Part shown: positions 1 to 62,824 of the stretch, one piece after another
Position numbering within the stretch: the first letter of the stretch is position 1
Layout: each line of letters begins with the position of its first letter
Assembly (NCBI GenBank): GCA_038153405.1
Contig: JAYOYH010000017.1
Span: 28,352 to 91,175 of the forward strand
Direction: 5' to 3'
Length of the DNA: 62,824 bases
Source of the DNA: Gemmatimonadota bacterium
GTDB lineage: Bacteria > Latescibacterota > UBA2968 > UBA8231
The notes under the pieces: model-generated
Told to the model about the DNA's origin: nothing
What the model saw: only the letters and a program-made list of their open reading frames with translations
The model's database searches: none
Program-made: the position numbers and the translations under genes

Positions 1-54
1 TTCCCGGCCTTCCCGGCTTTCCCGGCCTTCCCGGCCTTCTCGGCCTTCCCGGCT
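1..54. repeat. Six tandem 9-bp repeats (TTCCCGGCY) encoding (G/S)RE repeats
   Basis: ttcccggcc ttcccggct ttcccggcc ttcccggcc ttctcggcc ttcccggct, in frame with the minus-strand ORF. Confidence 0.85.
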
Positions 55-693
55 GCGCTCCTGCGGCGGGCGCTCCCTGTTGTTGTTGCGCGCGGGTGGG
101 GCTTCTTCCTTGGCCTCCACAGCGACTTTCTCCTTGGCTGGCTCGGCGACTTTTTTGGCTGGTTCGGCGGCGGCGGGAACGGCCTTTTGCGTCCCGGTCG
201 GCGGTTCGCCAAAATCGGCTTCGCCGTTTAAGTATTTGAAAAACATCTTCATTTTGTTAGCTGAATCGCGGCCCATGCCCGTGCGTTCGCGGAAGTATTC
301 GACGATCTCTTCGTCGTTCATAATACCGCTCTTTTCCTGCTCTTCTAACAGGTCCCTGTAGAGGTCGCGTTGGACTTCGGCTAGGGCAAAGGCGCGCGTT
401 TCAGTGCTGATTACTTGGTGTAAGAGCGGAGTGGGATACTGGTCGCGGTCGATGAGCTTCATCGCTTCGATGCCGCGCAGAAAGCGGTAGATCATCGATG
501 GGGTGCGAATAATGGCTCGCACATAATCGCGGTCGATCTGCTCGGGCACTTTGCTCTCCAAGCGCGACAAGAACTTTTCAAACTGCACCTTGGTTATGTA
601 CGGATACCAAGTTTTTGTTTGACGACCACCTTCGCCGCTGTCCTGCACTTCCTCTTCGGAAGCATCAGCCTGAGATTCGTTGCTTTCTTCCAT
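1..693 (-). CDS. Hypothetical protein, 3' end outside the window; possibly DUF5343-like N-terminal domain with a low-complexity charged tail
   Basis: Not in the ORF track because it has no stop in the window. Manual translation from ATG 693 (GGAGAG RBS) gives MEESNESQ...WYPYITKVQFEKFLSRLESKVPEQIDRDYV..., open to position 1. Confidence 0.7.
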   Translation of the reverse strand, partial: MEESNESQADASEEEVQDSGEGGRQTKTWYPYITKVQFEKFLSRLESKVPEQIDRDYVRAIIRTPSMIYRFLRGIEAMKLIDRDQYPTPLLHQVISTETRAFALAEVQRDLYRDLLEEQEKSGIMNDEEIVEYFRERTGMGRDSANKMKMFFKYLNGEADFGEPPTGTQKAVPAAAEPAKKVAEPAKEKVAVEAKEEAPPARNNNRERPPQERSREGREGREGRESREGRE

Positions 694-738
694 GGAACTC
701 TCCATATCTTGGTTGGTTGACCTGGCGCCAGCCGTTCG

Positions 739-1098
739 TTATGAGCTCTGCGCGTACTCGACAGTGACGACCGTGCTGATTCCTCCGCGCACGTTAAAAT
801 CCCCTATGACGGTCATGCGTCGCGGCGCACAGGCGGCCACGAGGTCTTCCAATATCGAATTGGTCACGGCTTCGTGGAAAATGCCCTGGTCGCGAAATGA
901 CCAGAGGTAGAGCTTGAGTGACTTCAGCTCGATGCATCTCTCATCGGGCACATAGCGGATTCGGATCGTGCCAAAGTCAGGTTGCCCCGTCTTGGGGCAC
1001 ACTGCGGTGAACTCCGGGCACTCCATTTCTATGGTGTAGTCGCGCCCGGGATAGGGATTGACGAAGGTGTCTAGCGTTTTGTTTGGTTCAGTGGACAT
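739..1098 (-). CDS. queF: 7-cyano-7-deazaguanine (preQ0) reductase, unimodular QueF
   Basis: [23 protein letters not shown] and FHE motifs; [10 protein letters not shown]-terminus. Confidence 0.95.
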
Positions 1099-1153
1099 AG
1101 ATTTCTATTCGCCAGTTAAAGAAGCAGAATATAAGGATAAAGAGCTGCTTTGG

Positions 1154-2740
1154 CTATGCATCGCCGAGGAAGTGGCGGATGGCATTGGCCGTTAGACGCG
1201 AGACGATATCGTCTACCAGTATCGAACTTGGATAGGTTATGGAGCCGGCCGAGAATACGCCGCCGCCGCTGGACGTGTCGTAGTAGGTTATTTCGGCGCC
1301 GCCGCGATCTGGGTTGAGGCCGCGCGCCACGACGTGGATATTGGCTGGCGAAGAGGGCGACGTCTTGTCCGTCTCGTGGCCGGATGCACCGCCCGGAATG
1401 CGCTCGTGTAAGCTGCGCTGGCCAAAGAGATCGCCGTTGCGCACGCCGGTGCCGCTAAAAAGCCAGTGGTCGGCATCGACAACTTCATAGGGGGCGGCTG
1501 TCATAATGCCCGCGTCCGTGTATACGACGCCCAACAGATTGGCTTCCGACTCGTTGTAAATGTGGAAGCGGCTCTCGAGGCCACGTGCCTGCATGTCGCG
1601 CGCATCCCCATTTTTAACCTTCATCGTTTGTGCGTCGAGCATATCTATTTCGCAGTTGAGGCCGTTGCCTCCCAGATAGAGCAGCGTGCCTCCGCGCTCG
1701 TGTACCCACGCTTTGAGCTCGTAGTACATCTTGCTCGACCAGTATTCGGGGTGCGTAGTGATAATGAGTACTTTGTAGGCATCGAGGTTGAGCGTCCCCT
1801 CGTGCAGCTGCGTTTCGGCGTAAAGATCGTAGTCGAAGCCCTCGCGTTCCATCCAGCCGATAAAGCGCCACTCGGCCGGTGCCACGTGGCAGGCCGCGCG
1901 CCCGGCTATGGGATCGGTAATCAGCACGTCCTCGGGGATGTGGTTGATCGGCTCGGGGCGATCAAAAGAGAGCGGCGCGTAGTCTTCCGTATCGTAGTTG
2001 ATGTGCAGTGGATCGGTGTAGCGCTTGAGCTCGAGGCGGGCATTAATGGTCGGCGTTGGCGGAAAGCGATCCGGGTGTATGTAGTTGGAGCGGCCGCCAA
2101 AGCTGTTGTAGGCATTCCAATTGATATTAGAAGCAAGGACGGCGATATCGCTTTGTGGCTGCGCCGGCGCGACGATCCACGGGAAGGAGAAAAATGCACC
2201 CGACTCGCCCTTGGCATGGAAGTAATAGAGACCGGAGCGCTCGGGAGCGGTGACGTGCTGTTTGTGGTGGGGGCTGGTATAGCCAAATTTATTCCACATG
2301 ACCCCCGTCTGCGTATAGTCGCCGTCGGGTGTGATCTGCATGGTAGCGCGGGCGCCGTGCTCGTCGTACCAGCCGAGTGAACGCACATGTTCTTTATGAA
2401 ATCCATAGCGCCACAGGTCGAGTCGATAGGCTTCTACCGCGTGTACGCGAAACTCCGACTTTTCGCCGGAGCGCACCCATTTGGGCCAGGCGTAGCCGAG
2501 TAATTGGTGAGAGAGCAGGCGAAACTGGTAGGGGCGATCTGGGTCGGCGTTGAATTCGACGCGCTTGGGCCCAAAACCGTCTTTTTGTAAGACGGCTGTA
2601 TGAGTGCCCGCTTCGATATCGGCGTACACGGCACCGCTGGCGCTGGAACGGGCCGATACGACGCCGCGTTCGCTGGTAAATTCAAAGAGCACGTCCGCCA
2701 GGGCCAAGTAGCGCTCATCGCTCACGTATCCAACTAGCAT
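1154..2740 (-). CDS. N,N-dimethylformamidase beta-subunit-like protein with N-terminal carboxypeptidase-regulatory-like domain
   Basis: WNAYNSFGGRSNY, LSFDRP, HPEYWS, LYLGGN, ASGHETD and GGVFSAGSI motifs typical of the DMFase large-subunit family. Confidence 0.75.
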   Translation of the reverse strand: MLVGYVSDERYLALADVLFEFTSERGVVSARSSASGAVYADIEAGTHTAVLQKDGFGPKRVEFNADPDRPYQFRLLSHQLLGYAWPKWVRSGEKSEFRVHAVEAYRLDLWRYGFHKEHVRSLGWYDEHGARATMQITPDGDYTQTGVMWNKFGYTSPHHKQHVTAPERSGLYYFHAKGESGAFFSFPWIVAPAQPQSDIAVLASNINWNAYNSFGGRSNYIHPDRFPPTPTINARLELKRYTDPLHINYDTEDYAPLSFDRPEPINHIPEDVLITDPIAGRAACHVAPAEWRFIGWMEREGFDYDLYAETQLHEGTLNLDAYKVLIITTHPEYWSSKMYYELKAWVHERGGTLLYLGGNGLNCEIDMLDAQTMKVKNGDARDMQARGLESRFHIYNESEANLLGVVYTDAGIMTAAPYEVVDADHWLFSGTGVRNGDLFGQRSLHERIPGGASGHETDKTSPSSPANIHVVARGLNPDRGGAEITYYDTSSGGGVFSAGSITYPSSILVDDIVSRLTANAIRHFLGDA

Positions 2741-2741
2741 G

Positions 2742-3404
2742 TCAATCCTCTTTTCGGTAGGGTATGGGGTCTTTCATACAATGAGTTGCAAAGCCGTTTA
2801 GGCGCATGCGACAGCTAGTGCAGCGACCGCACGCCAGATCTTCGCTCTGGTAGCAGGACCAGGTCAGGTGAAAGGGGGCTTGCAGGTCCAAGCCCTGGCG
2901 TATGATGGCGGCCTTGTCGAGAGCGATCAGCGGTGCGCGCACCTCAATATGGGTGTTGGGCCGGGTTCCCACCTGCACCATGTGGTTGTAGGCGTGGATA
3001 AACTCGCTGCGACAGTCCGGATAGGCGCTCTCTTCCTGGTGGGCGCCTATATAGATGGCCTCGGCACCCAACACTTCGGCCCAAGCCACGCCAATGCCCA
3101 ATAGGTTGGCATTGCGGAAGGGAACATAGGTGCTGGGCACGCCGTCCTCTTCGTGTGTGGGTATGGCGAGCGCCGGGTCGACTAGGCTCGATCCGCCGAT
3201 TTGGCGCATAAAACCCACGTCGACGACGAGGCGCTCTGCGGCGCTAAAGTAGTCCGCCAGCGCGCCAAAGGCGCTCAGTTCGCGCTTCTGAGTGCGTTGG
3301 TGATAATTCAAGTGGAGAAAGGCTAGCGCGTGCTTCTGCGCTGCGATGGCAGCCGTGACGCAGGAGTCGAGGCCACCGCTGACGAGTATAACGGCCGTTG
3401 ACAT
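2742..3404 (-). CDS. queC: 7-cyano-7-deazaguanine synthase
   Basis: SGGLDS PP-loop, STYVPFRN, YPDCR, TWSCY and CGRCTSC zinc site. Confidence 0.95.
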   Translation of the reverse strand: MSTAVILVSGGLDSCVTAAIAAQKHALAFLHLNYHQRTQKRELSAFGALADYFSAAERLVVDVGFMRQIGGSSLVDPALAIPTHEEDGVPSTYVPFRNANLLGIGVAWAEVLGAEAIYIGAHQEESAYPDCRSEFIHAYNHMVQVGTRPNTHIEVRAPLIALDKAAIIRQGLDLQAPFHLTWSCYQSEDLACGRCTSCRMRLNGFATHCMKDPIPYRKED

Positions 3405-3411
3405 ACGGGCA

Positions 3412-3472
3412 AAGATTGGTGGTTAGCAGGTGTGTGTCAAGCTATTGACAGGCTAGGGGTAGCACCTAGATT
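3412..3472. promoter_or_regulatory. Back-to-back sigma70-type promoters for queC (-) and ispH (+)
   Basis: TGTCAA-gcta-TTGACA (3435-3450) gives a -35 on each strand; TAGATT at 3467-3472 (+) and CAATCT at 3418-3413 (-), each at 16-nt spacing. Confidence 0.5.
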
Positions 3473-3494
3473 GGGTAGGTGTCAGGAGATATAT

Positions 3495-4757
3495 ATGGCC
3501 TATTCTCAGTTCGATCGGGTGCCCAATCACTACGCCGGTCCCATCATCCAGCGGGTCAAGGATTTTCGCCAGGAAAAAGGGCGGCGTTCGCTGGTTCCGA
3601 CCGCGCTGCAAATCGGTCAGTTGGAGCTACTCATACCGCGCCATTTTGGTTTCTGCTTTGGCGTAGAGCGCGCCATCCACATGGCGTTTTCCATTTTGGA
3701 GAAGCAGCCCAATAAGCGGACCTATCTCGTCAGCGAGATTATTCACAACCCGCTGGTCAACAGCGAGCTCAAGGAGCGCGGCGTCGAGTTCGTCTACGAT
3801 ACAAACGGCCATCGCCAGGTGGGCGAGGACGAGCTCACCAGCGATGACGTGGTGCTCATACCTGCCTTTGGCACCACGCTGCAAGTGGAGGATTCGCTGC
3901 GGGCCAGCGGCATTGATATCGACGATGCGAACTATCGCGAACACTACGATACCACGTGTCCGTTCGTGTCGAAGGTGTGGAAGCGCGGAGAAGAACTGGG
4001 TCGCGAGGGCTACACGATTATCATCCACGGCAAGTATGGGCACGAGGAGACGCAGGCCACGCATTCCCACACAAAGGAGCACGCCAAAACGCTGGTCGTG
4101 CTGGACTGTGAAGAAGCGGAAAAGGTTGCTGCTTTTATCGTAGGCGAAATGAGCGCCGCGGCTTTTCGCGCCGAGTTTGCCGGCAAGTGGTCGGACGGTT
4201 TTGACCCCGAGCGCGATTTGCAGCGCGTTGCGGTCGTCAACCAGACGACCATGTTGGCCGCTGAAACGCAGCGCGTCGCGCAGATACTGTCTGCCGCTAT
4301 GGAGCGACGCTATGGCAGCGAAAATATAGAATACCACTGCGCCGATACCAACGATACGCTGTGCTATGCGACGAATCAGAACCAAAATGCCACGCACGCG
4401 CTGCTGCAGTCAGAGGCCGATCTAGCGCTTATCGTCGGAGGCTACAATAGCTCAAATACGTCGCACTTAGTGGAAATTTGTTCGCAGATGATGCCTAGCT
4501 ATCTCATCGCCAACAGCGACGAGTTGGTCTCTGCGCAGCAGATTCGCCACTTCGACATAGGGCGCAAGGAAGTTGTGTGTGACGAAAGGTGGTTGCCCCA
4601 GAGCCTGCCGCTGCGCATGGTGATCACCTCTGGTGCGTCGTGTCCAGATGTCCTTATGAACCGGGTTATTGAGCGCGTGGTAGAGCTGTGCGGATATGGC
4701 CGTGCAGATGTCGAGCGCGGCCTGAATGCCCTGCGCCTGTTCGAGGAGGCCACATGA
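3495..4757 (+). CDS. ispH: 4-hydroxy-3-methylbut-2-enyl diphosphate reductase
   Basis: FGFCFGVERA, EIIHNP, DTTCPFV, NQTTM, TLCYAT, GGYNSSNT and TSGASCP motifs; AGGAG RBS before ATG 3495. Confidence 0.95.
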   Translation: MAYSQFDRVPNHYAGPIIQRVKDFRQEKGRRSLVPTALQIGQLELLIPRHFGFCFGVERAIHMAFSILEKQPNKRTYLVSEIIHNPLVNSELKERGVEFVYDTNGHRQVGEDELTSDDVVLIPAFGTTLQVEDSLRASGIDIDDANYREHYDTTCPFVSKVWKRGEELGREGYTIIIHGKYGHEETQATHSHTKEHAKTLVVLDCEEAEKVAAFIVGEMSAAAFRAEFAGKWSDGFDPERDLQRVAVVNQTTMLAAETQRVAQILSAAMERRYGSENIEYHCADTNDTLCYATNQNQNATHALLQSEADLALIVGGYNSSNTSHLVEICSQMMPSYLIANSDELVSAQQIRHFDIGRKEVVCDERWLPQSLPLRMVITSGASCPDVLMNRVIERVVELCGYGRADVERGLNALRLFEEAT

Positions 4758-5059
4758 TCGTTGCACTGGTCAAAGGACACGTGGTTTCCTCTGCCAAAGT
4801 GGATAATTTAGAGGGAGAGAAACTGCTGCTAATCGAGATTCTCGCCGCGACGCCCGAAGGGCTCAAGCACACCGACCAACATATGGTGTGCATCGATTCG
4901 GTGCAGGCCGGCGAGGGCGAGTTGGTCGTCGTAGTGCAGGGTTCTTCGGCGCGCATTGCTGCGGGTATGAGCGACGTGCCGGTCGATGCGCTGGCGATAG
5001 GAATTGTCGATTCGCTGCAGGCATTTGGCCGTCAGCTAGCGCTGGAGGTTGTCCAGTGA
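4754..5059 (+). CDS. BMC vertex protein (BMC-P, EutN/CcmL family) 1
   Basis: MIVALVKGHVVSSAK...DSVQAGEGE...QGSSAR...DALAIGIVD; ATGA overlap with the ispH stop. Confidence 0.92.
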   Translation: MIVALVKGHVVSSAKVDNLEGEKLLLIEILAATPEGLKHTDQHMVCIDSVQAGEGELVVVVQGSSARIAAGMSDVPVDALAIGIVDSLQAFGRQLALEVVQ

Positions 5060-5301
5060 AGCGCTGCCGCGTCATCGGCCACGTCGTTGCCAACGCCAAG
5101 CACAGCGTATTGGACGGTCAGAAGATCATGGTCGTCAAGCCCGAGCCCGATGGTCCCATGCAATTGGCGCTGGACGGGGTTGGTGCGGGCATTGGCTCGC
5201 TGGTTATCGTCGCCGAGTCGGGCACGGCGGGCGCTCAGGTGACCGGGTGGGAACATCCGCCGGCGCGCAGCGTCATCGTCGGCATCATAGACGGAGCGTA
5301 A
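5056..5301 (+). CDS. BMC vertex protein (BMC-P, EutN/CcmL family) 2
   Basis: GTG start overlapping the previous TGA; RVIGHVVANAKH...LALDGVGAGIG...VIVGIID. Confidence 0.88.
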   Translation: MKRCRVIGHVVANAKHSVLDGQKIMVVKPEPDGPMQLALDGVGAGIGSLVIVAESGTAGAQVTGWEHPPARSVIVGIIDGA

Positions 5302-5305
5302 CGGT

Positions 5306-5572
5306 ATGAAATTGGGGAAAGTAGTTGGCACGGTCGTTCTATCGCACTGCATCGATTCCTTTCGCGGTCGACCGCTGCATTTGGTAATGAGCGTAAACGA
5401 AGATTTGCAACCTGTCGGCGAAGCGGAGGTCTGCACCACGTGGGAAGCGCGCAGCGAAGGAGAACTCGTCGTATTTGAGGTAGCGCGCGAAGCCGCCAAT
5501 ATCGCCGATCCGGCCATTCCATCGGATGCTTCCATTATCGGCAAAGTGGAAAAGGTGCATATCGAGCGGTAG
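5306..5572 (+). CDS. BMC vertex protein (BMC-P, EutN/CcmL family) 3, divergent
   Basis: MKLGKVVGTVV...EGELV...AREAA...SDASIIGKVE. Confidence 0.85.
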   Translation: MKLGKVVGTVVLSHCIDSFRGRPLHLVMSVNEDLQPVGEAEVCTTWEARSEGELVVFEVAREAANIADPAIPSDASIIGKVEKVHIER

Positions 5573-5597
5573 GGCGTCCTCGCCAGCACAACAACAG

Positions 5598-5638
5598 ATC
5601 GCCCGCGCTGCCATATAAAGCAGCGCGGGCGATTTTTT
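5598..5638 (+). terminator. Rho-independent terminator after the ispH/BMC-P genes
   Basis: Perfect 14-bp stem ATCGCCCGCGCTGC/GCAGCGCGGGCGAT, 8-nt loop, T-tract; lies between convergent genes. Confidence 0.85.
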
Positions 5639-5657
5639 GGCGATCCAAGCGGGTGTT

Positions 5658-6458
5658 TTAGGGGCCTACCACGCGGTTTTTGAGCTGGCCAATGCCCTCC
5701 AATTCGACGATGACCTCGTCGCCTGGTTTGAGCCAGACCGGCGGTTTGCGCGCAAAGCCGACTCCTTGCGGAGTGCCGGTGAGAATGACGGTGCCTGGCA
5801 GCAGCGTGGTGTCCTGGCTGAGAAAGCTAATGATTTCGGCGACGGAAAAAATCATGTCGCCGGTGGTGTGGTCCTGCATGGTCTGGCCGTTGAGAATCGT
5901 CTTGATGCCCAAGTTTTGCGGGTCGGCAATCTCGTCTGCCGTGACCAGCACCGGTCCAAGGGGGCAGAACGTGTCAAAACCCTTGCCGCGTATCCACTGG
6001 CCGCCGCCGGCATTGAGCTGCCACTTGCGGGCCGATACGTCGTTGGCGCAGGTATAGCCCAGCACGCAGTCCAGCGCATCGTCAACGCGCACATCGCGCA
6101 CTGGTCGTCCAATGACGACGGCCAGTTCGCACTCGTAGTCGACTTCTTCGTCCTGCTGGCAGGCCGGCAGGCGTATGGGGTCGCCGGGGTGGCAGAGCGC
6201 GCTGGTCGGCTTGGCAAAGACGATGGGTAGTTTGGGCTCTTCCATCCCCGACTCGGCGGCGTGCTCCCGATAGTTGAGCCCTATGCAATATATATTGGTC
6301 GGGGCGATGGGGGCTAGTAGCTTGGCAATAGGAGCGGTCGTTCCGCTCGGCGACAGGCCCGCGTAGAGATCGCCTTCGAGTATCTCGGCCTGGCCGCCCT
6401 CGCTTTCCGCGCCGTAGTGCTCGCGGTTTTCGCCATCTAAAAAACGAATAATGCGCAT
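5658..6458 (-). CDS. Fumarylacetoacetate hydrolase (FAH) family protein
   Basis: CIGLNYREH, DYECELAVVIG, NDVSAR, GKGFDTFCPLGP and ILTGTP motifs; GGAGGAG RBS before ATG 6458. Confidence 0.92.
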   Translation of the reverse strand: MRIIRFLDGENREHYGAESEGGQAEILEGDLYAGLSPSGTTAPIAKLLAPIAPTNIYCIGLNYREHAAESGMEEPKLPIVFAKPTSALCHPGDPIRLPACQQDEEVDYECELAVVIGRPVRDVRVDDALDCVLGYTCANDVSARKWQLNAGGGQWIRGKGFDTFCPLGPVLVTADEIADPQNLGIKTILNGQTMQDHTTGDMIFSVAEIISFLSQDTTLLPGTVILTGTPQGVGFARKPPVWLKPGDEVIVELEGIGQLKNRVVGP

Positions 6459-6495
6459 ATGTTCTCCTCCTTTTTTCGCCGCGTTACAGGCGATC

Positions 6496-6566
6496 AAGGT
6501 AGGCGTTGCAGGGCGCGAGTGTCAAGCCGAGGCCAACTTGACGGAGGGGGTGCCCCCGACTATTTT
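6496..6566. promoter_or_regulatory. Divergent sigma70-type promoters for the FAH gene (-) and the BMC core operon (+)
   Basis: (+) TTGACG 6538-6543, 17 nt, TATTTT 6561-6566; (-) TTGACA 6525-6520, 18 nt, TACCTT 6501-6496. Confidence 0.5.
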
Positions 6567-6618
6567 TCTGGGGCTGTATACGCACGTTGCGATATAGACA
6601 TCGAGTGAGGTGAAAAGC

Positions 6619-8046
6619 GTGGCCCATAACGCGAGCGAAGAACAAATTCGCAAAATAGTTGAAGAGGTTGTAAACCGCATTGTCGCAAACGGCAATGGCG
6701 CGTCTCATCGGGCGACCGCTGCCGGCGAGGGCGGCGTGTTCCCCACCATAGATGCTGCCGCGCAGGCGGCCACGCGGGCGCAGGAGCAGCTGGTCGCCAT
6801 GACGCTGGAGCAGCGCCGGTCGATCATCGAGGCCATTCGCCACGTATCGCGCGATCGCGCCGAAGACTTTTCCCGCCGCGCCTTGGATGAGACGGGCATG
6901 GGGCGGCTGGAGGACAAGATTCAGAAACACCGGGTAGCGGCCGATGCGACGCCGGGCATAGAAGATCTCGAAGCCAAGTCGTGGACTGGCGATCATGGGT
7001 TGACCGTGGTCGAGATGGCGCCCTACGGCGTGATTGGGGCGATTACGCCCTCTACCCATCCCGTGCCGACGATGGTCAACAACGCCATCTGTATTATTGC
7101 CGCGGGGAACTCGGTCGTGTTCAACGTGCATCCCGGTGCGAAGAACGTCTCGATGTACGCGGTGCGCCTGCTCAACGAGGCGATTGTCCAGGTCGGCGGA
7201 CCGGCCAATCTGATCACCGCTGTGGCGGAGCCAACCCTAGAGACGGCTAACCAATTGTTCACCCATCCCGGCATCCGCCTCTTGCTGGTTACCGGCGGAC
7301 CCGGCGTCGCCCAGGCTGCCATGGCCAGCCCGAAAAAGGCCATTGTCGCCGGTCCGGGTAACCCGCCCGTCGTCGTCGACGAGACGGCCGACCTCAAAAA
7401 AGCGGCCAGGGATATTATCGACGGCGGTGCCTTTGATAACAATATCCTCTGCCTAGGTGAAAAACAGGTTTTCGTCGTCGACAGCGTAGCCGATGAGCTC
7501 AAGCGCCATATGGTTGACTATAGCGCCTATGAACTCAACGCACAGCAAATTGAAGCGCTGGCTGCCGTAGCCTTTGTCAAAGGGTCCGACGGGCACCCGG
7601 TGGCCAACCGCGAATTGGTTGGTCGCAGCGCGTGGGTGCTGGCCGATCGCATTGGCATCAAGCTGGGCGAATCGCTGCGCATGCTCATCGGCGAGACGCG
7701 CGCTGACCACGTCTTTGTCGAAGAAGAACAGATGATGCCCTTTTTGCCGATCGTGCGGGTGCGCGACGTCGACGAGGGCATTCGCCTGGCGGTTATTTCC
7801 GAGCATGGCTACAAGCACACGGCGATCATTCACTCGCGCAATATCGAAAATATGCACAAGATGGCCTGCGCTGTGGATACGACGATTTTCGTGAAGAACG
7901 GCCCGTCCTTTGCCGGCGTCGGGCTAGGGGGCGAGGGTTTTGGCACCTATTCGATTGCCGGACCGACCGGCGAGGGGCTAACCTCGCCGCGCACGTTCAC
8001 GCGCGCGCGGCGCTGTGCGTTGGTCGACTATTTCCGCATTACCTAA
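6619..8046 (+). CDS. CoA-acylating aldehyde dehydrogenase (EutE/PduP family) with N-terminal encapsulation peptide
   Basis: PYGVIGAITPSTHP, VTGGPGV, AGPGNPPVVVDETAD, catalytic NNILCLGEK, AGPTGEGLTS; N-terminal amphipathic EEQIRKIVEEVVNRI; start GTG 6619 (or 6610). Confidence 0.93.
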   Translation: MAHNASEEQIRKIVEEVVNRIVANGNGASHRATAAGEGGVFPTIDAAAQAATRAQEQLVAMTLEQRRSIIEAIRHVSRDRAEDFSRRALDETGMGRLEDKIQKHRVAADATPGIEDLEAKSWTGDHGLTVVEMAPYGVIGAITPSTHPVPTMVNNAICIIAAGNSVVFNVHPGAKNVSMYAVRLLNEAIVQVGGPANLITAVAEPTLETANQLFTHPGIRLLLVTGGPGVAQAAMASPKKAIVAGPGNPPVVVDETADLKKAARDIIDGGAFDNNILCLGEKQVFVVDSVADELKRHMVDYSAYELNAQQIEALAAVAFVKGSDGHPVANRELVGRSAWVLADRIGIKLGESLRMLIGETRADHVFVEEEQMMPFLPIVRVRDVDEGIRLAVISEHGYKHTAIIHSRNIENMHKMACAVDTTIFVKNGPSFAGVGLGGEGFGTYSIAGPTGEGLTSPRTFTRARRCALVDYFRIT

Positions 8047-8058
8047 ACCGGTGGTGCG

Positions 8059-8358
8059 ATGATATTAGGACAAGTGCGCGGGCGCGTGGTATCGACGGCC
8101 AAAGTCGGCAGTTTAAACGGCAAAAAGCTGTTGATTGTAGAAGTCGTGTCCGTGCGTGAGCACGGCCTAGTGCGCACTGGTCGTGAAATGGTCTGCGTCG
8201 ATGCGGTGCAGGCCGGCGAGGGCGAACTGGTCTTCGTGGTTCAGGGATCTTCGTCGCGCATTGCACCGGATATGCGCGACGTGCCCACCGATGCGGTAAT
8301 CGTCGGCATTGTCGACTCGCTGCATTCGATGGGAAACGCTATGGAGCTGTGCGATTAA
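8059..8358 (+). CDS. BMC vertex protein (BMC-P, EutN/CcmL family) 4
   Basis: MILGQVRGRVVSTAK...DAVQAGEGE...QGSSSR...DAVIVGIVD; close paralog of 4754-5059. Confidence 0.93.
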   Translation: MILGQVRGRVVSTAKVGSLNGKKLLIVEVVSVREHGLVRTGREMVCVDAVQAGEGELVFVVQGSSSRIAPDMRDVPTDAVIVGIVDSLHSMGNAMELCD

Positions 8359-9054
8359 ATGGCGGCAGACGCACTACAGGGCTTGGACCGAGCGGCGATA
8401 GAACAGATCGTGCGCCGCGCCGTCTACGACTTTATGCCCGATGCCCAACTGGGGCGCACGGCCGGTCCCAACCTGTCGCCCGTACCGCGCTTGGTGGTCA
8501 ATATTTCGGCGCGCCATATCCATCTCAACCGCGAAGCCATGGACGTGCTCTTCGGACCGGGCAGCGAGTTGACGGTGCAAAAGGCGCTCTATCAGGAGGG
8601 CGCATTTGCCGCTGAAGAAACGCTATCGGTTTTTGGGCCGCGCAAGCAGGTTATTGCCAACGTGCGCGTCTTGGGGCCACTGCGCGAGTACAACCAGGTC
8701 GAGCTGGCTTTTACCGACGCGCGCTTCTTGGGCATTGATGCGCCGGTGCGGCTCAGCAGCCGCGTCGAGGGTTCTCCGGGGTGCTTCCTCGTTGGGCCGC
8801 ACGGCGGTCTCGAGCTGCGGGAAGGCGTAATTCGCGCCGCCCGACACGTGCATATGAGCCCAGAGGAAGCCGAGTACTACGGCGTGCAGGGGGGCGATCT
8901 CATGCGCTTGGTGATAGATAGTGAGCAGGGCGGCTCCCTGGAAGGGCTGATTTGCCGCGTCAGCAACAAGGAGAAGCTGGAAGTGCACTTAGATACAGAT
9001 GAGGGCAATGCGCTCGATCTGGTGCACGCCCGCAAAGTGTATTTGGAAAAGTAG
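8359..9054 (+). CDS. pduL: Phosphate acyltransferase (PduL family) with N-terminal encapsulation peptide
   Basis: NISARHIHL, VRVLGP, RAARHVHM and VHLDTDEGNA motifs; N-terminal LDRAAIEQIVRRAV. Confidence 0.93.
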   Translation: MAADALQGLDRAAIEQIVRRAVYDFMPDAQLGRTAGPNLSPVPRLVVNISARHIHLNREAMDVLFGPGSELTVQKALYQEGAFAAEETLSVFGPRKQVIANVRVLGPLREYNQVELAFTDARFLGIDAPVRLSSRVEGSPGCFLVGPHGGLELREGVIRAARHVHMSPEEAEYYGVQGGDLMRLVIDSEQGGSLEGLICRVSNKEKLEVHLDTDEGNALDLVHARKVYLEK

Positions 9055-9085
9055 AGTAGACTTCGCACACACCAGGAGGAAAGCG

Positions 9086-9646
9086 ATGTCGGATGCAATC
9101 GGAATGGTAGAAACAGTCGGGCTGGTGGGCATCGTCGAGGCCGGCGATGCCATGGCCAAAGCGGCCAGCGTACAGCTCTTGGGCTGGGACAAGGTCGGTT
9201 CGGGATTGGTTACGGTGTTTTGTTCGGGCGACGTAGCTGCCGTGAAGTCGGCCGTAGATGCTGGATCTACGGCAGCGGCCAAGGTCGGCAAGGTGCACTC
9301 GGTGCACGTGATCCCGCGTCCGCACGAGGAATTGGGCGCCATTATTCCGCACCGCGGCGAGGCGGGCTCATCAGACGGCGTGCGCGCGCTGGGCCTAATC
9401 GAAACGCGCGGTGCCACCGGTGTAATTGAGGCCGCTGATGCGATGAGCAAAGCGGCCGATGTAGATATCGTCAAAGTGCAGGAAATCGGCGGGGGCTACA
9501 TCACCGTGCTGGTCAGCGGCGACGTCGGATCGGTGCAGGCGTCGGTCAGCGCCGGAGCCGAGGCCTGCGCGCGCGTCGGCGAGTTGGTTTCGCAGCACGT
9601 GATCCCGCGTCCGCACGACGATGTGGTCGCCCTCTACTTGAGCTGA
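9086..9646 (+). CDS. BMC shell protein with two tandem BMC domains
   Basis: Two repeats of AIG/ALG-xxETxG...DAMxKAA...GDVxxV...HVIPRPH; AGGAGG RBS. Confidence 0.93.
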   Translation: MSDAIGMVETVGLVGIVEAGDAMAKAASVQLLGWDKVGSGLVTVFCSGDVAAVKSAVDAGSTAAAKVGKVHSVHVIPRPHEELGAIIPHRGEAGSSDGVRALGLIETRGATGVIEAADAMSKAADVDIVKVQEIGGGYITVLVSGDVGSVQASVSAGAEACARVGELVSQHVIPRPHDDVVALYLS

Positions 9647-9661
9647 TAGGAGATACGCACT

Positions 9662-9925
9662 ATGAAAGCACTTGGTATGGTGGAGACGAAGGGCCTGGTA
9701 TGCGTGGTCGAGGCCTTAGATGCAATGCTCAAAACGGCCGATGTGAGCTTCGCCGGCCAGAAGCGCGTCGGCAGCGGCTTCGTCGCCGTGCTCGTCGAGG
9801 GCGATGTGGCAGCGGTTAAAGCCGCCGTTGATGCCGGCGCCAGCGCGGCGCAGCGCGTCGGCGAGTTGCGCAGCGTGCACGTGATCCCGCGTCCGGTGTC
9901 AGACTTGACGCAGCACCTGTCGTAG
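9662..9925 (+). CDS. BMC hexameric shell protein (BMC-H, EutM/PduA-like)
   Basis: ALGMVETKG...DAMLKTA...VGSG...[10 protein letters not shown]...HVIPRP. Confidence 0.95.
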
Positions 9926-9937
9926 TCTGCGCTCCGC

Positions 9938-10432
9938 ATGGCTTCCGTCCTCTACATCGAAGAGGCCGTAATAACGGGCGATATGCTGTCGCGCCGCCAC
10001 GCCGGTGAAGAGCAGGTGTGCGTCGACGAGGGAGCGATTGTCACGCCGACGGGGTGGGACTATCTGCGCCAGAAACGCCTGCCGCTCAGCAGGGGCAAGA
10101 GCCCTGAGCCGGCTACCCCGGCTGCGCAAGCACCCGCTCGGCTCATTGCCGAAGTGGAGGCCCCGCAGATGGATGGGGCGGGGCGCTGCGACCATCCCGG
10201 GCGCTCGTGTGGCTGCCAAACCGAGGAGTTTGGCTCGGGTTATGTCGAGCCCAGTTCGTGTCGCGATTGCGCCATTTACCAGATGAAGAGCCGGGGCGAG
10301 AGTGGGGCCAGCTGTCACGGCTGCAATCGTCGTGCGCTGCTCGACCAGTTGATCGAGTCGGGGCAGGGCGTCGACCCGGAGCAGTTGATCGGTGAGGTGA
10401 CGGCGCTGGTCGTGCACCGCTTGGAGGATTGA
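9938..10432 (+). CDS. BMC-associated hypothetical protein: small N-terminal domain, Cys-rich centre, C-terminal encapsulation-like helix
   Basis: GAIVTPTGWDYLR motif; CDH..CGC, CRDC and CHGC; C-terminal VDPEQLIGEVTALVVHRL; embedded in the operon. Confidence 0.8.
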   Translation: MASVLYIEEAVITGDMLSRRHAGEEQVCVDEGAIVTPTGWDYLRQKRLPLSRGKSPEPATPAAQAPARLIAEVEAPQMDGAGRCDHPGRSCGCQTEEFGSGYVEPSSCRDCAIYQMKSRGESGASCHGCNRRALLDQLIESGQGVDPEQLIGEVTALVVHRLED

Positions 10433-10433
10433 G

Positions 10434-11015
10434 ATGCCCGCCGCTATCGGCCTAATAGAAGTCGAGGGAGTGGCCGGTATTATCGCGGCGGCCGACGCCG
10501 CGCTCAAAGCGGCCGACGTCGAGCTGCTCGGCTGGGAGTCAATCGGCGGGTTTACCACCGTCCTGTTTAGCGGTTCGATCAGCGATGTGGGTGCGGCCTT
10601 GGACAGCGGTCGGGCCGCCGCCGCGCAGGTCGTAGAGCACGTAGTTGCCGCGCCCGTGACACAGCCGCAGGAAGCCTGCCTGCGCTTTGCGAGTTTTCCC
10701 GTTCAAAAAGAAGCCATCGTGCGCGATGGTGCGCTGGGCCTGGTCGAAACCCGCGGCTACGCTGCCCACGTCTACGCCGATGACGATATGGTCAAAGCGG
10801 CTGATGTAGAGGTCGTCAATGTGCTAACGGTGCACAACCGGGTGGTTTGCTCTCTGGTGCAGGGCGACGTCGGCGCGGTGCGCGAGGCCATCGCGCGAGC
10901 CGAAATGCGCCTGCGAGACTATCCACATCTGCTGAGCACGTTGGTCTTGCCACAGCCGCGCCGCGAGGTATTGCAGACCTTTGCCGTGCAGCTGCGAGGA
11001 GAGGGCAGTGTCTAA
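10434..11015 (+). CDS. BMC shell protein with two tandem (divergent) BMC domains
   Basis: AIGLIEVEG...DAALKAA and ALGLVETRG...DDMVKAA...GDVGAV. Confidence 0.9.
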   Translation: MPAAIGLIEVEGVAGIIAAADAALKAADVELLGWESIGGFTTVLFSGSISDVGAALDSGRAAAAQVVEHVVAAPVTQPQEACLRFASFPVQKEAIVRDGALGLVETRGYAAHVYADDDMVKAADVEVVNVLTVHNRVVCSLVQGDVGAVREAIARAEMRLRDYPHLLSTLVLPQPRREVLQTFAVQLRGEGSV

Positions 11016-12159
11016 AGCCATTGGCGTACTCGAGACGCGCGGCATGGCTTCGCTGCTAAACGCCACCGACGCGATGCTAAAAGTATCCGATGTGCGCGTA
11101 GCCGGTCGCCACGGCATTGGTTCGGGTTGGGTGACGGTGGTGATTGAGGGGAGCGTCGCCGACGTACACGCCGCCATTGCCGTCGGCCGAGTCGAAGCTC
11201 AGCGCTACGGAGAGCTCATCGGTGCCGAGGTAATTGCGCGTCCGGACGCGCGTGCTCAGGAGGCGATGCCGCACGGTGCGGCCATCGGTGGCGCTGTATC
11301 GAGCGACGGCCGTGCGCTGGGCGTGGTGGAAACGCAGGGACTATCGCCGCTGATAGCGGCCGCCGATGCCATGGTTAAGGCGGCCGATGTCGACCTGTGC
11401 GGCTGGGCTTTTATTGGAGGTGCGCTGTGCCACGCCGTCGTGCGCGGCGACGTGGCCGCCGTGCAAACGGCCGTCGCGTCTGGCCGTCGCGCGGCAGAGG
11501 GCGTGGGCGCTACCTATGCTACGCTCGTTCTGCCACAGCCCGTCGCCGGCCTCGCGCCGCTGTTGCCGGCCTTGCCTAGCGGCGACGTGGGAGCGGGCGG
11601 TGCACTCGGCGTAGTGGAAACCATAGGTTACGCTACGGTCGTGGCGGTAGGCGATGCGATGGTCAAGGCCGCCGATGTCCAGGTGCGGCGACTGAGCATC
11701 GGCAGCGGCGGGCGCATTGCCGCGCTCGCGGTGGGAAGTTTAGACGCCGTGCAGGCGGCCGTAGGGGCGGGCATGCAGGAGGCTAGAGCCGTAGGTGAAC
11801 TGGACGGCAGCACGCTGGTATCGCGGCCGGACGGCGCCACCATGGCGTGCTTTGCCAGCTCGGTAGAGGGGCCGCGCCGCGCCGCCGCGCGCCGCGCACT
11901 TGGGCTCATAGAGACGCGCAGCACCGTTGCGCTAGTGCGCGCTGTCGACCAGATGTTAAAGGCGGCTGATGTCGAATACGAAGGCAGTTTTAAGGTGGGC
12001 TACTTTTTGACCGCCAGTGTGGTGCGCGGCGATGTCGGAGCCGTCAGGGTAGCTATCGATGTAGGCGCACAGGAAGCGGCAAAGCACGGCGAGCTCGTCT
12101 CTGCCCTCGTCATTCCGCAGCTGTATGGCGACGTCGAACTGCGCCTGCCGCATCAATGA
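11008..12159 (+). CDS. BMC shell protein with four tandem BMC domains
   Basis: Four repeats begin AIGVLETRG, ALGVVETQG, ALGVVETIG and ALGLIETRS, each with D-x-M-x-K; GTG 11008 preceded by GAGGAGAGG, overlapping the upstream gene by 8 nt. Confidence 0.9.
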   Translation: MSKAIGVLETRGMASLLNATDAMLKVSDVRVAGRHGIGSGWVTVVIEGSVADVHAAIAVGRVEAQRYGELIGAEVIARPDARAQEAMPHGAAIGGAVSSDGRALGVVETQGLSPLIAAADAMVKAADVDLCGWAFIGGALCHAVVRGDVAAVQTAVASGRRAAEGVGATYATLVLPQPVAGLAPLLPALPSGDVGAGGALGVVETIGYATVVAVGDAMVKAADVQVRRLSIGSGGRIAALAVGSLDAVQAAVGAGMQEARAVGELDGSTLVSRPDGATMACFASSVEGPRRAAARRALGLIETRSTVALVRAVDQMLKAADVEYEGSFKVGYFLTASVVRGDVGAVRVAIDVGAQEAAKHGELVSALVIPQLYGDVELRLPHQ

Positions 12160-12210
12160 TCACTAAAGGCATGGTGGTATTGGGAGCCGTGCGCAATTGA
12201 GGATAGCATT

Positions 12211-13380
12211 ATGGTTCGCATAGACGATTCGGTAATTACGGCACAGGTCTTGCAGGATCGATTGGGCGCCGAGCGCGAAGTCGAGATTTGCCCAATGGCT
12301 AAGCTGACACCTTCAGCACTCGACTTTTTGCGCGAGCGCAGCATTGAAGTAGCGCGCCGCGAGGCCCGTGCCACGGGTGGCACGGCCGTGGCTGCGGCGG
12401 CATCAACGCCGTCGTCGTCGCAACGCCGCGATTTCAAGGGTATCTTCTGTCCCAATATCGTCATCTTCGACAGCGCGGGTCGCATCAACTACGGCGAGAT
12501 GGAGCGCTACGTGAATTGGCTGATCGATGCGGGGATCCACGGGCTCTATCCCAACGGCAGCACGGGCGAGTTCGTGCGCCTGTCGTGGGAGGAACGCCAA
12601 GACGTGGTGCGCCTCATTGCCGAAGTAAACGGTGGCCGCGTGCCCATTCTGGCCGGTGCGAGCGAAGCCAATACGCGCGACGTGCTGAAAATGGCCGAGT
12701 TCTATGCCTCGATTGACGTAGATGCCATTTCGCTGGTCCCGCCCTTTTACTACAAGATTTCCAACGAGAGCCTCTTCGAGTATTTCGCCGAGGTCGCCGA
12801 GCAGTCGCCGCTCGATATTTTGCTTTACAACATACCGCAGTTTACGCAGGAACTTCCGCTGGAACTGATGGAGCGCCTGTTGCCGTACGAGCGCATTTTT
12901 GGCACGAAGGATTCCAGCCGCGATCTACCTCGCTTGATCAATACCATGCACCGTCTGCGCGCCCAGCGTCCCGACTATGTCGTGTTGGTCGGTTGCGAAG
13001 AAATTCTGTTTCCATCGGTAATGATGGGAGCCAGCGGTGGTACGATCGCTACATCCGGTATTGTGCCGGAAGTGATCGTCGAGCTGTATGAGCAGGCCTT
13101 GGTCAACAATGTCGACCGTGCGCGCACGCTGCAGTACCGCATTCTCGATCTGATCAACATCATGTTACTCGGAGTGAATTTCCCCGAGGGCTTTAAGACC
13201 GGGGTTGCCGTGCGCGGTTTTGACGTGGGTCCTGCTCGCGCGTCGACGAGTCCGGGCGAGCAGGAGTATCTGCTTAAACTCGAAGCGCAGATCGGCTGCG
13301 TGCTCAGCGATATGGGCTACTCAGTGCGCGGTGCGCGCGCCTGTCCCGTTACAAACCTGCCGCCTATCGTAGGCCGTTGA
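12211..13380 (+). CDS. DHDPS/N-acetylneuraminate-lyase family class I aldolase with an extra N-terminal domain
   Basis: NGSTGEF, LYNIP and Schiff-base Lys in GTKDSS; ~70-aa N-terminal extension with AKLTPSALDFLR. Confidence 0.88.
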   Translation: MVRIDDSVITAQVLQDRLGAEREVEICPMAKLTPSALDFLRERSIEVARREARATGGTAVAAAASTPSSSQRRDFKGIFCPNIVIFDSAGRINYGEMERYVNWLIDAGIHGLYPNGSTGEFVRLSWEERQDVVRLIAEVNGGRVPILAGASEANTRDVLKMAEFYASIDVDAISLVPPFYYKISNESLFEYFAEVAEQSPLDILLYNIPQFTQELPLELMERLLPYERIFGTKDSSRDLPRLINTMHRLRAQRPDYVVLVGCEEILFPSVMMGASGGTIATSGIVPEVIVELYEQALVNNVDRARTLQYRILDLINIMLLGVNFPEGFKTGVAVRGFDVGPARASTSPGEQEYLLKLEAQIGCVLSDMGYSVRGARACPVTNLPPIVGR

Positions 13381-14474
13381 GCGATTCCTCGGGCGCGCGG
13401 GTCCTCGTCGTTGGCGCGGGTATCATCGGCCGTTCGATCGCCTACTATCTCTGTCGCGCCGGTGCCCATCCCACACTGATTGAAGTGAGCGAAGGGCCTT
13501 CTGATTCTGAAGCCAGTCGCGCTTCGCTCGGAGTTCTTACCCATTTTAGCGGCGGCGCCAGCACGTATGCGCTATTCATACGCGATAGCCATGCCGCACA
13601 TGAGCCGCTAGCCGGCGAGTTAGCTGACGAGACGGGTATCGACGTAGGGTGGCGGCCGCTCGGTGGTATTGATCTGGTCATCGACGACGAGGGCGAAGAG
13701 CAGGTCGAATCGCTCTGGCGCGAAGGCTGTGCGCGCGGGGTGCCGCTCGAACGCTTGGCCGCGGCCGACGTGCAAAAAATGGAGCCTTCCGTTTCGCGCG
13801 TCGTGCGCTGGGGCCTCTTCTTTCCCGAAGACCAACGCGTTGCTCCGCTGTTGCTGGGAAAGGCGTTGCTCGAGGGAGCCGTTTCGCGCGGTGCACAGGT
13901 GCACTACGACGAGCGCTTGCTGCAGATCGAAGAGCGCGCCGACGGGAGCTTAGTGGCGCAGACGTCGCGCGCCAAGCGCAGCGCCGATTTTGTCGTGCTG
14001 GCCACCGGCGCTTGGACGGCGCATCTGGCCGAGTCGCTTGGCGCTACTGTCCCCGTGCGGCCGGTGCGCGGACAGCACGGCTGTTTTGCGGGGCCTGCCC
14101 TGCGCCACGTGCTGCGTCAGGGAGGGCATCAACTGCTCTCGAGCGCGCGCGGAACGTTGGTCGGCGCCACGGCCGAAGACGTTGGCTTTATCAACGAGAC
14201 GACGGCGGCCGCCGCGTGCGCGCTGGGCGCCGTTCACGCACAGTTGCTAAGAGGGCCCTGTATCCTGCATTCGCAGGGAGCGGGGCTGCGCGCCAAGCCC
14301 AAGGCCGGGCGTCCGATGATTGGTCCGCTCGCCAATCATCCGCGCATTTTCATTGCGACGGGGCACTATAAAAACGGCGTTCTAATGGGACCGCTAACCG
14401 GACAGATCGTCGCGCGCTGGATGCTCACAGGAGATCCGGGACGCGATATGCAGCCCTTTGTTCCCGAGCGCTAG
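13377..14474 (+). CDS. FAD-dependent amino-acid/amine oxidoreductase (DAO/glycine oxidase-like)
   Basis: VVGAGIIG FAD motif, VLATGAW, PVRGQ and ATGHYKNGVLMGP; TTGA overlap with the aldolase stop. Confidence 0.88.
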   Translation: MSDSSGARVLVVGAGIIGRSIAYYLCRAGAHPTLIEVSEGPSDSEASRASLGVLTHFSGGASTYALFIRDSHAAHEPLAGELADETGIDVGWRPLGGIDLVIDDEGEEQVESLWREGCARGVPLERLAAADVQKMEPSVSRVVRWGLFFPEDQRVAPLLLGKALLEGAVSRGAQVHYDERLLQIEERADGSLVAQTSRAKRSADFVVLATGAWTAHLAESLGATVPVRPVRGQHGCFAGPALRHVLRQGGHQLLSSARGTLVGATAEDVGFINETTAAAACALGAVHAQLLRGPCILHSQGAGLRAKPKAGRPMIGPLANHPRIFIATGHYKNGVLMGPLTGQIVARWMLTGDPGRDMQPFVPER

Positions 14475-14534
14475 TTGGGCGATAGATGGCATCTGCCAGC
14501 GGGATGGAAGACAGGGCACTGCGCAATATTTCGA

Positions 14535-14562
14535 TTCACATTTATTTGTTTTCACATATATT
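14535..14562 (+). promoter_or_regulatory. Putative promoter for the second DHDPS-family gene, with a TTCACAT direct repeat
   Basis: AT-rich island; TTCACA, 16 nt, TATATT; TTCACAT at 14535 and 14551; AGGAGG RBS downstream. Confidence 0.4.
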
Positions 14563-14582
14563 AGGAAATCTAGGAGGACGTA

Positions 14583-15524
14583 ATGACTATTGCGACAAAT
14601 GAGTTAATCGAATCCCTAAATTCCGTCACTTCGATTCCCGTAGTGCCTTTTCGCGGTGGCAAAATCGACTACGACGCCCATGCCAAGAATATCCGCTATT
14701 TGATGGATAACAATCATTTGGATGGGGATCGCCGGCGCGTAATCGGCATCGCCGGCACGAGCTTGATCCACCATATTGGGCGCGACGAACAGGTGCGTCT
14801 GATCGACTTTACCGGCCAACAGATGGCCGGGCGTGGCGTCCTCATGTCCGGTATCGCGCCCAATCCCATTGCCGACGCCGAAGACCTTATTCGCCGCGAA
14901 GCTGCGCTGCCAGTAGCGCCCGACTGCTATCTGGTGATGCCGCTGACGGGCGTGGGCAATGCCGAGGGCATTTTCCAAAACCACTTGGATATGGCCGAGC
15001 GTCTGGGCCGCGAAACGGGTGCGCGTTTTCTGTATTACCTGCGCAACAAGGCCGAGCGCGAGACGGCCGTCCGCTTGCTCAACGAGTCCGAGTATTTTAT
15101 CGGTCTCAAAATTGGCACCGATATCGACGATGTGAAGTCGATTGTAGAGGGCGTCAACGACGGGGCTGGTATCGTCATATGGGGTGTGGGTGATCGCTCT
15201 ACCGGGCCGGCTAGCCGCGGAACGCTAGGTCATACTTCCGGTATTAACGTGGTCTTTGTCCGCGCGTCTGATGCGATTAACAACGCTCAGCGCAGCGGCG
15301 ATCTGCAGGCCTCGCAGCGCGTCGAAGACGAAATTGCCGCCTTTGAGGAAATTCGCTTTCGCGATAGCCGCATGTACAATTACTCCGCCGTGGTTGAGGC
15401 GATGCATATAGTGGGCAGCGATGCGATTGATGGCGGCGATGGCGGCCCATTCAATCCGCGCGTACCGGCTGAAGTGGCGCGCGAAGTGGCGGCAGCCATT
15501 GAGCCCTTGATGCAGTACCACTAG
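14583..15524 (+). CDS. Divergent DHDPS-family (TIM-barrel Schiff-base lyase/dehydratase) protein
   Basis: IPVVPF..GKIDYDA N-terminus, LYYLR Tyr, IGLKIG Lys, GHTSG; AGTS in place of GSTGE. Confidence 0.7.
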   Translation: MTIATNELIESLNSVTSIPVVPFRGGKIDYDAHAKNIRYLMDNNHLDGDRRRVIGIAGTSLIHHIGRDEQVRLIDFTGQQMAGRGVLMSGIAPNPIADAEDLIRREAALPVAPDCYLVMPLTGVGNAEGIFQNHLDMAERLGRETGARFLYYLRNKAERETAVRLLNESEYFIGLKIGTDIDDVKSIVEGVNDGAGIVIWGVGDRSTGPASRGTLGHTSGINVVFVRASDAINNAQRSGDLQASQRVEDEIAAFEEIRFRDSRMYNYSAVVEAMHIVGSDAIDGGDGGPFNPRVPAEVAREVAAAIEPLMQYH

Positions 15525-15559
15525 GTCGAAACGCAAGGCTGTTAGAAGGCACGTCCCGC

Positions 15560-15790
15560 ATGGCCAAGAGAAGGCGCCGGCGCTCGCATAGTCATTCGAC
15601 TCCGCTCAAGACGTACCTAGCGCTTTTCCTGCTGTGCGGCGTGGCGGCATTGGTGTTACAGGTTCTTTTCGCGGTGCCGGACAAGGTCGAACAATATGTC
15701 AACAAGAAAGTAGAAGCTTCAGTGAATAGCGCGATAAAGTCCGAGGTGCAAGCAGCTAGGAAAGAGGCGGCTGCCTCTATTGTGCCGTAG
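15560..15790 (+). CDS. Small single-TM hypothetical protein
   Basis: Basic N-terminus, one hydrophobic helix, fills the gap between genes. Confidence 0.6.
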   Translation: MAKRRRRRSHSHSTPLKTYLALFLLCGVAALVLQVLFAVPDKVEQYVNKKVEASVNSAIKSEVQAARKEAAASIVP

Positions 15791-16093
15791 TTATTCCACC
15801 TGTCCCAAGCGGGCGAGGTAGGCTTCCCACTCGATGGGCAACATATATCGCTTCTGGTTATTGCACTCTTTACAGCAGGGGACGACGTTGGACTTCACGG
15901 TATAGCCGCCGCGGCTTAGCGGCACGACGTGGTCCATCGTCAACTCCGTCGGTGGGAAGTGGTCCTGACAGTAGTAACAGTGCCCGGAAGCGCGCCGGTT
16001 TTTCCACCACTGGGATCGGCGCATTTGACGGGCCTTATTTTTTTCTCTGTTTATGTGTTCTTCAGATGCGGCTGAAAAGTAGTCTTCCGTCAT
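15791..16093 (-). CDS. Small HNH endonuclease family protein
   Basis: CYYC...LTMDHVVPLSRGG...SNVVPCCKECNNQK. Confidence 0.9.
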   Translation of the reverse strand: MTEDYFSAASEEHINREKNKARQMRRSQWWKNRRASGHCYYCQDHFPPTELTMDHVVPLSRGGYTVKSNVVPCCKECNNQKRYMLPIEWEAYLARLGQVE

Positions 16094-16135
16094 ACATGTA
16101 GTTTAGCCTCTGGCTTCTCCGGGTGCAACGGGCAC

Positions 16136-16777
16136 ATGCGCATGAATCAAACTATCCCCCTCTTTCCCCTACCGCTGGTAGTTTTTCCAGACCAGGCTTT
16201 GCCGCTGCACATTTTCGAGCCGCGCTACCGACAGATGCTGGCCGACGTGCGCCAGGCACAAGAAGACGGCGAGTTGCTGCCAATAGGCATTTGCCTGGGG
16301 CGCGATAGCGCCGTCAGCGCTGCGGTGGGATGTGCGGTGTTGCTCGAGAAAGTGCTCAACGAGTACGGCGATGGGCGCGCCGATATAATTTGCGTGGGGG
16401 ATCGCCGCTTTCGCGTTGGCGAAATCTCCGACGAGCGCGCCTACTTGACGGTCGAGGCCGAGTATTTAGAAGAGCTCGGCGAAGGCCGCGATCCGGCCCT
16501 GCTACAGCGCGCGCAGAACGGCTATGCGCGCCTGCTGCAGTTGTCACGAGAAGATTCGGGGAATCGCTTTGATGGAACGCCTCCACAAAGCGCCTTTCAT
16601 ATTGCCCAATCGGCGGCATTGTCGCTCGAGTCCAAACAGCGCCTGTTGGAAATGGACGGCGAGACCGAGCGTTTGCAGTTTATCTGCCAACACTTTGACG
16701 ATCTCATCCCGCGTTTGGAAGCGCGGCGCGCGGCCCAGCGCAAGGTGCAATCAAACGGCCACGCCAAAGAGCTATAG
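16136..16777 (+). CDS. Lon peptidase substrate-binding (LON_N) domain protein
   Basis: IPLFPLPLVVFP...LPLHIFEPRYRQM and KQRLLEM motifs; start may be 16142. Confidence 0.9.
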   Translation: MRMNQTIPLFPLPLVVFPDQALPLHIFEPRYRQMLADVRQAQEDGELLPIGICLGRDSAVSAAVGCAVLLEKVLNEYGDGRADIICVGDRRFRVGEISDERAYLTVEAEYLEELGEGRDPALLQRAQNGYARLLQLSREDSGNRFDGTPPQSAFHIAQSAALSLESKQRLLEMDGETERLQFICQHFDDLIPRLEARRAAQRKVQSNGHAKEL

Positions 16778-16787
16778 GCCTAGCGCG

Positions 16788-17456
16788 CTACTCCAACGGG
16801 TCGACGAAGATATTGTGTGCGACCTCTAATCCCAGCAGATGCTCTGCATCGGCTTCGACGAGCAGTTTGATCGGGCCGCTAAAGGGCGCCTTATCACAGA
16901 CCTGGATCGTAGTGCCCAACTGCAATCCCATATCGTCCATATAGCGCAGCATTTCCGGATCGCGGTCGCTGACGCGGCGTATGACGGCTCGCCGGCCCAT
17001 CTCTATGTCCGATAAGCGCGGATAGATCTGCTCTTCGATATGCCCCTCTTTGTTGGGAATCGGTTCACCGTGGGCCCCAACGGTGGGATAGCCCAGCGCC
17101 TTGTCTATGCGTTCCTCAAATTCTTCCGATATGGCGTGTTCCAGGCGCTCTGCTTCGGCGTCGACCGCATCCCACGGATAGCCCAGCGCCTCGGACAGAT
17201 AGAGCTCGATGAGCCGGTGGTGGCGAATGGTCTCGAGCGCAATTTTTTTGCCCGTCTGCGTCAGTTCAACCCCTCTGTAAGGCGCGTATTCCAGCAGGTT
17301 CATCTCCGCCAATTTCTTGATCATATTGGTCGCTGAGGCAGCGGTTACGGCCATGCGTTCGGCGATGAGTGAAGTCGTCACCTTTGTCGCCGACTCCCCC
17401 CCATTTTCCAGCTTGTAAATAATTTTGAGGTAGTCCTCAACGGACTGGCTGAGCAT
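16788..17456 (-). CDS. mntR: DtxR/MntR-family metal-dependent repressor with FeoA/SH3-like C-terminal domain
   Basis: SVEDYLKIIY, HHRLIELYL and EAERLEHAIS motifs; GAGGTG RBS before ATG 17456. Confidence 0.9.
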   Translation of the reverse strand: MLSQSVEDYLKIIYKLENGGESATKVTTSLIAERMAVTAASATNMIKKLAEMNLLEYAPYRGVELTQTGKKIALETIRHHRLIELYLSEALGYPWDAVDAEAERLEHAISEEFEERIDKALGYPTVGAHGEPIPNKEGHIEEQIYPRLSDIEMGRRAVIRRVSDRDPEMLRYMDDMGLQLGTTIQVCDKAPFSGPIKLLVEADAEHLLGLEVAHNIFVDPLE

Positions 17457-17530
17457 AAGCACCTCTGTGTTTCCGGTTGGATTGCACAATGGAATTACAA
17501 CGGGCGACAATGCCATAATTAGTAACGACC

Positions 17531-17563
17531 TTGACTTTAATTTAGTCAAGACTAAATTAAAGT
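17531..17563. promoter_or_regulatory. Palindromic DtxR/MntR-type operator overlapping the transporter promoter
   Basis: Perfect 14-bp inverted repeat ACTTTAATTTAGTC-AA-GACTAAATTAAAGT (17534-17563) overlapping TTGACT, 16 nt, TAAATT between divergent mntR and troA. Confidence 0.8.
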
Positions 17564-17574
17564 AAGATGCGAGA

Positions 17575-17598
17575 AAATATCACTACAAATATCACTAC
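17575..17598 (+). repeat. Tandem 12-bp direct repeat AAATATCACTAC in the troA leader
   Basis: Two exact adjacent copies immediately before the GGAGG RBS. Confidence 0.75.
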
Positions 17599-17608
17599 GG
17601 AGGTCGTT

Positions 17609-18529
17609 ATGATTTTTCGCTCTATCGCTTTGGTGGTGATGGCTGCCCTGCTGGGCTGTGCAAGTGAGACGGTCGAAGATGCAGCCAGCGCAGAGCGGGT
17701 GAATGTAGTGTGTACGACGGGTATGGTCGCCGATCTGGCACAGCGCATAGGGGGCGACCGCGTTCGGGTCATTGGCCTGATGGGCCCTGGGGTCGATCCG
17801 CACTACTTCAAGGCCTCGCAGGGCGATTTGGCCAACTTGCAGCGCGCCGACCTGATTCTATACAATGGCCTCTTTTTAGAGGGCAAGATGCAGGACATCT
17901 TTGACAAAATGGCGCGCGGGAAGAAGGTCGTCGCCGTGGCGGATGCCATCGAGAAAGAACGCCTGCGCCAGCCCGCCGAATTCGAGGGACACTACGATCC
18001 GCACATCTGGTTTGACGTGGCTCTGTGGAGTGAGACAATCGACGCCGTAGTGCGCGCGCTGAGCGAAGTCGATCCAGCGGGTGCGCAGATTTTCGACCAA
18101 AATGGCGCGGGCTATCGCCAAGAACTGCTCCAGTTACACGCTTGGGTTGGTCAACAGGTTGAACTGGTGCCCAACGAACAGCGCGTGCTGATTACGGCAC
18201 ACGATGCCTTCGGCTACTTTGGCCGCGCCTACGGCATAGAAGTTATGGGTCTACAGGGTATTTCTACCGTGGCTGAATACGGCGTCAACGATGTAACGAA
18301 GCTGGTCGATCTGATTTCGCGGCGCAAAATACGCGCCATATTTGTCGAGAGCAGCGTGTCTGAGCGCTCTATTGAAGCGGTGCGCCAGGGTTGTTTAGAG
18401 CGCGGTCACCAAGTTGCAATCGGCGGCACGCTCTATTCGGACGCGATGGGCGAGGCCGGCAGCGGTGCGGATACGTACGTCGGCATGGTGCGCCATAACG
18501 TAGAGACGATTGCAGGGGCTTTGCGATGA
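17609..18529 (+). CDS. troA: Mn/Zn/Fe ABC transporter substrate-binding lipoprotein (TroA/MntA)
   Basis: LLGC lipobox, [20 protein letters not shown] and LYSDAMG motifs. Confidence 0.92.
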
Positions 18530-19317
18530 GTGAAATCACGCATTCGCCTGGCGCTGTTGCGCCGATTCAGATCCACGATATGACGATCGCCTACCACAAG
18601 AAGCCGGTGCTGTGGGACGTCGATATAGACGTGCCCGAAGGCGTGCTGGTTGGCATCATTGGTCCCAATGGGGCTGGTAAGAGCACGATGATTAAGGCGG
18701 TGATGGACTTAGTGCCCAAGGCGTCGGGTTGGGTCAAAATATACGATCGGCCTTACGATCAGATGCGCAGTGCCATCGGCTACGTGCCGCAGCGCGAGTC
18801 GGTCGACTGGGACTTTCCCGTCAATGCACTCGACGTAGTGCTGATGGGGCGCTACGGCCACGTTGGCTGGGTGCGGCGGCCGAGAGCTGAAGATCGGCGC
18901 ATCGCTGCCGAAGCGCTTGAAAAAGTCGGCATGGGCGAATTCGCCCAGCGGCAAATCAGCCAGCTTTCGGGTGGCCAGCAGCAGCGCGTGTTTCTGGCGC
19001 GGGCGCTGGCACAGGATGCGCGCATTTATATGATGGACGAACCTTTTGCCGGCGTTGATGCGGCCACGGAAAGGGCGATTATCGATATTCTCGTCGAGCT
19101 GCGCCGCCAGGGCAAGACCATTTTGGTCGTGCACCACGACTTGCAGACGGTGACCGAATACTTCGACTGGGTCATCATGTTGAATATGCGCGTGGTTGCT
19201 GCCGGGCCGACGAGCGAGGTCTTTACCAATGAGAATCTGCAGAAGACCTACGGCGGTCGCCTGACGGTTCTGAGCCAGGCTGCCCAGGCCATGGCCGACC
19301 AGCGACGAGGTCACTGA
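18526..19317 (+). CDS. troB: Metal ABC transporter ATP-binding protein (TroB/MntB)
   Basis: [25 protein letters not shown] and VHHD motifs. Confidence 0.93.
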
Positions 19318-20642
19318 TGTTGGACAACGCGCTGCGTTTTTTAAGCCTGGCCGATGCCAATGTGCGCTTTGTGCTCTTTGGCTCGCTTCTCATTGGAGCA
19401 ACGGGGGGTATGCTGGGATGCTTTGCCGTGCTGCGCCGGCGCAGTTTGATCGGCGATGCGCTAGCCCACGCCGCGCTGCCGGGCGTGGCGCTGGCCTATC
19501 TGGTTACGGGCAGTAAGGCGCTATCGGTTTTGCTAGTAGGGGCGACGTGCGCCGGCGTTCTCGGCGTGCTGTTTATTCAGTTTGTAACGCAGTTTACGCG
19601 TATTAAAGCCGATTCGGCCATCGGCATCGTGCTGTCGGTTTTCTTTGGCGTAGGCATAGTCTTGCTGACGCATGTCCAGCGCGTTGGCGGCGGCAATCAG
19701 AGCGGCTTGGACAAGTTTCTGTTTGGTCAGGCCGCTTCTATGGTCGGCGACGATCTCGTCGTAATGGCCGTACTGGCGTCCATTATCATCATCGCCGTCT
19801 TGCTTTTTTACAAGGAATTCAAAGCGCTAATTTTTGACCCAGGCTTTCTCGATACAATGGGTTTTTCGACGCGTCGGATCGATGCATTACTGATGGCGCT
19901 GATCGTTCTGACGGTAATGGTCGGTTTGCAGGCCGTCGGTGTCGTGCTCATTGCTGCCATGCTTATAACGCCCGCGGTGGCCGCGCGCTTTTGGAGCGAG
20001 CGCCTAGGGACAATGGTCGTCGTGTCGACGGCATTTGGCGCCGTAGCCGGCGTCGTTGGCACCTTTATAAGCTCGCTGGCACCGCGCATTCCCACGGGGC
20101 CGGTCATGGTGCTCGTGGCGACGCTATTCTTTGTGATTTCGGCCGTTTTTGCCCCGCGCCGCGGCGTGTTGGCTCGCTGGCGCCGCCACCGCCACAACGC
20201 CCGACGGGAAGCGCGCCATCACTTTTTGCGCGCCTTTGTCGAACTCGTAGAGAAAGAGGGTAGCGCTTCGGCTTTCTCTACTTCGTTGCTGGCTTCCGAG
20301 CTGGGATGGAAGGCCCCGCGCGTCGATCGCTTGGGCAAGCGACTCGTCGATCAGGGATACGCGCAGCGGCGCGACGGGGGATGGGAATTGACGCCGAACG
20401 GGTTTGAAGAAGGAGTCTTTATCGTCAAATCGCACCGTCTGTGGGAACACTACCTGTATCATCGCTCCATATTAGACGCCGACCACGTCGACCGCCCGGC
20501 CGATGAAGTTGAACACCTGCTGACGCCGGAGATTATTACCCGCCTTGAACACATTGTCGCCGTGGAGCGCGGAATCGACCCGGACCAAGTAGTCAATATA
20601 CATGGATCACTCAGTCACTATCGAAGCGGGGGGCGCGAATAA
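19317..20642 (+). CDS. troC: Metal ABC permease (TroC) fused to a C-terminal DtxR-like domain
   Basis: ABC-3 motif GDALAHAALPG; C-terminal HTH-like segment plus KSHRLWEHYL...ADEVEH. Confidence 0.88.
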   Translation: MLDNALRFLSLADANVRFVLFGSLLIGATGGMLGCFAVLRRRSLIGDALAHAALPGVALAYLVTGSKALSVLLVGATCAGVLGVLFIQFVTQFTRIKADSAIGIVLSVFFGVGIVLLTHVQRVGGGNQSGLDKFLFGQAASMVGDDLVVMAVLASIIIIAVLLFYKEFKALIFDPGFLDTMGFSTRRIDALLMALIVLTVMVGLQAVGVVLIAAMLITPAVAARFWSERLGTMVVVSTAFGAVAGVVGTFISSLAPRIPTGPVMVLVATLFFVISAVFAPRRGVLARWRRHRHNARREARHHFLRAFVELVEKEGSASAFSTSLLASELGWKAPRVDRLGKRLVDQGYAQRRDGGWELTPNGFEEGVFIVKSHRLWEHYLYHRSILDADHVDRPADEVEHLLTPEIITRLEHIVAVERGIDPDQVVNIHGSLSHYRSGGRE

Positions 20643-21922
20643 TGGCCATTGATGGTGCATTCTGGATTATCCTGACGGGCGCACTGGCCGCCGCCTCGTG
20701 TGCCTTGTTGGGCGCATTTCTGGTGCTGCGCAAAATGTCGCTGCTCGGCGATGCGCTCAGCCACGCCGTGCTGCCGGGTATCGCCATCGCCTTTCTGTGG
20801 TCGGGTAGCCGCGCCATCATTCCCATGTTTATAGGCGCCGCGCTCTGCGGTCTCTTGACGACGCTCTTAGTCGAGGCATTTCACCGCAAGTGGAACGTGC
20901 AGGAAGATGCTTCGATCGGCATTGTCTTTACCGCGCTCTTTGCTCTGGGAGTAGTCATCGTTACGGCCTTTGCCGGCCAGGTCGATCTAGATCAGGAATG
21001 CGTGCTCTACGGCGAGATTGCCTATACGCCTTGGGACGTGTTGATATGGAACGGCGTCGATATGGGACCGCGTCCCGTGTGGATATTGGGGCCGGTCTTA
21101 TTGCTCAACCTGCTCTTTGTGCAATTGCTTTACAAAGAGTTGAAAATGGCCTCCTTTGATCCGGCGATGGCCGTGGCCGTGGGCATTAACGCCACCTTAG
21201 TCCACTATATGCTCATGGGCATGGTGTCCCTAACAACCGTAGCCGCCTTTGAGTCGGTTGGCGCCATATTGGTTGTGGCGATGCTCATTGTTCCGGGCGC
21301 TGCAGCCTATTTGTGGAGCGATCGACTGCACGTCATTCTCTTAATGGCTGTCGCGTTTGGGATTGCGTCTGCCGTGGGCGGCTATTGGCTTGCCGGTATA
21401 TGGGACAGTTCCATCGCGGGCGCTATGGTCGTCGTCGTTGGCGCCATTTTTGTCGTATCGCTGCTGGTTTCGCCCAATCAGGGCGTGGTCGCCCGCCTGT
21501 GGCAGCGCGCCATGCTGTCGCTCCAGGTAGCCGAAGATCACATGCTGCTGGCGTTGGTGCGTCGGGCTGAAGTGGAAGAACCTTATCGATTTAGCGCATC
21601 GGAGCTGCTGCACGCGGCGTCTGTGTCGCCTGCCGTGGCGCGGTTGGCACTGCGACGCTTGGGACGGAGTGACCTCGTCATCCGCACGGGAGACCGCTGG
21701 ACGCTGGCCCCAGGCGGTCGCCAAGAAGCGCTGCGCCTGTTGCGCAACCACCGACTGTGGGAGAGCTATTTGAGCGATTTGGGTCTGCCGGATGATCGCG
21801 TGCACGGACCGGCCGATGCGGTAGAACACTTTATTGGCCAGCAGCTGGCCGCCGAATTGGTTGCTGAAGTCGGCAGGCAGATCGACCCACAGGGCAAGCG
21901 CATACCCCCATCGGAGGAGTAG
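20642..21922 (+). CDS. troD: Metal ABC permease (TroD) fused to a C-terminal DtxR-like domain
   Basis: GDALSHAVLPG, AAFESVGAILVV; C-terminal RNHRLWESYL...ADAVEH...DPQGKRIP. Confidence 0.88.
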   Translation: MAIDGAFWIILTGALAAASCALLGAFLVLRKMSLLGDALSHAVLPGIAIAFLWSGSRAIIPMFIGAALCGLLTTLLVEAFHRKWNVQEDASIGIVFTALFALGVVIVTAFAGQVDLDQECVLYGEIAYTPWDVLIWNGVDMGPRPVWILGPVLLLNLLFVQLLYKELKMASFDPAMAVAVGINATLVHYMLMGMVSLTTVAAFESVGAILVVAMLIVPGAAAYLWSDRLHVILLMAVAFGIASAVGGYWLAGIWDSSIAGAMVVVVGAIFVVSLLVSPNQGVVARLWQRAMLSLQVAEDHMLLALVRRAEVEEPYRFSASELLHAASVSPAVARLALRRLGRSDLVIRTGDRWTLAPGGRQEALRLLRNHRLWESYLSDLGLPDDRVHGPADAVEHFIGQQLAAELVAEVGRQIDPQGKRIPPSEE

Positions 21923-21965
21923 TGTCAGGCTGCTAGCGGGCGGATGGTCAGCGCTGCGGTTGGGG

Positions 21966-22295
21966 TTAGCCGCCGGCGCGCTTTGCCCTGTGACCGCGTT
22001 CTACTAGGGCGTCGACGATTCGGTCGGCGCAGTCCCCCTGAATTTCGATAATCCCGTTTTTGACCGATCCGCCCGTTCCGCACAGGCGCTTGAGATCGGA
22101 TGCCAGTTCCTTGAGCTCTCCGGCGCTGAGCGCCAGATCGGAAATCGTGGTTACGGTCTTGCCCCCACGTCCCTTTTTCTCGCGCCGCACGCGGGCGGTG
22201 CCGTCCCCGTTGGAAGGCGAAGCATCGGCTTTTTTGTCGCGTTGCGCAACGCGCCCACGCTCGCTGGAATAGACTAGGCGGCTGTTGTTGACCAT
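21966..22295 (-). CDS. yciH: SUI1-family translation initiation factor/stress regulator
   Basis: KKGRGGKTVT, LKRLCGTGGSVK, IEIQGD and KRAGG motifs. Confidence 0.93.
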   Translation of the reverse strand: MVNNSRLVYSSERGRVAQRDKKADASPSNGDGTARVRREKKGRGGKTVTTISDLALSAGELKELASDLKRLCGTGGSVKNGIIEIQGDCADRIVDALVERGHRAKRAGG

Positions 22296-22327
22296 GTCGC
22301 GTTTCTCTCTGATTCGGTTGGTATGCG

Positions 22328-23344
22328 CTACGCTTGCACGCTCCGCTTCTGCACCTTCAGGCGCACGCCTGCCACTCGGTTGCGCCCCGCTTTCTTCGCT
22401 TGATAGAGCATCTTGTCGGCCTGCTTGAACAGATCATCTGAGCTGAGCATCCTGAGGTTCTGACCGTCGGTATCGCCGTCAAACTCAATGCTTGCAACAC
22501 CGAGGCTGATCGTTACCGCCGTCCCATCGGGGACGCGCAGGCTGTCGGCCGTCTTGGCGCGCATGCGCTCTGCCCACATGGTGGCAGACTGCAGGTTCGT
22601 ATTGGTCAGGACGACGACAAACTCCTCGCCACCGTAGCGCGCCACCATATCGCTGCGGCGGCACGATTCGCTTAGCAACTGGGCTAGTTCCCTCAAGACG
22701 ACATCGCCCACGTTGTGGCCAAACGTATCGTTGACGTGCTTGAAGTGGTCTATGTCCATTACGACCATCGACAGCGTGCGCTCTTGGCGATAGGCGTGGC
22801 TGATTTCTCGCTCGGTAAATTCACTTAGCATATGTCGGCTGTAGAGGCCGGTGAGTGTGTCGTGGAATGCGATATACTCTAGTTCGCGCTGCACGGGTTG
22901 GGCGATGCTGACGATGCGCTGGATAAGGGTCCACTGCAGATGGCTAAGAGCTGCCGCATCGCCGACGGACAACGGCGTGGAAAACGTCTCGGAGAAGTCG
23001 ATCAGCATGCGCCAGATCAGCTCGGCAATATGACCATCGATAAGCGTTATGCCGCTGAGCTCGCGGCTCAGGATATGGCGCTGCATCATCGAGCGGTCGG
23101 CGACGTTAATCAGCCAGTCCATGGAATGGGCGCCAATAAACTTACCGGTGTCCGCATAGGTGGCAATGCCGCGCGCCTTGGCCAATTCTATGGCCGGCGC
23201 CTGTGGGTCGATATCGCAGATGCCCATGACCTCAACTTGGGGCAGGCTAAGCAGCGCCTGTAGCAAGGCTGCACCGCCTTTTCCACCGCCTATAATGCCT
23301 ACTTTTTTGGGAGTGCTATCGTCGCTTTGCACGCTATTGATCAT
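22328..23344 (-). CDS. Diguanylate cyclase with an N-terminal Rossmann-like domain
   Basis: DIDHFKHVNDTFGH, RxxD I-site (RRSD), RYGGEEF; N-terminal VGIIGGGKGG. Confidence 0.9.
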   Translation of the reverse strand: MINSVQSDDSTPKKVGIIGGGKGGAALLQALLSLPQVEVMGICDIDPQAPAIELAKARGIATYADTGKFIGAHSMDWLINVADRSMMQRHILSRELSGITLIDGHIAELIWRMLIDFSETFSTPLSVGDAAALSHLQWTLIQRIVSIAQPVQRELEYIAFHDTLTGLYSRHMLSEFTEREISHAYRQERTLSMVVMDIDHFKHVNDTFGHNVGDVVLRELAQLLSESCRRSDMVARYGGEEFVVVLTNTNLQSATMWAERMRAKTADSLRVPDGTAVTISLGVASIEFDGDTDGQNLRMLSSDDLFKQADKMLYQAKKAGRNRVAGVRLKVQKRSVQA

Positions 23345-23631
23345 GGTGGCGCCGTCTAGTGCATGCTGGTGAGGTATCGCTCACAAACATATCGAAAATA
23401 GCGCCCTCGGACAACGGAGCAATGGCGCCGGTGCGAGTGGGATTATCACAGCACAGCAACGCGTTTTTTCTCGAAGTAGGATCGATCCCATTCGGCCCAC
23501 CAGTCGGGGACTTGTAGAAGTGCAATAACGCCCTCTGTGAGTAGAGGCGGGTTGAGCAGGCCAATCTCACGGCCCACTCGTCGCGACTGCCGGCCGGAAA
23601 GTATGCACGGAAATTGCAACGGCGTCGATCT

Positions 23632-24522
23632 TCATGTCGACGCTCGGGCGTGCTCCACTCGGCCTAGTAGGGGGCAGTAGGTTGGATCGGCGTAGTTTGG
23701 CTTGCCGTCAGTGCCACGCGTCAACTGGTCGTTAGGGTGAGCCACGAGCTGCGCACCATCGTACACCGCTGTATAGCTATTGGCTGCTGGCTGCATGTGA
23801 AAAGCTATAGAACGCCGCGGTTGTTGGGTGTAGTTGGGGCCGCTTCCGTGAATAGTGCGACAGTGGTGAAATGTCACCTGGCCGCGCTGCAAGATCGCCG
23901 GAACTTTAACCACGGGTGCGCCGCCGCTGTTGAATTGTTTTTCGAGTCCGTCGAGGTCAGACGAAAAGAAGTTCAAGTGGTTGTTTTCCGGCCAGTGCAG
24001 GCTGCCCTCCACAAAGGTGATGGTGCCGATGCGTTCATCCATATCGGTAAAAGGCACCCAGGCGGTGAGCATATTATCGGCGCTGCAGGTGCGCCAGTAG
24101 CCGTAGTCGGTATGCCAGCCGACGCTTTGCGGAGCGTCTTCTTTGGAGGGCGGCTTGTAGAGCAGTTGGTCGTGCCAAAGGCGCACGTCATCGCCGCACA
24201 GCAGCGCGGCGATGAGGCCGAGCACGGGTTTGTGCAGCAGGGCGTTTAATTCGGGCACGACTAGGGTCGAATAGTCATTTTTGCGCAGGCGCTCTGGTCC
24301 GTCGCCCGGGTGCCAAGCCAGCGCATAGGTCCGTCCGTTGGGCAGGGCGATTTCGCGTCCCTGCAAATCGGCGTAATAGCGTTCGCTGGCAGCAATGGCC
24401 GCGTCTAATTCACGCTCAGTGTAGAGTGGTTTGGAGATGTAATATCCGCACTGGCGATAGTGCTCAATTTCTTCTAGTGTGGGTAGCAAGCTTGCTAAAT
24501 TGTGCGATGTGTTGGCACTCAT
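23632..24522 (-). CDS. Phytanoyl-CoA dioxygenase (PhyH) family Fe(II)/2OG enzyme
   Basis: WHTD iron motif, LTAWVP, GSLHW and IHGSGPN..RRS. Confidence 0.88.
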   Translation of the reverse strand: MSANTSHNLASLLPTLEEIEHYRQCGYYISKPLYTERELDAAIAASERYYADLQGREIALPNGRTYALAWHPGDGPERLRKNDYSTLVVPELNALLHKPVLGLIAALLCGDDVRLWHDQLLYKPPSKEDAPQSVGWHTDYGYWRTCSADNMLTAWVPFTDMDERIGTITFVEGSLHWPENNHLNFFSSDLDGLEKQFNSGGAPVVKVPAILQRGQVTFHHCRTIHGSGPNYTQQPRRSIAFHMQPAANSYTAVYDGAQLVAHPNDQLTRGTDGKPNYADPTYCPLLGRVEHARAST

Positions 24523-26783
24523 TCCGCGTATCTCTCCATTAGCTGTGGGCCCAATTCCATTTCGTCAAATGCACCGTAGTCGCGCCAGCCAAAGTCAAAG
24601 CGAACCTTGGGTATTTCAAACTCGAAGAACCAGCGTATGCTCATGGGTAAGCGCTCTTCGCCCCAGTAACAGTAGAATAGAGCGCAGCGCCCAGGTGCCG
24701 TATCGACTATGCCAATGGGCTTCAGGTCGGCAAAGCGCTCAGGGTTTTCCTCGCGCCGGAGGTAGCGTTCAAGCGGTTGTAGATGAGCCTCTGCGGCACT
24801 GCCCGCCCCTGGGCGCACGCGCAGTGCTCCGTCGTCGTTCCAGGCGGCTAGGTCTGTAGCTGGCGGTGCGCCATCGGGATGCTCGAGGTAAATAGGTGTC
24901 GTCCAGGCGTACTCGCCGTCGACCTGTTGCAGGCGAAAGTAGAGCCAGGTGCCGGGCAATTCGGCCGGTTGCAGCGATAGGTCGACGGAGAAGTCGAGAG
25001 CCCCGGGGCGCCAACTGCGCAGGCGATAGCTACCGCAGATCAGATCGATGCGCTCGATGGCTTCACACGCGTGGGCCGAAAAGGTGACGCGCAGCGCTTC
25101 GCGCACTGGAACCTGCGCACCCATGGGCTGGTTATTGGCGCTTGCATCGAGATAGATGCGCGCGCCCGACGTAGCGTAGGTGCGTCGCGTTTCCAGCGCG
25201 TGCCACAGGTAGTCGCGCGATAGCTCTGACGAACAGATGGCCGTCAGGGGCCCCGTTCCGTAGGCCGAGTCGCGCTGGCGCATGGGATATTTCTGAGCAA
25301 AGCGCCCGCGGAAAGTCTCTACGGCGCGCGGACCCCCCATTAGGCCGAGGTGCAAATCGGATGCGCCGCACAGCGCAGGGCGATAGCCCAGGTGCAGCGC
25401 CTTTTGCAGCAGCCATTCGGCGTTGCCAAACCCCGAGCTAATTTCCAGCAGGCGCTCGCGCCGCGGGCGATGCAGATCCCAGCGGGGCGGATCGCCGCCG
25501 ATGTGCACCTGCAACACGACGTCGTCGCGTCGATCGTAGAGGTCTTCCAATTGTGGCAGAGGAAGGCGCATAGAAGGCGGGGTGGGCTCTTCGTAGTGTT
25601 TGAAGATGACCTGCCGATCGCCCTCTTGAGGATGCGCCTCATAGGCTAGGAAGGGCACGTAGCGACCGGGCTCATCCATCTCCTCACAGGCATCGCGATA
25701 GGTCCGCCATACGACGTCGCGCTTTTCCGGATCCATCGACATGGAGGACGGACAAGAAAAATCGAGACGGCCGATGTCGCGCGCTTGGCGGTGGCGGCTC
25801 AGCGGCGTGAGCTTGGGCGACGGCAGGTGCATCAGATGCATAGTTGAGTCGCCCCAGCCGTGCGCGTGCACGTCGCCCCAGTAGATCCGCGTGCGCGGGT
25901 TTTCCTGGACGACGATGGGGTTGCTGCGGAAGGTGCCCGCTTCGCTCGAACCCAATATGCGATAGATGCCCGGCGCGTCGATCTGCACCTTGTCAAAGAT
26001 CTTCAAACCGCCGTCAGATCGTGAAAATGCGTAGCTGTCGGGCAGGCCCCAGATGTGTTCCGGCGGGATGAAATGCATCTGTCCCTCGTAGTCTTCGACG
26101 AGGTTGCGATTGCGATCAAAGGCGCCTATATGCAGGCGGAACGATTCACCTGGAGCCACTACCGTAGGCGCTAATAGACGGACGTGGCGCAGCACTGGGT
26201 GATGGACGATGTGCAGCGAATGCGGATTGCTGGCGATGCCGGTGAAGAGCTCCTCGTTGGCTGGGGCAACGGCTAGGAGAAACTGGGCTTCCGTCGCCGA
26301 CCAAAATATCTCGCTGCCGACGCTGCCGCGGCTGCGATCGCCTATGCGCACAACGATATCTTCGCCTTTGCGCAGGGTGCCCGACTTAACGCAAATCGTC
26401 AATAAATTGACCGAGCTGCGTCCGACGCAGAGCTCGAGTTCGGCGCTGCTTGCAGTGCTCAGAGTGCAATAGTCGCGCCCGCGCGGTGCCTGCGTTTGCA
26501 GGGCAAAGGCGATTTGCGCATCAAAGCGCACGAGGGCAATGGCAGCACCGGCCGTCAGGTCGCATTCTCTATTGGCAATGTGCAGCACCCAAGTCCCGCG
26601 GGTGCCGCTGACTAACGGCTGGCTCAGCGCATCGATGCGTTCGCCGGTAAGTGTCTCGAAATGGACGCCCATATGAAAGGCGAGGCGGCCGTGGGTGTAG
26701 CTATGCGGAAAAGCGGTGCGGCGTTGCACGTTGAATGCTCCTGCGGAAAATGGGCGTTCGTCGTCGGAAAATGGGTGCATCAA
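24519..26783 (-). CDS. DUF3604/PHP-like metallohydrolase
   Basis: IYWGDVHAH, FLAYE, GASDLH and RRTYATSG motifs; Ig-like flanks; 4-nt overlap with the PhyH gene. Confidence 0.7.
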   Translation of the reverse strand: MMHPFSDDERPFSAGAFNVQRRTAFPHSYTHGRLAFHMGVHFETLTGERIDALSQPLVSGTRGTWVLHIANRECDLTAGAAIALVRFDAQIAFALQTQAPRGRDYCTLSTASSAELELCVGRSSVNLLTICVKSGTLRKGEDIVVRIGDRSRGSVGSEIFWSATEAQFLLAVAPANEELFTGIASNPHSLHIVHHPVLRHVRLLAPTVVAPGESFRLHIGAFDRNRNLVEDYEGQMHFIPPEHIWGLPDSYAFSRSDGGLKIFDKVQIDAPGIYRILGSSEAGTFRSNPIVVQENPRTRIYWGDVHAHGWGDSTMHLMHLPSPKLTPLSRHRQARDIGRLDFSCPSSMSMDPEKRDVVWRTYRDACEEMDEPGRYVPFLAYEAHPQEGDRQVIFKHYEEPTPPSMRLPLPQLEDLYDRRDDVVLQVHIGGDPPRWDLHRPRRERLLEISSGFGNAEWLLQKALHLGYRPALCGASDLHLGLMGGPRAVETFRGRFAQKYPMRQRDSAYGTGPLTAICSSELSRDYLWHALETRRTYATSGARIYLDASANNQPMGAQVPVREALRVTFSAHACEAIERIDLICGSYRLRSWRPGALDFSVDLSLQPAELPGTWLYFRLQQVDGEYAWTTPIYLEHPDGAPPATDLAAWNDDGALRVRPGAGSAAEAHLQPLERYLRREENPERFADLKPIGIVDTAPGRCALFYCYWGEERLPMSIRWFFEFEIPKVRFDFGWRDYGAFDEMELGPQLMERYAE

Positions 26784-26882
26784 GTGCTATGAGAAACGTT
26801 TATGGGAGCACCGCCTAATTGAATATACAGATCGGCTTATAGTCAACTACTGGGCTGCACGGAGCGCTTCAAAAAGAATGTT

Positions 26883-27713
26883 CTATAGTGCAGAACCGCA
26901 GTGCTTGCAGAACGTGGCGTCGGCGTCGTGACCTTCTGCACTGCACTGCGGGCAGCTCTGCGTGCTCACTGTGAGGCGCTGGTAGTTTCTCATCGCCCAC
27001 TCGGCGGTTACGATACCTGTGGGAACGGCGAGTATGGCGTAGCCGGTGATCATTAGCAGCGCCGATAGGGTCTGTCCGAAGTTGGTCTGCGGTGAGATAT
27101 CTCCGTAGCCAACGGTCGTGACGGTAACAATGGCCCAATAAATGCTGCGAGGAATGCTGGTAAAGCCGTTTTCGCCGCCCTCTACGATGTACATTACCGC
27201 GCCAATGATGACGACGATATTCAGTACGGTGAAAAGAAAGACGGTTATCTTCCGGTGGCTACCTCGCAGCGCATGTTTTAGTTGCCGTGCCTCATTGACG
27301 TACTGAGCCAGTTTTAATATGCGAAAGATGCGCAATACGCGCAGGATGCGAATGACCAGCAGATACTGCGTGCCGGGTAGTAGTAAGCTGAGGTACGTGG
27401 GAATAATGGAGAGGAAATCGACAATGCCGTAGAAACTCAATGCATACTGTCGAGGGCGTCCGACGCTGAAAAGGCGAAGTAGGTATTCTGCGGTAAATAG
27501 GACGGTAAAAAACCATTCGATGAAAAACAGCATTTCGCCATGCTGGTCGCGAAAGTCCTGGATGCTATCGAGCATCACGACTATAATACTGAGCGCAATA
27601 CTGGCGATAAGCCCTATGTCAAAGGCCTTGCCTGCGGGCGTGTCGGCTTCGAAGATGATTTCGTGCAGCCGGTGCCGCCTAGATAGATTGCTTTTATTCG
27701 ATGGGTTGTTCAT
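26883..27713 (-). CDS. Voltage-gated potassium channel (6-TM ion transporter)
   Basis: S4 RILRVLRIFRILK, pore TTVGYGD, C-terminal CPQC/CKHC. Confidence 0.93.
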   Translation of the reverse strand: MNNPSNKSNLSRRHRLHEIIFEADTPAGKAFDIGLIASIALSIIVVMLDSIQDFRDQHGEMLFFIEWFFTVLFTAEYLLRLFSVGRPRQYALSFYGIVDFLSIIPTYLSLLLPGTQYLLVIRILRVLRIFRILKLAQYVNEARQLKHALRGSHRKITVFLFTVLNIVVIIGAVMYIVEGGENGFTSIPRSIYWAIVTVTTVGYGDISPQTNFGQTLSALLMITGYAILAVPTGIVTAEWAMRNYQRLTVSTQSCPQCSAEGHDADATFCKHCGSAL

Positions 27714-27795
27714 GGTATGTGTGGAATAAAGATACCAAAGAGTACCGCTGTTGTGAATGCGAAAAGTTCGCAACGTATCGCGAAAGGAATGCGAG

Positions 27796-28611
27796 ATGAT
27801 AGAGTTGGCTACGATGAGCAGCGTGTGCCCGGATTGGTCGTTGGACGAAATTATTGCGGCGATGAAGCGCCATGGTTATAGGGGACTGGAGCCGCGCGTC
27901 GAATGGGGACATGCCTGTGCTATAGAAGCGGGGCTGAAGGCCGATGAACGAAGGGCCATTCGCCAGCGCATGGAAGATGAAGAGTTGCACATATGTTGCA
28001 TTGCCACGGGGGTGCGCATGGCCGAGCCAGACGAGGGGGTGCGCGCACAACACATAGAGGACTTGAAGAAGTATATCGATTTGGCTGCTGACCTGGGCTG
28101 CGGTCTAGTGCGGACCTTTGGCGGCCAGCGCGCGCGCGATCAAGAGTGGCAGCTCGTCGTCGACTACGTAGCGAAAGGCTACGGGCAGGTCATTGATTTG
28201 GCGGCTGCGCGCGGTGTAGTCATTCTGATGGAGACGCACGATGAATGGTGCTGTTCAGCTCCCGTGCGCGCCGTCATCCAACAGGTCGGCCATGAACATT
28301 TGAAGGTGCTGTGGGATTTCATGCACACGCAGCGCATGCTAGAAAAGCCGCGGGAAAGCGCCGCCGTACTAGGCCAGCACGTGCGCCACCTGCACGCGCA
28401 CGACGGCCAGTATGTAAATGGACGCCTACAGGTAGGTGCACTTGGCGAGGGTGTCATTGATCACCTAGAGCCGTTGCAACTGCTCAGCAAAGCCGGTTTT
28501 TCCGGCTATTTCTCCGTTGAGGTCATTCACAAGCCGGGCGGTGGAGGCGATGCCGAGGGTGTGATGGCACAGTATGCGGAGCAGTTTCGCCAGATGATAT
28601 CAGCGATCTAA
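27796..28611 (+). CDS. Sugar phosphate isomerase/epimerase (xylose isomerase-like TIM barrel)
   Basis: GYRGLE, LMETHD, LWDFMH, HLHAHD and FSVE motifs; RBS before ATG 27796. Confidence 0.85.
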   Translation: MIELATMSSVCPDWSLDEIIAAMKRHGYRGLEPRVEWGHACAIEAGLKADERRAIRQRMEDEELHICCIATGVRMAEPDEGVRAQHIEDLKKYIDLAADLGCGLVRTFGGQRARDQEWQLVVDYVAKGYGQVIDLAAARGVVILMETHDEWCCSAPVRAVIQQVGHEHLKVLWDFMHTQRMLEKPRESAAVLGQHVRHLHAHDGQYVNGRLQVGALGEGVIDHLEPLQLLSKAGFSGYFSVEVIHKPGGGGDAEGVMAQYAEQFRQMISAI

Positions 28612-28658
28612 TTACGCGTTAGGGTATATATAGGTGCGAACGGAAATGTCTATGCGTT

Positions 28659-29603
28659 TTAGGTCGTGTTCAGACCGTTTCTGAAGGCGAGAAATTCCTC
28701 GGGTAGGTCGGCTGTGAAGTGCATGCTCTTGCCGGTTGTCGGATGCTCGAGGTCGAGTTGGTTGGCGTGCAGCATCATGCGCGGAGCGCGCTGGACTTTG
28801 GCGTGCGGATCGCCGTATACCGGATCGCCGACGATGGGGCAGCCGATGTGGGCCATGTGAATGCGAATCTGGTGTGTGCGGCCGGTCTCTAGGCGGATCT
28901 TTAACTCGCTAACCCTGGCGAATCGCTGCACGATCTCGAAGTGCGTGATGGCGTGCTTGCCGGTCAGGTGGTCGGAGACGACGGCGCGGCGGCCGTCGGC
29001 GGCGCGGCCGATGCGACCCGTAAGGGTGTCGCGGTCACGCTGGGGACCACCCACTACAATGCAGCGATAGCGCCGGCGCGCGCCGTGTTTGGCAAATTGC
29101 ACGGCGAGCATTTTTTGGGCGCGCCGATTGCGCGAAAAGCACAGACAGCCGCTGGTCTCCTTGTCGAGGCGATGTATGTATCCGGTGAAAGGTCGCTTGT
29201 CGCCTTGGGCGCGCAGCCAGCGGCGCAGATACTCGCTGACGGCGCCGCGCTCACCTTTCTGCGTCGGCGCGGAAAGCACGCCGGCCGTTTTGTCGATTAC
29301 GACAATGTCTTCGTCGGAGTAGAGCACGCGAAAGGGCAATTCTCCTTCGGGCGGAGCAAAGCGGGCTAGCTGGTACTGCTTGTCGATACCTTGGCGGAAA
29401 TCGCATAGGATGGCTGCACCGGCCGCTGGAATGTGCATAGGATCGCTGCAGATCGTCCCGTCGATGGAGACCAAAGACGCCTGCACTGCCTTGCGCGCCA
29501 TGCTCCGACTCAGTTCGGGCAGGTGCTCGGCCAGCAGGGCAAAGAGCGGCTGCGATTGGCCGGAATGCAGCTCGTGTAGCCTGTATAGTTCGGTCTTGCT
29601 CAC
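28659..29603 (-). CDS. RluA-family (RluD-like) RNA pseudouridine synthase
   Basis: S4-like N-terminus, IDKTAG, HRLDKETSG, LETGRTHQIRIH and GDPVYG. Confidence 0.92.
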   Translation of the reverse strand: MSKTELYRLHELHSGQSQPLFALLAEHLPELSRSMARKAVQASLVSIDGTICSDPMHIPAAGAAILCDFRQGIDKQYQLARFAPPEGELPFRVLYSDEDIVVIDKTAGVLSAPTQKGERGAVSEYLRRWLRAQGDKRPFTGYIHRLDKETSGCLCFSRNRRAQKMLAVQFAKHGARRRYRCIVVGGPQRDRDTLTGRIGRAADGRRAVVSDHLTGKHAITHFEIVQRFARVSELKIRLETGRTHQIRIHMAHIGCPIVGDPVYGDPHAKVQRAPRMMLHANQLDLEHPTTGKSMHFTADLPEEFLAFRNGLNTT

Positions 29604-30436
29604 GTGGTTACTCGCTCTGCGCTCGTTTTGAAGCGCACGGGAGAAGGCACCGAAGCGCCCGAATTGGCTAAGGGGTCTATGCCACGCAGCATGTGTCCCT
29701 GACCGCGCGAAACGTGTGTATCTACGTCGGGCAGATCTTCGGGGTTGCGCATCTGCACGAGCAGCGTGGTGCGCGCCTCCTGACTGGTGTTGAGGCCCGA
29801 CCCGTGAATGGTCAGATAGCTGAAAAACAGCACGTCGCCTGCCGCAGCTGGGCAGGGCGTGGCTTCGGCGACTGGATAGCGCTCGGGGGGAAGGTGGTGT
29901 CCTCCGTCGCGAAGATGGTCGAGCAGGCCCAGCCTATGGGAGCCCGGCACGACGCGCACGCAGCCCTTTTCGAGCGGCGCGTCGTCGAAGTGGACGATGG
30001 CCGCCATCATCGAATGGGCTTCGTGCGGGAAGTAGGGCGCGTCCTGATGCATGGGGAATGGCGCGCCTTTTTCCGGCGGTTTGATAAATATCTTGGTATG
30101 GTGCAGCTGGACGTTGTCACCCACTATATCGGCGGCGCGATCCGTCAGGCGGGGATCTACGATAAGGCGTGCAAAAGCCGAGGAGTGAAACTGCACGTTG
30201 TGGCAGTGCAGTAATTCGCGCGGAAGATCTGTTACTTTGGCACCGCTGCCCCAACCTTGGTTAACTACGTCGTCGGCTTGGGCGGCTAGCAGGCGCTGGG
30301 CGATGGCATGCGCTTCGCTGCAAAAGTACGCCGCTTCCTCTTTGCTGAAAACGCTTTTGACGAGCACGTAGCCGTTTTCTTCGTAGTGTCTTTTTTCGCT
30401 TGGGGCCAGAGCGTACTCTCTGTGCGGTAGGATCAT
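29600..30436 (-). CDS. Phytanoyl-CoA dioxygenase (PhyH) family Fe(II)/2OG enzyme
   Basis: MHQD iron motif, VPGSH, GDVLFF and IHGSGLN..RTT. Confidence 0.88.
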   Translation of the reverse strand: MILPHREYALAPSEKRHYEENGYVLVKSVFSKEEAAYFCSEAHAIAQRLLAAQADDVVNQGWGSGAKVTDLPRELLHCHNVQFHSSAFARLIVDPRLTDRAADIVGDNVQLHHTKIFIKPPEKGAPFPMHQDAPYFPHEAHSMMAAIVHFDDAPLEKGCVRVVPGSHRLGLLDHLRDGGHHLPPERYPVAEATPCPAAAGDVLFFSYLTIHGSGLNTSQEARTTLLVQMRNPEDLPDVDTHVSRGQGHMLRGIDPLANSGASVPSPVRFKTSAERVTT

Positions 30437-30581
30437 CGATGCCTGCTCCAGCTATGGAAAGTAGAGTTCGGAAATCGCACGGCGCGCTGGGCGTGCGCTC
30501 CGTTGTAAAAGTAAGCAAAATGCCGCCATTGGGGGAGCTATAGCAAACAGCGTGCGCAACCTTGTGCGGCGCGGGTTAGGA

Positions 30582-30998
30582 TCAGGGGTGCCTCGCAATC
30601 AACCGTTTGTCGCGCACCTTGCCTGCGCTGAGATCATCAGTGCAAAACCCCAGTTTCTCATACAGGCCCATACAGCGGGGAGCGGTAAATAGGTAGACGC
30701 GTCGGCTGCCGAGTGATTCGATCAGCAAGCGCAGCATCTGCGTGGCAATGCCGCGTCGACGCAGGTCGGGATCGGTCCAGACATCGGTGATATAGGCGCT
30801 GTCGGCGCTGTCGCAAACGGCGCGAGCGGTGCCGACGACGGCCTCGTTGGCATGGGCCAGCCATACGGCGTGGCTCTTTGCGAAGGACTGTTGCAACTGC
30901 AGGGCACTTCGCCCGCAGTCGGATCCATCGCCGGCAAGGCGCGCTCTGACGGCTTCCCAGTATACTCCGTCCGCTGTGTTTGCATAAGTGATGTGCAC
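30582..30998 (-). CDS. GNAT-family N-acetyltransferase
   Basis: VGTARA, DVWTDPDLRRRGIA acetyl-CoA motif, LYEKLGF. Confidence 0.85.
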   Translation of the reverse strand: MHITYANTADGVYWEAVRARLAGDGSDCGRSALQLQQSFAKSHAVWLAHANEAVVGTARAVCDSADSAYITDVWTDPDLRRRGIATQMLRLLIESLGSRRVYLFTAPRCMGLYEKLGFCTDDLSAGKVRDKRLIARHP

Positions 30999-31147
30999 AG
31001 CTACAAGATAAGGCGAATGGATCTGCCCGGCACGAGGACGGAACGGTTCTCCGCGCGATTCCCATCGCCAGCTACTGGCGTAGGCTCGCGTCTAGAGATG
31101 GCATAGATTAAAAAAACCGTTTAGCATGGTTATTGGAGGCGTCGTTA

Positions 31148-31765
31148 TGCCTAGTTTAGCTGCGGTGCGGATTGCTCTGGTCGGAGGCTCGACTGTGACC
31201 GATCGCAGCGGCTGGGGTAAGGGATTTGCCGATTGCTTCACCGAAGCGGGAGAGCTCCTCAACTTCGCCGTGGACGGACGCCGTTCAAAGCGCTGGTACG
31301 AAGAGTGGGCGCCTGCTCACGAGCCTAGAGGCCAGGCCGAGTTTTGCACTGATCCAGTTTGGTCACAACGACCAGCCCGGCAAGGGCCCGCAGAGAGAAA
31401 CCGATCCGGACGCGAGCTATCGGCGCTTTTTGCGGCTCTACGTCGCAGAGCTTCGCGCGATTGAGGCTCTGCCGATCTTGCTCAGTTCCGTTGTGCGCCG
31501 CCACTTTGACAAGCGGAGAAAGGTCTGCTTCAGTCTGATGCCATGGGCAGCGGCGGCCGTCGCCTGCGAAGAAGAGGTGCCCTTTGTCGGCCTGCATGGG
31601 TTGCAGTGCATCCCACCACGAGTGCATCGGTAGGCGAGTATGTCCTACAATCCGGCAGAAGGCAATGTAACTCACTTTGACTGGGCAGGCGTCGAGGCCA
31701 TTGCCGAGCTGATTGTAGGTGAAATCGGCGCCATCACCAGCTGTTCAGTCGCTTTCTTGAAGTAG
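31148..31765 (+). pseudogene. Frameshifted SGNH/GDSL (rhamnogalacturonan acetylesterase-like) gene
   Basis: Blocks lie in different frames: IALVGGSTV..GWG, then IQFGHNDQ...PILLSSVVRR, then NVTHF..AG..AIA; GDS is GGS and DxxH is NxxH. Confidence 0.75.
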
Positions 31766-31800
31766 GTTTTACGCAGCGAGCTAGGTTGTGCAGGGCGATA

Positions 31801-32556
31801 TTAGGTTCCGTGCTGCGCCACCATATCGTCGTAGCGCAATGCGCTACCGCCGAATATGTCGAGTGCACTGCCCACCGTAAAGTCCAGTTTGCCGTTGCCG
31901 AGTTGGGCGATGAGGTCGATATCGCTTGGGGCGCGTACGCCGCCGGCGTAGGTCGTGGGCAGTGGAGTAATCTGCCCCAGCAGGGATACTAGATCGGCGT
32001 CAATGCCCTGCTGTTTGCCCTCGACGTGTGTGGCGTGGATGAGAAACTCGCAGCACGAGTCGGCCAGCGCCTGTAGGTTGGCGTGCGATACTTCAAAGTC
32101 GGTTGCCCTCTGCCAGCGGTCGGTCATGACGACGTAGCGATTGCCAATGCGCGCACAGCTCAGATCGAGAACGAGGTGCTGGCGACCTATGGCGGCGACG
32201 AGTCGGCGCAGATTGTCGCGGTCGAGCTGTCCATCGCGAAAGACATAGGAGGTGGCGATCAGATGGGATGCACCGCGATCTAACCACTCAGGGGCGTTGT
32301 TGGCATTGATGCCACCGCCGAGCTGCAGGCCCTGTGGGTGGGCTTGTAGGGCCTGTGCGGCGGCCTCTTCGTTACCAGGACCCAGCATGATAACGTGCCC
32401 GCCAAACAGGCCGTTGCTGCGATAGCGCGTGGCAAAGTAGGCCGCGTCGTGCGGGGAGACAAAGTTGGTCGTCGGTGCGCTATCGTCGTTGAGCGACGAG
32501 CCGACAATTTGCTTGACCTGGCCTTGATGCAGGTCAATGCAGGGGCGAAATCGCAT
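31801..32556 (-). CDS. hisA: ProFAR isomerase, eukaryotic His6-type
   Basis: FRPCIDLHQGQVKQIVG, GGHVIML, LVLDLSC, VEGKQQGID and TVGSALDIFGG motifs. Confidence 0.92.
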   Translation of the reverse strand: MRFRPCIDLHQGQVKQIVGSSLNDDSAPTTNFVSPHDAAYFATRYRSNGLFGGHVIMLGPGNEEAAAQALQAHPQGLQLGGGINANNAPEWLDRGASHLIATSYVFRDGQLDRDNLRRLVAAIGRQHLVLDLSCARIGNRYVVMTDRWQRATDFEVSHANLQALADSCCEFLIHATHVEGKQQGIDADLVSLLGQITPLPTTYAGGVRAPSDIDLIAQLGNGKLDFTVGSALDIFGGSALRYDDMVAQHGT

Positions 32557-33647
32557 TAGTCGATGCGGTAGCGCTGCAGTTTCTCTTCGTCCAGGCTGAC
32601 GCCCAGACCGGGACCGGACGGTGGGTAGAGATAGCCCCCTTCAATGTGCAGCGTTTCGTTTATGATATCGTCGCTGTGGTAGACAAAGCCGTTGACGTCA
32701 CTGGCATAGCCGATATTGCGCATGGCAAAGGCTAGGTGGGCCTGAGCGGCTGTGCCGATGCCCAATTCGGGCATGCTACCTATGATGCAGGGCATTCGCG
32801 CCGCTTCGGCGATGGCAAAGATATGGGCTGCTGGGCCCAGGCCGCCGGCTTCGGCGACGTAGACGTTAAACACGTCGACGGCACTAGCGCGGATACAGGC
32901 CATGGCATCGGATGGGGTCCAGACGCTTTCGTCTGCCATGATCGGCACTTCGACGTTGGCGCGGACAAAGCGCAATCCTTCCATATCGCTGTAGTGCAGA
33001 GGCTGTTCAACCAGTTCTAAATCAAATACGGAAAGTTCGTTGATCTGGCGCACGGCTTCTTTGGCCGATGCCCAGCCCATATTGGCGTCGACGCGCAGCG
33101 TGATATCGCCCACTTCGCTGCGGATGGCGTCGAGTATTTGTAGGTCGGCCTGTAGATCGCGCCCGACTTTGCACTTGAGCGTTTGGTAGCCCGCTTCCAC
33201 TAGGCGCGTCGCCTGTTCGACGATGTCTTCCGGATCGCCCATAGACAGCGAATGGCTGAGCAGCACGCGCTCGCGAACCTGGCCGCCAAGTAGGGTGTAC
33301 ACCGGCGCATTAAGCGTCTTGCCCACTAGATCATATAGGGCCATTTCGACACCGGCTTTGGCCGGATAAGAGCGGTGCAGGAGCGAGTCCATTAGGGCAC
33401 TGATGGCGCTGATGTGCGTGGGGTCTTGGCCGACGAGCGCCTCGGCCAGCAAGCCGTTGATCGTCTCGCTTTCGCCGCGACCGCGGCGGTCCCATATGCT
33501 GGAAGCTTCGCCCAAGCCGACAAGTCCCTCGTCGGTGTGGATGCGTACTACGGCGTTCTCGCTGGCCTGTTGGACGCCGAGGCTGCTCTTAAAAGGGCGT
33601 GGACGCGGCACGCGCACGGGAATGGCTTCTACGCTAGTAATTTTCAT
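32556..33647 (-). CDS. Enolase superfamily, muconate cycloisomerase/dipeptide epimerase-like
   Basis: KCK, VDAN, VEQP and MADES motifs; GPGLGV. Confidence 0.88.
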   Translation of the reverse strand: MKITSVEAIPVRVPRPRPFKSSLGVQQASENAVVRIHTDEGLVGLGEASSIWDRRGRGESETINGLLAEALVGQDPTHISAISALMDSLLHRSYPAKAGVEMALYDLVGKTLNAPVYTLLGGQVRERVLLSHSLSMGDPEDIVEQATRLVEAGYQTLKCKVGRDLQADLQILDAIRSEVGDITLRVDANMGWASAKEAVRQINELSVFDLELVEQPLHYSDMEGLRFVRANVEVPIMADESVWTPSDAMACIRASAVDVFNVYVAEAGGLGPAAHIFAIAEAARMPCIIGSMPELGIGTAAQAHLAFAMRNIGYASDVNGFVYHSDDIINETLHIEGGYLYPPSGPGLGVSLDEEKLQRYRID

Positions 33648-33680
33648 GGCGGTTTAGTATAGTCGGGGTGGCTAAGGACG

Positions 33681-34238
33681 TCAAGACAGTGCGTATATGC
33701 TGAGGTTCGTATTGCCGTACTCACGCATGCGCAAGCGGTGTAGCGAGCCTATTTGCTCGGGTAATTCTAGCTCTTTTTGGTGCTGGGCTATAATGATTCC
33801 ACTGTCGTGCAGGAGCTGCACGGCCGCCAGTTTTTCCAGTAGGGCCAGACAGAGGGGGGCGCCTGCATGGCGGGCGTGATAGGGCGGATCTAGATAAATG
33901 GTGTCAAAGCGATGGGCCTCTTCGCCAAGCCGTGCGATAAGCAATTCGGCGCGCACGTCGTGCATTTGCGCACCGATGCGCCACGCGTGCAGCAGAGCGC
34001 GCAGATGACTATAGCGCCGCCTGTCCGGCTCGTTAAAGACGACTTGGGCGCCGCGGCTGAGTGCCTCTAGGCCCATTTGCCCCGAACCGGCGCACAGATC
34101 GAGAAAGCGCGTGCCCTGTAGATCGGCGCCGAGCATGGCAAAGACGGATTCTTTTAGACGCGAAGAAGTGAGGCGCAGATTGCCGAGGCGACTGGAGGGA
34201 ATGCCCCGCCCGCGCAAACTGCCGGTCACGATGCGCAC
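33681..34238 (-). CDS. rsmD: 16S rRNA (guanine966-N2)-methyltransferase family
   Basis: MRIVTGSLRGR, LDLCAGSG, LEALSRGA and YLDPPY motifs. Confidence 0.88.
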   Translation of the reverse strand: MRIVTGSLRGRGIPSSRLGNLRLTSSRLKESVFAMLGADLQGTRFLDLCAGSGQMGLEALSRGAQVVFNEPDRRRYSHLRALLHAWRIGAQMHDVRAELLIARLGEEAHRFDTIYLDPPYHARHAGAPLCLALLEKLAAVQLLHDSGIIIAQHQKELELPEQIGSLHRLRMREYGNTNLSIYALS

Positions 34239-34320
34239 GAGCAGCGGTCCTTTCTGACGTGGGGAACGGGTAAATCAGCGCGCATTGTGCTAAAAAAAGA
34301 GGTGGTGAAGTCGCGAGAAT

Positions 34321-35460
34321 TCAGGCCATGGGTGCGCTGGCAATCGACTCCCATACTACGGTGCCCAGCGTAGTGCTCAGGCGCGCCTCTTCGAGCTCGG
34401 TGCTGCGAACCCGGTGGGCGTTCTCATTGCCCTCGGCGTCAATGAGCGTCACTGTGAACGCACCTTCTTCTGCTCCCGATGCGATTTTGCACGTAGCCGA
34501 GTTGTCGGTAAAGATGTACTCGCCTTGCTCGTTTATCGCTATGTTTGGCAACATAAATCGCAGCAGCGATTCGGGATGTATGCCACCTTCTATATAGAGC
34601 GTTTGGTGCTGGTTGCGAATGCCGTCGGCAATTTCCTCCATCTTTTGCCTGTCGCCCTGTTGGCCGTGGACGATAAAGTCGCGCTCGGCGACGAGGAGGA
34701 AAAGCTCGCGCAGGTGCTTGAGTAGCTGCAGGAAAACTTTCTCACGTGCTGGGTTGTCGTTTATGTACTTGCGGTTGGCGCGAGCGAGGTAGCCGACGAT
34801 GCCCTTGGCAAAGAACTCCAGCAGCGCGGATTTGCGCCTGCTCTCGCTGAGTTCGCCCACAGAAGTGTAGAAGCTCGACAAGTTGATCCGCACTTGGTTG
34901 TTTTCGTGCGATATGATGCGGCTGACGTTGAAGTTGAGCGGTATGAGGGTCGCCTTGCACGAGCGATCGACGCGCCTTTCCTCTTGGTGGATTTGGCGTT
35001 CAAGCGCTTCGAGTTCTTCCTGCACGTTGGAGAAGCTGCGGTGGATATCTTCGATGGCGGCTTTTCGATCGCCGTAATCGCCCAACAGCAGCTGCGTTTG
35101 CATCAGCTCGCCGCCTATATAGGCATCGCTCGTAGTGGAGACGCGGCTGTCTTGGATATCGCCGTCCACATAGAGCGCCCTGCAGTGTATTTGAGCGTGA
35201 AAAACATTGCCCCTAACCAGCAGGTCGCCTGCCACTTGGACGCGGCACGGATTGTTCGGCATGCCGTTGAGCGAGCCGTTTATGACCATTGAGCAGCGGC
35301 CGCTCGCACTGGTCCCCCCGGGCATGTCTCTCAGCATATGGCCGTTTGTATCGCCCGCATCAAACGCATTGCGACTGGCTACCAGCGCCTTGCACTCGGT
35401 CGTTTCACCGTCTTTCAACAGTTCTTTTTCGACGGCATCGATATCGAAAATAGAAGCCAT
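34321..35460 (-). CDS. Hypothetical protein with beta-solenoid-like N-terminus and coiled coil (possibly FapA/DUF342-like)
   Basis: Repeating V-x-G-D/N strands (VAGDLLVRGNV, VDGDI) followed by a heptad-rich segment; 5 nt downstream of the REC gene. Confidence 0.6.
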   Translation of the reverse strand: MASIFDIDAVEKELLKDGETTECKALVASRNAFDAGDTNGHMLRDMPGGTSASGRCSMVINGSLNGMPNNPCRVQVAGDLLVRGNVFHAQIHCRALYVDGDIQDSRVSTTSDAYIGGELMQTQLLLGDYGDRKAAIEDIHRSFSNVQEELEALERQIHQEERRVDRSCKATLIPLNFNVSRIISHENNQVRINLSSFYTSVGELSESRRKSALLEFFAKGIVGYLARANRKYINDNPAREKVFLQLLKHLRELFLLVAERDFIVHGQQGDRQKMEEIADGIRNQHQTLYIEGGIHPESLLRFMLPNIAINEQGEYIFTDNSATCKIASGAEEGAFTVTLIDAEGNENAHRVRSTELEEARLSTTLGTVVWESIASAPMA

Positions 35461-35465
35461 ATTAT

Positions 35466-35879
35466 CTATGATCTGATTGAATCGGGAGCGACACCGAGGC
35501 TGCGGATTTCGTCCATTGCACTGTGTATCTGCTTGGCCTTATTGAGCAGCGTGGTAAATGTCTGGACATTCACAGGTTTAGATATCAGCACGTCGACGCA
35601 GCCGGCGATTTCTTCGGATAGCTGATCGGGCAGAAAACCGGAGATTACGGCGATGATAGCATGGGGGCACATATTGCGCAGCATGGCTATGATCTCCAAG
35701 CCGCTCGCACCGGGCATCTGTATGTCCAGTGTGATTACGTCGTAGGTCTTTCTGAGGACCTGCGTCATGGCGTCTTCACCGCTGCCGGCGATGTCGATTT
35801 CATCGAACTCATTAATCTCAGCTAGCTGAGAAAAGTAGTTAGTTATGGTTTGCTCATCATCCACGATTAAGATTCTCAA
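35466..35879 (-). CDS. Single-domain response regulator
   Basis: ILIVDD, TLDIQMPG, ISG and SKP motifs; TTG start. Confidence 0.88.
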   Translation of the reverse strand: MRILIVDDEQTITNYFSQLAEINEFDEIDIAGSGEDAMTQVLRKTYDVITLDIQMPGASGLEIIAMLRNMCPHAIIAVISGFLPDQLSEEIAGCVDVLISKPVNVQTFTTLLNKAKQIHSAMDEIRSLGVAPDSIRS

Positions 35880-35951
35880 AGTTGCAGCCCTCTCAAAGAA
35901 ATTTAATTCGCATTCTGTCCAATAAAGCTAAATATATCTGCCCTTAATGAC

Positions 35952-35993
35952 AAAACCTAACCTTATTTGCAGTGGGGGTTAGGGCTTTTTTTT
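35952..35993 (-). terminator. Putative terminator after cheB
   Basis: CCTAACC/GGTTAGG stem flanked by A- and T-tracts. Confidence 0.45.
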
Positions 35994-36035
35994 AATGGTC
36001 GGCAACGCGGAGAGGCCGTAAGCACCGGGACCTTA

Positions 36036-37559
<1,524 letters not shown>

Positions 37560-37563
<4 letters not shown>

Positions 37564-37943
37564 GCACCGGTCTCCAATACTTCTTCGACTACGGCCTTGA
37601 CGCTTTCCGGGCGCACGGGTTTGCACAGGTAGTCGCGAATGCCCAGGCCGCGCAGATCGTCCATGCGCTTCTGGCTCGAGTCGCTGGTTACGACGACGAC
37701 GGGCACCGATTCCAATAGGCCATCTTTTGCCATGGCTTCTATCATCTCTACTCCGGTCATGACGGGCATGTGCAAGTCGGTGATGACCAGATCAATCCAG
37801 TTTTCCTTGAGCATGGAGAGGGCATCAGAGCCGTTTTCGGCGATAAATACTTCGTTGATTGGCAGGCCGCTAATCCTGAGCATTTTGGCCAGCATCATGC
37901 GCGCCGTTTTGGAGTCGTCGACGACGAGGACGTTGTAACTCAT
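37560..37943 (-). CDS. cheY: CheY-like response regulator
   Basis: VLVVDDS, ITDLHMP, VVTS and CKP; inside the che operon. Confidence 0.85.
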
Positions 37944-38446
37944 TAGAGGTCTCTCTCTCCAGATTGGGATTTGATAATAACCCTACCCGATTCGAGGAAT
38001 AGGCTCATAGTGCGCGATTTATTTCCCCCCACGTCCTCCGCAGATATAAGCAGATCGTTTTTCCACAACAGTTTGCGCAGCACGGTATAGTTGCGCTCGC
38101 CAATTTTAAAATGCTTGTCGGGATCGAGCAGCAAGGCGCCGCCGGCGACTTTGATTTGCAGGTTTTCTCGCCTTGCGCCTTCGGTAAAGAGCGCTTTAAA
38201 AAAGTGCGGTATGCCGGTGTCGACGAACATGAACGGATTGATCTGCGCTTTTTCAGGCGAGAGTTTGGACAGGGGGAGCATAATGTGTATGAGGCCACCG
38301 ATGCACGCAGTTGGGTCGTATGCAGTGACGCCGATGCAGGAGCCCAGTGCGTGCGTAATAATCTCAGTGCGGCTATCCCCGGATATGAACATATCCGATA
38401 TACCCACCGTGTGGCGGTGCCGCGTTATGTCATCCCCAGCGTGCAC
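37943..38446 (-). CDS. cheD: Chemoreceptor glutamine deamidase
   Basis: LGSCIGV, HIMLP, KVAGGA, IGERN and DVGG motifs. Confidence 0.93.
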   Translation of the reverse strand: MHAGDDITRHRHTVGISDMFISGDSRTEIITHALGSCIGVTAYDPTACIGGLIHIMLPLSKLSPEKAQINPFMFVDTGIPHFFKALFTEGARRENLQIKVAGGALLLDPDKHFKIGERNYTVLRKLLWKNDLLISAEDVGGNKSRTMSLFLESGRVIIKSQSGERDL

Positions 38447-39273
38447 TATACCTTCTCGTATACGGCGGGTTGTTTGTAGGTAAAGGGGTGGTTGGCGCTG
38501 GCCAAACTCTCCGAGTGCCCGATAAATAGATGTCCGCCCGGTCGCAGCATTTCGTAGTAGCGGTTGACCAGGCGCTCTTGGGTCTGTCGATCGAAGTAGA
38601 TCATCACATTGCGACAGAGAATAAGGTCGAATGGGCCCTTCATGGGCCAGCGCCCCATTAGATTCAGATTGGCAAAGCGGATTAGAGAGCGAATGGGTTG
38701 GATTACGGAGAAGTGCTCGGGGTCGCTCTGTTCCAAATACGTTTTCACGTAGTGTGGAGGGATGTCGCTTATATGATCAGTGGGATAGATGCCGCGGCGC
38801 GCTTGCTCCAAAATAGAGTCCGATATGTCGGTGGCCAATATGCGCACCGACTTTGCCTTGGGGTGTTTGTCGAGAAGCAACATGCCGAGCGAGTAGGGTT
38901 CTTCGCCCGAGGAGCAGCCCGCACTCCAAATGCGGATGTCGCTCCGTTGCGACCACTGGGGTAAGATGATGCTCGTCAGATAATCGAAGTGGGCCTGTTC
39001 GCGGAAGAAATTGGTCTTGTTGGTCGTCATTGAATCGACCAGCGTTAGCAGTTCGCGTTTAGACTGATCCTTCTCGACGTAGTGTAGATAGGCGTCAAAG
39101 CTGTCTATGCCGAGTGCGCGCATGCGCTTGGTCAGACGGTTTTTTACCAGATTTTCCTTGCCGGCTTTTAAGTCTATTCCGCTAGCCTTATACAGCCAGG
39201 CCTGTATGCGCTCGTAGTGCGCTTGCGTTAGAGTATATTCACCGGGTACGTTGGTCTTAGAACTCATTGTCAT
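38446..39273 (-). CDS. cheR: Chemotaxis methyltransferase
   Basis: TTNKTNFFRE, IWSAGCSSGEEPYS, CRNVMIYF and GHSES; start 39273 or 39267. Confidence 0.95.
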   Translation of the reverse strand: MTMSSKTNVPGEYTLTQAHYERIQAWLYKASGIDLKAGKENLVKNRLTKRMRALGIDSFDAYLHYVEKDQSKRELLTLVDSMTTNKTNFFREQAHFDYLTSIILPQWSQRSDIRIWSAGCSSGEEPYSLGMLLLDKHPKAKSVRILATDISDSILEQARRGIYPTDHISDIPPHYVKTYLEQSDPEHFSVIQPIRSLIRFANLNLMGRWPMKGPFDLILCRNVMIYFDRQTQERLVNRYYEMLRPGGHLFIGHSESLASANHPFTYKQPAVYEKV

Positions 39274-39556
39274 CGTCCACTTTCGCCCGTTAATATACGT
39301 CAATATTCATCGAGTGGGCCAGTGATTTTTTGTTTCGTAAGTTATTTATATTTAGATATTTAAAAATACGAATACAGTTGTAAAAACGGTTGGGTAGCAG
39401 GCCCGCCACGCCGGCTAATAGCGGCGGGGAATGCGTGCTCAGTGCGTGGGGCCGTCGTTGACGGCCGGGCGACTCCAGCGCGACGCTATTGCCGTCGCTG
39501 CTGCGCATGAGCGCGCGCTTATGGAAAACGAGAATTGAGGGAGGGGCTTCTGTGCC

Positions 39557-40054
39557 CTAAGCAGCCTCTTGCACCTGAGCAACGCGGCCCAACTCGGCGC
39601 GCGAGAGCACCCTGTCGATGTTGAGTAGCAGTTTGATGCTGCTCTCCGTCTTGCCAATGCCGAGAATATAATTAATGCTGATGCCCTTATTGCCGAAAGC
39701 GGGGGGCGGCTGAATGGCGCTCGACGCAATGTCGATGACTTCGGATACGCGGTCGACGACAATGCCCATTTCCAATTCCTGCGCCTGAACGACGATGATG
39801 CAGGTCTCGCCGTTTGATTCTACGGTCTCCATGGCAAATTTGGCGCGGAGGTTTACCACCGGGATGACCTTGCCGCGCAGGTTGATGACGCCGCAGAGAA
39901 AGTTGGGCGTGCGCGGCACGGGGGTAATGTCCATCATACCGATGATTTCGCGCACCTTGAGAATCTCTAGGCCGTATTCTTCTCGGTCGAGAAAGAAGGT
40001 GAGGTATTTACCGCCCAAATCGGTCGGCGCATTGTTGTGTACAGCTTCGGTCAT
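39557..40054 (-). CDS. cheW: Chemotaxis coupling protein
   Basis: YLTFFL, GVINLRGKVIPV and GIVVDRVSEV; GGAGA RBS before ATG 40054. Confidence 0.95.
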   Translation of the reverse strand: MTEAVHNNAPTDLGGKYLTFFLDREEYGLEILKVREIIGMMDITPVPRTPNFLCGVINLRGKVIPVVNLRAKFAMETVESNGETCIIVVQAQELEMGIVVDRVSEVIDIASSAIQPPPAFGNKGISINYILGIGKTESSIKLLLNIDRVLSRAELGRVAQVQEAA

Positions 40055-40086
40055 GGTGAAGTATCTCCGCTTGCTTGAGGTATTCG

Positions 40087-43083
40087 CTATTTTTGCGTCA
40101 CGCCGATTTCGCGGCTTTGTGAGACTAGGCCGTTGGCATCTAGTATCAGGCCAATGCAGCCATCGCCGAGAATGGCGCAGCCCGCCAGGCAGGGATCTTG
40201 GCGCAGCTCTTCGTCGAGTCCCTTGATGACGACTTGCTGCAGGCCGATCAATTCGTCGACCAGCAGGCACGTGCGCTCACCATCCGCCTCGATGAGCATG
40301 ACCAAACCCTCCCAGGGAGCGGTGTAGCGGGGCGCAACGCCAAAGCGCTCGTGCAGGCGCAGCAAGGGGTAGAGTTCGCTCTGCACGTTGACCATTTCAC
40401 CCTTGCTCATGACGGTGCAGATTTGCTCGGGGCTCGGGCGCAGGGAAGAAATAATGGAGGTCAGCGGCAATATGTAGCGTTCCGCGCCCACGCCGATGAC
40501 CATACCGTCGATGATCGCAAGCGTAAGCGGTAGCCTGATGGTGAAGGTTGAGCCTTTACCGGGCTTTGACTGGATCTCCACTTTGCCGCGCAACTTTTCG
40601 ATATTGCGCCGCACGACATCCATGCCGACGCCGCGTCCAGAAACGTCGGATATTTGTTCGGCCGTAGAGAGACCGGGGTGAAAGACGAGGTCGTAGACCT
40701 CTTCGTCGCTCAGCTCTTCGTCCACTTGAACAAGGCCGCGCTCGATGGCTTTTTGCAGAACGTGCTCGCGGCTGATGCCGTTGCCGTCATCGCGCAGCTC
40801 AATGACAAAATTGCCGCCCTTGTGATAGGCGTGCAGCGAGACGTGGCCCTTTTCGCTCTTGCCGGCAGCAAGGCGTTTGTCGCTCGATTCCACGCCGTGG
40901 TCTACGGCGTTGCGCACCATATGCGTCAGGGGGTCGAGAATTTCTTCGACGACGTTCTTGTCCAACTCGGTGTCTTCGCCCGACATGGAGAATTCGACCT
41001 GTTTGTCGCATTTGCGCGCTAGGTCGCGCACCATGCGCGCCATGCGTTCAAACGTTGCGCGAATGGGCACCATGCGCATGGACATGGCGATTTCCTGCAG
41101 GTCGGTGGAGATCTTCATTAGCTGCGAGATGTCTTTGGCCAGCTTTTGGTTTTCGGTGTATACAACGTCGGGGTTTTCGTTGACCTGGGTCTGCGCGATG
41201 ACCAATTCGCCGACGATATTGATCAGCGAATCGAGCTTCTCTGTGCCCACGCGCACGTGCAAATCGCGCTGTTTATTGGTGTTTACGGGCTGCGCTGGAT
41301 CCTCCCCAACCGGTGTGCTGGACACTGCCGCTGCAGAGGGCGCGGGAGATGCCGCAGCTTCTGCAGGCACGTCTTTATTGGAGACTACGAGCCGAATTTT
41401 TTCGACGAAGTGCGATACGTCGCGCGGAATGACGGTCCCCGATTCCAACTGATGCTCGACGTTTTGCAAGAGTTCCTTGAGCAAGTCAATGGATTCGAGT
41501 GCGACATCTATAATGGCTTGGTTGAGGACCAGCTGTTTTTTGCGCGCCGAGTCGAGCACGTCCTCTACGGAATGAGCCAGATGCGTGACGTCGGTTAGGT
41601 TGAGAAAACCCGCTGCGCCCTTAATCGTGTGGAAGGCGCGGAAGATCGTGTTGAGCAATTCGTCGTCTTCCGGGTGGTCTTCTAGAGAGAGCAGGGCATT
41701 TTCCGCGTTGTTCAGATGCTCCCCTGCTTCGGAGGAGAAATCGGCAAAGATGTCTTCGTCGACTTCGACGGCGGCGAGTTCTTCTGGTTCATCGTCGTTG
41801 AGGAATTCGTTTTGGGAGCCACTCATTGCCGCATCGTCTGCCGCGATGAGCTGTGCCTCCGGACTCAAGCTCGGCGTCGAACGTGCCGGGTCGTCTACGC
41901 CGCCCATGGCGAGAATCTGCTCGAATAGGAGGTCGTCCTCAACGACTTCTTCACCGCCTTCTTCGAAACTGGTGCGCAGCGCGCGCAGCGCGCCGCATCC
42001 GTGTGACAGCAGATCCATAGCTTCATCGACGTCGCATTCTTCGAGGATGATATTCTCGAGAATCTTTCCCATCGCCGTCGCCAGCAGCGCGGTGCGCGGC
42101 GTCTCATCGGCCAGGTGGGCCGCCGTGTCTTCCAACTGGCCGCTGAGAAGGCCCAGCGTGCTCAGGTCGTTTATGTTGAGTGCGTAGAAGTCTTGCTCAA
42201 TGCCGTCAATTTCTATGAGCATGGGACTGGCTACTGAACCCGCTGGGCTGGCGTCACTATCACGCTCTGTGCTCATATCGTTCTCGTCGGAGATTGCACT
42301 GGCCCGATCGACCAGCGCGCCCAATGTGCGCAGGCGCTCCATGAAGGACGCGGTGTGCGGTTTGGCAACGGATTGTCCCTGCATCGCCGCGCTCGTCGAC
42401 TCGATGAGTCCGCGCAGCAGGTCTATAGACTCGATGCCGACGTCGCATATGGAGGGCTGCATGGCCACCTGCCCAGAGCGCACGACGTCCAATATGCTCT
42501 CAACGCCATGCGCCAGTTGAATGACGTCGATCAGGTTGGCGTAGCCGGCAGCGCCTTTGAGCGTGTGGTAGGCGCGGAAGAGGGGATCGAGCTGAGAGGT
42601 GTCGTCGGGATCGGTCTCGAGCGAGAGCCAGATGCCTTCGGCGGCGTCGATGTGTTCTGCGGCTTCTTCCGTAAAACAGTCGAATGCGTATCGGTCAATG
42701 GCGCGAACGTCTATCTGCTCTTCGTAGTCAGTAGTTGCTGTGGAAGCCGATTCGGCATGAGCATCTTGCGGGCCGTATGCCGCGATGCGGTCGTAAAGCT
42801 GTGGGTCGTCTACCTGCGTAGAGCCGCGTTGGTTCGTCGCATAGAGTCGCTGCAATAGGGAGATGCCTTCGGCCAGCAGATCGAGAGCATCGGGTGAATC
42901 GCCAATTTGCTCGGCTATAACCTGAAGGCCGAGCGCCAGGCGCGCGCTCTGCGGATGTTGGTTCAGCAGGGGAACTAGGTTGGCAATGCCCTTGCCAAGT
43001 GCCTGAGCGCTGCCCTGAGGATCGGCATCGGCAATCATGACGACGCCGGCTAATTGTTCAATGGCAATCTGTGTGCTGTCCAT
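40087..43083 (-). CDS. cheA: Chemotaxis histidine kinase with two Hpt domains
   Basis: FRAYHTLKG and FRAFHTIKG Hpt motifs, LINIVGELV, HMVRNAVDHG, SGRGVGMDVV, C-terminal CheW domain. Confidence 0.95.
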   Translation of the reverse strand: MDSTQIAIEQLAGVVMIADADPQGSAQALGKGIANLVPLLNQHPQSARLALGLQVIAEQIGDSPDALDLLAEGISLLQRLYATNQRGSTQVDDPQLYDRIAAYGPQDAHAESASTATTDYEEQIDVRAIDRYAFDCFTEEAAEHIDAAEGIWLSLETDPDDTSQLDPLFRAYHTLKGAAGYANLIDVIQLAHGVESILDVVRSGQVAMQPSICDVGIESIDLLRGLIESTSAAMQGQSVAKPHTASFMERLRTLGALVDRASAISDENDMSTERDSDASPAGSVASPMLIEIDGIEQDFYALNINDLSTLGLLSGQLEDTAAHLADETPRTALLATAMGKILENIILEECDVDEAMDLLSHGCGALRALRTSFEEGGEEVVEDDLLFEQILAMGGVDDPARSTPSLSPEAQLIAADDAAMSGSQNEFLNDDEPEELAAVEVDEDIFADFSSEAGEHLNNAENALLSLEDHPEDDELLNTIFRAFHTIKGAAGFLNLTDVTHLAHSVEDVLDSARKKQLVLNQAIIDVALESIDLLKELLQNVEHQLESGTVIPRDVSHFVEKIRLVVSNKDVPAEAAASPAPSAAAVSSTPVGEDPAQPVNTNKQRDLHVRVGTEKLDSLINIVGELVIAQTQVNENPDVVYTENQKLAKDISQLMKISTDLQEIAMSMRMVPIRATFERMARMVRDLARKCDKQVEFSMSGEDTELDKNVVEEILDPLTHMVRNAVDHGVESSDKRLAAGKSEKGHVSLHAYHKGGNFVIELRDDGNGISREHVLQKAIERGLVQVDEELSDEEVYDLVFHPGLSTAEQISDVSGRGVGMDVVRRNIEKLRGKVEIQSKPGKGSTFTIRLPLTLAIIDGMVIGVGAERYILPLTSIISSLRPSPEQICTVMSKGEMVNVQSELYPLLRLHERFGVAPRYTAPWEGLVMLIEADGERTCLLVDELIGLQQVVIKGLDEELRQDPCLAGCAILGDGCIGLILDANGLVSQSREIGVTQK

Positions 43084-43150
43084 AGCGAACGAGTCTCGTT
43101 GGTATTGCGCAGTGAGGAAATGCGTTGACAAGGGTCAAAAGATAGTACAA

Positions 43151-43166
43151 TGCAAGTTATATGCCA
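43151..43166 (-). promoter_or_regulatory. sigma54 (-24/-12) promoter of cheA
   Basis: TGGCAT-ATAAC-TTGCA on the minus strand; AT-rich, IHF-like tract upstream (~43190-43230). Confidence 0.75.
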
Positions 43167-43344
43167 GCCTTGTCCAATTGCCGGAGTATTACATAAGAAA
43201 ATGATTATAAATAACTTATGTTATTTTGAGAAAAGCAGTACTACGGGTGGATCGGTGAAATGGCGATCTGTGCGACGGCAAAGGGCGGCACTTTTTACAC
43301 GCGTCGGCGCGGTCAGGCTGCAGTATGAGGGAAGGGGCGGGGGG

Positions 43345-44007
43345 TTACGATGCCTGTGACCGATGTGGATTGACCGCTTCAATGATGCGCTGGCTGCTCT
43401 TGTCGAGGGCGCTCATAATCTCGGGCATGGCCGCCAGCAGTTCGGCGATGGCCACTTCCCGTTCAAGGTGTTTGCGCAGGGCCGGTTCCGTTTGCACCCA
43501 TAGCTGTTGAAAGCGGTCCAAATCGCTGCGCAGCGCATCGTTGGCACTGCGCACGTTCTGCGCCAAGCCCTCCGGCGTGATGGCAGCAGCCTGCTCCGGC
43601 GATATGTGTGCCAGGCGCTGGGTCGCTTGTAAGAGATCGCTTTCCAGCTGCTGGCGTTCGGCAACGCGCGAAACGATGCGGGTTAGTTCGTCCAGCTTTA
43701 CGGGTTTGCGCAGGAAGGCAAAAGCACCGTTATCGAGGGCAGAGGTAGCCGTTGCCACGTCGCTGTGTCCCGTTATTAACACGACGGGCAGAGCCGGGTT
43801 GCGCACGCGCAGTGCTGCCAGCAGTTCGAGGCCGTCCATATGGGGCATTTTGACATCGCTGATGACCAGGTCGGGTGCCCCATCGGCAACGAGCGCCAAG
43901 CCTTCGACGCCATCTGTGGCGCTGTGCACGCAGTGGCCCGAGCGCTGTAGAAAGGGCGTGAGCGATTGGTGGATAATGGGTTCGTCGTCTATGAGCACTA
44001 TGTTCAC
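43345..44007 (-). CDS. Response regulator: REC domain plus helical C-terminal extension
   Basis: IVLIDDE, ISDVKMP, ITG and RKP; GGAG RBS before GTG 44007. Confidence 0.85.
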   Translation of the reverse strand: MNIVLIDDEPIIHQSLTPFLQRSGHCVHSATDGVEGLALVADGAPDLVISDVKMPHMDGLELLAALRVRNPALPVVLITGHSDVATATSALDNGAFAFLRKPVKLDELTRIVSRVAERQQLESDLLQATQRLAHISPEQAAAITPEGLAQNVRSANDALRSDLDRFQQLWVQTEPALRKHLEREVAIAELLAAMPEIMSALDKSSQRIIEAVNPHRSQAS

Positions 44008-44272
44008 GTGCGGATCTCCGTCGTTAGCACACCGCCGCCGATTGGTTGGCTGTCTGATGCGTCTCGATTCGGGCGCGCGCAGGTCCTGTGATGCTGCTAC
44101 GCGCTGCGCTGCGCGTACTGGGGGCGTTGGGGAGATCGAGGGAGATGGGGTTAAGCGCTGGCGCATCAGGCGCATCGCGCGGCCCAAGGGTATTGCTCAT
44201 GCCGTTACATTTGCTCGGTTGGTTGACCAACGGATGGGTATTGCCAATTTAAAACACGCTGTCCGGTTTGCA

Positions 44273-44288
44273 CGCAACAACTATGCCA
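44273..44288 (-). promoter_or_regulatory. sigma54 (-24/-12) promoter upstream of the response regulator
   Basis: TGGCAT-AGTTG-TTGCG on the minus strand. Confidence 0.65.
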
Positions 44289-44419
44289 ACGATTGGGTAT
44301 GGGTATAACTATCTGATTCGCATGAGATTGCTACCGGTCTACGCAATGGCCCCTTATGGCAACTTAATACCAAATAGCGGTTTAGCATCGCGTTTTGGCG
44401 ATATGATGCAAAATGCGCC

Positions 44420-45838
44420 TCAGCCATCGGAGATGTCGTATTTCTTTAGCCGGTAGCGCAGCGCGTCGTGCCCGATTCCCAGATAGCGCGCTGCTTCGGT
44501 CTGGTTGTTATTGGCTTTAAGGAGGGCGCGCCGTATCGCTCGCTCTTCGATTTGTGCCAGATTAAAGTCGTCTCGGTCGTCTACGCTGGGCGTTTTGCCG
44601 TATGCAGTTTGGCTTTCCTCAAGGGAATAGAAGGCCAGATCAGTAAACTCGCGTCTGCTCAGCGCGGTGCCATCGCAGAGGATGACGGCGCGTTCGATCA
44701 AGTTGCGCAATTCGCGAATATTGCCCGGATAGGCGTAGTGCTTGAGCAACTGCTGTGCGCCGTCGTCAATGCGTTCGATATTCTTGCCAAACTCTGCGGC
44801 AAATTGGCGCAGAAAGTGATAGGCCAGCAGTAGAATATCGTCACCGCGCTCGCGCAGAGGAGGCAGTTCAATGGCAAATACGTTGAGGCGAAAAAATAAA
44901 TCTTGGCGAAAAGAGCCTTTTTCCTGCATCTGTTGCAGGTTCTGATGCGTAGCCGTTACGAGCCGCACGTCGATGGGTATTTCGCGGTCGCCGCCGACGC
45001 GGCGGACTTTGCGCTCTTCTAGGGCGCGCAGAATTTTCGCCTGTGCCGCCAGACTCATATCGCCTATTTCATCCAAGAATAGCGTGCCGCCAGCGCTCAG
45101 TTCAAACATGCCTTTGCGCGCACTCTTGGCGTCGGTAAAGGCGCCCTTTTCGTGGCCAAAAAGCTCGCTTTCAAAGAGCGTTTCTGGCACGGCTGTGCAG
45201 TTGAGGGTGACAAAGGGCTTGTTTTGGCGCGGGCTGCGCTCGTGCAGGGCGCGGGCAAAGAGTTCTTTACCCGTGCCGCTTTCGCCGCGAATGAGCACGG
45301 TGGTGCGATCCGTCTGCGAAACCTTGTCGACTAGGGCCAGCGCCGACTTAATAACCTGGCTTTCGCCAATGATCTCGCCGTTTTTGGCGCGCCGCTCGGA
45401 GCGCATGATGCGGTCGAGCTGTTCGTGCATGCGGTCTCGCTCGCGGCGCAGCGCACCGTAGCGCTGCGTGCGTTGCAGAGAGGCCAGCAGGTCGGGTGCC
45501 TTGACCGGTTTGGTAAAGAAGTCAAAAGCGCCGAGACGCAGCGCTTCAATAGAGGCTTCCATATCGCCGTAGCCCGTGATGAGGATAACTTCAACCTGGG
45601 CATCCAGCCCCTGCAGGCGCTCGAGTAGTTCGATGCCGCTGAGGCCGGGCATGCTGATATCGCTGATGATGATATCGGCGCCGTGGTCGGAGAATTTCTT
45701 TAGGCCCTCGTCACCGCTATGGGCGTATTGCATCTGGCAGCCCATCTTTTCGAGTAGAGGACCGATGCTTTTGTGGATGATATCCTCGTCGTCGATGAGC
45801 AATAGTTTTAAATCGCGCAGATGGTGTGCATCGGGCAT
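44420..45838 (-). CDS. NtrC-family sigma54-dependent response regulator (REC-AAA+-Fis HTH)
   Basis: GESGTGKE, ESELFGHEKGAFTDA, LFLDEIG, YPGNIREL, C-terminal HTH. Confidence 0.95.
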   Translation of the reverse strand: MPDAHHLRDLKLLLIDDEDIIHKSIGPLLEKMGCQMQYAHSGDEGLKKFSDHGADIIISDISMPGLSGIELLERLQGLDAQVEVILITGYGDMEASIEALRLGAFDFFTKPVKAPDLLASLQRTQRYGALRRERDRMHEQLDRIMRSERRAKNGEIIGESQVIKSALALVDKVSQTDRTTVLIRGESGTGKELFARALHERSPRQNKPFVTLNCTAVPETLFESELFGHEKGAFTDAKSARKGMFELSAGGTLFLDEIGDMSLAAQAKILRALEERKVRRVGGDREIPIDVRLVTATHQNLQQMQEKGSFRQDLFFRLNVFAIELPPLRERGDDILLLAYHFLRQFAAEFGKNIERIDDGAQQLLKHYAYPGNIRELRNLIERAVILCDGTALSRREFTDLAFYSLEESQTAYGKTPSVDDRDDFNLAQIEERAIRRALLKANNNQTEAARYLGIGHDALRYRLKKYDISDG

Positions 45839-45841
45839 GAA

Positions 45842-47752
45842 CTAGCGGTATCCTTTTTGGTCTATTGGCAGGGAAACGCAAAATGTGGCCCCTATTCCCG
45901 GCCTGTTCTCAACGCGGATTTCGCCGCCGTGCTTGCGGACGATTCCGTACGATATGGACAGGCCAAGTCCGGTGCCCTGTCCAACCTGTTTGGAGGTGAA
46001 AAAGGGGTCGAAAATATGCTTTACGATGCGCTCGGGAATGCCGCCGCCCGTATCGGAAACGCGCAGCAGCAGCGCGCCGTCCCGTCGAAGGGCTTCGACG
46101 GAGAGGACGGGTTCCCACTGGGCGTCTCTGCCGCTATCGGCCACGCTCTGTGCAATGCGTTCGTCCATGGCCTGGCGCGCATTGGTGATGAGATTGAGTA
46201 GAACTTGCTCCACCTGCTGGGGCCAGCCCAAACAGGTCGGCAGCGCATCTTCTATTTTTTTATCTATGCGGATTCCGTGTCCATTGAGCTGGGTCTCAGC
46301 CAGCTTGAACGCGTTGTCAATGACCTCAGCTAGGGTAAACGATACAGGCTCTTCCTCGGAAGTCCTGTTGCGCGAGAAGTCGCGCATGTGATTGATGATA
46401 TTGCTCATGCGATCAACCTGGTCGACGATGTCCTCGAGGGTTGAACGCACGTCCTCTATTTTTACTTCCCAGCCATAGCGCATACTGAGGAGAATGGTTT
46501 CGGCAAAGGTGCGAATGCCGCTGAGGGGCTGATTGAGTTCGTGCGCAACCCCTGCGGCCATTTCTCCTAAGGCGTGTAGGTGGCTCGTCTGCAGCAGCTT
46601 GAACTGCTGGGCATGCGCGTCGATACACCGCGAGACGGCATCGGCCAGTTTATCCACAAGTTCGCGCTGTATATCGATGTGGTCGGGTTTCTGCGAAGAG
46701 AAAATTTCTAGGCTGCCCTGCCCGATTTCGCCAAGCTGCAGCGGCGCGCTGATATAGGGCTTGGCATCGGCGGGAATAGGCCCACAGGTGCTCTGGCGGT
46801 CGGCCGTCGTTATGCGCACGCCAACGGGGTTGAAATAGCTCAGGCATTCGATGAGTGCGGGCCCGATTTCCGTCAGCGGGTCCGGTGCATTGATAAACGA
46901 GCTCGTCTCGCTGCGGAAGGAGAGCGCTCTTTGGCTACACCCGTCGCGCAGGTGCTGATCGCGCAGCAGCTGCACCTGCAGCGTCTGGTCTTGCAGCAGC
47001 AGGCAGATCAAATCGCGCGGTGTTTCACTCTCTGTTTGCCCTGCGGCAAATGCCGTTGCGCAGTAGTGGCGAACACCTGCCGGGTTTGAAGGCGAATGTA
47101 TGCTTACTGCAATGGCCGGGCTGTTGCCGTCGTGTGCGAGCGTTTCAACGAGCTGTAAAAAGGGCTGGGGGTTGACGCCAGCCTGCATCAGTAGTGCGTC
47201 CAGCGCGTGCCCGGAGGGAATGGGGTCGCACAGCGAAAGTGCGCCGTAGAACGGCGCGTTGGCCCTGTGTATGGCGAACCCACGGTCGATGAGGCAAACG
47301 GGAAAGGGCAGCTTGCACAGCGCATCGATATCGACTACGCACGTCCGTCCGGCGGGCGGTGGCTGCGCCGCAATCTTTTGTTCGAGCGCCTTTATGCAGT
47401 CCTGTTGCCGGCGCCTGTCCGAGGCGGTCCGAGCTCTGTCGAGGGCTGTGCCGAGCGGGTCGTCGTGCAGCGGTTTTTGCAAAACGGCCAGTGTGCCTTC
47501 TATCGCGGCGTAGGCCGCTGTCTCCCTGTCGATACGGCGGGAGAGGACGATAACGGGCATATCTGCGCCGCTGGCGCGCACGTCTTCCATATTGGACGCG
47601 GCGGTTATGACCAGGTCGATGGCATTGGCGCGCAACGCTTCCACGCCGGCTTTGATATGGTGGGCCACGAGCACCATATCGCCGCGTTTCTCCGCGTGTC
47701 GCTGGAGCGCCGCGAGCGCAACCTCGTCGTCGTCGATTATGAGAATATTCAT
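45842..47752 (-). CDS. Sensor histidine kinase with N-terminal pseudo-receiver and PAS-like region
   Basis: AHELNQPL, NLITNA, DTGGG and GTGLGL; receiver reads DLVITA (no phospho-Asp). Confidence 0.9.
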   Translation of the reverse strand: MNILIIDDDEVALAALQRHAEKRGDMVLVAHHIKAGVEALRANAIDLVITAASNMEDVRASGADMPVIVLSRRIDRETAAYAAIEGTLAVLQKPLHDDPLGTALDRARTASDRRRQQDCIKALEQKIAAQPPPAGRTCVVDIDALCKLPFPVCLIDRGFAIHRANAPFYGALSLCDPIPSGHALDALLMQAGVNPQPFLQLVETLAHDGNSPAIAVSIHSPSNPAGVRHYCATAFAAGQTESETPRDLICLLLQDQTLQVQLLRDQHLRDGCSQRALSFRSETSSFINAPDPLTEIGPALIECLSYFNPVGVRITTADRQSTCGPIPADAKPYISAPLQLGEIGQGSLEIFSSQKPDHIDIQRELVDKLADAVSRCIDAHAQQFKLLQTSHLHALGEMAAGVAHELNQPLSGIRTFAETILLSMRYGWEVKIEDVRSTLEDIVDQVDRMSNIINHMRDFSRNRTSEEEPVSFTLAEVIDNAFKLAETQLNGHGIRIDKKIEDALPTCLGWPQQVEQVLLNLITNARQAMDERIAQSVADSGRDAQWEPVLSVEALRRDGALLLRVSDTGGGIPERIVKHIFDPFFTSKQVGQGTGLGLSISYGIVRKHGGEIRVENRPGIGATFCVSLPIDQKGYR

Positions 47753-47887
47753 GGCGGTATTTGATTTGGGTATACCTAATATACCTTTATTGTTACAATT
47801 GAGTAGCGCGGGCTTTTTTAGCGCGGTTTGAGTGCGAATGCCCTATCGGTTTCGCATACTACACCGGACGTAATGTGCTGGGAGAAA

Positions 47888-49045
47888 GTGCCGTTGGAAC
47901 ACTGCGATGTAGCTGTTGTGGGATGTGGTGGCATGGGCAGTGCGACCCTTTACCACCTTGCCTTGCGCGGCGTGCGCGCCTGCGCGATAGAGCGCTTTAC
48001 CCCCGGTCACGACCGCGGATCTTCGCACGGCGATACGCGTATTATCCGCAAGGCCTATCTGGAGCATCCCAACTACGTCCCCTTACTTGAGCGGGCGTAC
48101 GATCTGTGGGACCGCCTAGCGGGCGAATCGCAAAAAGACCTGCTCGTTCGCTGTGGGTTGCTGGCCATGGGCCATCCCGACTCGCGCGTCATACGCGGCC
48201 AGGCTGCCTGCTATGCGGCCTGCGATTTGCCGCACGAGGTATTGGACGAAGCGGAGCTGCATTATCGCTATCCGGCGCTGGGCATCGGCCAAGGTTGGCA
48301 GGCCTACTACGATCCCCTCGGCGGATTTTTGCGCGTGGAGGAGTGCGTTCGCCAGCACGCGCGCTGGGCGCAGCTGCGCGGTGCGACGCTCTTGGCTGGC
48401 GAGGTGATGCACCGCTGGGCGCCCGACGGCGATGGGGTGTGCATCGAGACGGATCGGCGCACGCTGCGGGCTGGGCGCTTGGTGCTGACCGCAGGGGCGT
48501 GGGCGGCTCCGCAGCTGCGGGAATTAGGCATTGCGGCGCGCGTCGTGCGCAAAGTGCTGCTGTGGTACGGGGGCGAGGGGCTCGCCGCCTATTCGCTTGG
48601 TTCTATGCCCTGTTTTCTAGTGGGAAGCGACGGCAGTGCGGATACGTTTTACGGTTTCCCCGCGCTGGATCACCGGGGGGTGAAGATTGCCGAGCACAAT
48701 GTGTTTATGCACAAAGAGGTCGCCGATCCGCTGTATCTAAACCGATCGTTGGAAGACGATGATGAAGAACCGGTCCTTCGCTTCGCCGCGCAGTTCTTTC
48801 CGCGTTTGCGCGCTCGGCGCACCCACTACGCCACCTGCATGTACACCATGACGCCCGACGAACACTTTGTCGTAGATGTACATCCGCAACACCCGCAGGT
48901 GGTAATTGCCGCGGGGTTTTCCGGCCACGGCTTTAAGTTTGCATCGGTCATGGGAGAAATCCTCGCTGACCTGGCTGTAAATGGCACGACTAGCCAGCCG
49001 ATCGACTTTCTGCGCCTGCAGCGCTTTGCCAAGGGAACGGAGTAA
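47888..49045 (+). CDS. solA: N-methyl-L-tryptophan/monomeric sarcosine oxidase family
   Basis: GCGGMG, GSSHGDTRIIR, CMYTMTPD (flavinylated Cys) and GFSGHGFK; exact start uncertain (47873-47894). Confidence 0.88.
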   Translation: MPLEHCDVAVVGCGGMGSATLYHLALRGVRACAIERFTPGHDRGSSHGDTRIIRKAYLEHPNYVPLLERAYDLWDRLAGESQKDLLVRCGLLAMGHPDSRVIRGQAACYAACDLPHEVLDEAELHYRYPALGIGQGWQAYYDPLGGFLRVEECVRQHARWAQLRGATLLAGEVMHRWAPDGDGVCIETDRRTLRAGRLVLTAGAWAAPQLRELGIAARVVRKVLLWYGGEGLAAYSLGSMPCFLVGSDGSADTFYGFPALDHRGVKIAEHNVFMHKEVADPLYLNRSLEDDDEEPVLRFAAQFFPRLRARRTHYATCMYTMTPDEHFVVDVHPQHPQVVIAAGFSGHGFKFASVMGEILADLAVNGTTSQPIDFLRLQRFAKGTE

Positions 49046-49819
49046 ATGGATTTGAATCTGAAAGGACGCGCGGCGTTGGTGAGCGGGGCCAGTCGCGGCA
49101 TTGGGCGAGCGATTGCCGATGCGCTCGCTGATGAGGGTGTGCATTTGGGCCTATGTGCGCGTGGACGAGAGGGCTTAGACGGGGCAGCCGCCGAGCTGCG
49201 CGCTCGGGGAGTGCAGGTATTCGCCCAAACCTGTGACGTGCGCCAGCGCGACGAAGTGGAGGCCTTTGTCACCGCGGCTGCCGAGGCGCTGGGCGGGGTA
49301 GATATCGTAGTCAACAACGTCGGCGGATCGGCAGGTGGCCTGCTGGAAGACAGCGAAGACGAGGAGTGGGAAGAGACGTTCCAACTGAATCTATTTCACG
49401 CCGTGCGCACTACGCGCGCCGCACTGCCACACATGCGAGAACGCGGCGGTGGCGCCGTTGTTATCATTACTTCTATATCGGGAGCGAAGCCGGCGCCGCG
49501 CGCCCAGTACGGCTGTGCCAAGGCGGCAGAAAATTTTCTCGCCGGCGCTCTGGCGTTGGAGTTGGCCGATGCCAACGTGCGCGTCAATGCCGTCGCCCCG
49601 GGGTCAATCTTTTTCCCCGGTGGAGGTTGGGAGCGCTTTCGCGCCGAGCGAGAGGAGCGCTTCGCCGATTTCGTTCAGCGCGAATTTCCCTGTGGCCGCC
49701 TCGGTTCGCCGCAGGAAGTAGCCGATGTGGTAGCCTTTTTAGTTTCGGATCGCGCGCGTTGGATCAATGGCGCAGTCGTGCCCGTCGATGGCGCACAGGG
49801 TCGGCCATCGGTCTTCTAA
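49046..49819 (+). CDS. SDR-family oxidoreductase
   Basis: SGASRGIG, NNVG, YGCAK and VNAVAPG. Confidence 0.92.
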   Translation: MDLNLKGRAALVSGASRGIGRAIADALADEGVHLGLCARGREGLDGAAAELRARGVQVFAQTCDVRQRDEVEAFVTAAAEALGGVDIVVNNVGGSAGGLLEDSEDEEWEETFQLNLFHAVRTTRAALPHMRERGGGAVVIITSISGAKPAPRAQYGCAKAAENFLAGALALELADANVRVNAVAPGSIFFPGGGWERFRAEREERFADFVQREFPCGRLGSPQEVADVVAFLVSDRARWINGAVVPVDGAQGRPSVF

Positions 49820-49860
49820 GGACGCAATCGCAGCCGCCTGCGGCGAGCTGAGTGGTGAAG

Positions 49861-50643
49861 CTATCCTTGAAAAAGCGATAGCGCACCGTCGACGTAGATC
49901 TCCGTTCCGGTGACGTAGCTGGCTTCTTCGCTGGCCAAGAACAGGATGGCGTTGGCGACTTCTTCGGATGAAGCCGGGCGCTGCTGCAGCGGAATCATGC
50001 CCTGGGGAAACTCGCGTGGAATGCGAATTTTATCGATGTCGCGCGGAAAAGTATTCTCGCGGATATTGGTCTTGGTCGCCCCGGGGCACACCACGTTGAT
50101 GCGGATATTCCACTGCGCCAGTTCCACTGCGGCCATTTTGGTAAAAGTCACCTGGGCGGCCTTGGAGCAGGCGTAGGCCGTAAAGCCAAAATTGGAAAAG
50201 ATGCGGTTGCCGTTGACCGAAGAGACGACGACGATGCTGCCGCCGCCGGCTGCGCGCAGATGGGGTATGGCGTACTTCACCGTTAGAAACGTTCCGCGCA
50301 CGTTGATGTCTTGCGTCTGACTCCACTCCTCGGGCGTAATGTCTTCGATGGGTGCAAAGACGCCGTTGATGCCGGCGTTGGGCACGACCACGTCGAGCTG
50401 ACCCCAGCGCTCCACGGTTTCTTCGACGAGCTTTTCTACGTGTTCGGGGTGGGCGATGTCACCCGGTAGCGCCAGCGCTTGACCACCCATTTCTTCGATT
50501 TCTTCCACGACTTCCCGACAGCGCTCAGCGCGCCGTGCTGTGATGGCCACTTTGGCGCCCTGGCGAGCAAAGGCCACGGCTGCCGCGCGTCCTATACCGC
50601 TGCTACCTCCGGTGACTAGCGCTACTTTACCCTCGAGTTTCAT
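49861..50643 (-). CDS. SDR-family oxidoreductase
   Basis: TGGSSGIG, NAG, YACSK and INVVCPG. Confidence 0.92.
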   Translation of the reverse strand: MKLEGKVALVTGGSSGIGRAAAVAFARQGAKVAITARRAERCREVVEEIEEMGGQALALPGDIAHPEHVEKLVEETVERWGQLDVVVPNAGINGVFAPIEDITPEEWSQTQDINVRGTFLTVKYAIPHLRAAGGGSIVVVSSVNGNRIFSNFGFTAYACSKAAQVTFTKMAAVELAQWNIRINVVCPGATKTNIRENTFPRDIDKIRIPREFPQGMIPLQQRPASSEEVANAILFLASEEASYVTGTEIYVDGALSLFQG

Positions 50644-50833
50644 TGCCTTTTTCCCTTTCGCATGTGCGGCGCCAACAGTGCGCTCGGCGCATAGCGCGCT
50701 GCGGTCTATAGTTGACGTCTATCATATAGGTAAATAATTTAAGCCGGTTGATTTGTTCTTGTTGCACGCCGGAACCGGCAAATATACGCCGATCAATGGG
50801 ATCGGCAACAGCACCTCTTGGGAGAGTAATGAG

Positions 50834-52105
50834 ATGACCGACAGCGTGGAAGCAAATGTGAATGGAAACTCGCGTCCGAGTGAGTTGAAAATAACCGATA
50901 TCCGCGTGGTGAATCTGCGTGGGGCACCGTTTCGCTCGACGATTATACGTCTGGATACCAACCAGGGCATTAGTGGCTATGGCGAGGTGCGCGACGGCGG
51001 CAGTGAGACCTATGCGCTGATGTTGAAAAGCCGTCTCATTGGAGAAAACCCCTGCAATGTAGATAAGATCTTCCGCAAGATAAAGCAGTTTGGACATCAC
51101 GCCCGCCAGGCCGGCGGCGTCTGCGCCATCGAGATGGCGCTGATGGATCTGGCGGGCAAGGCCTATGGCGTCCCCGCCTACCAACTGGCAGGTGGTAAGT
51201 TCCGCGACCAGATCCTCTGCTACTGCGATACGCCTTCGGAAAGAAACGGCAAAGACATGGGCCGGCGCCTGAAGGAACGCATGGAAAACGGCTTTGGCTT
51301 TTTGAAAATGGACGTCGGTATCGGCTTGCTGCGCGACACCACGGATACCCTGATCGCTCCACCCAATATGCTGCGCACGCACGAGATAATGCATCCGTTT
51401 ACCGGCATACAGATCACCGACAAGGGCATCGACATTCTCTGCCAGTACGTCGCCGACGTGCGCAGCGAGATCGGTTATGAGGTGCCGCTGGCCGTCGATC
51501 ACTTCGGCCATATTGGCGTCGAGTCGTGCATTCGCTTAGGCAAGGCGCTCGACCAGTTCTCGCTGGCCTGGTACGAGGATATGATTCCCTGGCAGTTTGC
51601 CGACCAGTGGCAGCGCCTGGCCGAGTCGGTCGACACGCCGGTGTGCACGGGCGAAGATATCTATCTCAAAGAGGGTTTTCTGCCGCTTTTCGAACGGCGC
51701 GCAATTGCCGTGGCGCATCCCGATCTGGCCTCTTCGGGCGGTATTCTCGAGACCAAAAAGGTCGGCGACCTTGCCCAGGAACACGGCATCGCCATGGCCC
51801 TGCACATGGCCATGTCGCCGATTGCGGCACTGGCTTCGGTCCACTGTGCAGCGGCCACCGAGAACTTTATGGTGCTGGAAAATCACTCCGTCGATCAGCT
51901 GGAACAGTGGAGCAGTTTGGTCGAGGGCCTGCCGGTGCCGCTTATAAAGGACGGACACATCGCCGTGCCGGAAGGGCCGGGGCTCGGCTTCACCGATTTA
52001 AACGAGGCGGTGCTAAAGGAGTTCGTCGACAAGGACGATCCGAGCATCTTCGAGTCGAGCGAGCGCTGGGACGGCGAGCGGGCACACGATCGCCTGTGGA
52101 GCTAG
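50834..52105 (+). CDS. Mandelate racemase/acid-sugar dehydratase family (enolase superfamily)
   Basis: ALMDLAGKAYGVP, KMD, AVDH, WYED, TGED, HPD and EGPGLG. Confidence 0.88.
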   Translation: MTDSVEANVNGNSRPSELKITDIRVVNLRGAPFRSTIIRLDTNQGISGYGEVRDGGSETYALMLKSRLIGENPCNVDKIFRKIKQFGHHARQAGGVCAIEMALMDLAGKAYGVPAYQLAGGKFRDQILCYCDTPSERNGKDMGRRLKERMENGFGFLKMDVGIGLLRDTTDTLIAPPNMLRTHEIMHPFTGIQITDKGIDILCQYVADVRSEIGYEVPLAVDHFGHIGVESCIRLGKALDQFSLAWYEDMIPWQFADQWQRLAESVDTPVCTGEDIYLKEGFLPLFERRAIAVAHPDLASSGGILETKKVGDLAQEHGIAMALHMAMSPIAALASVHCAAATENFMVLENHSVDQLEQWSSLVEGLPVPLIKDGHIAVPEGPGLGFTDLNEAVLKEFVDKDDPSIFESSERWDGERAHDRLWS

Positions 52106-52125
52106 CGCAGTCGAAATAGGCAGGT

Positions 52126-52162
52126 GGGGAGGGGCGAAACTCGCCTCTCCCCTTTTGTTTTT
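52126..52162 (+). terminator. Rho-independent terminator
   Basis: GGGGAGGGGCGA/TCGCCTCTCCCC stem followed by TTTTGTTTTT. Confidence 0.8.
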
Positions 52163-52185
52163 ATCGCACGAGAGCAGATACGCGC

Positions 52186-53253
52186 ATGGGAGAAAAAGTC
52201 TACGAAATTGCCGTTCTAAAAGGCGATGGCATTGGTCCGGAAGTCGTCGATGAGGGCCTCAGGGCGCTTAGAGCGCTGGCCTCTCCGCGCTTTAATTTCA
52301 CCGAATACCCCTGCGGTGCTGGCTGCTACCTGCAGTGCGGCGACCCCCTGCCTCAGGCTACCGTCGAGGCCTGCCGCGCGGCCGACGCGGTGCTGTTGGG
52401 GGCAATGGGTTTGCCCGATGTGCGCTGGAAAGATGGAACGGAGATGCGTCCGCAAATCGACCTGCGCATTCTGCTTGACCTCTACGCCGGCGTGCGTCCG
52501 ATCTACCTATATAATTCGGCGCACTCGCCTCTAAAAGGGCTCGGCGCCGGCGATATCGACTTTGTCATCCTGCGCGAGAACGTCGAGGGGCTTTTTGCCT
52601 CGATGAACGGCGGCATTGAACTGCGCGGCGAGGTGGCCGTCGATTCGATGGTCATTACGCGCAGCGGCACGGAGCGCATTGCGCGCTATGCCTTTGAGTT
52701 GGCCACTCAGCGCGCTCGTTCGCCGATGCGCGTAACCTGTGTCGACAAGGCCAACGTCTTTAAGTCGATGGCCTTCTTCCGGTCTATTTACGATCAAGTA
52801 GCGGTCGACTATCCCGCTGTTGAACGCGACTATGCCTACGTAGATGCGCTGAGCATGTACCTCGTGCAGCGCCCGCAGAACTACGACGTCCTCGTCGCAG
52901 AGAACATGTATGGCGACATTATATCCGACCTAGCCGCCGGGCTAGTCGGTGGGTTGGGCATGGCCCCGTCGGGGGACATCGGACCGGATGCCGCCGTTTT
53001 TCAGCCCTCGCACGGCACGGCGCCCGATATCGCCGGCAAAGGGTCGGCCAATCCCATTGCCATGGTGCTGTCTACGGCGCTGATGCTCAAGTGGCTGGGA
53101 GAGCGCCACGGCGACGAGGAGGCGCGGCGCGGCGCCCAGCGCATAGAAGAGGCCGTGCGCAGCGTTGTCGCCGAAGCGGGGGTGGGCACGCCCGACTTAG
53201 GCGGCAAGATGACGACGCGTGAATTAGGTTCGGCAATAGTCGCGGTGCTGTAG
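52186..53253 (+). CDS. Isocitrate/isopropylmalate/tartrate dehydrogenase family (LeuB-like)
   Basis: GDGIGPEV, RENVEG, DKANV, NMYGDIISD and HGTAPDIAG. Confidence 0.9.
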   Translation: MGEKVYEIAVLKGDGIGPEVVDEGLRALRALASPRFNFTEYPCGAGCYLQCGDPLPQATVEACRAADAVLLGAMGLPDVRWKDGTEMRPQIDLRILLDLYAGVRPIYLYNSAHSPLKGLGAGDIDFVILRENVEGLFASMNGGIELRGEVAVDSMVITRSGTERIARYAFELATQRARSPMRVTCVDKANVFKSMAFFRSIYDQVAVDYPAVERDYAYVDALSMYLVQRPQNYDVLVAENMYGDIISDLAAGLVGGLGMAPSGDIGPDAAVFQPSHGTAPDIAGKGSANPIAMVLSTALMLKWLGERHGDEEARRGAQRIEEAVRSVVAEAGVGTPDLGGKMTTRELGSAIVAVL

Positions 53254-53254
53254 C

Positions 53255-54433
53255 ATGGATAGACGGACGTTTTTGGGTGTTGGACTGGGGGCGATGGCCG
53301 CCTGGCCGCTGCCGTCCTGGGCCATTCCGACGCAAGGGGAACAGCGCGCGCGCGCGCGCGCGATGGGCATCGCCATAGGCGAGATGGAACCGGGACCACT
53401 CAACGCCATAACCGACGTATCGGGAGTGCGGGTAGGCCAGGTGACGCTTATTCGCGGTGAAGGTCCGCTCGTCGTCGGCCAGGGACCGGTGCGCACCGGC
53501 GTGACGTCCATATGCGCGCACGGCGGCGTCCTATCGCGCGAGGCCTGCTACGCAGCCGATTTTACCCTAAACGGCAATGGCGAACTGACCGGCGTAGGCC
53601 ACGTTCGGCGCCGCGGCCTGTTGGCTGCCCCCATCCTCTTTACCAATACCTCGAGCATTGGCAACGTCTACGACGGTGCGCTGGAGTGGATGCTATCGCG
53701 CGATCCCCATCTCTTCGATCGCGGCGATCGCATCGAGCCAGTTGTCGGCGAAACGTGGGGCGACTTTCTCAACGATACGGCAGGGCGACACGTCAAGCCG
53801 CAGCACGCGCGCCAGGCGCTTGAGCTGGCTGCCGGTGGGCCCGTTGCAGAGGGGTGCGTAGGCGGCGGCACGGCGATGCGCGCGTTTAATTTCAAGGCAG
53901 GAATAGGCACTTCCTCGCGTCTCGTGCCCTGCGATGATGCGCTCCATACCGTGGGCGTGCTGGTGCAGGCCAACTTTGGTCGGCGCGAACAGCTGCGCAT
54001 CGACGGAGTGCCGGTCGGGCGCGAAATTCCCGAACTGATGCCCGAGCACGGCAGCCCGCAAAAGAACAAGTCCCTGCTGGTGGCCGTCGCCACAGATGCA
54101 CCGCTGCTGCCGGTGCATCTGCAGCGCCTGTGCAAGCGCGTGGCGATCGGACTGGGGCGCACCGGGGCCATTTCGACGCACGGCAGCGGCGATCTGTTTA
54201 TCGCCTTTTCCACCGGGCAAAAAATAGTGCGCGAGCAGCCAGCGGCGATACGGCTCTTGAAAGATCGCTGGATTTCGCGCGTGCACCAGGCGGTGGTTGA
54301 GGCGACGGAAGAGGCCATTGTCAACTCGTTGACCATGGCCCATTCCATGACGGGACGCGACGGCAATACCTACCACGCCTTGCCGCTGGATCGCCTAGTG
54401 CAGATCCTGCGCGCGCATGGGAGGCTCAAGTGA
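53255..54433 (+). CDS. DmpA-like (peptidase S58/P1) aminopeptidase with Tat signal
   Basis: MDRRTFLG twin-Arg; NAITDV, NGNGELTG, FKAGIGTSSR, VATDAPL and HGSGD. Confidence 0.9.
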   Translation: MDRRTFLGVGLGAMAAWPLPSWAIPTQGEQRARARAMGIAIGEMEPGPLNAITDVSGVRVGQVTLIRGEGPLVVGQGPVRTGVTSICAHGGVLSREACYAADFTLNGNGELTGVGHVRRRGLLAAPILFTNTSSIGNVYDGALEWMLSRDPHLFDRGDRIEPVVGETWGDFLNDTAGRHVKPQHARQALELAAGGPVAEGCVGGGTAMRAFNFKAGIGTSSRLVPCDDALHTVGVLVQANFGRREQLRIDGVPVGREIPELMPEHGSPQKNKSLLVAVATDAPLLPVHLQRLCKRVAIGLGRTGAISTHGSGDLFIAFSTGQKIVREQPAAIRLLKDRWISRVHQAVVEATEEAIVNSLTMAHSMTGRDGNTYHALPLDRLVQILRAHGRLK

Positions 54434-55452
54434 AGAAGATCCACCAACTCGCGCTGCGCATCGGCCAGCTGCCGTCTGGAGCGCGCGATTCGATTGCCGA
54501 TGTCGAGGGCGTGCAGGTCGGCCACGCGGCGGTGCAGATGGAACGCGCGTCGGTTGGACTGAGCGTCGTCGTGCCCTATCCGCGCTCGGTAGGGCAGCGA
54601 ACGCTCTTTGCCGGTCGCTGGGCGCTCGACGGTGGTGGGGCGGCTTCCGGCCTGGGTGTGGTCGAGGACTTTGGCACGCTCTCATCGCCTATGGCTTTTG
54701 CGCCCGCACCTGTCTTTGGCCGCGTCTACGAGGCGCTGATACACCAAGGGATTGGTCGCGATAGTGGACTGTCCACCGATGCGGGTTGGCCGCCGATTGT
54801 CATCGGCATCGACGATGGGGCGTGGAACGATGCGCGGCGCGTCTACGAAAGTGTGCAGCAGCGCGATGTCGATCGGGCCATTGACGATGCCAGCAAGCAC
54901 GTCGCAGAGGGCAATGTGGGGATTGGCCATGCGCTGCGCGCCTTTGGTCTGCGCGGCGGCGTCGGCACGGCCTCGCGACTAGTCGACGGGCAATGCGTCG
55001 GTATCTTCGTCGCGGTCAACGGCGGGCTGTCCGGCGATCTGCGCGTCGGTGGTCGCACCGTATCAACGGCGGGTGCTGTACCCGGAGGCCCGCAGGAGTT
55101 TGCCGCCGTAGTGGCCACGGATGCAGCGCTGCTGCCCTTTCAACTGCGAGCGCTAGCCCAGCGCGCTGGGCTGGGGGCCGGGCGTTGCGGTCTATGGAAC
55201 ACCGGCACGCGCGAAGCGCAGGTGTGGGCCTTTTCGACGGCGGTGGCGCAAGATGATGCACAGCGTCCGGCCCTAGAGCAGGTGGAAGCAACGAGTGACC
55301 AGGAGCTCTACGGTTTGTTTGCCGCTGCCGCAGAGGCCATGGAAGCGGCGGTGCTCAGCGCACTGCTCGAAGCCGAGCCGCTGGTCAAGGACGAACGCAT
55401 ACTGCAGGCACTGTCCGCTGACGCGCTGCGGCAAATGGGAGATGGGCAGTGA
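54430..55452 (+). CDS. Degenerate DmpA-like paralog
   Basis: DSIADVEGVQVGH, EGNVG, GGVGTASR and VATDAAL; catalytic Ser segment not recognisable; GTGA overlap. Confidence 0.75.
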   Translation: MKKIHQLALRIGQLPSGARDSIADVEGVQVGHAAVQMERASVGLSVVVPYPRSVGQRTLFAGRWALDGGGAASGLGVVEDFGTLSSPMAFAPAPVFGRVYEALIHQGIGRDSGLSTDAGWPPIVIGIDDGAWNDARRVYESVQQRDVDRAIDDASKHVAEGNVGIGHALRAFGLRGGVGTASRLVDGQCVGIFVAVNGGLSGDLRVGGRTVSTAGAVPGGPQEFAAVVATDAALLPFQLRALAQRAGLGAGRCGLWNTGTREAQVWAFSTAVAQDDAQRPALEQVEATSDQELYGLFAAAAEAMEAAVLSALLEAEPLVKDERILQALSADALRQMGDGQ

Positions 55453-56561
55453 GTGCGCGGCTCGAAGCAGAGGGCGCAAAGGCGGCTTTTCGCACGGCAC
55501 TGCTCGATTGGTACGCCGCGCACAAGCGCCAGTTGGACTGGCGCGATAGCGGAGATCCCTACCACGTATGGGTTTCCGAAATTATGCTGCAGCAGACGCG
55601 CGTCGACCAGATGGGTGGATATTTTGCGCGCTTTATAGCGGCGTTTCCTACCCTTTTCGACTTGGCGGCTGCCGACGAGAGCGCCGTGCTCAAGGTGTGG
55701 GAGGGACTGGGCTACTACGCTCGCGCCCGCAATATGCACAGGGCAGCGCGGTTGATCGTCGACGAGCGCGGTGGTCGCATCCCGGATACCTACACCGAAT
55801 TGCTGGCGCTGCCGGGCATTGGGCAATATACGGCAGCGGCCGTCAGTAGCATCGCCTTTGACCGCGACCACGCCGTGCTCGATGGCAACGTAGTGCGCGT
55901 GCTCTGCCGCCTGCTGCACATCGAAGGCGATCCGCGCCGCGCCGCCGTAAAGACCGAGCTGATTGCCGCCGGCGAGCGGCTCTTGCTGCCGGGGCGCGCC
56001 GGCGATTTCAATCAGGCGATGATGGAACTGGGTGCGCGCGTCTGTACGCCGAAAAAGCCGCGCTGTTCGACGTGCCCGGTGGGCGCACACTGTCGAGCTA
56101 AGGCCGAGTTGAGTGATCCGACGACACTGCCTATCAAAGCGCCGAAAAAGGAGAAACCACACTATCCAGTCGCCGCTGGTCTCATTTGGAAGGGCGACGC
56201 GCTGCTGATCGCCCAGCGGCCCCGCGATGGCATGCTCGGCGGACTGTGGGAGTTTCCCGGTGGCAAGCGCGAGCAGGGCGAATCGCTGCAAGAATGCCTG
56301 CGGCGCGAGATCCGCGAAGAGCTGGACGTCGAAATTGAAGTTGGCCAAGTGCTGTGCAGCGTGAAGCACGCCTATTCTCATTTCAGCATTACGCTATATG
56401 CTCTGAGTGCGCGCTACGTGGACGGCGAACCCAAGGCCATTGGCTGTGCCGATTGGCGCTGGGTGCGTCCGAGCGAATTGGACGACTTCGCCTTTCCACG
56501 CAGTGATCGCAAAGTCATTGAATACCTGCGCCAGGAGGGAAGACAACTGGCGCTTTTTTAA
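55449..56561 (+). CDS. mutY: A/G-specific adenine glycosylase with a Nudix (MutT-like) C-terminus
   Basis: VWVSEIMLQQT, WEGLGYY, LPGIGQYTA, DGNV, Cx6Cx2Cx5C Fe-S loop, WEFPGGK...REIREEL. Confidence 0.95.
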   Translation: MSARLEAEGAKAAFRTALLDWYAAHKRQLDWRDSGDPYHVWVSEIMLQQTRVDQMGGYFARFIAAFPTLFDLAAADESAVLKVWEGLGYYARARNMHRAARLIVDERGGRIPDTYTELLALPGIGQYTAAAVSSIAFDRDHAVLDGNVVRVLCRLLHIEGDPRRAAVKTELIAAGERLLLPGRAGDFNQAMMELGARVCTPKKPRCSTCPVGAHCRAKAELSDPTTLPIKAPKKEKPHYPVAAGLIWKGDALLIAQRPRDGMLGGLWEFPGGKREQGESLQECLRREIREELDVEIEVGQVLCSVKHAYSHFSITLYALSARYVDGEPKAIGCADWRWVRPSELDDFAFPRSDRKVIEYLRQEGRQLALF

Positions 56562-56572
56562 GGGAGTCTACC

Positions 56573-57511
56573 TTGGCAGAAGAAGAACGGCCACTGGATG
56601 TGGCCAAGCGCCGCGGTTTGGGGCTGGTGTTGCGCGGTATGTGCATGGGGACGGCGGATGTAATCCCCGGCGTCTCCGGCGGTACCGTAGCGCTGATCAT
56701 GGGCATTTACGACGAACTGGTCGGCACCATCGCATCGATTGACGGACGCGTGCTACGGGCGCTGCTGCGCGGGCGAATAGGCGAAGTGTTGCGCTTGGTA
56801 AACGCCGGCTTTCTGGTGCCGCTGCTGGCCGGTATTGCCGTTGCCATCGCCTCTTTTGCCAAGCTCATAACCTACCTATTGGCAAACCACCCACAGCCCG
56901 TATGGGGGTTTTTTACCGGACTAATTCTGGCCAGCGCGCTCTATGTGGCGCGTCAGGTAGAAGGGGGTTATGGTGCGCGCCTGCTGGCGTTTATCGCATT
57001 GGGCACGGCCTTCGGCTACGGCATCACTTCGCTGGTGCCGGTGGAGACGGGCACGGAGAGCTACAAATTCGTGCTGGCGGGCATGGTCGCTATTTGCGCC
57101 ATGATTCTACCGGGTATTAGCGGGTCGTTCCTGTTGGTTATCATGGGCAAGTACCAGCAGGTGTTTAGCGCGGTGCACGAGCGCAATATAGAAGTAGTCG
57201 CACTGTTTGGCTTCGGCGCGGCCATTGGCATTCTGAGCTTTTCGCGCCTGTTAAAGAAGCTATTAGCCGGCTACCACGCCGCTACCATGGCCTTCTTGGT
57301 CGGTCTTATGCTCGGTTCGCTGCGCAAGGTCTGGCCCTTTCGCAACGTATTAGAAGAGCGCGTCGTCGGCAAGAAAACGCTGGTGCTGCGCGACGAGTGC
57401 ATCTGGCCACAGGAGTTTACGGGCGAGGTCTGGCTGAGTTTTGCGCTGATGGTTGCAGGAGCGGTGTTGGTGCTGGTGCTGGAAAGGGTTGGCCAGTCGC
57501 GGGAGGCGTAG
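56573..57511 (+). CDS. DUF368 membrane protein (undecaprenyl-phosphate translocase family)
   Basis: ADVIPGVSGGT and AMILPGISGS re-entrant motifs; multiple TM helices. Confidence 0.88.
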   Translation: MAEEERPLDVAKRRGLGLVLRGMCMGTADVIPGVSGGTVALIMGIYDELVGTIASIDGRVLRALLRGRIGEVLRLVNAGFLVPLLAGIAVAIASFAKLITYLLANHPQPVWGFFTGLILASALYVARQVEGGYGARLLAFIALGTAFGYGITSLVPVETGTESYKFVLAGMVAICAMILPGISGSFLLVIMGKYQQVFSAVHERNIEVVALFGFGAAIGILSFSRLLKKLLAGYHAATMAFLVGLMLGSLRKVWPFRNVLEERVVGKKTLVLRDECIWPQEFTGEVWLSFALMVAGAVLVLVLERVGQSREA

Positions 57512-57522
57512 CGCTCCGGCGC

Positions 57523-57732
57523 TCACTCTTCCATGTCTTGACGCGCCGCGCGAAAGCGGCGCATACGGCGAAAGAAAATGTAGATTAGTCCGGCTAGGGC
57601 CGCGTAGAGCGCGATCTCGTACACTAGTCCTTGCCAGCCGAGCACGACCGGCCACAGGGCGAGAATGCTGACGAGAATGAAAATGTCTTCAAAGAGGCGG
57701 CCCCTCTTGCCCGAATCTCGTTCCTCAGACAT
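57523..57732 (-). CDS. Small two-TM hypothetical protein
   Basis: ATG 57732 overlaps the slt stop; two hydrophobic helices and a basic tail. Confidence 0.65.
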   Translation of the reverse strand: MSEERDSGKRGRLFEDIFILVSILALWPVVLGWQGLVYEIALYAALAGLIYIFFRRMRRFRAARQDMEE

Positions 57733-59854
57733 CAGATAGTGCCTTGTAGATAGCGTAGTTTTTGAGCACGAGCTTGACGTAGAGCCGCGTCTCCTTAAAG
57801 GGGATGCGCTCGACAAAGGCATCGGCGTCGTCGTGCGGAAAGCGCTCGAGCCACTGGCGCGCGTTGTGCGGTCCGGCGTTATAGGCGGCTAGGCCGAGTT
57901 CAAATCCCATATCGGCCGTCGGCCCTTCGGCAAATTGGCGCACCTGATCGCCGAGAAAGTAGCTGCCGAGGCGGATGGAAACGTCCGGATCGTATAGGGA
58001 ACTGCGCTCAAAGCGCGGCATGCCGAGCGTATGGGCCAAGGTCTTGCCGGTCTGCGGCATGATTTGCATCAGGCCCAGCGCCCCGGCGCGCGACGTGGCG
58101 CCCTCGTTAAACGTACTCTCTTGGCGAATGACCGACAAGACCAGATAGGGGTCGACGTTGGCTTCGGCTGCGGCGCTGACGATTTGTTCCCAATAGTAAT
58201 TGGGATAGACGCGATCCCACTCGTCATTTCTGCCGTTGGCGACAAATATCTGCATGGAGAGTCGCACGGCGCGGTCGAGAAAGCCCAGTGCCTCATAGCG
58301 GTCGCGGATAAATTCGAGCTTGGCCATATCGCGGCCGTTGAGGTTTTCGGCGCGCATAATTTCGCGGCGCGCCTCCTGCCTTAGCCCCAGCGAATAAAGT
58401 GCGTCGCCGCGCCTGAGGCAGTCGCCGCCTTCCACATCTTCTACAGACAGCGCGCTGAGCATTAGCCCAGCAGGGCGCGTCAGCGTGCCCGCATCGCTAT
58501 AGCCGAGCTTGACCGCGCGGGTGGAGTAGTACGAGCGGGGGAAGCCGCTGGCCGCGCGGCGATAATAGCTCTGCGACTCTACGCTGCGGCCCAGTTCGGC
58601 GGCTACTTTGCCCGCCCAGTAGAGACTTTGGTCGATGATATGGGGCTGTTGGGCCATATCGATCAACCGCTTGAATACCAGCAGGGCGCTGTCAAATTCA
58701 CCCCTGCAATAGTAGGTGAAGCCAATGCTCCAACCCGCTTCGTCGCGGTATGAACTCTCGGGATGGTTGTCCACTAAGAGTCGGTAGAGGCGCTCGGCCT
58801 CGGCAAAGTGGTTGTTGCGCTCGGCCGACTTGGCGGCTTGCCAGAGCGCGTCGTCGGCTAGTTCGTGCTGGGGAAAGCGGCTGGCAAAGAGCTCGTAGGC
58901 GGCAATGGCCTTGGCTTCGCGGTTGCGCCGCACGTGAATTCCGCCGATGCGGTAGAGCGCTGAGGGCAGGCCGTACTGCTCGTGTGTTTTTTCAAACGTT
59001 TGGATGGCGGCCTCGTACTGGCCAACGCCCAGCTGCGAACTGGCTAGCAGGTAGTGCGCGTCGGCAACGCGTTGGTCGCGCGGATGCTTCTGTATAAAGC
59101 GCTGAAAACGCCTTTTGGCGTCGGCATAGCGCTTGTGGGCGTGATAGGTCGACGCGACGGCAAAGGCTTGGCGCGCGTTGAGCGGTCCCTTGATTTCGAT
59201 GGCGACTTTGAGCGCCTGGTCGGTCTGTGGGTAGTCCTCCATCAACTGCACAAAGCGCTGGCGGGCCGCCTCGCCTTCACCCGCTTCTAAATGGGTCCGT
59301 GCGATGGAAAAGAGACCTTGAGGGGCTAAATATGCGACACTCAGCTGCTCCTCGTAGAGTTCAATGGCGGCGCGATGGCGATCTGTCCCCATATACAGGG
59401 CGGCGAGGCGCTGGCGGGCCGAACGCAAGAGCAGCTCGTTTTCGGCGTTGGCGAGAAAGTGCTGATAGCTGGAGATAGCCGTTTCGACCTGGCCCATATC
59501 CTTCAGTGCTTGGGCCATCCAAAAGCGGCGATACTCCTCTAAAACGGGCAGTTGGTCTGGCAGGTCGCGCAGGCGGGCATGGGCGCGATCGGGCTTGCCG
59601 ATTTGGAGCTCGCACAGGGCCAACTGCAGCCGGTGCTGAATGGCTTCTTCGGGGGAAAGGGCGTCCGCATTTATGCGCCCGAGCAGTTGGTACGCGCGGG
59701 CGTGGTGGCCTTTGGCGATGAGTTCGGCCACCTCGCCGCTTTCGGGCGGGCGGTATTCGACGAGACCAAAGAAGTATAGGTGGGCGGCAAAGGGCAGGGC
59801 AATCAGGAGTAGCAGTCCCGCCACTCCAAGCGTTGAGCGAACTCGTAGACCCAT
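57725..59854 (-). CDS. slt: TPR-containing soluble lytic transglycosylase (Slt-like)
   Basis: N-terminal TM, TPR repeats, IRQES, GALGLMQIMP, AAYNAG and ETRLYV; start 59854 or 59887. Confidence 0.9.
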   Translation of the reverse strand: MGLRVRSTLGVAGLLLLIALPFAAHLYFFGLVEYRPPESGEVAELIAKGHHARAYQLLGRINADALSPEEAIQHRLQLALCELQIGKPDRAHARLRDLPDQLPVLEEYRRFWMAQALKDMGQVETAISSYQHFLANAENELLLRSARQRLAALYMGTDRHRAAIELYEEQLSVAYLAPQGLFSIARTHLEAGEGEAARQRFVQLMEDYPQTDQALKVAIEIKGPLNARQAFAVASTYHAHKRYADAKRRFQRFIQKHPRDQRVADAHYLLASSQLGVGQYEAAIQTFEKTHEQYGLPSALYRIGGIHVRRNREAKAIAAYELFASRFPQHELADDALWQAAKSAERNNHFAEAERLYRLLVDNHPESSYRDEAGWSIGFTYYCRGEFDSALLVFKRLIDMAQQPHIIDQSLYWAGKVAAELGRSVESQSYYRRAASGFPRSYYSTRAVKLGYSDAGTLTRPAGLMLSALSVEDVEGGDCLRRGDALYSLGLRQEARREIMRAENLNGRDMAKLEFIRDRYEALGFLDRAVRLSMQIFVANGRNDEWDRVYPNYYWEQIVSAAAEANVDPYLVLSVIRQESTFNEGATSRAGALGLMQIMPQTGKTLAHTLGMPRFERSSLYDPDVSIRLGSYFLGDQVRQFAEGPTADMGFELGLAAYNAGPHNARQWLERFPHDDADAFVERIPFKETRLYVKLVLKNYAIYKALSDV

Positions 59855-59976
59855 ATTAGCTATCGATGTATGTACCTTAAAGAGCATATAGATGAGCTGC
59901 GAATCGACATACTAAGATAAGGGTACTGACGTCGCCTGGCCAAGCGTAAAAATGGGGCGTCTGGCGTGGGGAAAGG

Positions 59977-60177
59977 TCAGGAGGGGGACTTGCTCTTTGC
60001 GGCGATAGAGGTTTTTAACACTTCGGCGAAGCGGGTAGGAGAGCCGCTCTGCTGGCTGCGCTCGACTTCCTCAAGTTCCTTGAGATGGCGGCGCACTTCG
60101 CTTAGGCTGGCGTTGATTTCTAGGTTGAGCTTTTCCAGCCGCGGGGTAAACTGGGTTGCCAAAGGGGACGTTTTCAT
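59977..60177 (-). CDS. Small hypothetical coiled-coil protein
   Basis: 66-aa ORF directly downstream of a consensus sigma54 promoter. Confidence 0.5.
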   Translation of the reverse strand: MKTSPLATQFTPRLEKLNLEINASLSEVRRHLKELEEVERSQQSGSPTRFAEVLKTSIAAKSKSPS

Positions 60178-60216
60178 AGCATATACGCGTGCTCATACAG
60201 GGGTTTCCCATTTAAG

Positions 60217-60232
60217 AGCAAATGATGTGCCA
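60217..60232 (-). promoter_or_regulatory. sigma54 (-24/-12) promoter
   Basis: TGGCAC-ATCAT-TTGCT, a consensus match; AT-rich tract 60235-60285 upstream. Confidence 0.8.
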
Positions 60233-60291
60233 ATGAAATTGGAAAAAATAAAAATATAAAAATTTGTTTTTAAAGGATTTAAGGCCGGATC

Positions 60292-60328
60292 AAAGAAATG
60301 GGCAATTGGAAAGATGTTCCGTTTGCCC
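60292..60328 (-). terminator. Possible terminator after lpdA (or an enhancer palindrome)
   Basis: GGGCAA..GGAA/TTCC..TTGCCC imperfect hairpin followed by ATTTCTTT on the minus strand. Confidence 0.35.
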
Positions 60329-60357
60329 GGCTTGTTGGAGAAAACTTTGCCCGTGGG

Positions 60358-61773
60358 CTACGAGCGCTTGGGGGCGTATAGATGGGGACTCTGTCCGTAG
60401 TACACTTCGGCCGTTTCCATCACCGTCTCGGAAAGGGTCGGGTGCGGATGGATGGATAGCTGTACATCGGAGGCCAGCGCCGCCATCTCCACGGCGAGCA
60501 CGCCCTCGGCGATCAGTTCACCGGCGCCGGCGCCGGCTATGCCGACGCCTAAGATGCGGTCGGTGGCCGGGTCGATCAGCATCTTAGTAAGGCCATCGTT
60601 GCGATCGACCGTAGTGGCACGTCCCGATGCGCTCCAGGGGAAGCGGGCCACTTTAACGACGATGTCTTGCTGTTTTGCCTGCTCTTCGGTCAGGCCGCAC
60701 CAGGCGATCTCCGGATCGGTATATACGACGTTGGGTATGGCGCTGGGCTCAAAGACGAGCCGCTCGTGGCCGGCCAGAATCTCGGCAACGAGCGCGCCCT
60801 GATGCGAGGCGGTGTGGGCGAGCCCGGCGCCGACGACGTCGCCGATGGCGAAGATAGTGGCCGCGCCTGTGCGCATTTGGCCGTCGACCTCCACATAGCC
60901 GCGCGCGTCTAGCTGGACGGAAGTGTGCTCGAGGCCGAGGTCACCGGAGTTGGGCACGCGGCCAACGGAGAGCAGCACTTTGGCGAAGGTATGCGCAAAG
61001 GGCTTGCCATCGGCCCCTTCAAAGAGCACCTCCATGCCGGATGGGGTTGGCGTGACTTGCGTTACCTTGGTGTCGAGCCATATATGGGCAAAGCTGGCCT
61101 CGAGGCGCGCCTGCAGCGGTTTAACCAGATCGCGATCGGCCGGTGGCACTAGGCCGGACATCATCTCGACGACGGAAACCTCGCTGCCCAAGGCGGCGTA
61201 GACCTGGCCCAGTTCCATGCCGATAATGCCGCCGCCGACAATGAGCAAGCTCTCGGGAATGTCCTCGAGGGCGAGGGCTCCGGTCGAATCCATAAGGCGC
61301 TCGTCGTCGATGCGAAAAACGCCGGGCACGGCTGGGCGCGAGCCGCTGGCTAGCAGGGCGTGCTCAAACTGCAGGGATTGCTGGCCACCCTCCACCAATT
61401 CGATGTCTAGGGTGCTCTCGCCGGTAAAACGGGCGCGTCCGCGCACGTGCTTTAGCTTGCGCGCTTTGACCAGCTGTCCCAGCCCGCCGGTCATCTTAGC
61501 GACTACGCCATCTTTATAGGCGCGGAGCTTGTCCAGGTCGATAGTCGGTGCGGCAAACTGCACGCCCCAGTGGCTGGCCTCGCGCGCCTCGTTGAGCAAT
61601 TTGGCCACGTGCAGGAGGGCCTTGGATGGAATGCAGCCGCGGTACAGGCACACGCCGCCAGGGTTGGCTTCTGGATCGATGAGCGTTACGTCGAGGCCGA
61701 GATCTGCGGCTTTAAATGCGGCCACGTAGCCGCCGGGACCGCCGCCGATAACGGCCAATTGCGTCTTTTCCAT
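60358..61773 (-). CDS. lpdA: Dihydrolipoamide dehydrogenase (E3)
   Basis: GGGPGG, GGVCLYRGCIPSK redox disulfide, GGGIIG and HPHPTLSE. Confidence 0.96.
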   Translation of the reverse strand: MEKTQLAVIGGGPGGYVAAFKAADLGLDVTLIDPEANPGGVCLYRGCIPSKALLHVAKLLNEAREASHWGVQFAAPTIDLDKLRAYKDGVVAKMTGGLGQLVKARKLKHVRGRARFTGESTLDIELVEGGQQSLQFEHALLASGSRPAVPGVFRIDDERLMDSTGALALEDIPESLLIVGGGIIGMELGQVYAALGSEVSVVEMMSGLVPPADRDLVKPLQARLEASFAHIWLDTKVTQVTPTPSGMEVLFEGADGKPFAHTFAKVLLSVGRVPNSGDLGLEHTSVQLDARGYVEVDGQMRTGAATIFAIGDVVGAGLAHTASHQGALVAEILAGHERLVFEPSAIPNVVYTDPEIAWCGLTEEQAKQQDIVVKVARFPWSASGRATTVDRNDGLTKMLIDPATDRILGVGIAGAGAGELIAEGVLAVEMAALASDVQLSIHPHPTLSETVMETAEVYYGQSPHLYAPKRS

Positions 61774-61780
61774 GTAAAAA

Positions 61781-62824
61781 TTAGCCTTCCAGCAGCACGA
61801 CAAAGGGATTTTTCAAGGCCTCGCAGACCCAGCGCAGAAAGCGCGCCCCGTCGGCCCCGTCGATGAGGCGATGGTCGTAGCTCAGCGACAGCGGCATCAT
61901 GGTGCGCGGCTGAAATTGGCCGTCGATATAGACCGCTTCAACGCTGGAACGGGCCACGCCCAATATGGCCACTTCGGGCGGATTGACAATGGGCGTGAAG
62001 GCCGTTCCCCCCATGACGCCGACGTTGCTGATCGTCATGCTGCCGCCCTGCATGTCGGCCGGTGCAATCTTGCGGTCGCGCGTTTTCTGTGCCATTTCAC
62101 TCAGCTCGACGGACAGCTCGATGATGTTTTTCTGGTCGACGTCGCGCACCACGGGCACCATCAGTCCGTGCGGCGTGTCGACGGCAATGCCGATGTGGAA
62201 ATATTTCTTGTATACGACCTCGTTGCTGGCCATGTCGATGCTGGCGTTGAACTGCGGGAATACCTTGAGTGCGGCGCCCAGCACTTTGATGAGAATCGCC
62301 GTGGGCGTCAGCTTGCCGCCTGCCGCCTCTGCGCGCTTGCCGTGCTCTTTGCGCCAGACCTCGAGGTCGCTTACATCGGCTTTGTCGAACTGCGTGACCA
62401 TCGGTATGTTCGACCACGCCTGAGTCAGACGCTCGGCCGTTATTTGGCGCACTTTCGACATGGGCTGGCGCTCGGTGGCACCCCACTGGCTGAAGTCGGG
62501 TAGGGGAGCCGAGGCCGCTGCCGGCGACGCGGCCCGCGTCTGGTGCAGGTTCTTCGAGTGCGACTTTACGTCCTCTGCCGAGATGCGTCCACCGGGGCCA
62601 CGGCCTGCGACTTGAGTGATGTCGACGCCGATTTCGCGCGCCAGGCGGCGCACGGACGGGGCGGCCGGCACGCCCTGTCCGGCAGGGGCAGGTGGTGCCG
62701 GTCGCACAGGAGGCGGGGTTGGCTGAGGCGCGGCCAGCTCGGCAGTGTGCGCGGGAGCGACGGGCGCCTGTGCGGAAGCAGCGGGTGCGGCAACCGTGCC
62801 GGCAATGGTCAGCAGCAGCTGTCC
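61781..62824 (-). CDS. aceF: 2-oxoacid dehydrogenase E2 acyltransferase (5' end outside the window)
   Basis: End of lipoyl domain (GQLLLTI), Ala/Pro linker, PAAPSVRRLARE E3-binding domain, LSYDHRLIDGA. Confidence 0.9.
   Translation of the reverse strand, partial: GQLLLTIAGTVAAPAASAQAPVAPAHTAELAAPQPTPPPVRPAPPAPAGQGVPAAPSVRRLAREIGVDITQVAGRGPGGRISAEDVKSHSKNLHQTRAASPAAASAPLPDFSQWGATERQPMSKVRQITAERLTQAWSNIPMVTQFDKADVSDLEVWRKEHGKRAEAAGGKLTPTAILIKVLGAALKVFPQFNASIDMASNEVVYKKYFHIGIAVDTPHGLMVPVVRDVDQKNIIELSVELSEMAQKTRDRKIAPADMQGGSMTISNVGVMGGTAFTPIVNPPEVAILGVARSSVEAVYIDGQFQPRTMMPLSLSYDHRLIDGADGARFLRWVCEALKNPFVVLLEG

Follow-up and report, generated by a model that had tools for sequence, protein, structure and literature searches.

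The analysed stretch of DNA (the window; 62,824 nucleotides of one contig of a Gemmatimonadota bacterium) carries a microcompartment (BMC) gene cluster at 4754..15524. Three genes for BMC-P vertex proteins come first on the plus strand (4754..5059, 5056..5301, and 5306..5572; PF03319 E 3e-23, 9e-20, and 2e-11, respectively), and the first of these overlaps ispH by 4 nt. A 15-pair hairpin (5598..5633), which was found by pattern match only and is likely a terminator, lies between this triplet and the convergent gene for an FAH-family hydrolase (5658..6458, minus strand; PF01557). The remaining genes are all on the plus strand. They encode an acylating aldehyde dehydrogenase of the PduP/EutE type (ALDH; 6610..8046), a fourth BMC-P protein that is a paralog of the first (8059..8358; 57%), the phosphotransacylase PduL (8359..9054; PF06130), the two-domain shell protein H2a (9086..9646; PF00936 x2), a single-domain BMC-H (9662..9925; PF00936), a Cys-rich protein with no Pfam match, the two-domain shell protein H2b (10434..11015; PF00936 x2), and the four-domain shell protein H4 (11008..12159; PF00936 x4). 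These are followed by a class I aldolase of the DHDPS/NAL family with a folded N-terminal domain (residues 1-50) and a linker (12211..13380; PF00701 E 3e-55), a glycine-oxidase-like flavoprotein of the DAO family, whose gene overlaps that of the class I aldolase by 4 nt (13377..14474; PF01266 E 6e-54), and a divergent DHDPS-fold protein without the GxxGE motif (second DHDPS gene; 14583..15524; PF00701 E 2e-5).

The gene content given in the original prediction was confirmed: four BMC-P genes, nine BMC domains in four genes (2+1+2+4), genuine ALDH (NF011927, 661 bits, cut-off 403) and PduL (NF011652, 219 bits, cut-off 209), the DHDPS-family and DAO-family enzymes, the FAH gene, and the weakly matching second DHDPS gene are all present. 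However, the cluster is not one operon flanked by FAH, as had been proposed, because the FAH gene lies within it on the minus strand and separates the BMC-P triplet from the ALDH gene. Intergenic gaps from the ALDH gene to the DAO gene were -8 to +51 nt, whereas a gap of 108 nt precedes the second DHDPS gene, which has its own promoter-like match. The strand of the FAH gene, the hairpin, the ispH overlap, and this promoter-like match suggest that the cluster comprises at least three transcription units.

The best PDB matches of the ALDH were 5JFL and 4C3S, and Cys282 was aligned with the Cys of 5JFL. The amphipathic helices proposed earlier for the N-termini of ALDH and PduL are indeed visible, and are of the encapsulation type in ALDH; their hydrophobic moments were 0.68 and 0.60, a measure without discriminating power, as the C-terminus of the second DHDPS protein scored 0.61. 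With a peptide profile derived from the tails of class II aldolases, a score of at least 12 was reached by 11/49 ALDH and 0/50 PduL sequences; as N-terminal peptides largely escape this profile, counts of zero carry little weight. The Cys-rich protein consists of an N-terminal domain of about 50 aa, a Cys-rich middle, and a C-terminal encapsulation-type helix (53 homologs read), and the helix scored at least 12 in 44 of 52 such proteins. Its N-terminal domain is also that of the class I aldolase (hhalign 99%). Regarding the shell, the predicted model of H4 (pTM 0.88) was best matched in fold by the synthetic tandem BMC-H of 6NER, and H2b was found in 70/76 loci. Complex prediction with H4, H2b, and the aldolase N-terminal domain gave a score of 0.00 and a mark of 0.32, which is evidence neither way.

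The absence of a class II aldolase, stated in the original prediction, is true of the window only. The single PF00596 gene of the genome is on contig C20 (27351-28106, minus strand), two genes apart from a BMC-H gene (29038-29325, minus strand). In favor of a core role, its ortholog was present in 45/54 ALDH-bearing genomes. In nine genomes of other families with a mapped main locus, the class II gene is in that locus, after the ALDH gene and two BMC-P genes, and it is likewise in the main locus in 5/5 more distant genomes. A C-terminal helix was found on the enzyme in 32 of the 36 genomes read, absent in three, all shell-less, and unreadable in one. All 23 shell-bearing family members read keep this helix, and three of four shell-less relatives retain the enzyme without it. 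Against this role, the class II aldolase scored above no NCBIfam cut-off, the best model being 3-oxo-tetronate 4-phosphate decarboxylase (138 vs 250). Nevertheless, the class II aldolase is the likely core source of aldehyde.

The locus had been thought possibly to represent an uncharacterised BMC type. However, it agrees on every feature tested with MUF2, a type already catalogued with 13 loci (Sutter et al. 2021, PMC8217296, Supplementary Data 2), and its sequence features thus match those of a MUF2 main locus; the match is one of features with the entry's description rather than with the authors' shell-clade HMMs. As in that description, AldDh and PTAC are in the main locus and AldDh has an N-terminal peptide, whereas the pfam00596 class II aldolase, with a C-terminal peptide, is in a BMC-H satellite locus. 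A Cys-rich protein with a C-terminal peptide is encoded between BMC-H and BMC-T genes, and its N-terminal domain recurs on the nearby pfam00701 aldolase. A BMC-P triplet and a fourth BMC-P, double and quadruple BMC-H fusions, and a similar host lineage are shared as well. Furthermore, the lone satellite BMC-H with a C-terminal extension was found near 15.5-16.0 kb of contig C14, where it is the only BMC match of the contig. One BMC-H in the locus has a single domain; the other BMC-domain genes are fusions, a kind that the MUF2 entry lists too. The Cys-rich gene (9938-10432), which is diagnostic of MUF2, had been missed earlier. In its descriptive text, the entry (PMC8217296) assigns the class I aldolase no role and is silent on the oxidase, FAH, the travelling H2b-H4-aldolase module, and the helix-bearing distant relatives. 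The view of the locus as a metabolosome with a substrate that nobody has measured still stands.

The catalogue places the ALDH of MUF2 next to that of PVM (PMC8217296). Like the fucose/rhamnose PVM organelle as described in PMC4207490, the present system has a class II aldolase, an acylating ALDH, PduL, several BMC-P genes, and an acetate kinase homolog, the last being elsewhere in the genome. In contrast to PVM (PMC4207490), no DeoR regulator, lactate/malate dehydrogenase, or acetate kinase is among the locus genes, the class II aldolase is in a satellite, and a class I aldolase is present in addition, as are shell proteins fused from several domains. Accordingly, the organelle likely works like PVM but is not filed as PVM. 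The claim that no known signature enzyme is present also needs correction, since the satellite locus encodes a class II aldolase with a C-terminal helix. In SPU, the signature enzyme is already a class I aldolase, one from a different family that carries an N-terminal extension and serves as cargo (PMC11585597). The SPU enzyme belongs to the DeoC family (pfam01791) and has a helical extension (PMC11585597), whereas the enzyme here belongs to the DHDPS/NAL family (pfam00701) and has a predicted beta-alpha folded domain; neither pfam01791 (DeoC) nor pfam02502 (RpiB) was found among the locus genes. The "EUT module" satellites outlined in PMC8217296 similarly extend a BMC to another substrate by a signature-type enzyme with its own shell protein, but the module here combines a class I aldolase with shell proteins of two and four domains.

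The class I aldolase has the motifs GSTGE, Tyr206, and Lys233 and a TIM barrel in its predicted model. Lys233 was conserved in 73/73 copies and Tyr206 in 63/73, with Cys at position 206 in the other 10; we take the roles of the catalytic Tyr and the Schiff-base Lys from the DHDPS/NAL family. Its best sequence match was a KDG aldolase and its best fold match YagE, in line with a sugar-acid substrate, and it is the most YagE-like of the aligned DHDPS paralogs of the genome when motifs are compared by eye. It shares the TIM-barrel fold and the Lys and Tyr with the KDG aldolase 4UXD and with E. coli YagE/YjhH, but differs from them in its extra N-terminal domain, its Cys-bearing C-terminal tail, and an identity of about 27-30%. 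Against a substrate assignment, its identity to any solved enzyme is about 30%, and no equivalog cut-off was reached among the NCBIfam models for DapA, NanA, KdgD, and archaeal KDG aldolase. Plasmid relatives, at most 34% identical among the 40 matches listed, are too distant to indicate a substrate. FucH is presumably a DHDPS-family member. A route with FucH as L-KDF aldolase is described in PMC11199699.

The class I gene follows H4 in 73/76 loci, was found in 27/54 ALDH-bearing genomes, and was not found in the four shell-less genomes. Of its more distant relatives, five at 48-51% identity were analysed (seven genomes with 31-34% matches were left out); all five have an encapsulation-like helix at the end and are encoded upstream of a two-domain shell gene. 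Because of its position after H4 and these helix-bearing relatives preceding a shell gene, the class I aldolase is likely cargo, of an accessory kind, and an optional second source of aldehyde; the earlier association of this enzyme with a metabolosome is therefore likely right. Against this, the peptide profile, insensitive as it is to N-terminal peptides, detected an encapsulation helix in 0/75 class I aldolases. The tree of the enzyme was a quick version, from which five of the 76 rows were omitted, together with the first 60 residues. For the N-terminal domain, no meaningful Pfam or PDB sequence match was found; it matched EutT (72%, E 3e-5) and negligibly E. coli EutQ (4%). The Atlas leads for the domain were all below 0.9, including "putative ethanolamine utilization protein" at 0.81, and the longer proteins bearing it (best 120 of 228) were either this aldolase again or fragments that matched no further Pfam family. 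In our literature search, a DHDPS-family aldolase was not found described as BMC cargo.

Taken together, we consider it reasonably probable that this is a MUF2 main locus of a PVM-like organelle in which the class II aldolase is the core source of aldehyde and the class I aldolase an optional second one, and that the oxidase, FAH, and second DHDPS genes are neighbours. A 6-deoxy-ketose would be phosphorylated in the cytosol by a rhamnulokinase-like enzyme and cleaved by the encapsulated class II aldolase to DHAP and L-lactaldehyde. The lactaldehyde would be converted to lactyl-CoA by ALDH and to lactyl-phosphate by PduL, and an enzyme of the acetate kinase family would then form lactate and ATP. 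The class I aldolase may split a 2-keto-3-deoxy sugar acid (as a first guess, L-KDR or L-KDF), giving pyruvate together with an aldehyde on which ALDH would also act, so that the organelle would use both substrates. Recruitment of this enzyme would be via its folded N-terminal domain, and it would bring its own shell proteins, H2b and H4.

In support of this reading, a rhamnulokinase-like gene was found in 44/48 genomes with the helix-type class II aldolase vs 3/13 others. All 15 genomes (of 61) with an L-rhamnose isomerase above cut-off have ALDH. The tallies given here are over related and thus not independent genomes and do not amount to statistical tests. Furthermore, the genome itself has a fucose mutarotase and an L-rhamnonate dehydratase above cut-off, one GH29 fucosidase, and the acetate kinase homolog. 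Other findings count against it. Four genomes have the helix-type class II aldolase with no kinase match, and the kinase of the genome itself is below cut-off (482 vs 528). The search of this genome, which is 93% complete, yielded neither an L-fucose nor an L-rhamnose isomerase, and only the 15/61 genomes noted above had the latter; the picture is mixed, however, as RhaI was present in 4/7 genomes of the same genus. Close orthologs of the rhamnonate dehydratase occurred in only 5/61 genomes, in a search with little discrimination owing to paralogs of about 40% almost everywhere. Eleven RhmA/HpcH-like matches in the genome could cleave the same acids in the cytosol, and no alcohol dehydrogenase gene was found in the locus.

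The isomerase distribution bears on the first alternative, namely the same organelle with another aldehyde, in which the aldolases act on pentose- or hexose-derived substrates and release glycolaldehyde or glyceraldehyde, or else serve short hydroxy-aldehydes over a broad range. In most genomes of other families, the kinase and the class II aldolase are accompanied by no rhamnose isomerase match, the closest solved relatives of the class I aldolase act on KDG, and its distant relatives are encoded beside GlcE/GlcF-like genes (3/5 loci) or an enolase-family dehydratase and an SDR (2/5 loci). However, the presence of the rhamnulokinase-like gene follows that of the class II aldolase, the GlcF-like proteins also match a lactate dehydrogenase model and so fit lactate too, and the catalogued position of the MUF2 ALDH beside PVM points the same way; we regard this alternative as unlikely.

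Somewhat less probable again is that the class I aldolase is now the main aldehyde source in its own family, the displaced class II aldolase being secondary. The placement of the class I gene in the main operon and of the class II gene outside it would agree with this, as would the lack of any sugar isomerase found in the genome. In G015 (one contig) and in G028, the class I gene and the shell are retained although a class II ortholog and the kinase are lacking, which counts against our preferred reading, as does the lack of both aldolases in G009 and G025. On the other hand, in six family members that keep the shell genes, the class I gene is missing and H4 is directly followed by the oxidase gene, one recent lineage has another residue in place of Tyr206, and the helix of the satellite class II aldolase is kept throughout the shell-bearing family members read. 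These six genomes and the replaced Tyr, together with the weak evidence of the profile zeros, could also mean that the class I aldolase takes part through co-regulation or as a structural protein rather than as an encapsulated catalyst, in a plain PVM-like organelle. This is improbable in view of the 67-94% identity among copies, the invariant Lys233, the helix on 5/5 distant relatives, and the recurrence of the N-terminal domain, which resembles the EutT N-terminus, on helix-bearing proteins.

The model of the original prediction, with the FAD oxidase and the class I aldolase as a signature pair, here taken to convert a hydroxy-amino acid via a 4-hydroxy-2-oxo acid to an aldehyde, can hardly be maintained: the two genes overlap and are adjacent in 57/76 loci, yet they are separable both ways, the oxidase staying in 4/4 shell-less genomes and in the six genomes without the class I aldolase, having no close match in any of 24 other-family genomes, all with ALDH, being missing from the 17 loci in which H2b, H4, and the class I aldolase stand alone, and bearing a helix in 0/57 cases (again a weak zero), so that the model is already contradicted by gene distribution. 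The oxidase gave only weak matches (29-32%) outside its own family. Assignment of the oxidase as the thiazole-pathway ThiO was rejected, as TIGR02352 gave 153 bits, below its cut-off of 251, and the ThiG match was weak and partial (28 bits over 59/247 positions). Hydroxyproline-type oxidase and deaminase form a known pair; such a pairing of the oxidase with the class I aldolase was likewise rejected, since each of the two genes also occurs without the other. The best NCBIfam model for FAH, which is present in 34/76 loci, was 2,4-didehydro-3-deoxy-L-rhamnonate hydrolase (220 bits, below the cut-off of 500). A part of the oxidase, FAH, and second DHDPS genes in the chemistry of the organelle finds no support; as all three are retained at the same site in the four shell-less relatives examined, they are BMC-independent and not signature enzymes.

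Under the preferred reading of a PVM-like organelle with an optional second source, a bolder proposal can be made, which we offer tentatively and would not bet on. MUF2 may be a dual-entry organelle, in which phosphorylative and non-phosphorylative routes lead to one aldehyde pool. The aldolase and its shell proteins would be a portable module, in which, in this lineage, the C-terminal helix of the aldolase would have given way to a folded EutT-like domain as a second kind of cargo tag, and H2b and H4, with six domains, could form one heterodimeric tile.

Finding a locus of an already catalogued type is of modest value as a discovery. The comparison drops three false candidate enzymes, suggests a core route through the class II aldolase and the rhamnulokinase-like enzyme, and singles out two enzymes, one domain, and two shell proteins as testable. 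If the second entry is true, DHDPS-family aldolases would join the cargo of BMCs, and engineers would gain a folded domain for targeting as well as a naturally occurring shell protein of four domains.

The gene content of the window locus agreed largely with the original prediction: four BMC-P genes, nine BMC domains across four shell genes, an acylating aldehyde dehydrogenase (ALDH, 6610-8046), PduL, a DHDPS-family gene (the class I aldolase, 12211-13380), a DAO-family flavoprotein gene (the oxidase, 13377-14474), FAH and a weak second DHDPS gene (14583-15524) were all present. However, the layout was not the single FAH-flanked operon that had been described. FAH separates the BMC-P triplet from ALDH and is encoded on the minus strand, and the tight gene run spans ALDH to the oxidase only, the latter being likely co-transcribed with the operon. 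The triplet overlaps the end of ispH (together 3432-5572) and is located elsewhere in some relatives, and a Cys-rich gene (9938-10432) had been missing from the predicted list. In the surroundings, queC, queF and, between them, a dimethylformamidase beta-subunit-like gene (PF20254) occupy 739-3404 on the minus strand, a small stand-alone HNH endonuclease gene is found at 15791-16093 (minus strand), and a metal ABC transporter with an MntR-like regulator and a chemotaxis/two-component cluster were recognized by eye at 16788-21922 and 36036-47752.

It had also been suggested that the locus may be an uncharacterised BMC type. The gene set instead fits MUF2, a type catalogued in PMC8217296 and described in its Supplementary Data 2; the MUF2 features that were compared, taken from the available part of that paper, are present in the window's genome. 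The sole PF00596 gene of this genome, encoding a class II aldolase, is located in a satellite locus (contig C20) with a BMC-H gene two genes away, and has an amphipathic helix at its end, and the lone extended BMC-H is on contig C14. Furthermore, the N-terminal domains of the Cys-rich protein and the class I aldolase aligned with 99% probability, and this domain occurs just twice in the genome. The locus is thus almost certainly a further member of the MUF2 type, for which a literature search yielded nothing beyond the catalogue and its preprint. Directly observed in this analysis were gene content, the satellite aldolase, the gene distributions and the loss of a helix together with the shell.

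The comparison set comprised 61 genomes, namely that of the window and 60 relatives, of which 36 family members and 24 genomes of other families were tallied; these are MAGs, and the lack of independence among kin bears on all tallies. ALDH was found in 54 of the 61 genomes, and among these 54 a class II ortholog (E < 1e-75; four genomes with weak matches alone were scored absent) was present in 45, compared with 27 for the class I aldolase. The gene order in nine mapped genomes of other families was PduL, BMC-H, BMC-P, ALDH, two BMC-P and class II aldolase, with acetate kinase close by in seven of them, and this core was also found in five more distant genomes. When the C-terminus of the class II aldolase was read in 36 genomes, 32 showed a helix, three showed none and one was unreadable. 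All three helix-less aldolases fell among the four genomes without a BMC domain (84-93% complete). That tail and shell disappeared together is the strongest argument for the class II aldolase being cargo. A membrane-protein gene of lysylphosphatidylglycerol-synthase-type look (by eye; L114, contig C20, 28109-29011, minus strand) separates the class II aldolase from the satellite BMC-H; such a gene held the same position in most mapped family members and was still next to the aldolase in three that lack the shell.

The FAD oxidase, proposed as a signature enzyme, did not hold that place: the same gene order from queC and ispH through FAH and the oxidase to the second DHDPS gene is retained in all four shell-less genomes, and the oxidase, present in 34 of 36 family members, had no more than three weak matches when the 24 genomes of other families, every one with ALDH, were searched. 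The second DHDPS gene was found in 26/36 and 0/24, respectively, and in six family members the oxidase directly followed the four-domain shell gene without the class I gene. FAH, like the oxidase and the second DHDPS gene, is independent of the organelle. The second DHDPS gene belongs to a conserved DHDPS-fold family in which GTSLIH replaces GxxGE; no informative name was seen among the best 120 of its 964 proteins at E <= 1e-20.

The predicted model of the four-domain shell protein H4 (11008-12159) was confident (pTM 0.88). Its domain pairs gave TM values of about 0.9 to the synthetic tandem BMC-H 6NER and about 0.4 to natural BMC-T proteins, and this resemblance to 6NER would be consistent with H4 forming an arc of four hexamer-like subunits. 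The two-domain protein H2b (10434-11015) and H4 are neighbours in 70 of 76 loci (window 10434-12159), with six domains together; hypothetically, H2b could complete the arc as one heterodimeric tile.

The class I aldolase followed H4 in 73 of 76 loci (the remaining ones begin at or within the gene), and 17 loci hold H2b, H4 and this aldolase and nothing more of the cluster. In G057 it is >2 Mb away from ALDH, and no copy was found in any of the four shell-less genomes. Lys233 was invariant across 73 aligned sequences, and Cys replaced Tyr206 in ten, all in one terminal cluster. These ten copies (L081, L083, L084, L086-L090, L096 and L100) form one recent lineage, in which the replacement may mean either changed chemistry or decay. 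The predicted structure comprised a folded domain (residues 1-50) joined by a disordered linker to a TIM barrel; the top sequence match was a KDG aldolase and the top fold match YagE, each at ~30% identity. Its close relatives came from MAGs, most of which carry the label Latescibacterota, Gemmatimonadetes or Handelsmanbacteria.

The N-terminal domain resembled the N-terminus of E. coli EutT. An RpiB-family protein of a relative (G037, L205:1012-1857, minus strand) has an encapsulation-like helix at its N-terminus and, after it, this small domain too. A phylum search (matches in 80/140 genomes) gave five relatives of the class I aldolase at 48-51%, all without the N-terminal domain and all with a C-terminal helix resembling the ALDH peptide, of modest encapsulation-profile score (0.1 to 14.7; at least 12 in one of five). 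A two-domain shell gene lay directly downstream of each, and the neighbours included GlcE/GlcF-like genes (3/5), an enolase-family dehydratase with an SDR (2/5) and zinc dehydrogenases (2/5). We infer that the class I aldolase is probably encapsulated, with its N-terminal domain as the putative targeting element.

As for supply genes, the window's genome carries a gene resembling rhamnulokinase (482 bits against a cut-off of 528), L-rhamnonate dehydratase and fucose mutarotase genes that score above cut-off, an acetate kinase homolog and a single GH29 fucosidase. The kinase was found in 44 of 48 genomes with a helix-type class II aldolase (including 15 of other families, unread, in which the helix was assumed) versus 3 of 13 others, these three being fragmented assemblies from the same genus. 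Of the 28 genomes with the class I aldolase, 26 likewise carry the kinase, as against none of six that lack this aldolase at the locus. As exceptions, G010, G017, G023 and G039 had the class II aldolase and no kinase match, G015 and G028 had the class I aldolase and neither class II ortholog nor kinase, and G009 and G025 matched neither aldolase nor the kinase. The loci of the latter two single-contig genomes (L153, L154) hold ALDH, PduL, fused shell genes and one BMC-P.

L-rhamnose isomerase was above cut-off in 15/61 genomes, every one with ALDH, and in 4/7 of the same genus. Neither rhamnose nor fucose isomerase was found in the window's genome, which counts against a rhamnose or fucose substrate; at the rhaI site of relatives, the upstream gene is shared but is followed here by a transposase-like gene (contig C18, 84586-85611). 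This gene is IS30-like by eye and precedes sugar-nucleotide-type genes. The genome also has paralog expansions (11 PF00701 matches excluding the second DHDPS gene, 11 RhmA/HpcH-like and 44 enolase-family), reminiscent of the SAR202 pattern in the accessible sections of PMC10444878, where a fucose/rhamnose BMC is not described.

The following background is drawn from the accessible portions of the papers cited. PVM-like substrates, as for the fucose/rhamnose metabolosome, were suggested for MUF2 without test (PMC8217296), PVM chemistry is given in PMC4207490, a non-phosphorylative route ends in pyruvate and lactaldehyde (PMC11199699, PMC6817895), and a fucose/rhamnose role was proposed in silico for BMCs of other Latescibacteria (PMC4454575). 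The substrates of the present organelle are putative, and the full mechanism, in which lactaldehyde is the aldehyde and the class I aldolase a second cargo, is somewhat favoured. The class I aldolase would then be an accessory module, supplying the same shell with aldehyde released from a non-phosphorylated sugar acid.

Follow-up and report, generated by a model that had tools for sequence, protein, structure and literature searches.

A two-domain and a four-domain BMC shell protein, encoded side by side in a MUF2-type locus of Latescibacterota, as candidate partners in a 1:1 asymmetric pseudohexamer

Standard microcompartment shell tiles are homohexamers or homotrimers, together with mixed hexamers of free one-domain chains. 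How, then, could a shell protein with four BMC domains take its place in a tile, given that four does not divide six and that such a protein thus fits neither the BMC-H nor the BMC-T class? This question is raised by a stretch of 62,824 nucleotides (the window) from a Gemmatimonadota bacterium placed by GTDB in Latescibacterota. In the window, a 383-aa protein with four BMC domains (Q4; 11008..12159, + strand, GTG start) is encoded directly after a 193-aa two-domain BMC shell protein (T_B; 10434..11015, + strand, ATG start), which corresponds to Ts_hazel of Sutter et al. (2021). An initial annotation, made from the sequence alone, proposed that the two proteins unite as a single tile. Judging from genomics and single-chain models, we consider it probable that T_B and Q4 form a 1:1 asymmetric pseudohexamer.

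The domain content is as the initial annotation read it. Pfam PF00936 matched two stretches of T_B (at approximately 10443-10649 and 10731-10958; 127.6 bits) and four consecutive stretches of Q4 (at approximately 11017-11244, 11314-11541, 11602-11829 and 11896-12120; 243.8 bits), all on the + strand. Each of these six domains, here denoted TB1, TB2 and Q1 to Q4 in their order along the chains, separately scored above the curated PF00936 cut-off, no internal stop was found, and the BMC fold was present in every T_B and Q4 domain according to both Pfam and predicted models. The coordinates and frames of the 8-nt overlap between the Q4 start and the T_B stop (11008..11015, + strand) were likewise correct; an AGGAG-like site precedes both starts, and the overlap is likely to couple the translation of the two genes. 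The edge motif D-x-M-x-K, claimed for all four domains of Q4, occurs as DAMLK, DAMVK, DAMVK and DQMLK, and the six differing pore strings that had been quoted (WESIGG, LTVHNR, HGIGSG, AFIGGA, SIGSGG and FKVGYF) are all present as given. The motif of TB1 reads D-A-A-L-K, without Met, and Ala occupies the Met position in 111 of 117 homologues.

The doubt that the four-domain frame might be an assembly error was not borne out, as the complete Q1-Q2-Q3-Q4 order at 355-404 aa was found in 138 of 148 collected proteins, a set in which the window's own Q4 is counted twice. Q4 is intact in 78 genomes at pairwise identities down to 37%, and quadruple fusions were noted in print (Sutter et al., 2021, PMC8217296, in the supplement). 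The ESM Atlas holds a Q4 cluster of 457 members, in which Latescibacterota is the commonest taxon, and relatives carry the titles Latescibacterota or "Gemmatimonadota." In each of the sequencing runs X2 and X3, one contig covered the stretch without a gap; the two have the same length and depth and possibly represent one data set or the source of this DNA. Some relatives are broken, as an artefact or a recent read-through of separate genes might lead one to expect: L197 has an in-frame stop after Q2, L183 a frameshift after Q3, and P0123 and P0126 are frameshifted. Against the conserved full-length order, however, this explanation is already refuted and retains virtually no probability. The RNA run X19 yielded only one 225-nt contig, too little to show expression.

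The breaks in L197 and L183 both fall in Q4 linkers. In the Q4 homologue at L197:244-1452, the linker between Q2 and Q3 contains an in-frame TAG with a TTG directly after it, which is due to a point error or else reflects a naturally occurring 2+2+2 organization. The homologue at L183:5340-6546 (also L106 and L238, the three being counted as a single event) has a frameshift in the Q3-Q4 linker that yields 3+1 domains, either by error or as a natural 2+3+1 arrangement.

As far as the accessible text of Sutter et al. (2021, PMC8217296) describes that type, the locus is a MUF2-type metabolosome operon. Its main part encodes the core enzymes aldehyde dehydrogenase (PF00171; 6610..8046, + strand) and PduL-type phosphotransacylase (PF06130; 8359..9054, + strand), as well as a tandem triplet of BMC-P pentamer genes (PF03319; 4730..5572, + strand) and a further BMC-P copy (PF03319; 8059..8358, + strand). 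The MUF2 marker, a Cys-rich 164-aa protein without a Pfam match (9938..10432, + strand), is encoded between a one-domain BMC-H (9662..9925, + strand) and the BMC-Ts, and its N-terminal domain recurs in a nearby class I aldolase of the DHDPS family (PF00701; 12211..13380, + strand), in which it is an extra domain. Both the double (Ts_hazel) and the quadruple BMC fusions are present, and the MUF2 satellites are found elsewhere in the same genome: a PF00596 aldolase with a BMC-H at L262 (contig C20), and a BMC-H of 156 aa with a C-terminal extension at L263 (contig C14). Compared with the published description, the main locus has only one plain BMC-H (9662-9925), plus another BMC protein of two domains, whose pore loops are canonical and which carries RPH motifs (T_A; 9086..9646, + strand), and in that respect this MUF2-type locus departs from it.

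In the MUF2 supplement, a single clause mentions "quadruple linear fusions" and "double (Ts_hazel)" without pairing them, and the word "quadruple" is absent from the accessible main text; members of Ts_hazel are given there as 187-194 aa long (PMC8217296). One of these members, CME28_01115, has a locus tag that adjoins CME28_01110 (P0008), a 382-aa four-domain protein 77% identical to Q4. Thus, both proteins have already been catalogued.

The N-terminal domain common to the Cys-rich protein (9938-10432) and the aldolase (12211-12360) is 33% identical over 46 aa (E 3e-6) and has no Pfam match, and an ESM Atlas search with the aldolase copy gave scores of only 0.82 or less. It is a candidate shell-binding module. 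The closest solved structures to the aldolase (12211-13380) are those of KDG-aldolase, DHDPS and YagE-type enzymes, from which we guess that its substrate is a keto-deoxy sugar acid or a related compound. Downstream of the aldolase are an FAD-dependent oxidoreductase (PF01266; 13377..14474, + strand) and a second, divergent DHDPS-family protein (14583..15524, + strand). A FAH-family hydrolase gene lies inside the operon on the opposite strand (5658-6497, - strand) and is kept in several genera. An IspH/LytB gene (PF02401; 3432-4757) is found immediately 5' of the operon, as it is in many relatives of family f1, and a gene resembling that of the beta-subunit of N,N-dimethylformamidase (PF20254; 1154-2740, - strand) lies between ORFs that, by eye, resemble queF and queC.

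Conserved adjacency, which the initial annotation had suggested looking for, proved to be strict. Every one of the 78 genomes in which Q4 is nearly full-length has T_B directly 5' of it; the two genes are spaced by -13 to +14 nt in 77 genomes and by 175 nt in the remaining one. T_B also directly precedes Q4 in six truncated or split cases. A survey of the phylum, covering 168 genomes, detected T_B in 84, of which 83 also have Q4, either complete or interrupted by the end of a contig; in the sole exception, G096, the contig ends inside T_B. No Q4-level match was found in any of the 84 phylum genomes without T_B, so that no Q4 without T_B was seen in this survey. Fifteen other genomes matched Q4 at E 1e-20, the best at only 6.6e-32, and those inspected hold single-domain genes. 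Among metagenome loci with a Q4 start, some of which possibly duplicate genomes already counted, T_B ends within 60 nt in 55 of 56, and the remaining locus begins at its edge. It should be noted that the counted genomes are kin from one class and the counts are not independent, for which reason no statistical test is claimed.

The aldolase gene follows Q4 in 73 of the 78 genomes. A search at E 1e-100 did not detect it in the near-closed genomes G102, G107 and G108, which keep T_B-Q4, and the link between T_B and Q4 is thus the tightest. Adjacency indicates shared function, not contact: the aldolase is nearly as linked, yet it is no ring subunit. The genes of T_B, Q4 and the aldolase stand by themselves as a cassette in families f3 and f4, apart from the main microcompartment locus. 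According to a comparison of L171 (from G054) and L172-L175, the main locus of these families is unlike the MUF2 locus described here, and many relatives have it without the cassette; at L171:5649-16070 in G054 it encodes PduL, BMC-H, three BMC-P, aldehyde dehydrogenase, a class II aldolase and acetate kinase. In G097, two T_B-Q4 pairs are found on contigs C118 and C304 (L078 and L178), with T_B sequences 51 and 62% identical to that of the window, resulting from either duplication or contamination of the bin (7%).

Which protein would complete Q4 does not follow from domain arithmetic alone, because the operon also encodes T_A and the one-domain BMC-H, both of which the initial annotation had overlooked. 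Family f3 is informative in this regard. Its 16 genomes with the pair have exactly eight PF00936 domains and its six genomes without the pair have exactly two, which means that the six domains of T_B and Q4 are gained or lost as a whole block in this family. T_A was found only in family f1 (63 of the 168 genomes, six of which, from genera g17 and g18, have it duplicated) and in none of the 22 f3 genomes. In the f3 genomes G054, G056, G059 and G043, the two remaining PF00936 domains are single-domain genes, which in the closed genome G054 lie about 2.2 Mb away from the pair. Thus, T_B is the only two-domain candidate in f3, and T_A, which was not found in this family while the pair is present in 16 of its genomes, was rejected as a partner and probably does not pair with Q4. 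Another shell protein of two domains, whose pore loop has a Cys, is encoded at L176:7764-8336 of G069, and we take it to be PduT-like by its motif.

A six-domain fusion of T_B and Q4, also sought at the suggestion of the initial annotation, did not appear in searches with T_B for longer proteins, an absence that amounts to weak evidence, or among the best 120 of 620 matches to Q4. The 411-aa P0123 (TB1-TB2-Q1) was rejected as such a fusion, as it contains two frame changes and resembles a contig error. Outside Latescibacterota-type loci, no frame with at least three BMC domains was found among the matches listed (80 loci).

Single chains were modeled with AlphaFold2 from alignments of 57 sequences, which remained of the 78 after near-duplicates of >93% were removed. 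The resulting models of Q4 (pLDDT 91.5, pTM 0.90) and T_B (pLDDT 93.7, pTM 0.91) were compared with solved structures, and pairs matching the Q2-Q3 and Q3-Q4 junctions were found. Over 178 residues, modeled Q3-Q4 superimposes on 6NER, a fusion of two BMC-H in tandem, at 1.3 A (Z 20.5), and Q2-Q3 (residues 94-263) on EutL (4EDI) and EtuB (3IO0) at 2.5-2.8 A over 144-148 residues. The training set of AlphaFold2 is older than the 2019 release of 6NER. Given that Q2-Q3 and Q3-Q4 are predicted in the geometry of ring neighbors, Q4 is best read as likely being an open arc of four-sixths of a ring, with room for two further domains. The T_B model likewise matches 6NER chains as a unit (TM 0.79-0.83, rmsd 2.3-5.0 A), whereas PduT and Haliangium BMC-T1 overlay the T_B and Q4 models only one domain at a time (rmsd ~15 A, target TM 0.40-0.47). 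From these models we infer that the domains of T_B and Q4 succeed one another round the ring in one shared direction, the reverse of that in PduT. No sequence with more than two BMC domains was present among the best 60 of 63 PDB matches.

Within this genome, the six domains share 26-45% identity with one another, and a quick tree of 25 genomes places each in a group of its own (SH-aLRT 91-99). Identities between the classes are 24-38% and the tree does not resolve how the classes are related; an origin of Q4 by doubling of a two-domain gene, with Q1 like Q3 and Q2 like Q4, is therefore unsupported. Every class has a conserved pore loop: S-I-G-G-F/Y, one residue shorter, in TB1; V-H-N/D-R in TB2; G-S-G in Q1; G-G-A in Q2; G-S-G-G in Q3; and K-V-G-Y-F/Y in domain four of Q4. 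The edge Lys is found in 117 of 117 pairs for five of the domains and in 116 of 117 for Q2. In the (P/A)RPH motif, Arg prevails only in Q1 (87/117) and Q3 (97/117); TB1, TB2, Q2 and domain four of Q4 most often have Gln at this position. Where the motif count resolves the repeat period, values of mostly 96-99 aa were obtained at each of the three Q4 junctions, with 95-97 aa for T_B and 96-99 aa for T_A, and the middle junction of Q4 is thus not special. Covariation across the 117 pairs (effective number ~45 at 80%) was uninformative, as it ranked the four known-adjacent domain pairs, its positive control, last of 30, and a T_B-Q4 distance correlation of 0.94 was set aside, being accounted for by shared descent.

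The initial annotation's 1:1 heterodimer tile is, on these grounds, partly supported: genomically the case is strong (adjacency in 78/78 genomes, the 8-versus-2 block in f3), and structurally the arc model makes it plausible. Nothing that the initial annotation had listed as refuting it was observed: four domains score in Q4, its gene is unbroken across a class, and it was not seen apart from T_B. In the mechanism that we propose, the overlapping genes would lead to roughly 1:1 synthesis of the two proteins, and T_B would fill the two-domain gap of the Q4 arc, closing it into a single six-domain ring in the order TB1-TB2-Q1-Q2-Q3-Q4, with no two positions alike. Such a tile could join the shell via its lysine edges and, because four of the six domains have lost the edge Arg, would be a minor component among ordinary BMC-H hexamers. 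Its pore would have no symmetry: the bulky loops (H-N/D-R of TB2 and G-Y-F/Y of domain four of Q4) would flank the short Gly-Gly loop of TB1, which implies an off-center opening. Most speculatively, the tile might gate or dock the pathway of the adjoining DHDPS-family aldolase. We further lean, with somewhat less assurance than for the 1:1 pairing itself, toward a natural, obligate two-chain tile without rotational symmetry, with six domains in fixed order and a shaped pore, which together with the aldolase would constitute a three-gene plug-in for more than one type of microcompartment, being added to MUF2 in one family and to a separate aldolase/acetate-kinase locus in another.

Q4 might, alternatively, be completed by two BMC-H chains, with T_B forming an ordinary homotrimer and the genes being linked via a common pathway. 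All counted genomes with the pair have at least two further BMC domains, mixed BMC-H hexamers are common and their paralogues promiscuous (PMC12058022, in its accessible text), and this combination leaves room for such a ring; T_B also folds as a pair of ring neighbors like 6NER, which forms trimers and shells. The BMC-H, however, varies by family: in genera g1 and g12 it is 86-100% identical to that of the window, and f3 has another paralogue, encoded at a locus far away, whereas T_B and Q4 stay together and their six domains come and go as one block, and we regard this alternative as unlikely. Self-assembly of Q4, with T_B as an independent trimer, is distinctly unlikely. Three chains provide 12 domains, which divide into two linked rings, and stacked trimers are described among BMC-Tdp proteins (PMC8217296, in its accessible parts), but the double-ring or tile-bridging trimer offered as an option by the initial annotation conflicts with the modeling of Q2-Q3 and Q3-Q4 as neighbors within a ring; moreover, a chain spanning two rings needs one odd junction, while all three are of similar conserved length, and the fixed link to T_B would be left unexplained.

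It is also conceivable, although very unlikely in our estimation, that the 2+4 ring forms without being a permeability tile and instead acts, within the shell or outside it, as a one-sided scaffold on which the aldolase or the Cys-rich protein docks or nucleates. The stand-alone cassette of f3 and f4, the N-terminal domain common to the two proteins and the loss of the edge Arg from four of the six domains would all be in keeping with a scaffold. The retention of the edge Lys in all six domains, the position-by-position conservation of the pore loops and the persistence of the pair in the three near-closed genomes in which the aldolase was not found argue against this reading.

The components of this system have been catalogued, and its locus belongs to a named type. 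A search of the open-access literature revealed neither a published pairing of T_B with Q4 nor a proposal of a 2+4 tile. If the proposed pairing is true, nature makes a tile with six individually tuned positions, whose pore and faces could fit one asymmetric molecule. It would also account for a catalogued oddity, provide a way into MUF2, one of the microcompartments of unknown function, and offer a ready engineering scaffold in which each of the six positions can be changed alone.

Among known systems, the closest is the MUF2 catalogue of Sutter et al. (2021, PMC8217296), which, in its accessible parts, contains the same proteins in a matching locus layout; its clause on the fusions gives no pairing, stoichiometry or mechanism. 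The BMC-Ts trimers (PduT, 3N79/3PAC; Haliangium BMC-T1, 5DIH; 3NWG) likewise consist of tandem, unpermuted PF00936 domains and tile as pseudohexamers. They are, however, homotrimers, and their paired domains fail to superimpose as a unit on either model, T_B or Q4, which suggests an opposite domain order round the ring; T_B thus shares with them the two unpermuted domains and, in its predicted model, not the PduT-like arrangement. The synthetic tandem BMC-H fusion 6NER is the best match in both sequence (E 6.7e-52, among the best 60 of 63 PDB matches) and fold, with the same domain order in the models, but it is engineered and has two domains and one chain type, unlike the natural T_B and Q4. 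In BMC-H heterohexamers (CcmK3/CcmK4, CcmK1/K2, PduA/PduJ and CsoS1A/B), different domains also meet in one ring and the symmetry of the pore is broken; as described in the accessible text of PMC12058022, these are mixtures of free one-domain chains, typically of two types. In a 2+4 tile, by comparison, fusion would fix the order of the domains, and six types would be brought together in two chains.

What the first reader, a model, noticed from the sequence alone, without database searches (positions are those of the whole stretch)
12211..13380. Aldolase shares a ~50-aa N-terminal module with the Cys-rich protein
Seen: RIDDSVITAQVLQDRLGAEREVEICPMAKLTPSALDFLRERSIEVAR aligns by eye with YIEEAVITGDMLSRRHAGEEQVCVDEGAIVTPTGWDYLRQKRLPLSR (9938 protein) and is joined to the DHDPS barrel by an Ala/Ser linker. 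Inference: a docking module that recruits the aldolase into the compartment via the adaptor. Its presence is direct evidence that the aldolase belongs to the BMC system.
Basis: partly seen in the sequence, partly recalled or inferred. Interest (0 to 1): 0.7.

Follow-up and report, generated by a model that had tools for sequence, protein, structure and literature searches.

The report
Shell-docking domain on microcompartment aldolase
A 50-residue domain shared by an aldolase and a cysteine-rich protein in this bacterial microcompartment gene cluster is real and was already noted in print; it resembles the shell-binding end of the EutQ protein, so it likely anchors each protein to the compartment shell directly rather than linking the two together.

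Summary
In detail: 15/46 identities, E 3e-6, reached by 0 of 20,000 shuffles. The module is a folded, selected ~50-aa domain, present twice in this genome. It is already in print: Sutter et al. 2021 (Supplementary file 4, MUF2 type) describe this Cys protein and say its N-terminal domain recurs in the nearby pfam00701 aldolase; the locus fits MUF2. The adaptor mechanism is not supported: 16 of 65 genomes with the module-aldolase show no convincing Cys protein, five single-contig ones hold only one module copy, and the module stays under purifying selection there. The module is homologous to the N-termini of EutQ and EutT and the C-termini of TIGR02536 proteins and, weakly, PduM. In Salmonella EutQ this segment (residues 9-41) associates with the shell, and EutQ1-99 is monomeric (Yang 2025). 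Aldolase orthologs without the module mostly carry a C-terminal encapsulation peptide (146/171); none of 117 with it do, though this is one evolutionary event. Best reading: a shell-docking domain that replaced the encapsulation peptide, with the Cys protein as a parallel shell-to-cargo linker. Binding was not shown here. BMC membership is likely, on circumstantial evidence.

The parts
12211..13380 (+). Class I (DHDPS/NAL-family, PF00701) aldolase, 389 aa, with N-terminal module and no C-terminal encapsulation peptide
   Evidence: GAGGA ribosome-binding-like motif upstream of the ATG
12214..12357 (+). Module on the aldolase (residues 2-49): predicted strand-helix-strand-helix-strand domain; T33, P34, D38 invariant, T10 and L14 nearly invariant
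12358..12426 (+). Variable low-complexity linker (residues 50-72)
12433..13293 (+). DHDPS-family barrel (residues 75-361) with GSTGE 116-120, Y206 and the putative Schiff-base lysine K233 (12907-12909)
   Evidence: roles of these residues from established family knowledge
9938..10432 (+). Cys-rich MUF2 protein, 164 aa: module, linker, six-cysteine domain, C-terminal encapsulation peptide; likely shell-to-cargo linker
9947..10093 (+). Module on the Cys-rich protein (residues 4-52)
   Evidence: pLDDT 84-95 over residues 1-50
10181..10324 (+). Cys-rich middle domain; C84, C93, C108, C111, C126, C129 kept in 44-52 of 52 aligned sequences
10370..10429 (+). Predicted C-terminal encapsulation peptide of the Cys protein (helix 147-163)
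   Evidence: the profile used was trained partly on these peptides
10434..11015 (+). Two-domain BMC shell protein that travels with the module-aldolase
11008..12159 (+). Four-domain BMC shell protein directly upstream of the aldolase; its distribution matches the module-aldolase better than the Cys protein's does
9086..9925 (+). Second two-domain BMC protein (9086-9646) and BMC-H (9662-9925)
6610..9054 (+). CoA-acylating aldehyde dehydrogenase (6610-8046, N-terminal EP-like helix), BMC-P (8059-8358), PduL-type phosphotransacylase (8359-9054)
4757..5572 (+). Three BMC-P (EutN/CcmL) genes

Best explanation
The module is a small folded domain related to the N-terminal end of EutQ, and it likely attaches whatever protein carries it directly to the microcompartment shell. 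On the aldolase it has likely replaced the C-terminal encapsulation peptide that sister aldolases use, so the enzyme would be held at the shell on its own, probably at the two-domain and four-domain shell proteins encoded beside it (partner inferred from gene linkage only). There it would cleave a 2-keto-3-deoxy sugar acid to pyruvate and an aldehyde, possibly lactaldehyde, for the CoA-acylating dehydrogenase and PduL (substrate inferred). The Cys-rich protein carries the same module plus an encapsulation peptide, so it would act in parallel as an EutQ- or PduM-like shell-to-cargo linker, not as the aldolase's receptor. Shown here: homology, fold prediction, selection, gene linkage, module/peptide exclusivity, independence from the Cys gene. 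Inferred: shell binding, which shell protein, which face, the substrate.
For: (1) Homology to tested proteins. A profile built without them ranks only BMC proteins in the top 8 of 2,650 ORFs from seven characterised BMC regions: C. difficile TIGR02536 C-terminus E 3.6e-8, E. coli EutT N-terminus 6e-6, Enterococcus EutQ-like cupin 2e-4, C. difficile EutT 8e-4, E. coli EutQ 1.5e-3, Salmonella PduM C-terminus 4e-3, then two at 0.07 and 0.11; 0 of 2,000 shuffles reach each; hhalign 95% EutT, 91% EutQ, 82% PduM. (2) In Salmonella, EutQ lacking residues 9-41 goes with the cargo and loses the shell, EutQ lacking 62-99 stays with the shell, H1/H2 does not bind encapsulation peptides, and EutQ1-99 is monomeric (PMC12487888 sections 8, 9, 12). 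Removing EutQ 1-100 abolishes EutM pull-down (PMC4827028 passages). (3) Of 288 aldolase orthologs, 0 of 117 with the module have a C-terminal peptide and 146 of 171 without it do; a second, independent peptide profile also finds 0 of 117. (4) The two shell genes are upstream in 68 of 68 loci, the Cys gene in 51 of 68; the four-domain shell gene is in 64 of 65 module-aldolase genomes. (5) Five single-contig genomes have the aldolase module as their only copy, and in the two mapped the cassette lies megabases from the main locus; selection persists in that clade.
Against: Homology to EutQ is moderate (14-22 bits; 42 aligned columns) and was tested on E. coli EutQ, while the experiments used Salmonella EutQ. 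Function is transferred across remote homologs. The peptide-for-module swap is one event (clade 100/100), not repeated evolution, and the root is unsure. Both aldolase sets were the top 120 hits of two queries, so forms with both or neither feature may be missed; some orthologs have neither. The peptide profiles are training-dependent (the second finds only 2 of 24 Cys-protein peptides). PduM, a weak homolog, colocalises with cargo rather than shell when PduB1-37 is deleted (PMC9132943). Kosakonia PduM and the Ilyobacter flavoprotein did not score above shuffles. Yang 2025 also found the EutQ linker 42-61 needed for shell association. The aldolase substrate is untested.
Confidence: 0.6

Rival explanations
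1. One reading: the two modules bind each other, and the Cys-rich protein's encapsulation peptide pulls the aldolase into the compartment.
For: The two genes share the domain and lie 1.8 kb apart; they co-occur in 49 of 65 module-aldolase genomes; the Cys protein has a peptide and the aldolase has none.
Against: 16 of 65 genomes show no convincing Cys protein, five single-contig ones have no second module, and the module is still constrained there. The Cys gene persists without the aldolase in four inspected loci. EutQ1-99 is monomeric.
Confidence: 0.12
2. The module is a core-assembly element: it binds other cargo, itself, or a flexible extension of a shell protein, and so condenses the oligomeric aldolase into the enzyme core as an encapsulation peptide would.
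For: It replaces a peptide on the aldolase. PduM stays with the cargo and is proposed to sit between PduB1-37 and cargo (PMC9132943). Tandem and double copies exist (P0139, P0082).
Against: EutQ H1/H2 shows no NMR shift with encapsulation peptides, and EutQ without it stays with the cargo. The module-aldolase travels with two shell genes, not with the core enzymes.
Confidence: 0.18
3. The module is not a targeting device but a ligand-sensing or stabilising domain used by BMC proteins; the aldolase then reaches the compartment some other way, for example through its conserved C-terminal tail, or stays cytosolic.
For: Invariant T-P-x-x-x-D motif could be a ligand site. Sutter 2021 suggested ligand binding for an EutQ-like extension on a pfam02866 protein. 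The C-terminal tail is conserved.
Against: The domain sits on unrelated enzymes and non-enzymes whose only shared feature is the BMC. Its deletion in EutQ changes localisation.
Confidence: 0.1

Closest known systems
MUF2 metabolosome (Sutter et al. 2021, PMC8217296, Supplementary file 4)
   Same: [quoted passage not shown]
   Different: The passage read gives no function for the domain, does not link it to EutQ, EutT, TIGR02536 or PduM, and does not mention the peptide-bearing sister aldolases or the clade without the Cys protein.
EutQ N-terminal H1/H2 region (Yang et al. 2025, PMC12487888; Held et al. 2016, PMC4827028)
   Same: Homologous ~45-aa two-helix segment followed by a flexible linker; shown there to associate with the shell.
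   Different: EutQ continues with a peptide-binding H3/H4 region and a cupin; here the module is fused to an aldolase barrel or to a Cys domain plus peptide. MUF2 has no EutL-type partner identified here.
EutT N-terminus and TIGR02536 (eut_hyp) C-terminus
   Same: Best-scoring homologs in model loci (21-29 bits; hhalign 95% for EutT; NCBIfam TIGR02536 positions 174-202, E 0.006).
   Different: No experiment on these segments was found in the searches run.
PduM (PF15953)
   Same: N-terminal peptide plus a C-terminal segment resembling the second half of the module (E 4e-3; hhalign 82% over 27 columns; Atlas lead 0.77 with 12% PF15953); known to help join shell and core.
   Different: Similarity is weak and partial, and one of three PduM sequences failed. 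PMC12108088 states PduM has no known homology outside Pdu.
Encapsulation peptides
   Same: Terminal, linker-attached, BMC-specific; mutually exclusive with the module on this aldolase family.
   Different: The module is a ~50-aa alpha/beta domain, not a 15-20-aa amphipathic helix.
DHDPS/NAL-family 2-keto-3-deoxy-acid aldolases (archaeal KDG aldolase 4uxd, E. coli YagE)
   Same: Best solved relatives of the barrel (E 2.5e-38, 1.3e-33); catalytic motif residues present.
   Different: Remote relatives only; below every NCBIfam equivalog cut-off; substrate unknown.

Membership tests
MUF2 metabolosome | AldDH and PTAC in the main locus | tested here: met
   6610-8046 NF011927 above cut-off; 8359-9054 PF06130
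MUF2 metabolosome | pfam00596 aldolase with C-terminal peptide in a satellite with a BMC-H | tested here: met
   G000:C20:27552-28082, about 1 kb from BMC-H C20:29089; peptide 13.9 bits
MUF2 metabolosome | Six-Cys protein between BMC-H and BMC-T with C-terminal peptide, sharing its N-terminal domain with a pfam00701 aldolase | tested here: met
MUF2 metabolosome | Double and quadruple BMC fusions; lone satellite BMC-H with C-terminal extension | tested here: met
   156-aa BMC-H in L119
MUF2 metabolosome | BMC-P triplet of purple, grey and orange clades plus an extra copy | tested here: inconclusive
   Four BMC-P genes counted; clades not assigned
MUF2 metabolosome | AldDH closest to the PVM type | not tested
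   No AldDH tree was built
EutQ H1/H2-type shell-binding domain | Sequence homology to EutQ residues ~2-46 | tested here: met
   E 1.5e-3 among 2,650 ORFs, 0 of 2,000 shuffles, hhalign 91%; moderate strength
EutQ H1/H2-type shell-binding domain | Two helices followed by a flexible linker | tested here: met
   Predicted helices 11-18 and 34-43; variable linker
EutQ H1/H2-type shell-binding domain | Physical association with shell proteins | not testable with these tools
   Needs experiment
Encapsulation peptide | 15-20-residue amphipathic helix | tested here: not met
   Folded alpha/beta domain; peptide profile scores 1.0 bit on the aldolase
DHDPS/NAL class I aldolases (PF00701) | Barrel with G-x-T-G-E motif, active-site Tyr and Schiff-base Lys | tested here: met
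   PF00701 E 3e-55; G116, T118, G119, E120 and K233 in 117 of 117 module-clade sequences
DapA (dihydrodipicolinate synthase) equivalog | TIGR00674 score above 206 | tested here: not met
   147 bits

The most novel reading that the evidence does not exclude
Metabolosomes share one unrecognised ~50-aa shell-docking domain, a second targeting code beside encapsulation peptides. It is carried by EutQ, EutT, TIGR02536 proteins, PduM, the peptide-bearing RpiB-like proteins and the MUF2 Cys protein. Many BMC types encode a protein combining it with a peptide as their shell-to-cargo linker, and enzymes can swap a peptide for it, as this aldolase did. This would give PduM its missing homologs and explain how Gram-positive Eut compartments assemble although their EutQ lacks H1/H2: in C. 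difficile the domain is on the TIGR02536 protein and EutT instead.
Probability: 0.4. Interest if true: 0.8.

Novelty: new variant of a known kind. Interest (0 to 1): 0.5.

Why it matters
The shared domain itself is published, so the finding as written is not new. What the follow-up adds is a testable identity for it. How metabolosome cargo is joined to the shell is only partly solved, and engineering relies almost wholly on aggregation-prone encapsulation peptides. If this domain is a portable shell anchor, it offers a soluble tag for placing enzymes on shells, unifies several orphan BMC proteins (EutQ, EutT, eut_hyp, PduM, RpiB-like proteins), and marks the class I aldolase as an aldehyde-producing enzyme of MUF2 compartments in uncultured Latescibacterota.

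Tried and rejected
Complex prediction of the module with the two- and four-domain shell proteins: no verdict, score 0.00 in both runs, controls not folded; no evidence either way. The module-with-module pair was not predicted, so it stays open computationally. Fold searches gave nothing clear: Foldseek had no match at E<=0.001; best VIA Z 5.4, rmsd 2.1, 52 aligned, to the Cas1 N-terminus, within background. PDB sequence search with the module profile: nothing below E 0.48. Pfam has no model for the module. ESM Atlas: top score 0.84, lead only. Rejected: chance similarity; module as a classical peptide; obligate aldolase-Cys pair; DapA identity. Kosakonia PduM, Ilyobacter flavoprotein and C. 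difficile EutQ did not score above shuffles. Two Cys-domain hits in genus g20 (E 5e-4, 8e-4, each with an internal stop) were treated as chance. Tree outgroups were too distant to root it. Earlier scan findings: two look-ups, nothing returned. Literature: eight searches found no paper uniting these domains; subscription papers, bioRxiv supplements, one PVM paper that was not held, and most of the Sutter supplement (only part 3 of 6 of file 4 read, plus term searches) were not seen and may already state it.

Full report
Observation. The 389-aa ORF at 12211-13380 is a PF00701 aldolase whose barrel starts at residue 75. Its residues 4-49 align without gaps to residues 7-52 of the 164-aa ORF at 9938-10432 (15/46 identical, E 3e-6). 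Neither the module-only score (72; shuffle mean 20.4, maximum 51) nor the whole-protein score (75) was reached in 20,000 shuffles. Profiles built from one family detect the other. The genome holds two copies only. Across 76 related loci the module is conserved (0.6-0.8 per block) and the linker is not (0.35); dN/dS is 0.07-0.18 against 0.32-0.47. AlphaFold2 predicts a compact domain, mean pLDDT 87.6, with helices 11-18 and 34-43 between short strands; the same element is the best-predicted part of the Cys protein.

Context and prior art. Close relatives are titled Ca. Latescibacterota or Gemmatimonadota. The locus has four BMC-P genes, an acylating aldehyde dehydrogenase, PduL, a BMC-H, two two-domain and one four-domain BMC proteins, with a class II aldolase plus BMC-H and a lone extended BMC-H elsewhere. 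This is the MUF2 type of Sutter et al. 2021 (PMC8217296; passages of the main text, part 3 of 6 of supplementary file 4 and term searches seen). [quoted passage not shown] The six cysteines are confirmed.

Is the Cys protein the aldolase's adaptor? In 151 genomes of the phylum, 65 have an aldolase with the module (64 full length, one N-terminal fragment). Sixteen of them (14 of genus g20, G054, G059) show one module match and no convincing Cys domain (two weak hits with internal stops discounted). Five single-contig g20 genomes, 97-100% complete, have one strong module copy even at E<=1; the main BMC loci of two of them contain no Cys gene or module, and the aldolase sits megabases away with the two- and four-domain shell genes. 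The module remains constrained in this group (dN/dS 0.12, 13 loci). Conversely six genomes have the Cys gene without an aldolase hit, and in the four inspected the aldolase is missing from the locus. The two shell genes are upstream of the aldolase in 68 of 68 loci with at least 2.5 kb of flank, the Cys gene in 51; the four-domain gene was found in 64 of the 65 genomes. These genomes are related, so the counts describe about one lineage without the Cys gene plus two genomes of another family, not 16 independent losses.

What else carries the module. A search of 1.84 billion representatives gave 971 at E<=0.001. Of the 150 seen, 81 are RpiB-like proteins, 25 Cys proteins, 11 aldolases and 33 unclassified, mostly fragments. 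59 of 69 full-length RpiB-like carriers have an N-terminal peptide by an independent profile, and 0 of 69 match the C-x-T/S-G-x-G pattern I recall for active RpiB. Within the phylum the module was found in 114 of 130 genomes with BMC-P and 2 of 21 without, both 78% complete (hand count). Of ten RpiB-like carriers inspected, four lie in BMC operons and six had no shell gene detected in the stretch fetched. Against 2,650 ORFs from seven characterised BMC regions, a profile built without them ranked eight BMC proteins first: C. difficile TIGR02536 (E 3.6e-8), E. coli EutT (6e-6), an Enterococcus EutQ-like cupin (2e-4), C. difficile EutT (8e-4), E. coli EutQ (1.5e-3), Salmonella PduM (4e-3), an Enterococcus GRM hypothetical protein (0.07) and Listeria PduM (0.11). 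Each beat 2,000 shuffles; Kosakonia PduM, the Ilyobacter flavoprotein and C. difficile EutQ did not. Profile comparison gave 95% (EutT), 91% (EutQ) and 82% (PduM, 27 columns), with 0 of 150 column shuffles reaching the EutQ or PduM scores. These targets were chosen partly from my recall of EutQ and EutT sequences, then tested on fetched sequence.

What is known of the homologs. Yang et al. 2025 (PMC12487888; abstract, sections 8, 9, 12 read) show that Salmonella EutQ without residues 9-41 stays with cargo and loses the shell, that EutQ without 62-99 stays with the shell, that H1/H2 shows no NMR shift with encapsulation peptides, and that EutQ1-99 is monomeric; they propose binding at the EutM/EutL interface, and note that the 42-61 linker is also needed. 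Held et al. 2016 (PMC4827028; passages) lost EutM pull-down on removing EutQ 1-100 and placed the site on the putative cytosolic face, so the face is unsettled. For PduM, passages of PMC9132943 and PMC12108088 show a role in joining shell and core, colocalisation with cargo when PduB1-37 is missing, weak residual association without its peptide, and a statement that it has no known homologs outside Pdu. Sutter's supplement separately mentions EutQ-like homology for an extension on a pfam02866 enzyme and for a short SPU6 protein, so parts of the wider link were glimpsed.

Module versus peptide. Orthologs at about 50% identity lack the module, and all six found in the phylum lie directly upstream of a two-domain BMC gene; 35 of 55 metagenome loci of this type show a shell gene, many of the rest being short contigs. 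Among 288 orthologs, 0 of 117 with the module have a C-terminal peptide and 146 of 171 without it do; three of the other 25 are truncated or frameshifted members of the module clade. A second profile again finds 0 of 117 but only 2 of 24 Cys-protein peptides, so sensitivity depends on training. The module aldolases form one clade (100/100, stem 0.92; 45 rows after removing near-duplicates; root unsure). This is one swap, sampled from two top-120 lists.

Mechanism. Most likely (0.6) the module docks its carrier on the shell. The aldolase would use it in place of a peptide, probably at the adjacent two- and four-domain proteins; the Cys protein, with module and peptide, would be a parallel shell-to-cargo linker. 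The barrel keeps the catalytic motif residues and is nearest to 2-keto-3-deoxy-acid aldolases. Cleavage of L-2-keto-3-deoxyfuconate to pyruvate and lactaldehyde is a known route (PMC11199699 passages) and would fit a PVM-like dehydrogenase, but the substrate is my inference. Rivals: core assembly or binding to shell extensions (0.18), module-module docking through the Cys protein (0.12), ligand or stabilising role (0.10). No binding was demonstrated here.

Verdict. Observation confirmed and already known; BMC association likely but circumstantial; adaptor mechanism not supported. The link to the EutQ shell-binding segment, its spread over EutT, TIGR02536, PduM and RpiB-like proteins, and the module-for-peptide swap were not found in eight literature searches, with the gaps listed under Tried and rejected. 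Interest 0.5.

Noticed in passing
window 10434-11015 and 11008-12159: The two-domain and four-domain BMC genes are adjacent in 68 of 68 loci with enough flank. Together they make six BMC domains, so they may form a 2+4 hetero-pseudohexamer; in the window they are flanked by the two module-bearing genes.
   Followed up: partly
L103-L112; P0051-P0150: RpiB-like proteins with peptide-linker-module-RpiB architecture that lack the recalled catalytic cysteine motif (0 of 69); probably non-catalytic linker scaffolds, some encoded away from shell genes.
   Followed up: partly
L125:15261-15986, 13816-14577, 17926-18393: In C. difficile the EutQ-like cupin lacks the module but the TIGR02536 protein and EutT carry it; this may answer Yang 2025's remark that Gram-positive EutQ lacks the assembly helices.
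   Followed up: partly
L120:20570-21061: The Salmonella PduM C-terminus resembles the second half of the module (E 4e-3; hhalign 82%), although PduM is described as having no outside homologs.
   Followed up: partly
window aldolase C363 and C378: Two cysteines after the barrel are kept in both aldolase clades (116-117 of 117 and 117-118 of 120); possible metal site or disulfide.
   Followed up: no
window 13377-14474 and 14583-15524: An FAD-dependent oxidase (57 of 76 loci) and a second, divergent DHDPS-like protein without the module (50 of 76) follow the aldolase and persist in some loci that lost it.
   Followed up: no
window 5658-6497 (-): An FAA-hydrolase gene on the opposite strand inside the BMC locus (34 of 76 loci); best NCBIfam match is 2,4-didehydro-3-deoxy-L-rhamnonate hydrolase, below cut-off, hinting at non-phosphorylative deoxysugar catabolism.
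   Followed up: no
P0082, P0139: Proteins with two module copies: an EutT-like protein (by eye) with one at each end, and a fragment with tandem repeats.
   Followed up: no
G000:C20:27552-29316 and C14:15507: Satellite BMC genes of this genome: class II aldolase with C-terminal peptide near a BMC-H, and a lone BMC-H with C-terminal extension.
   Followed up: yes
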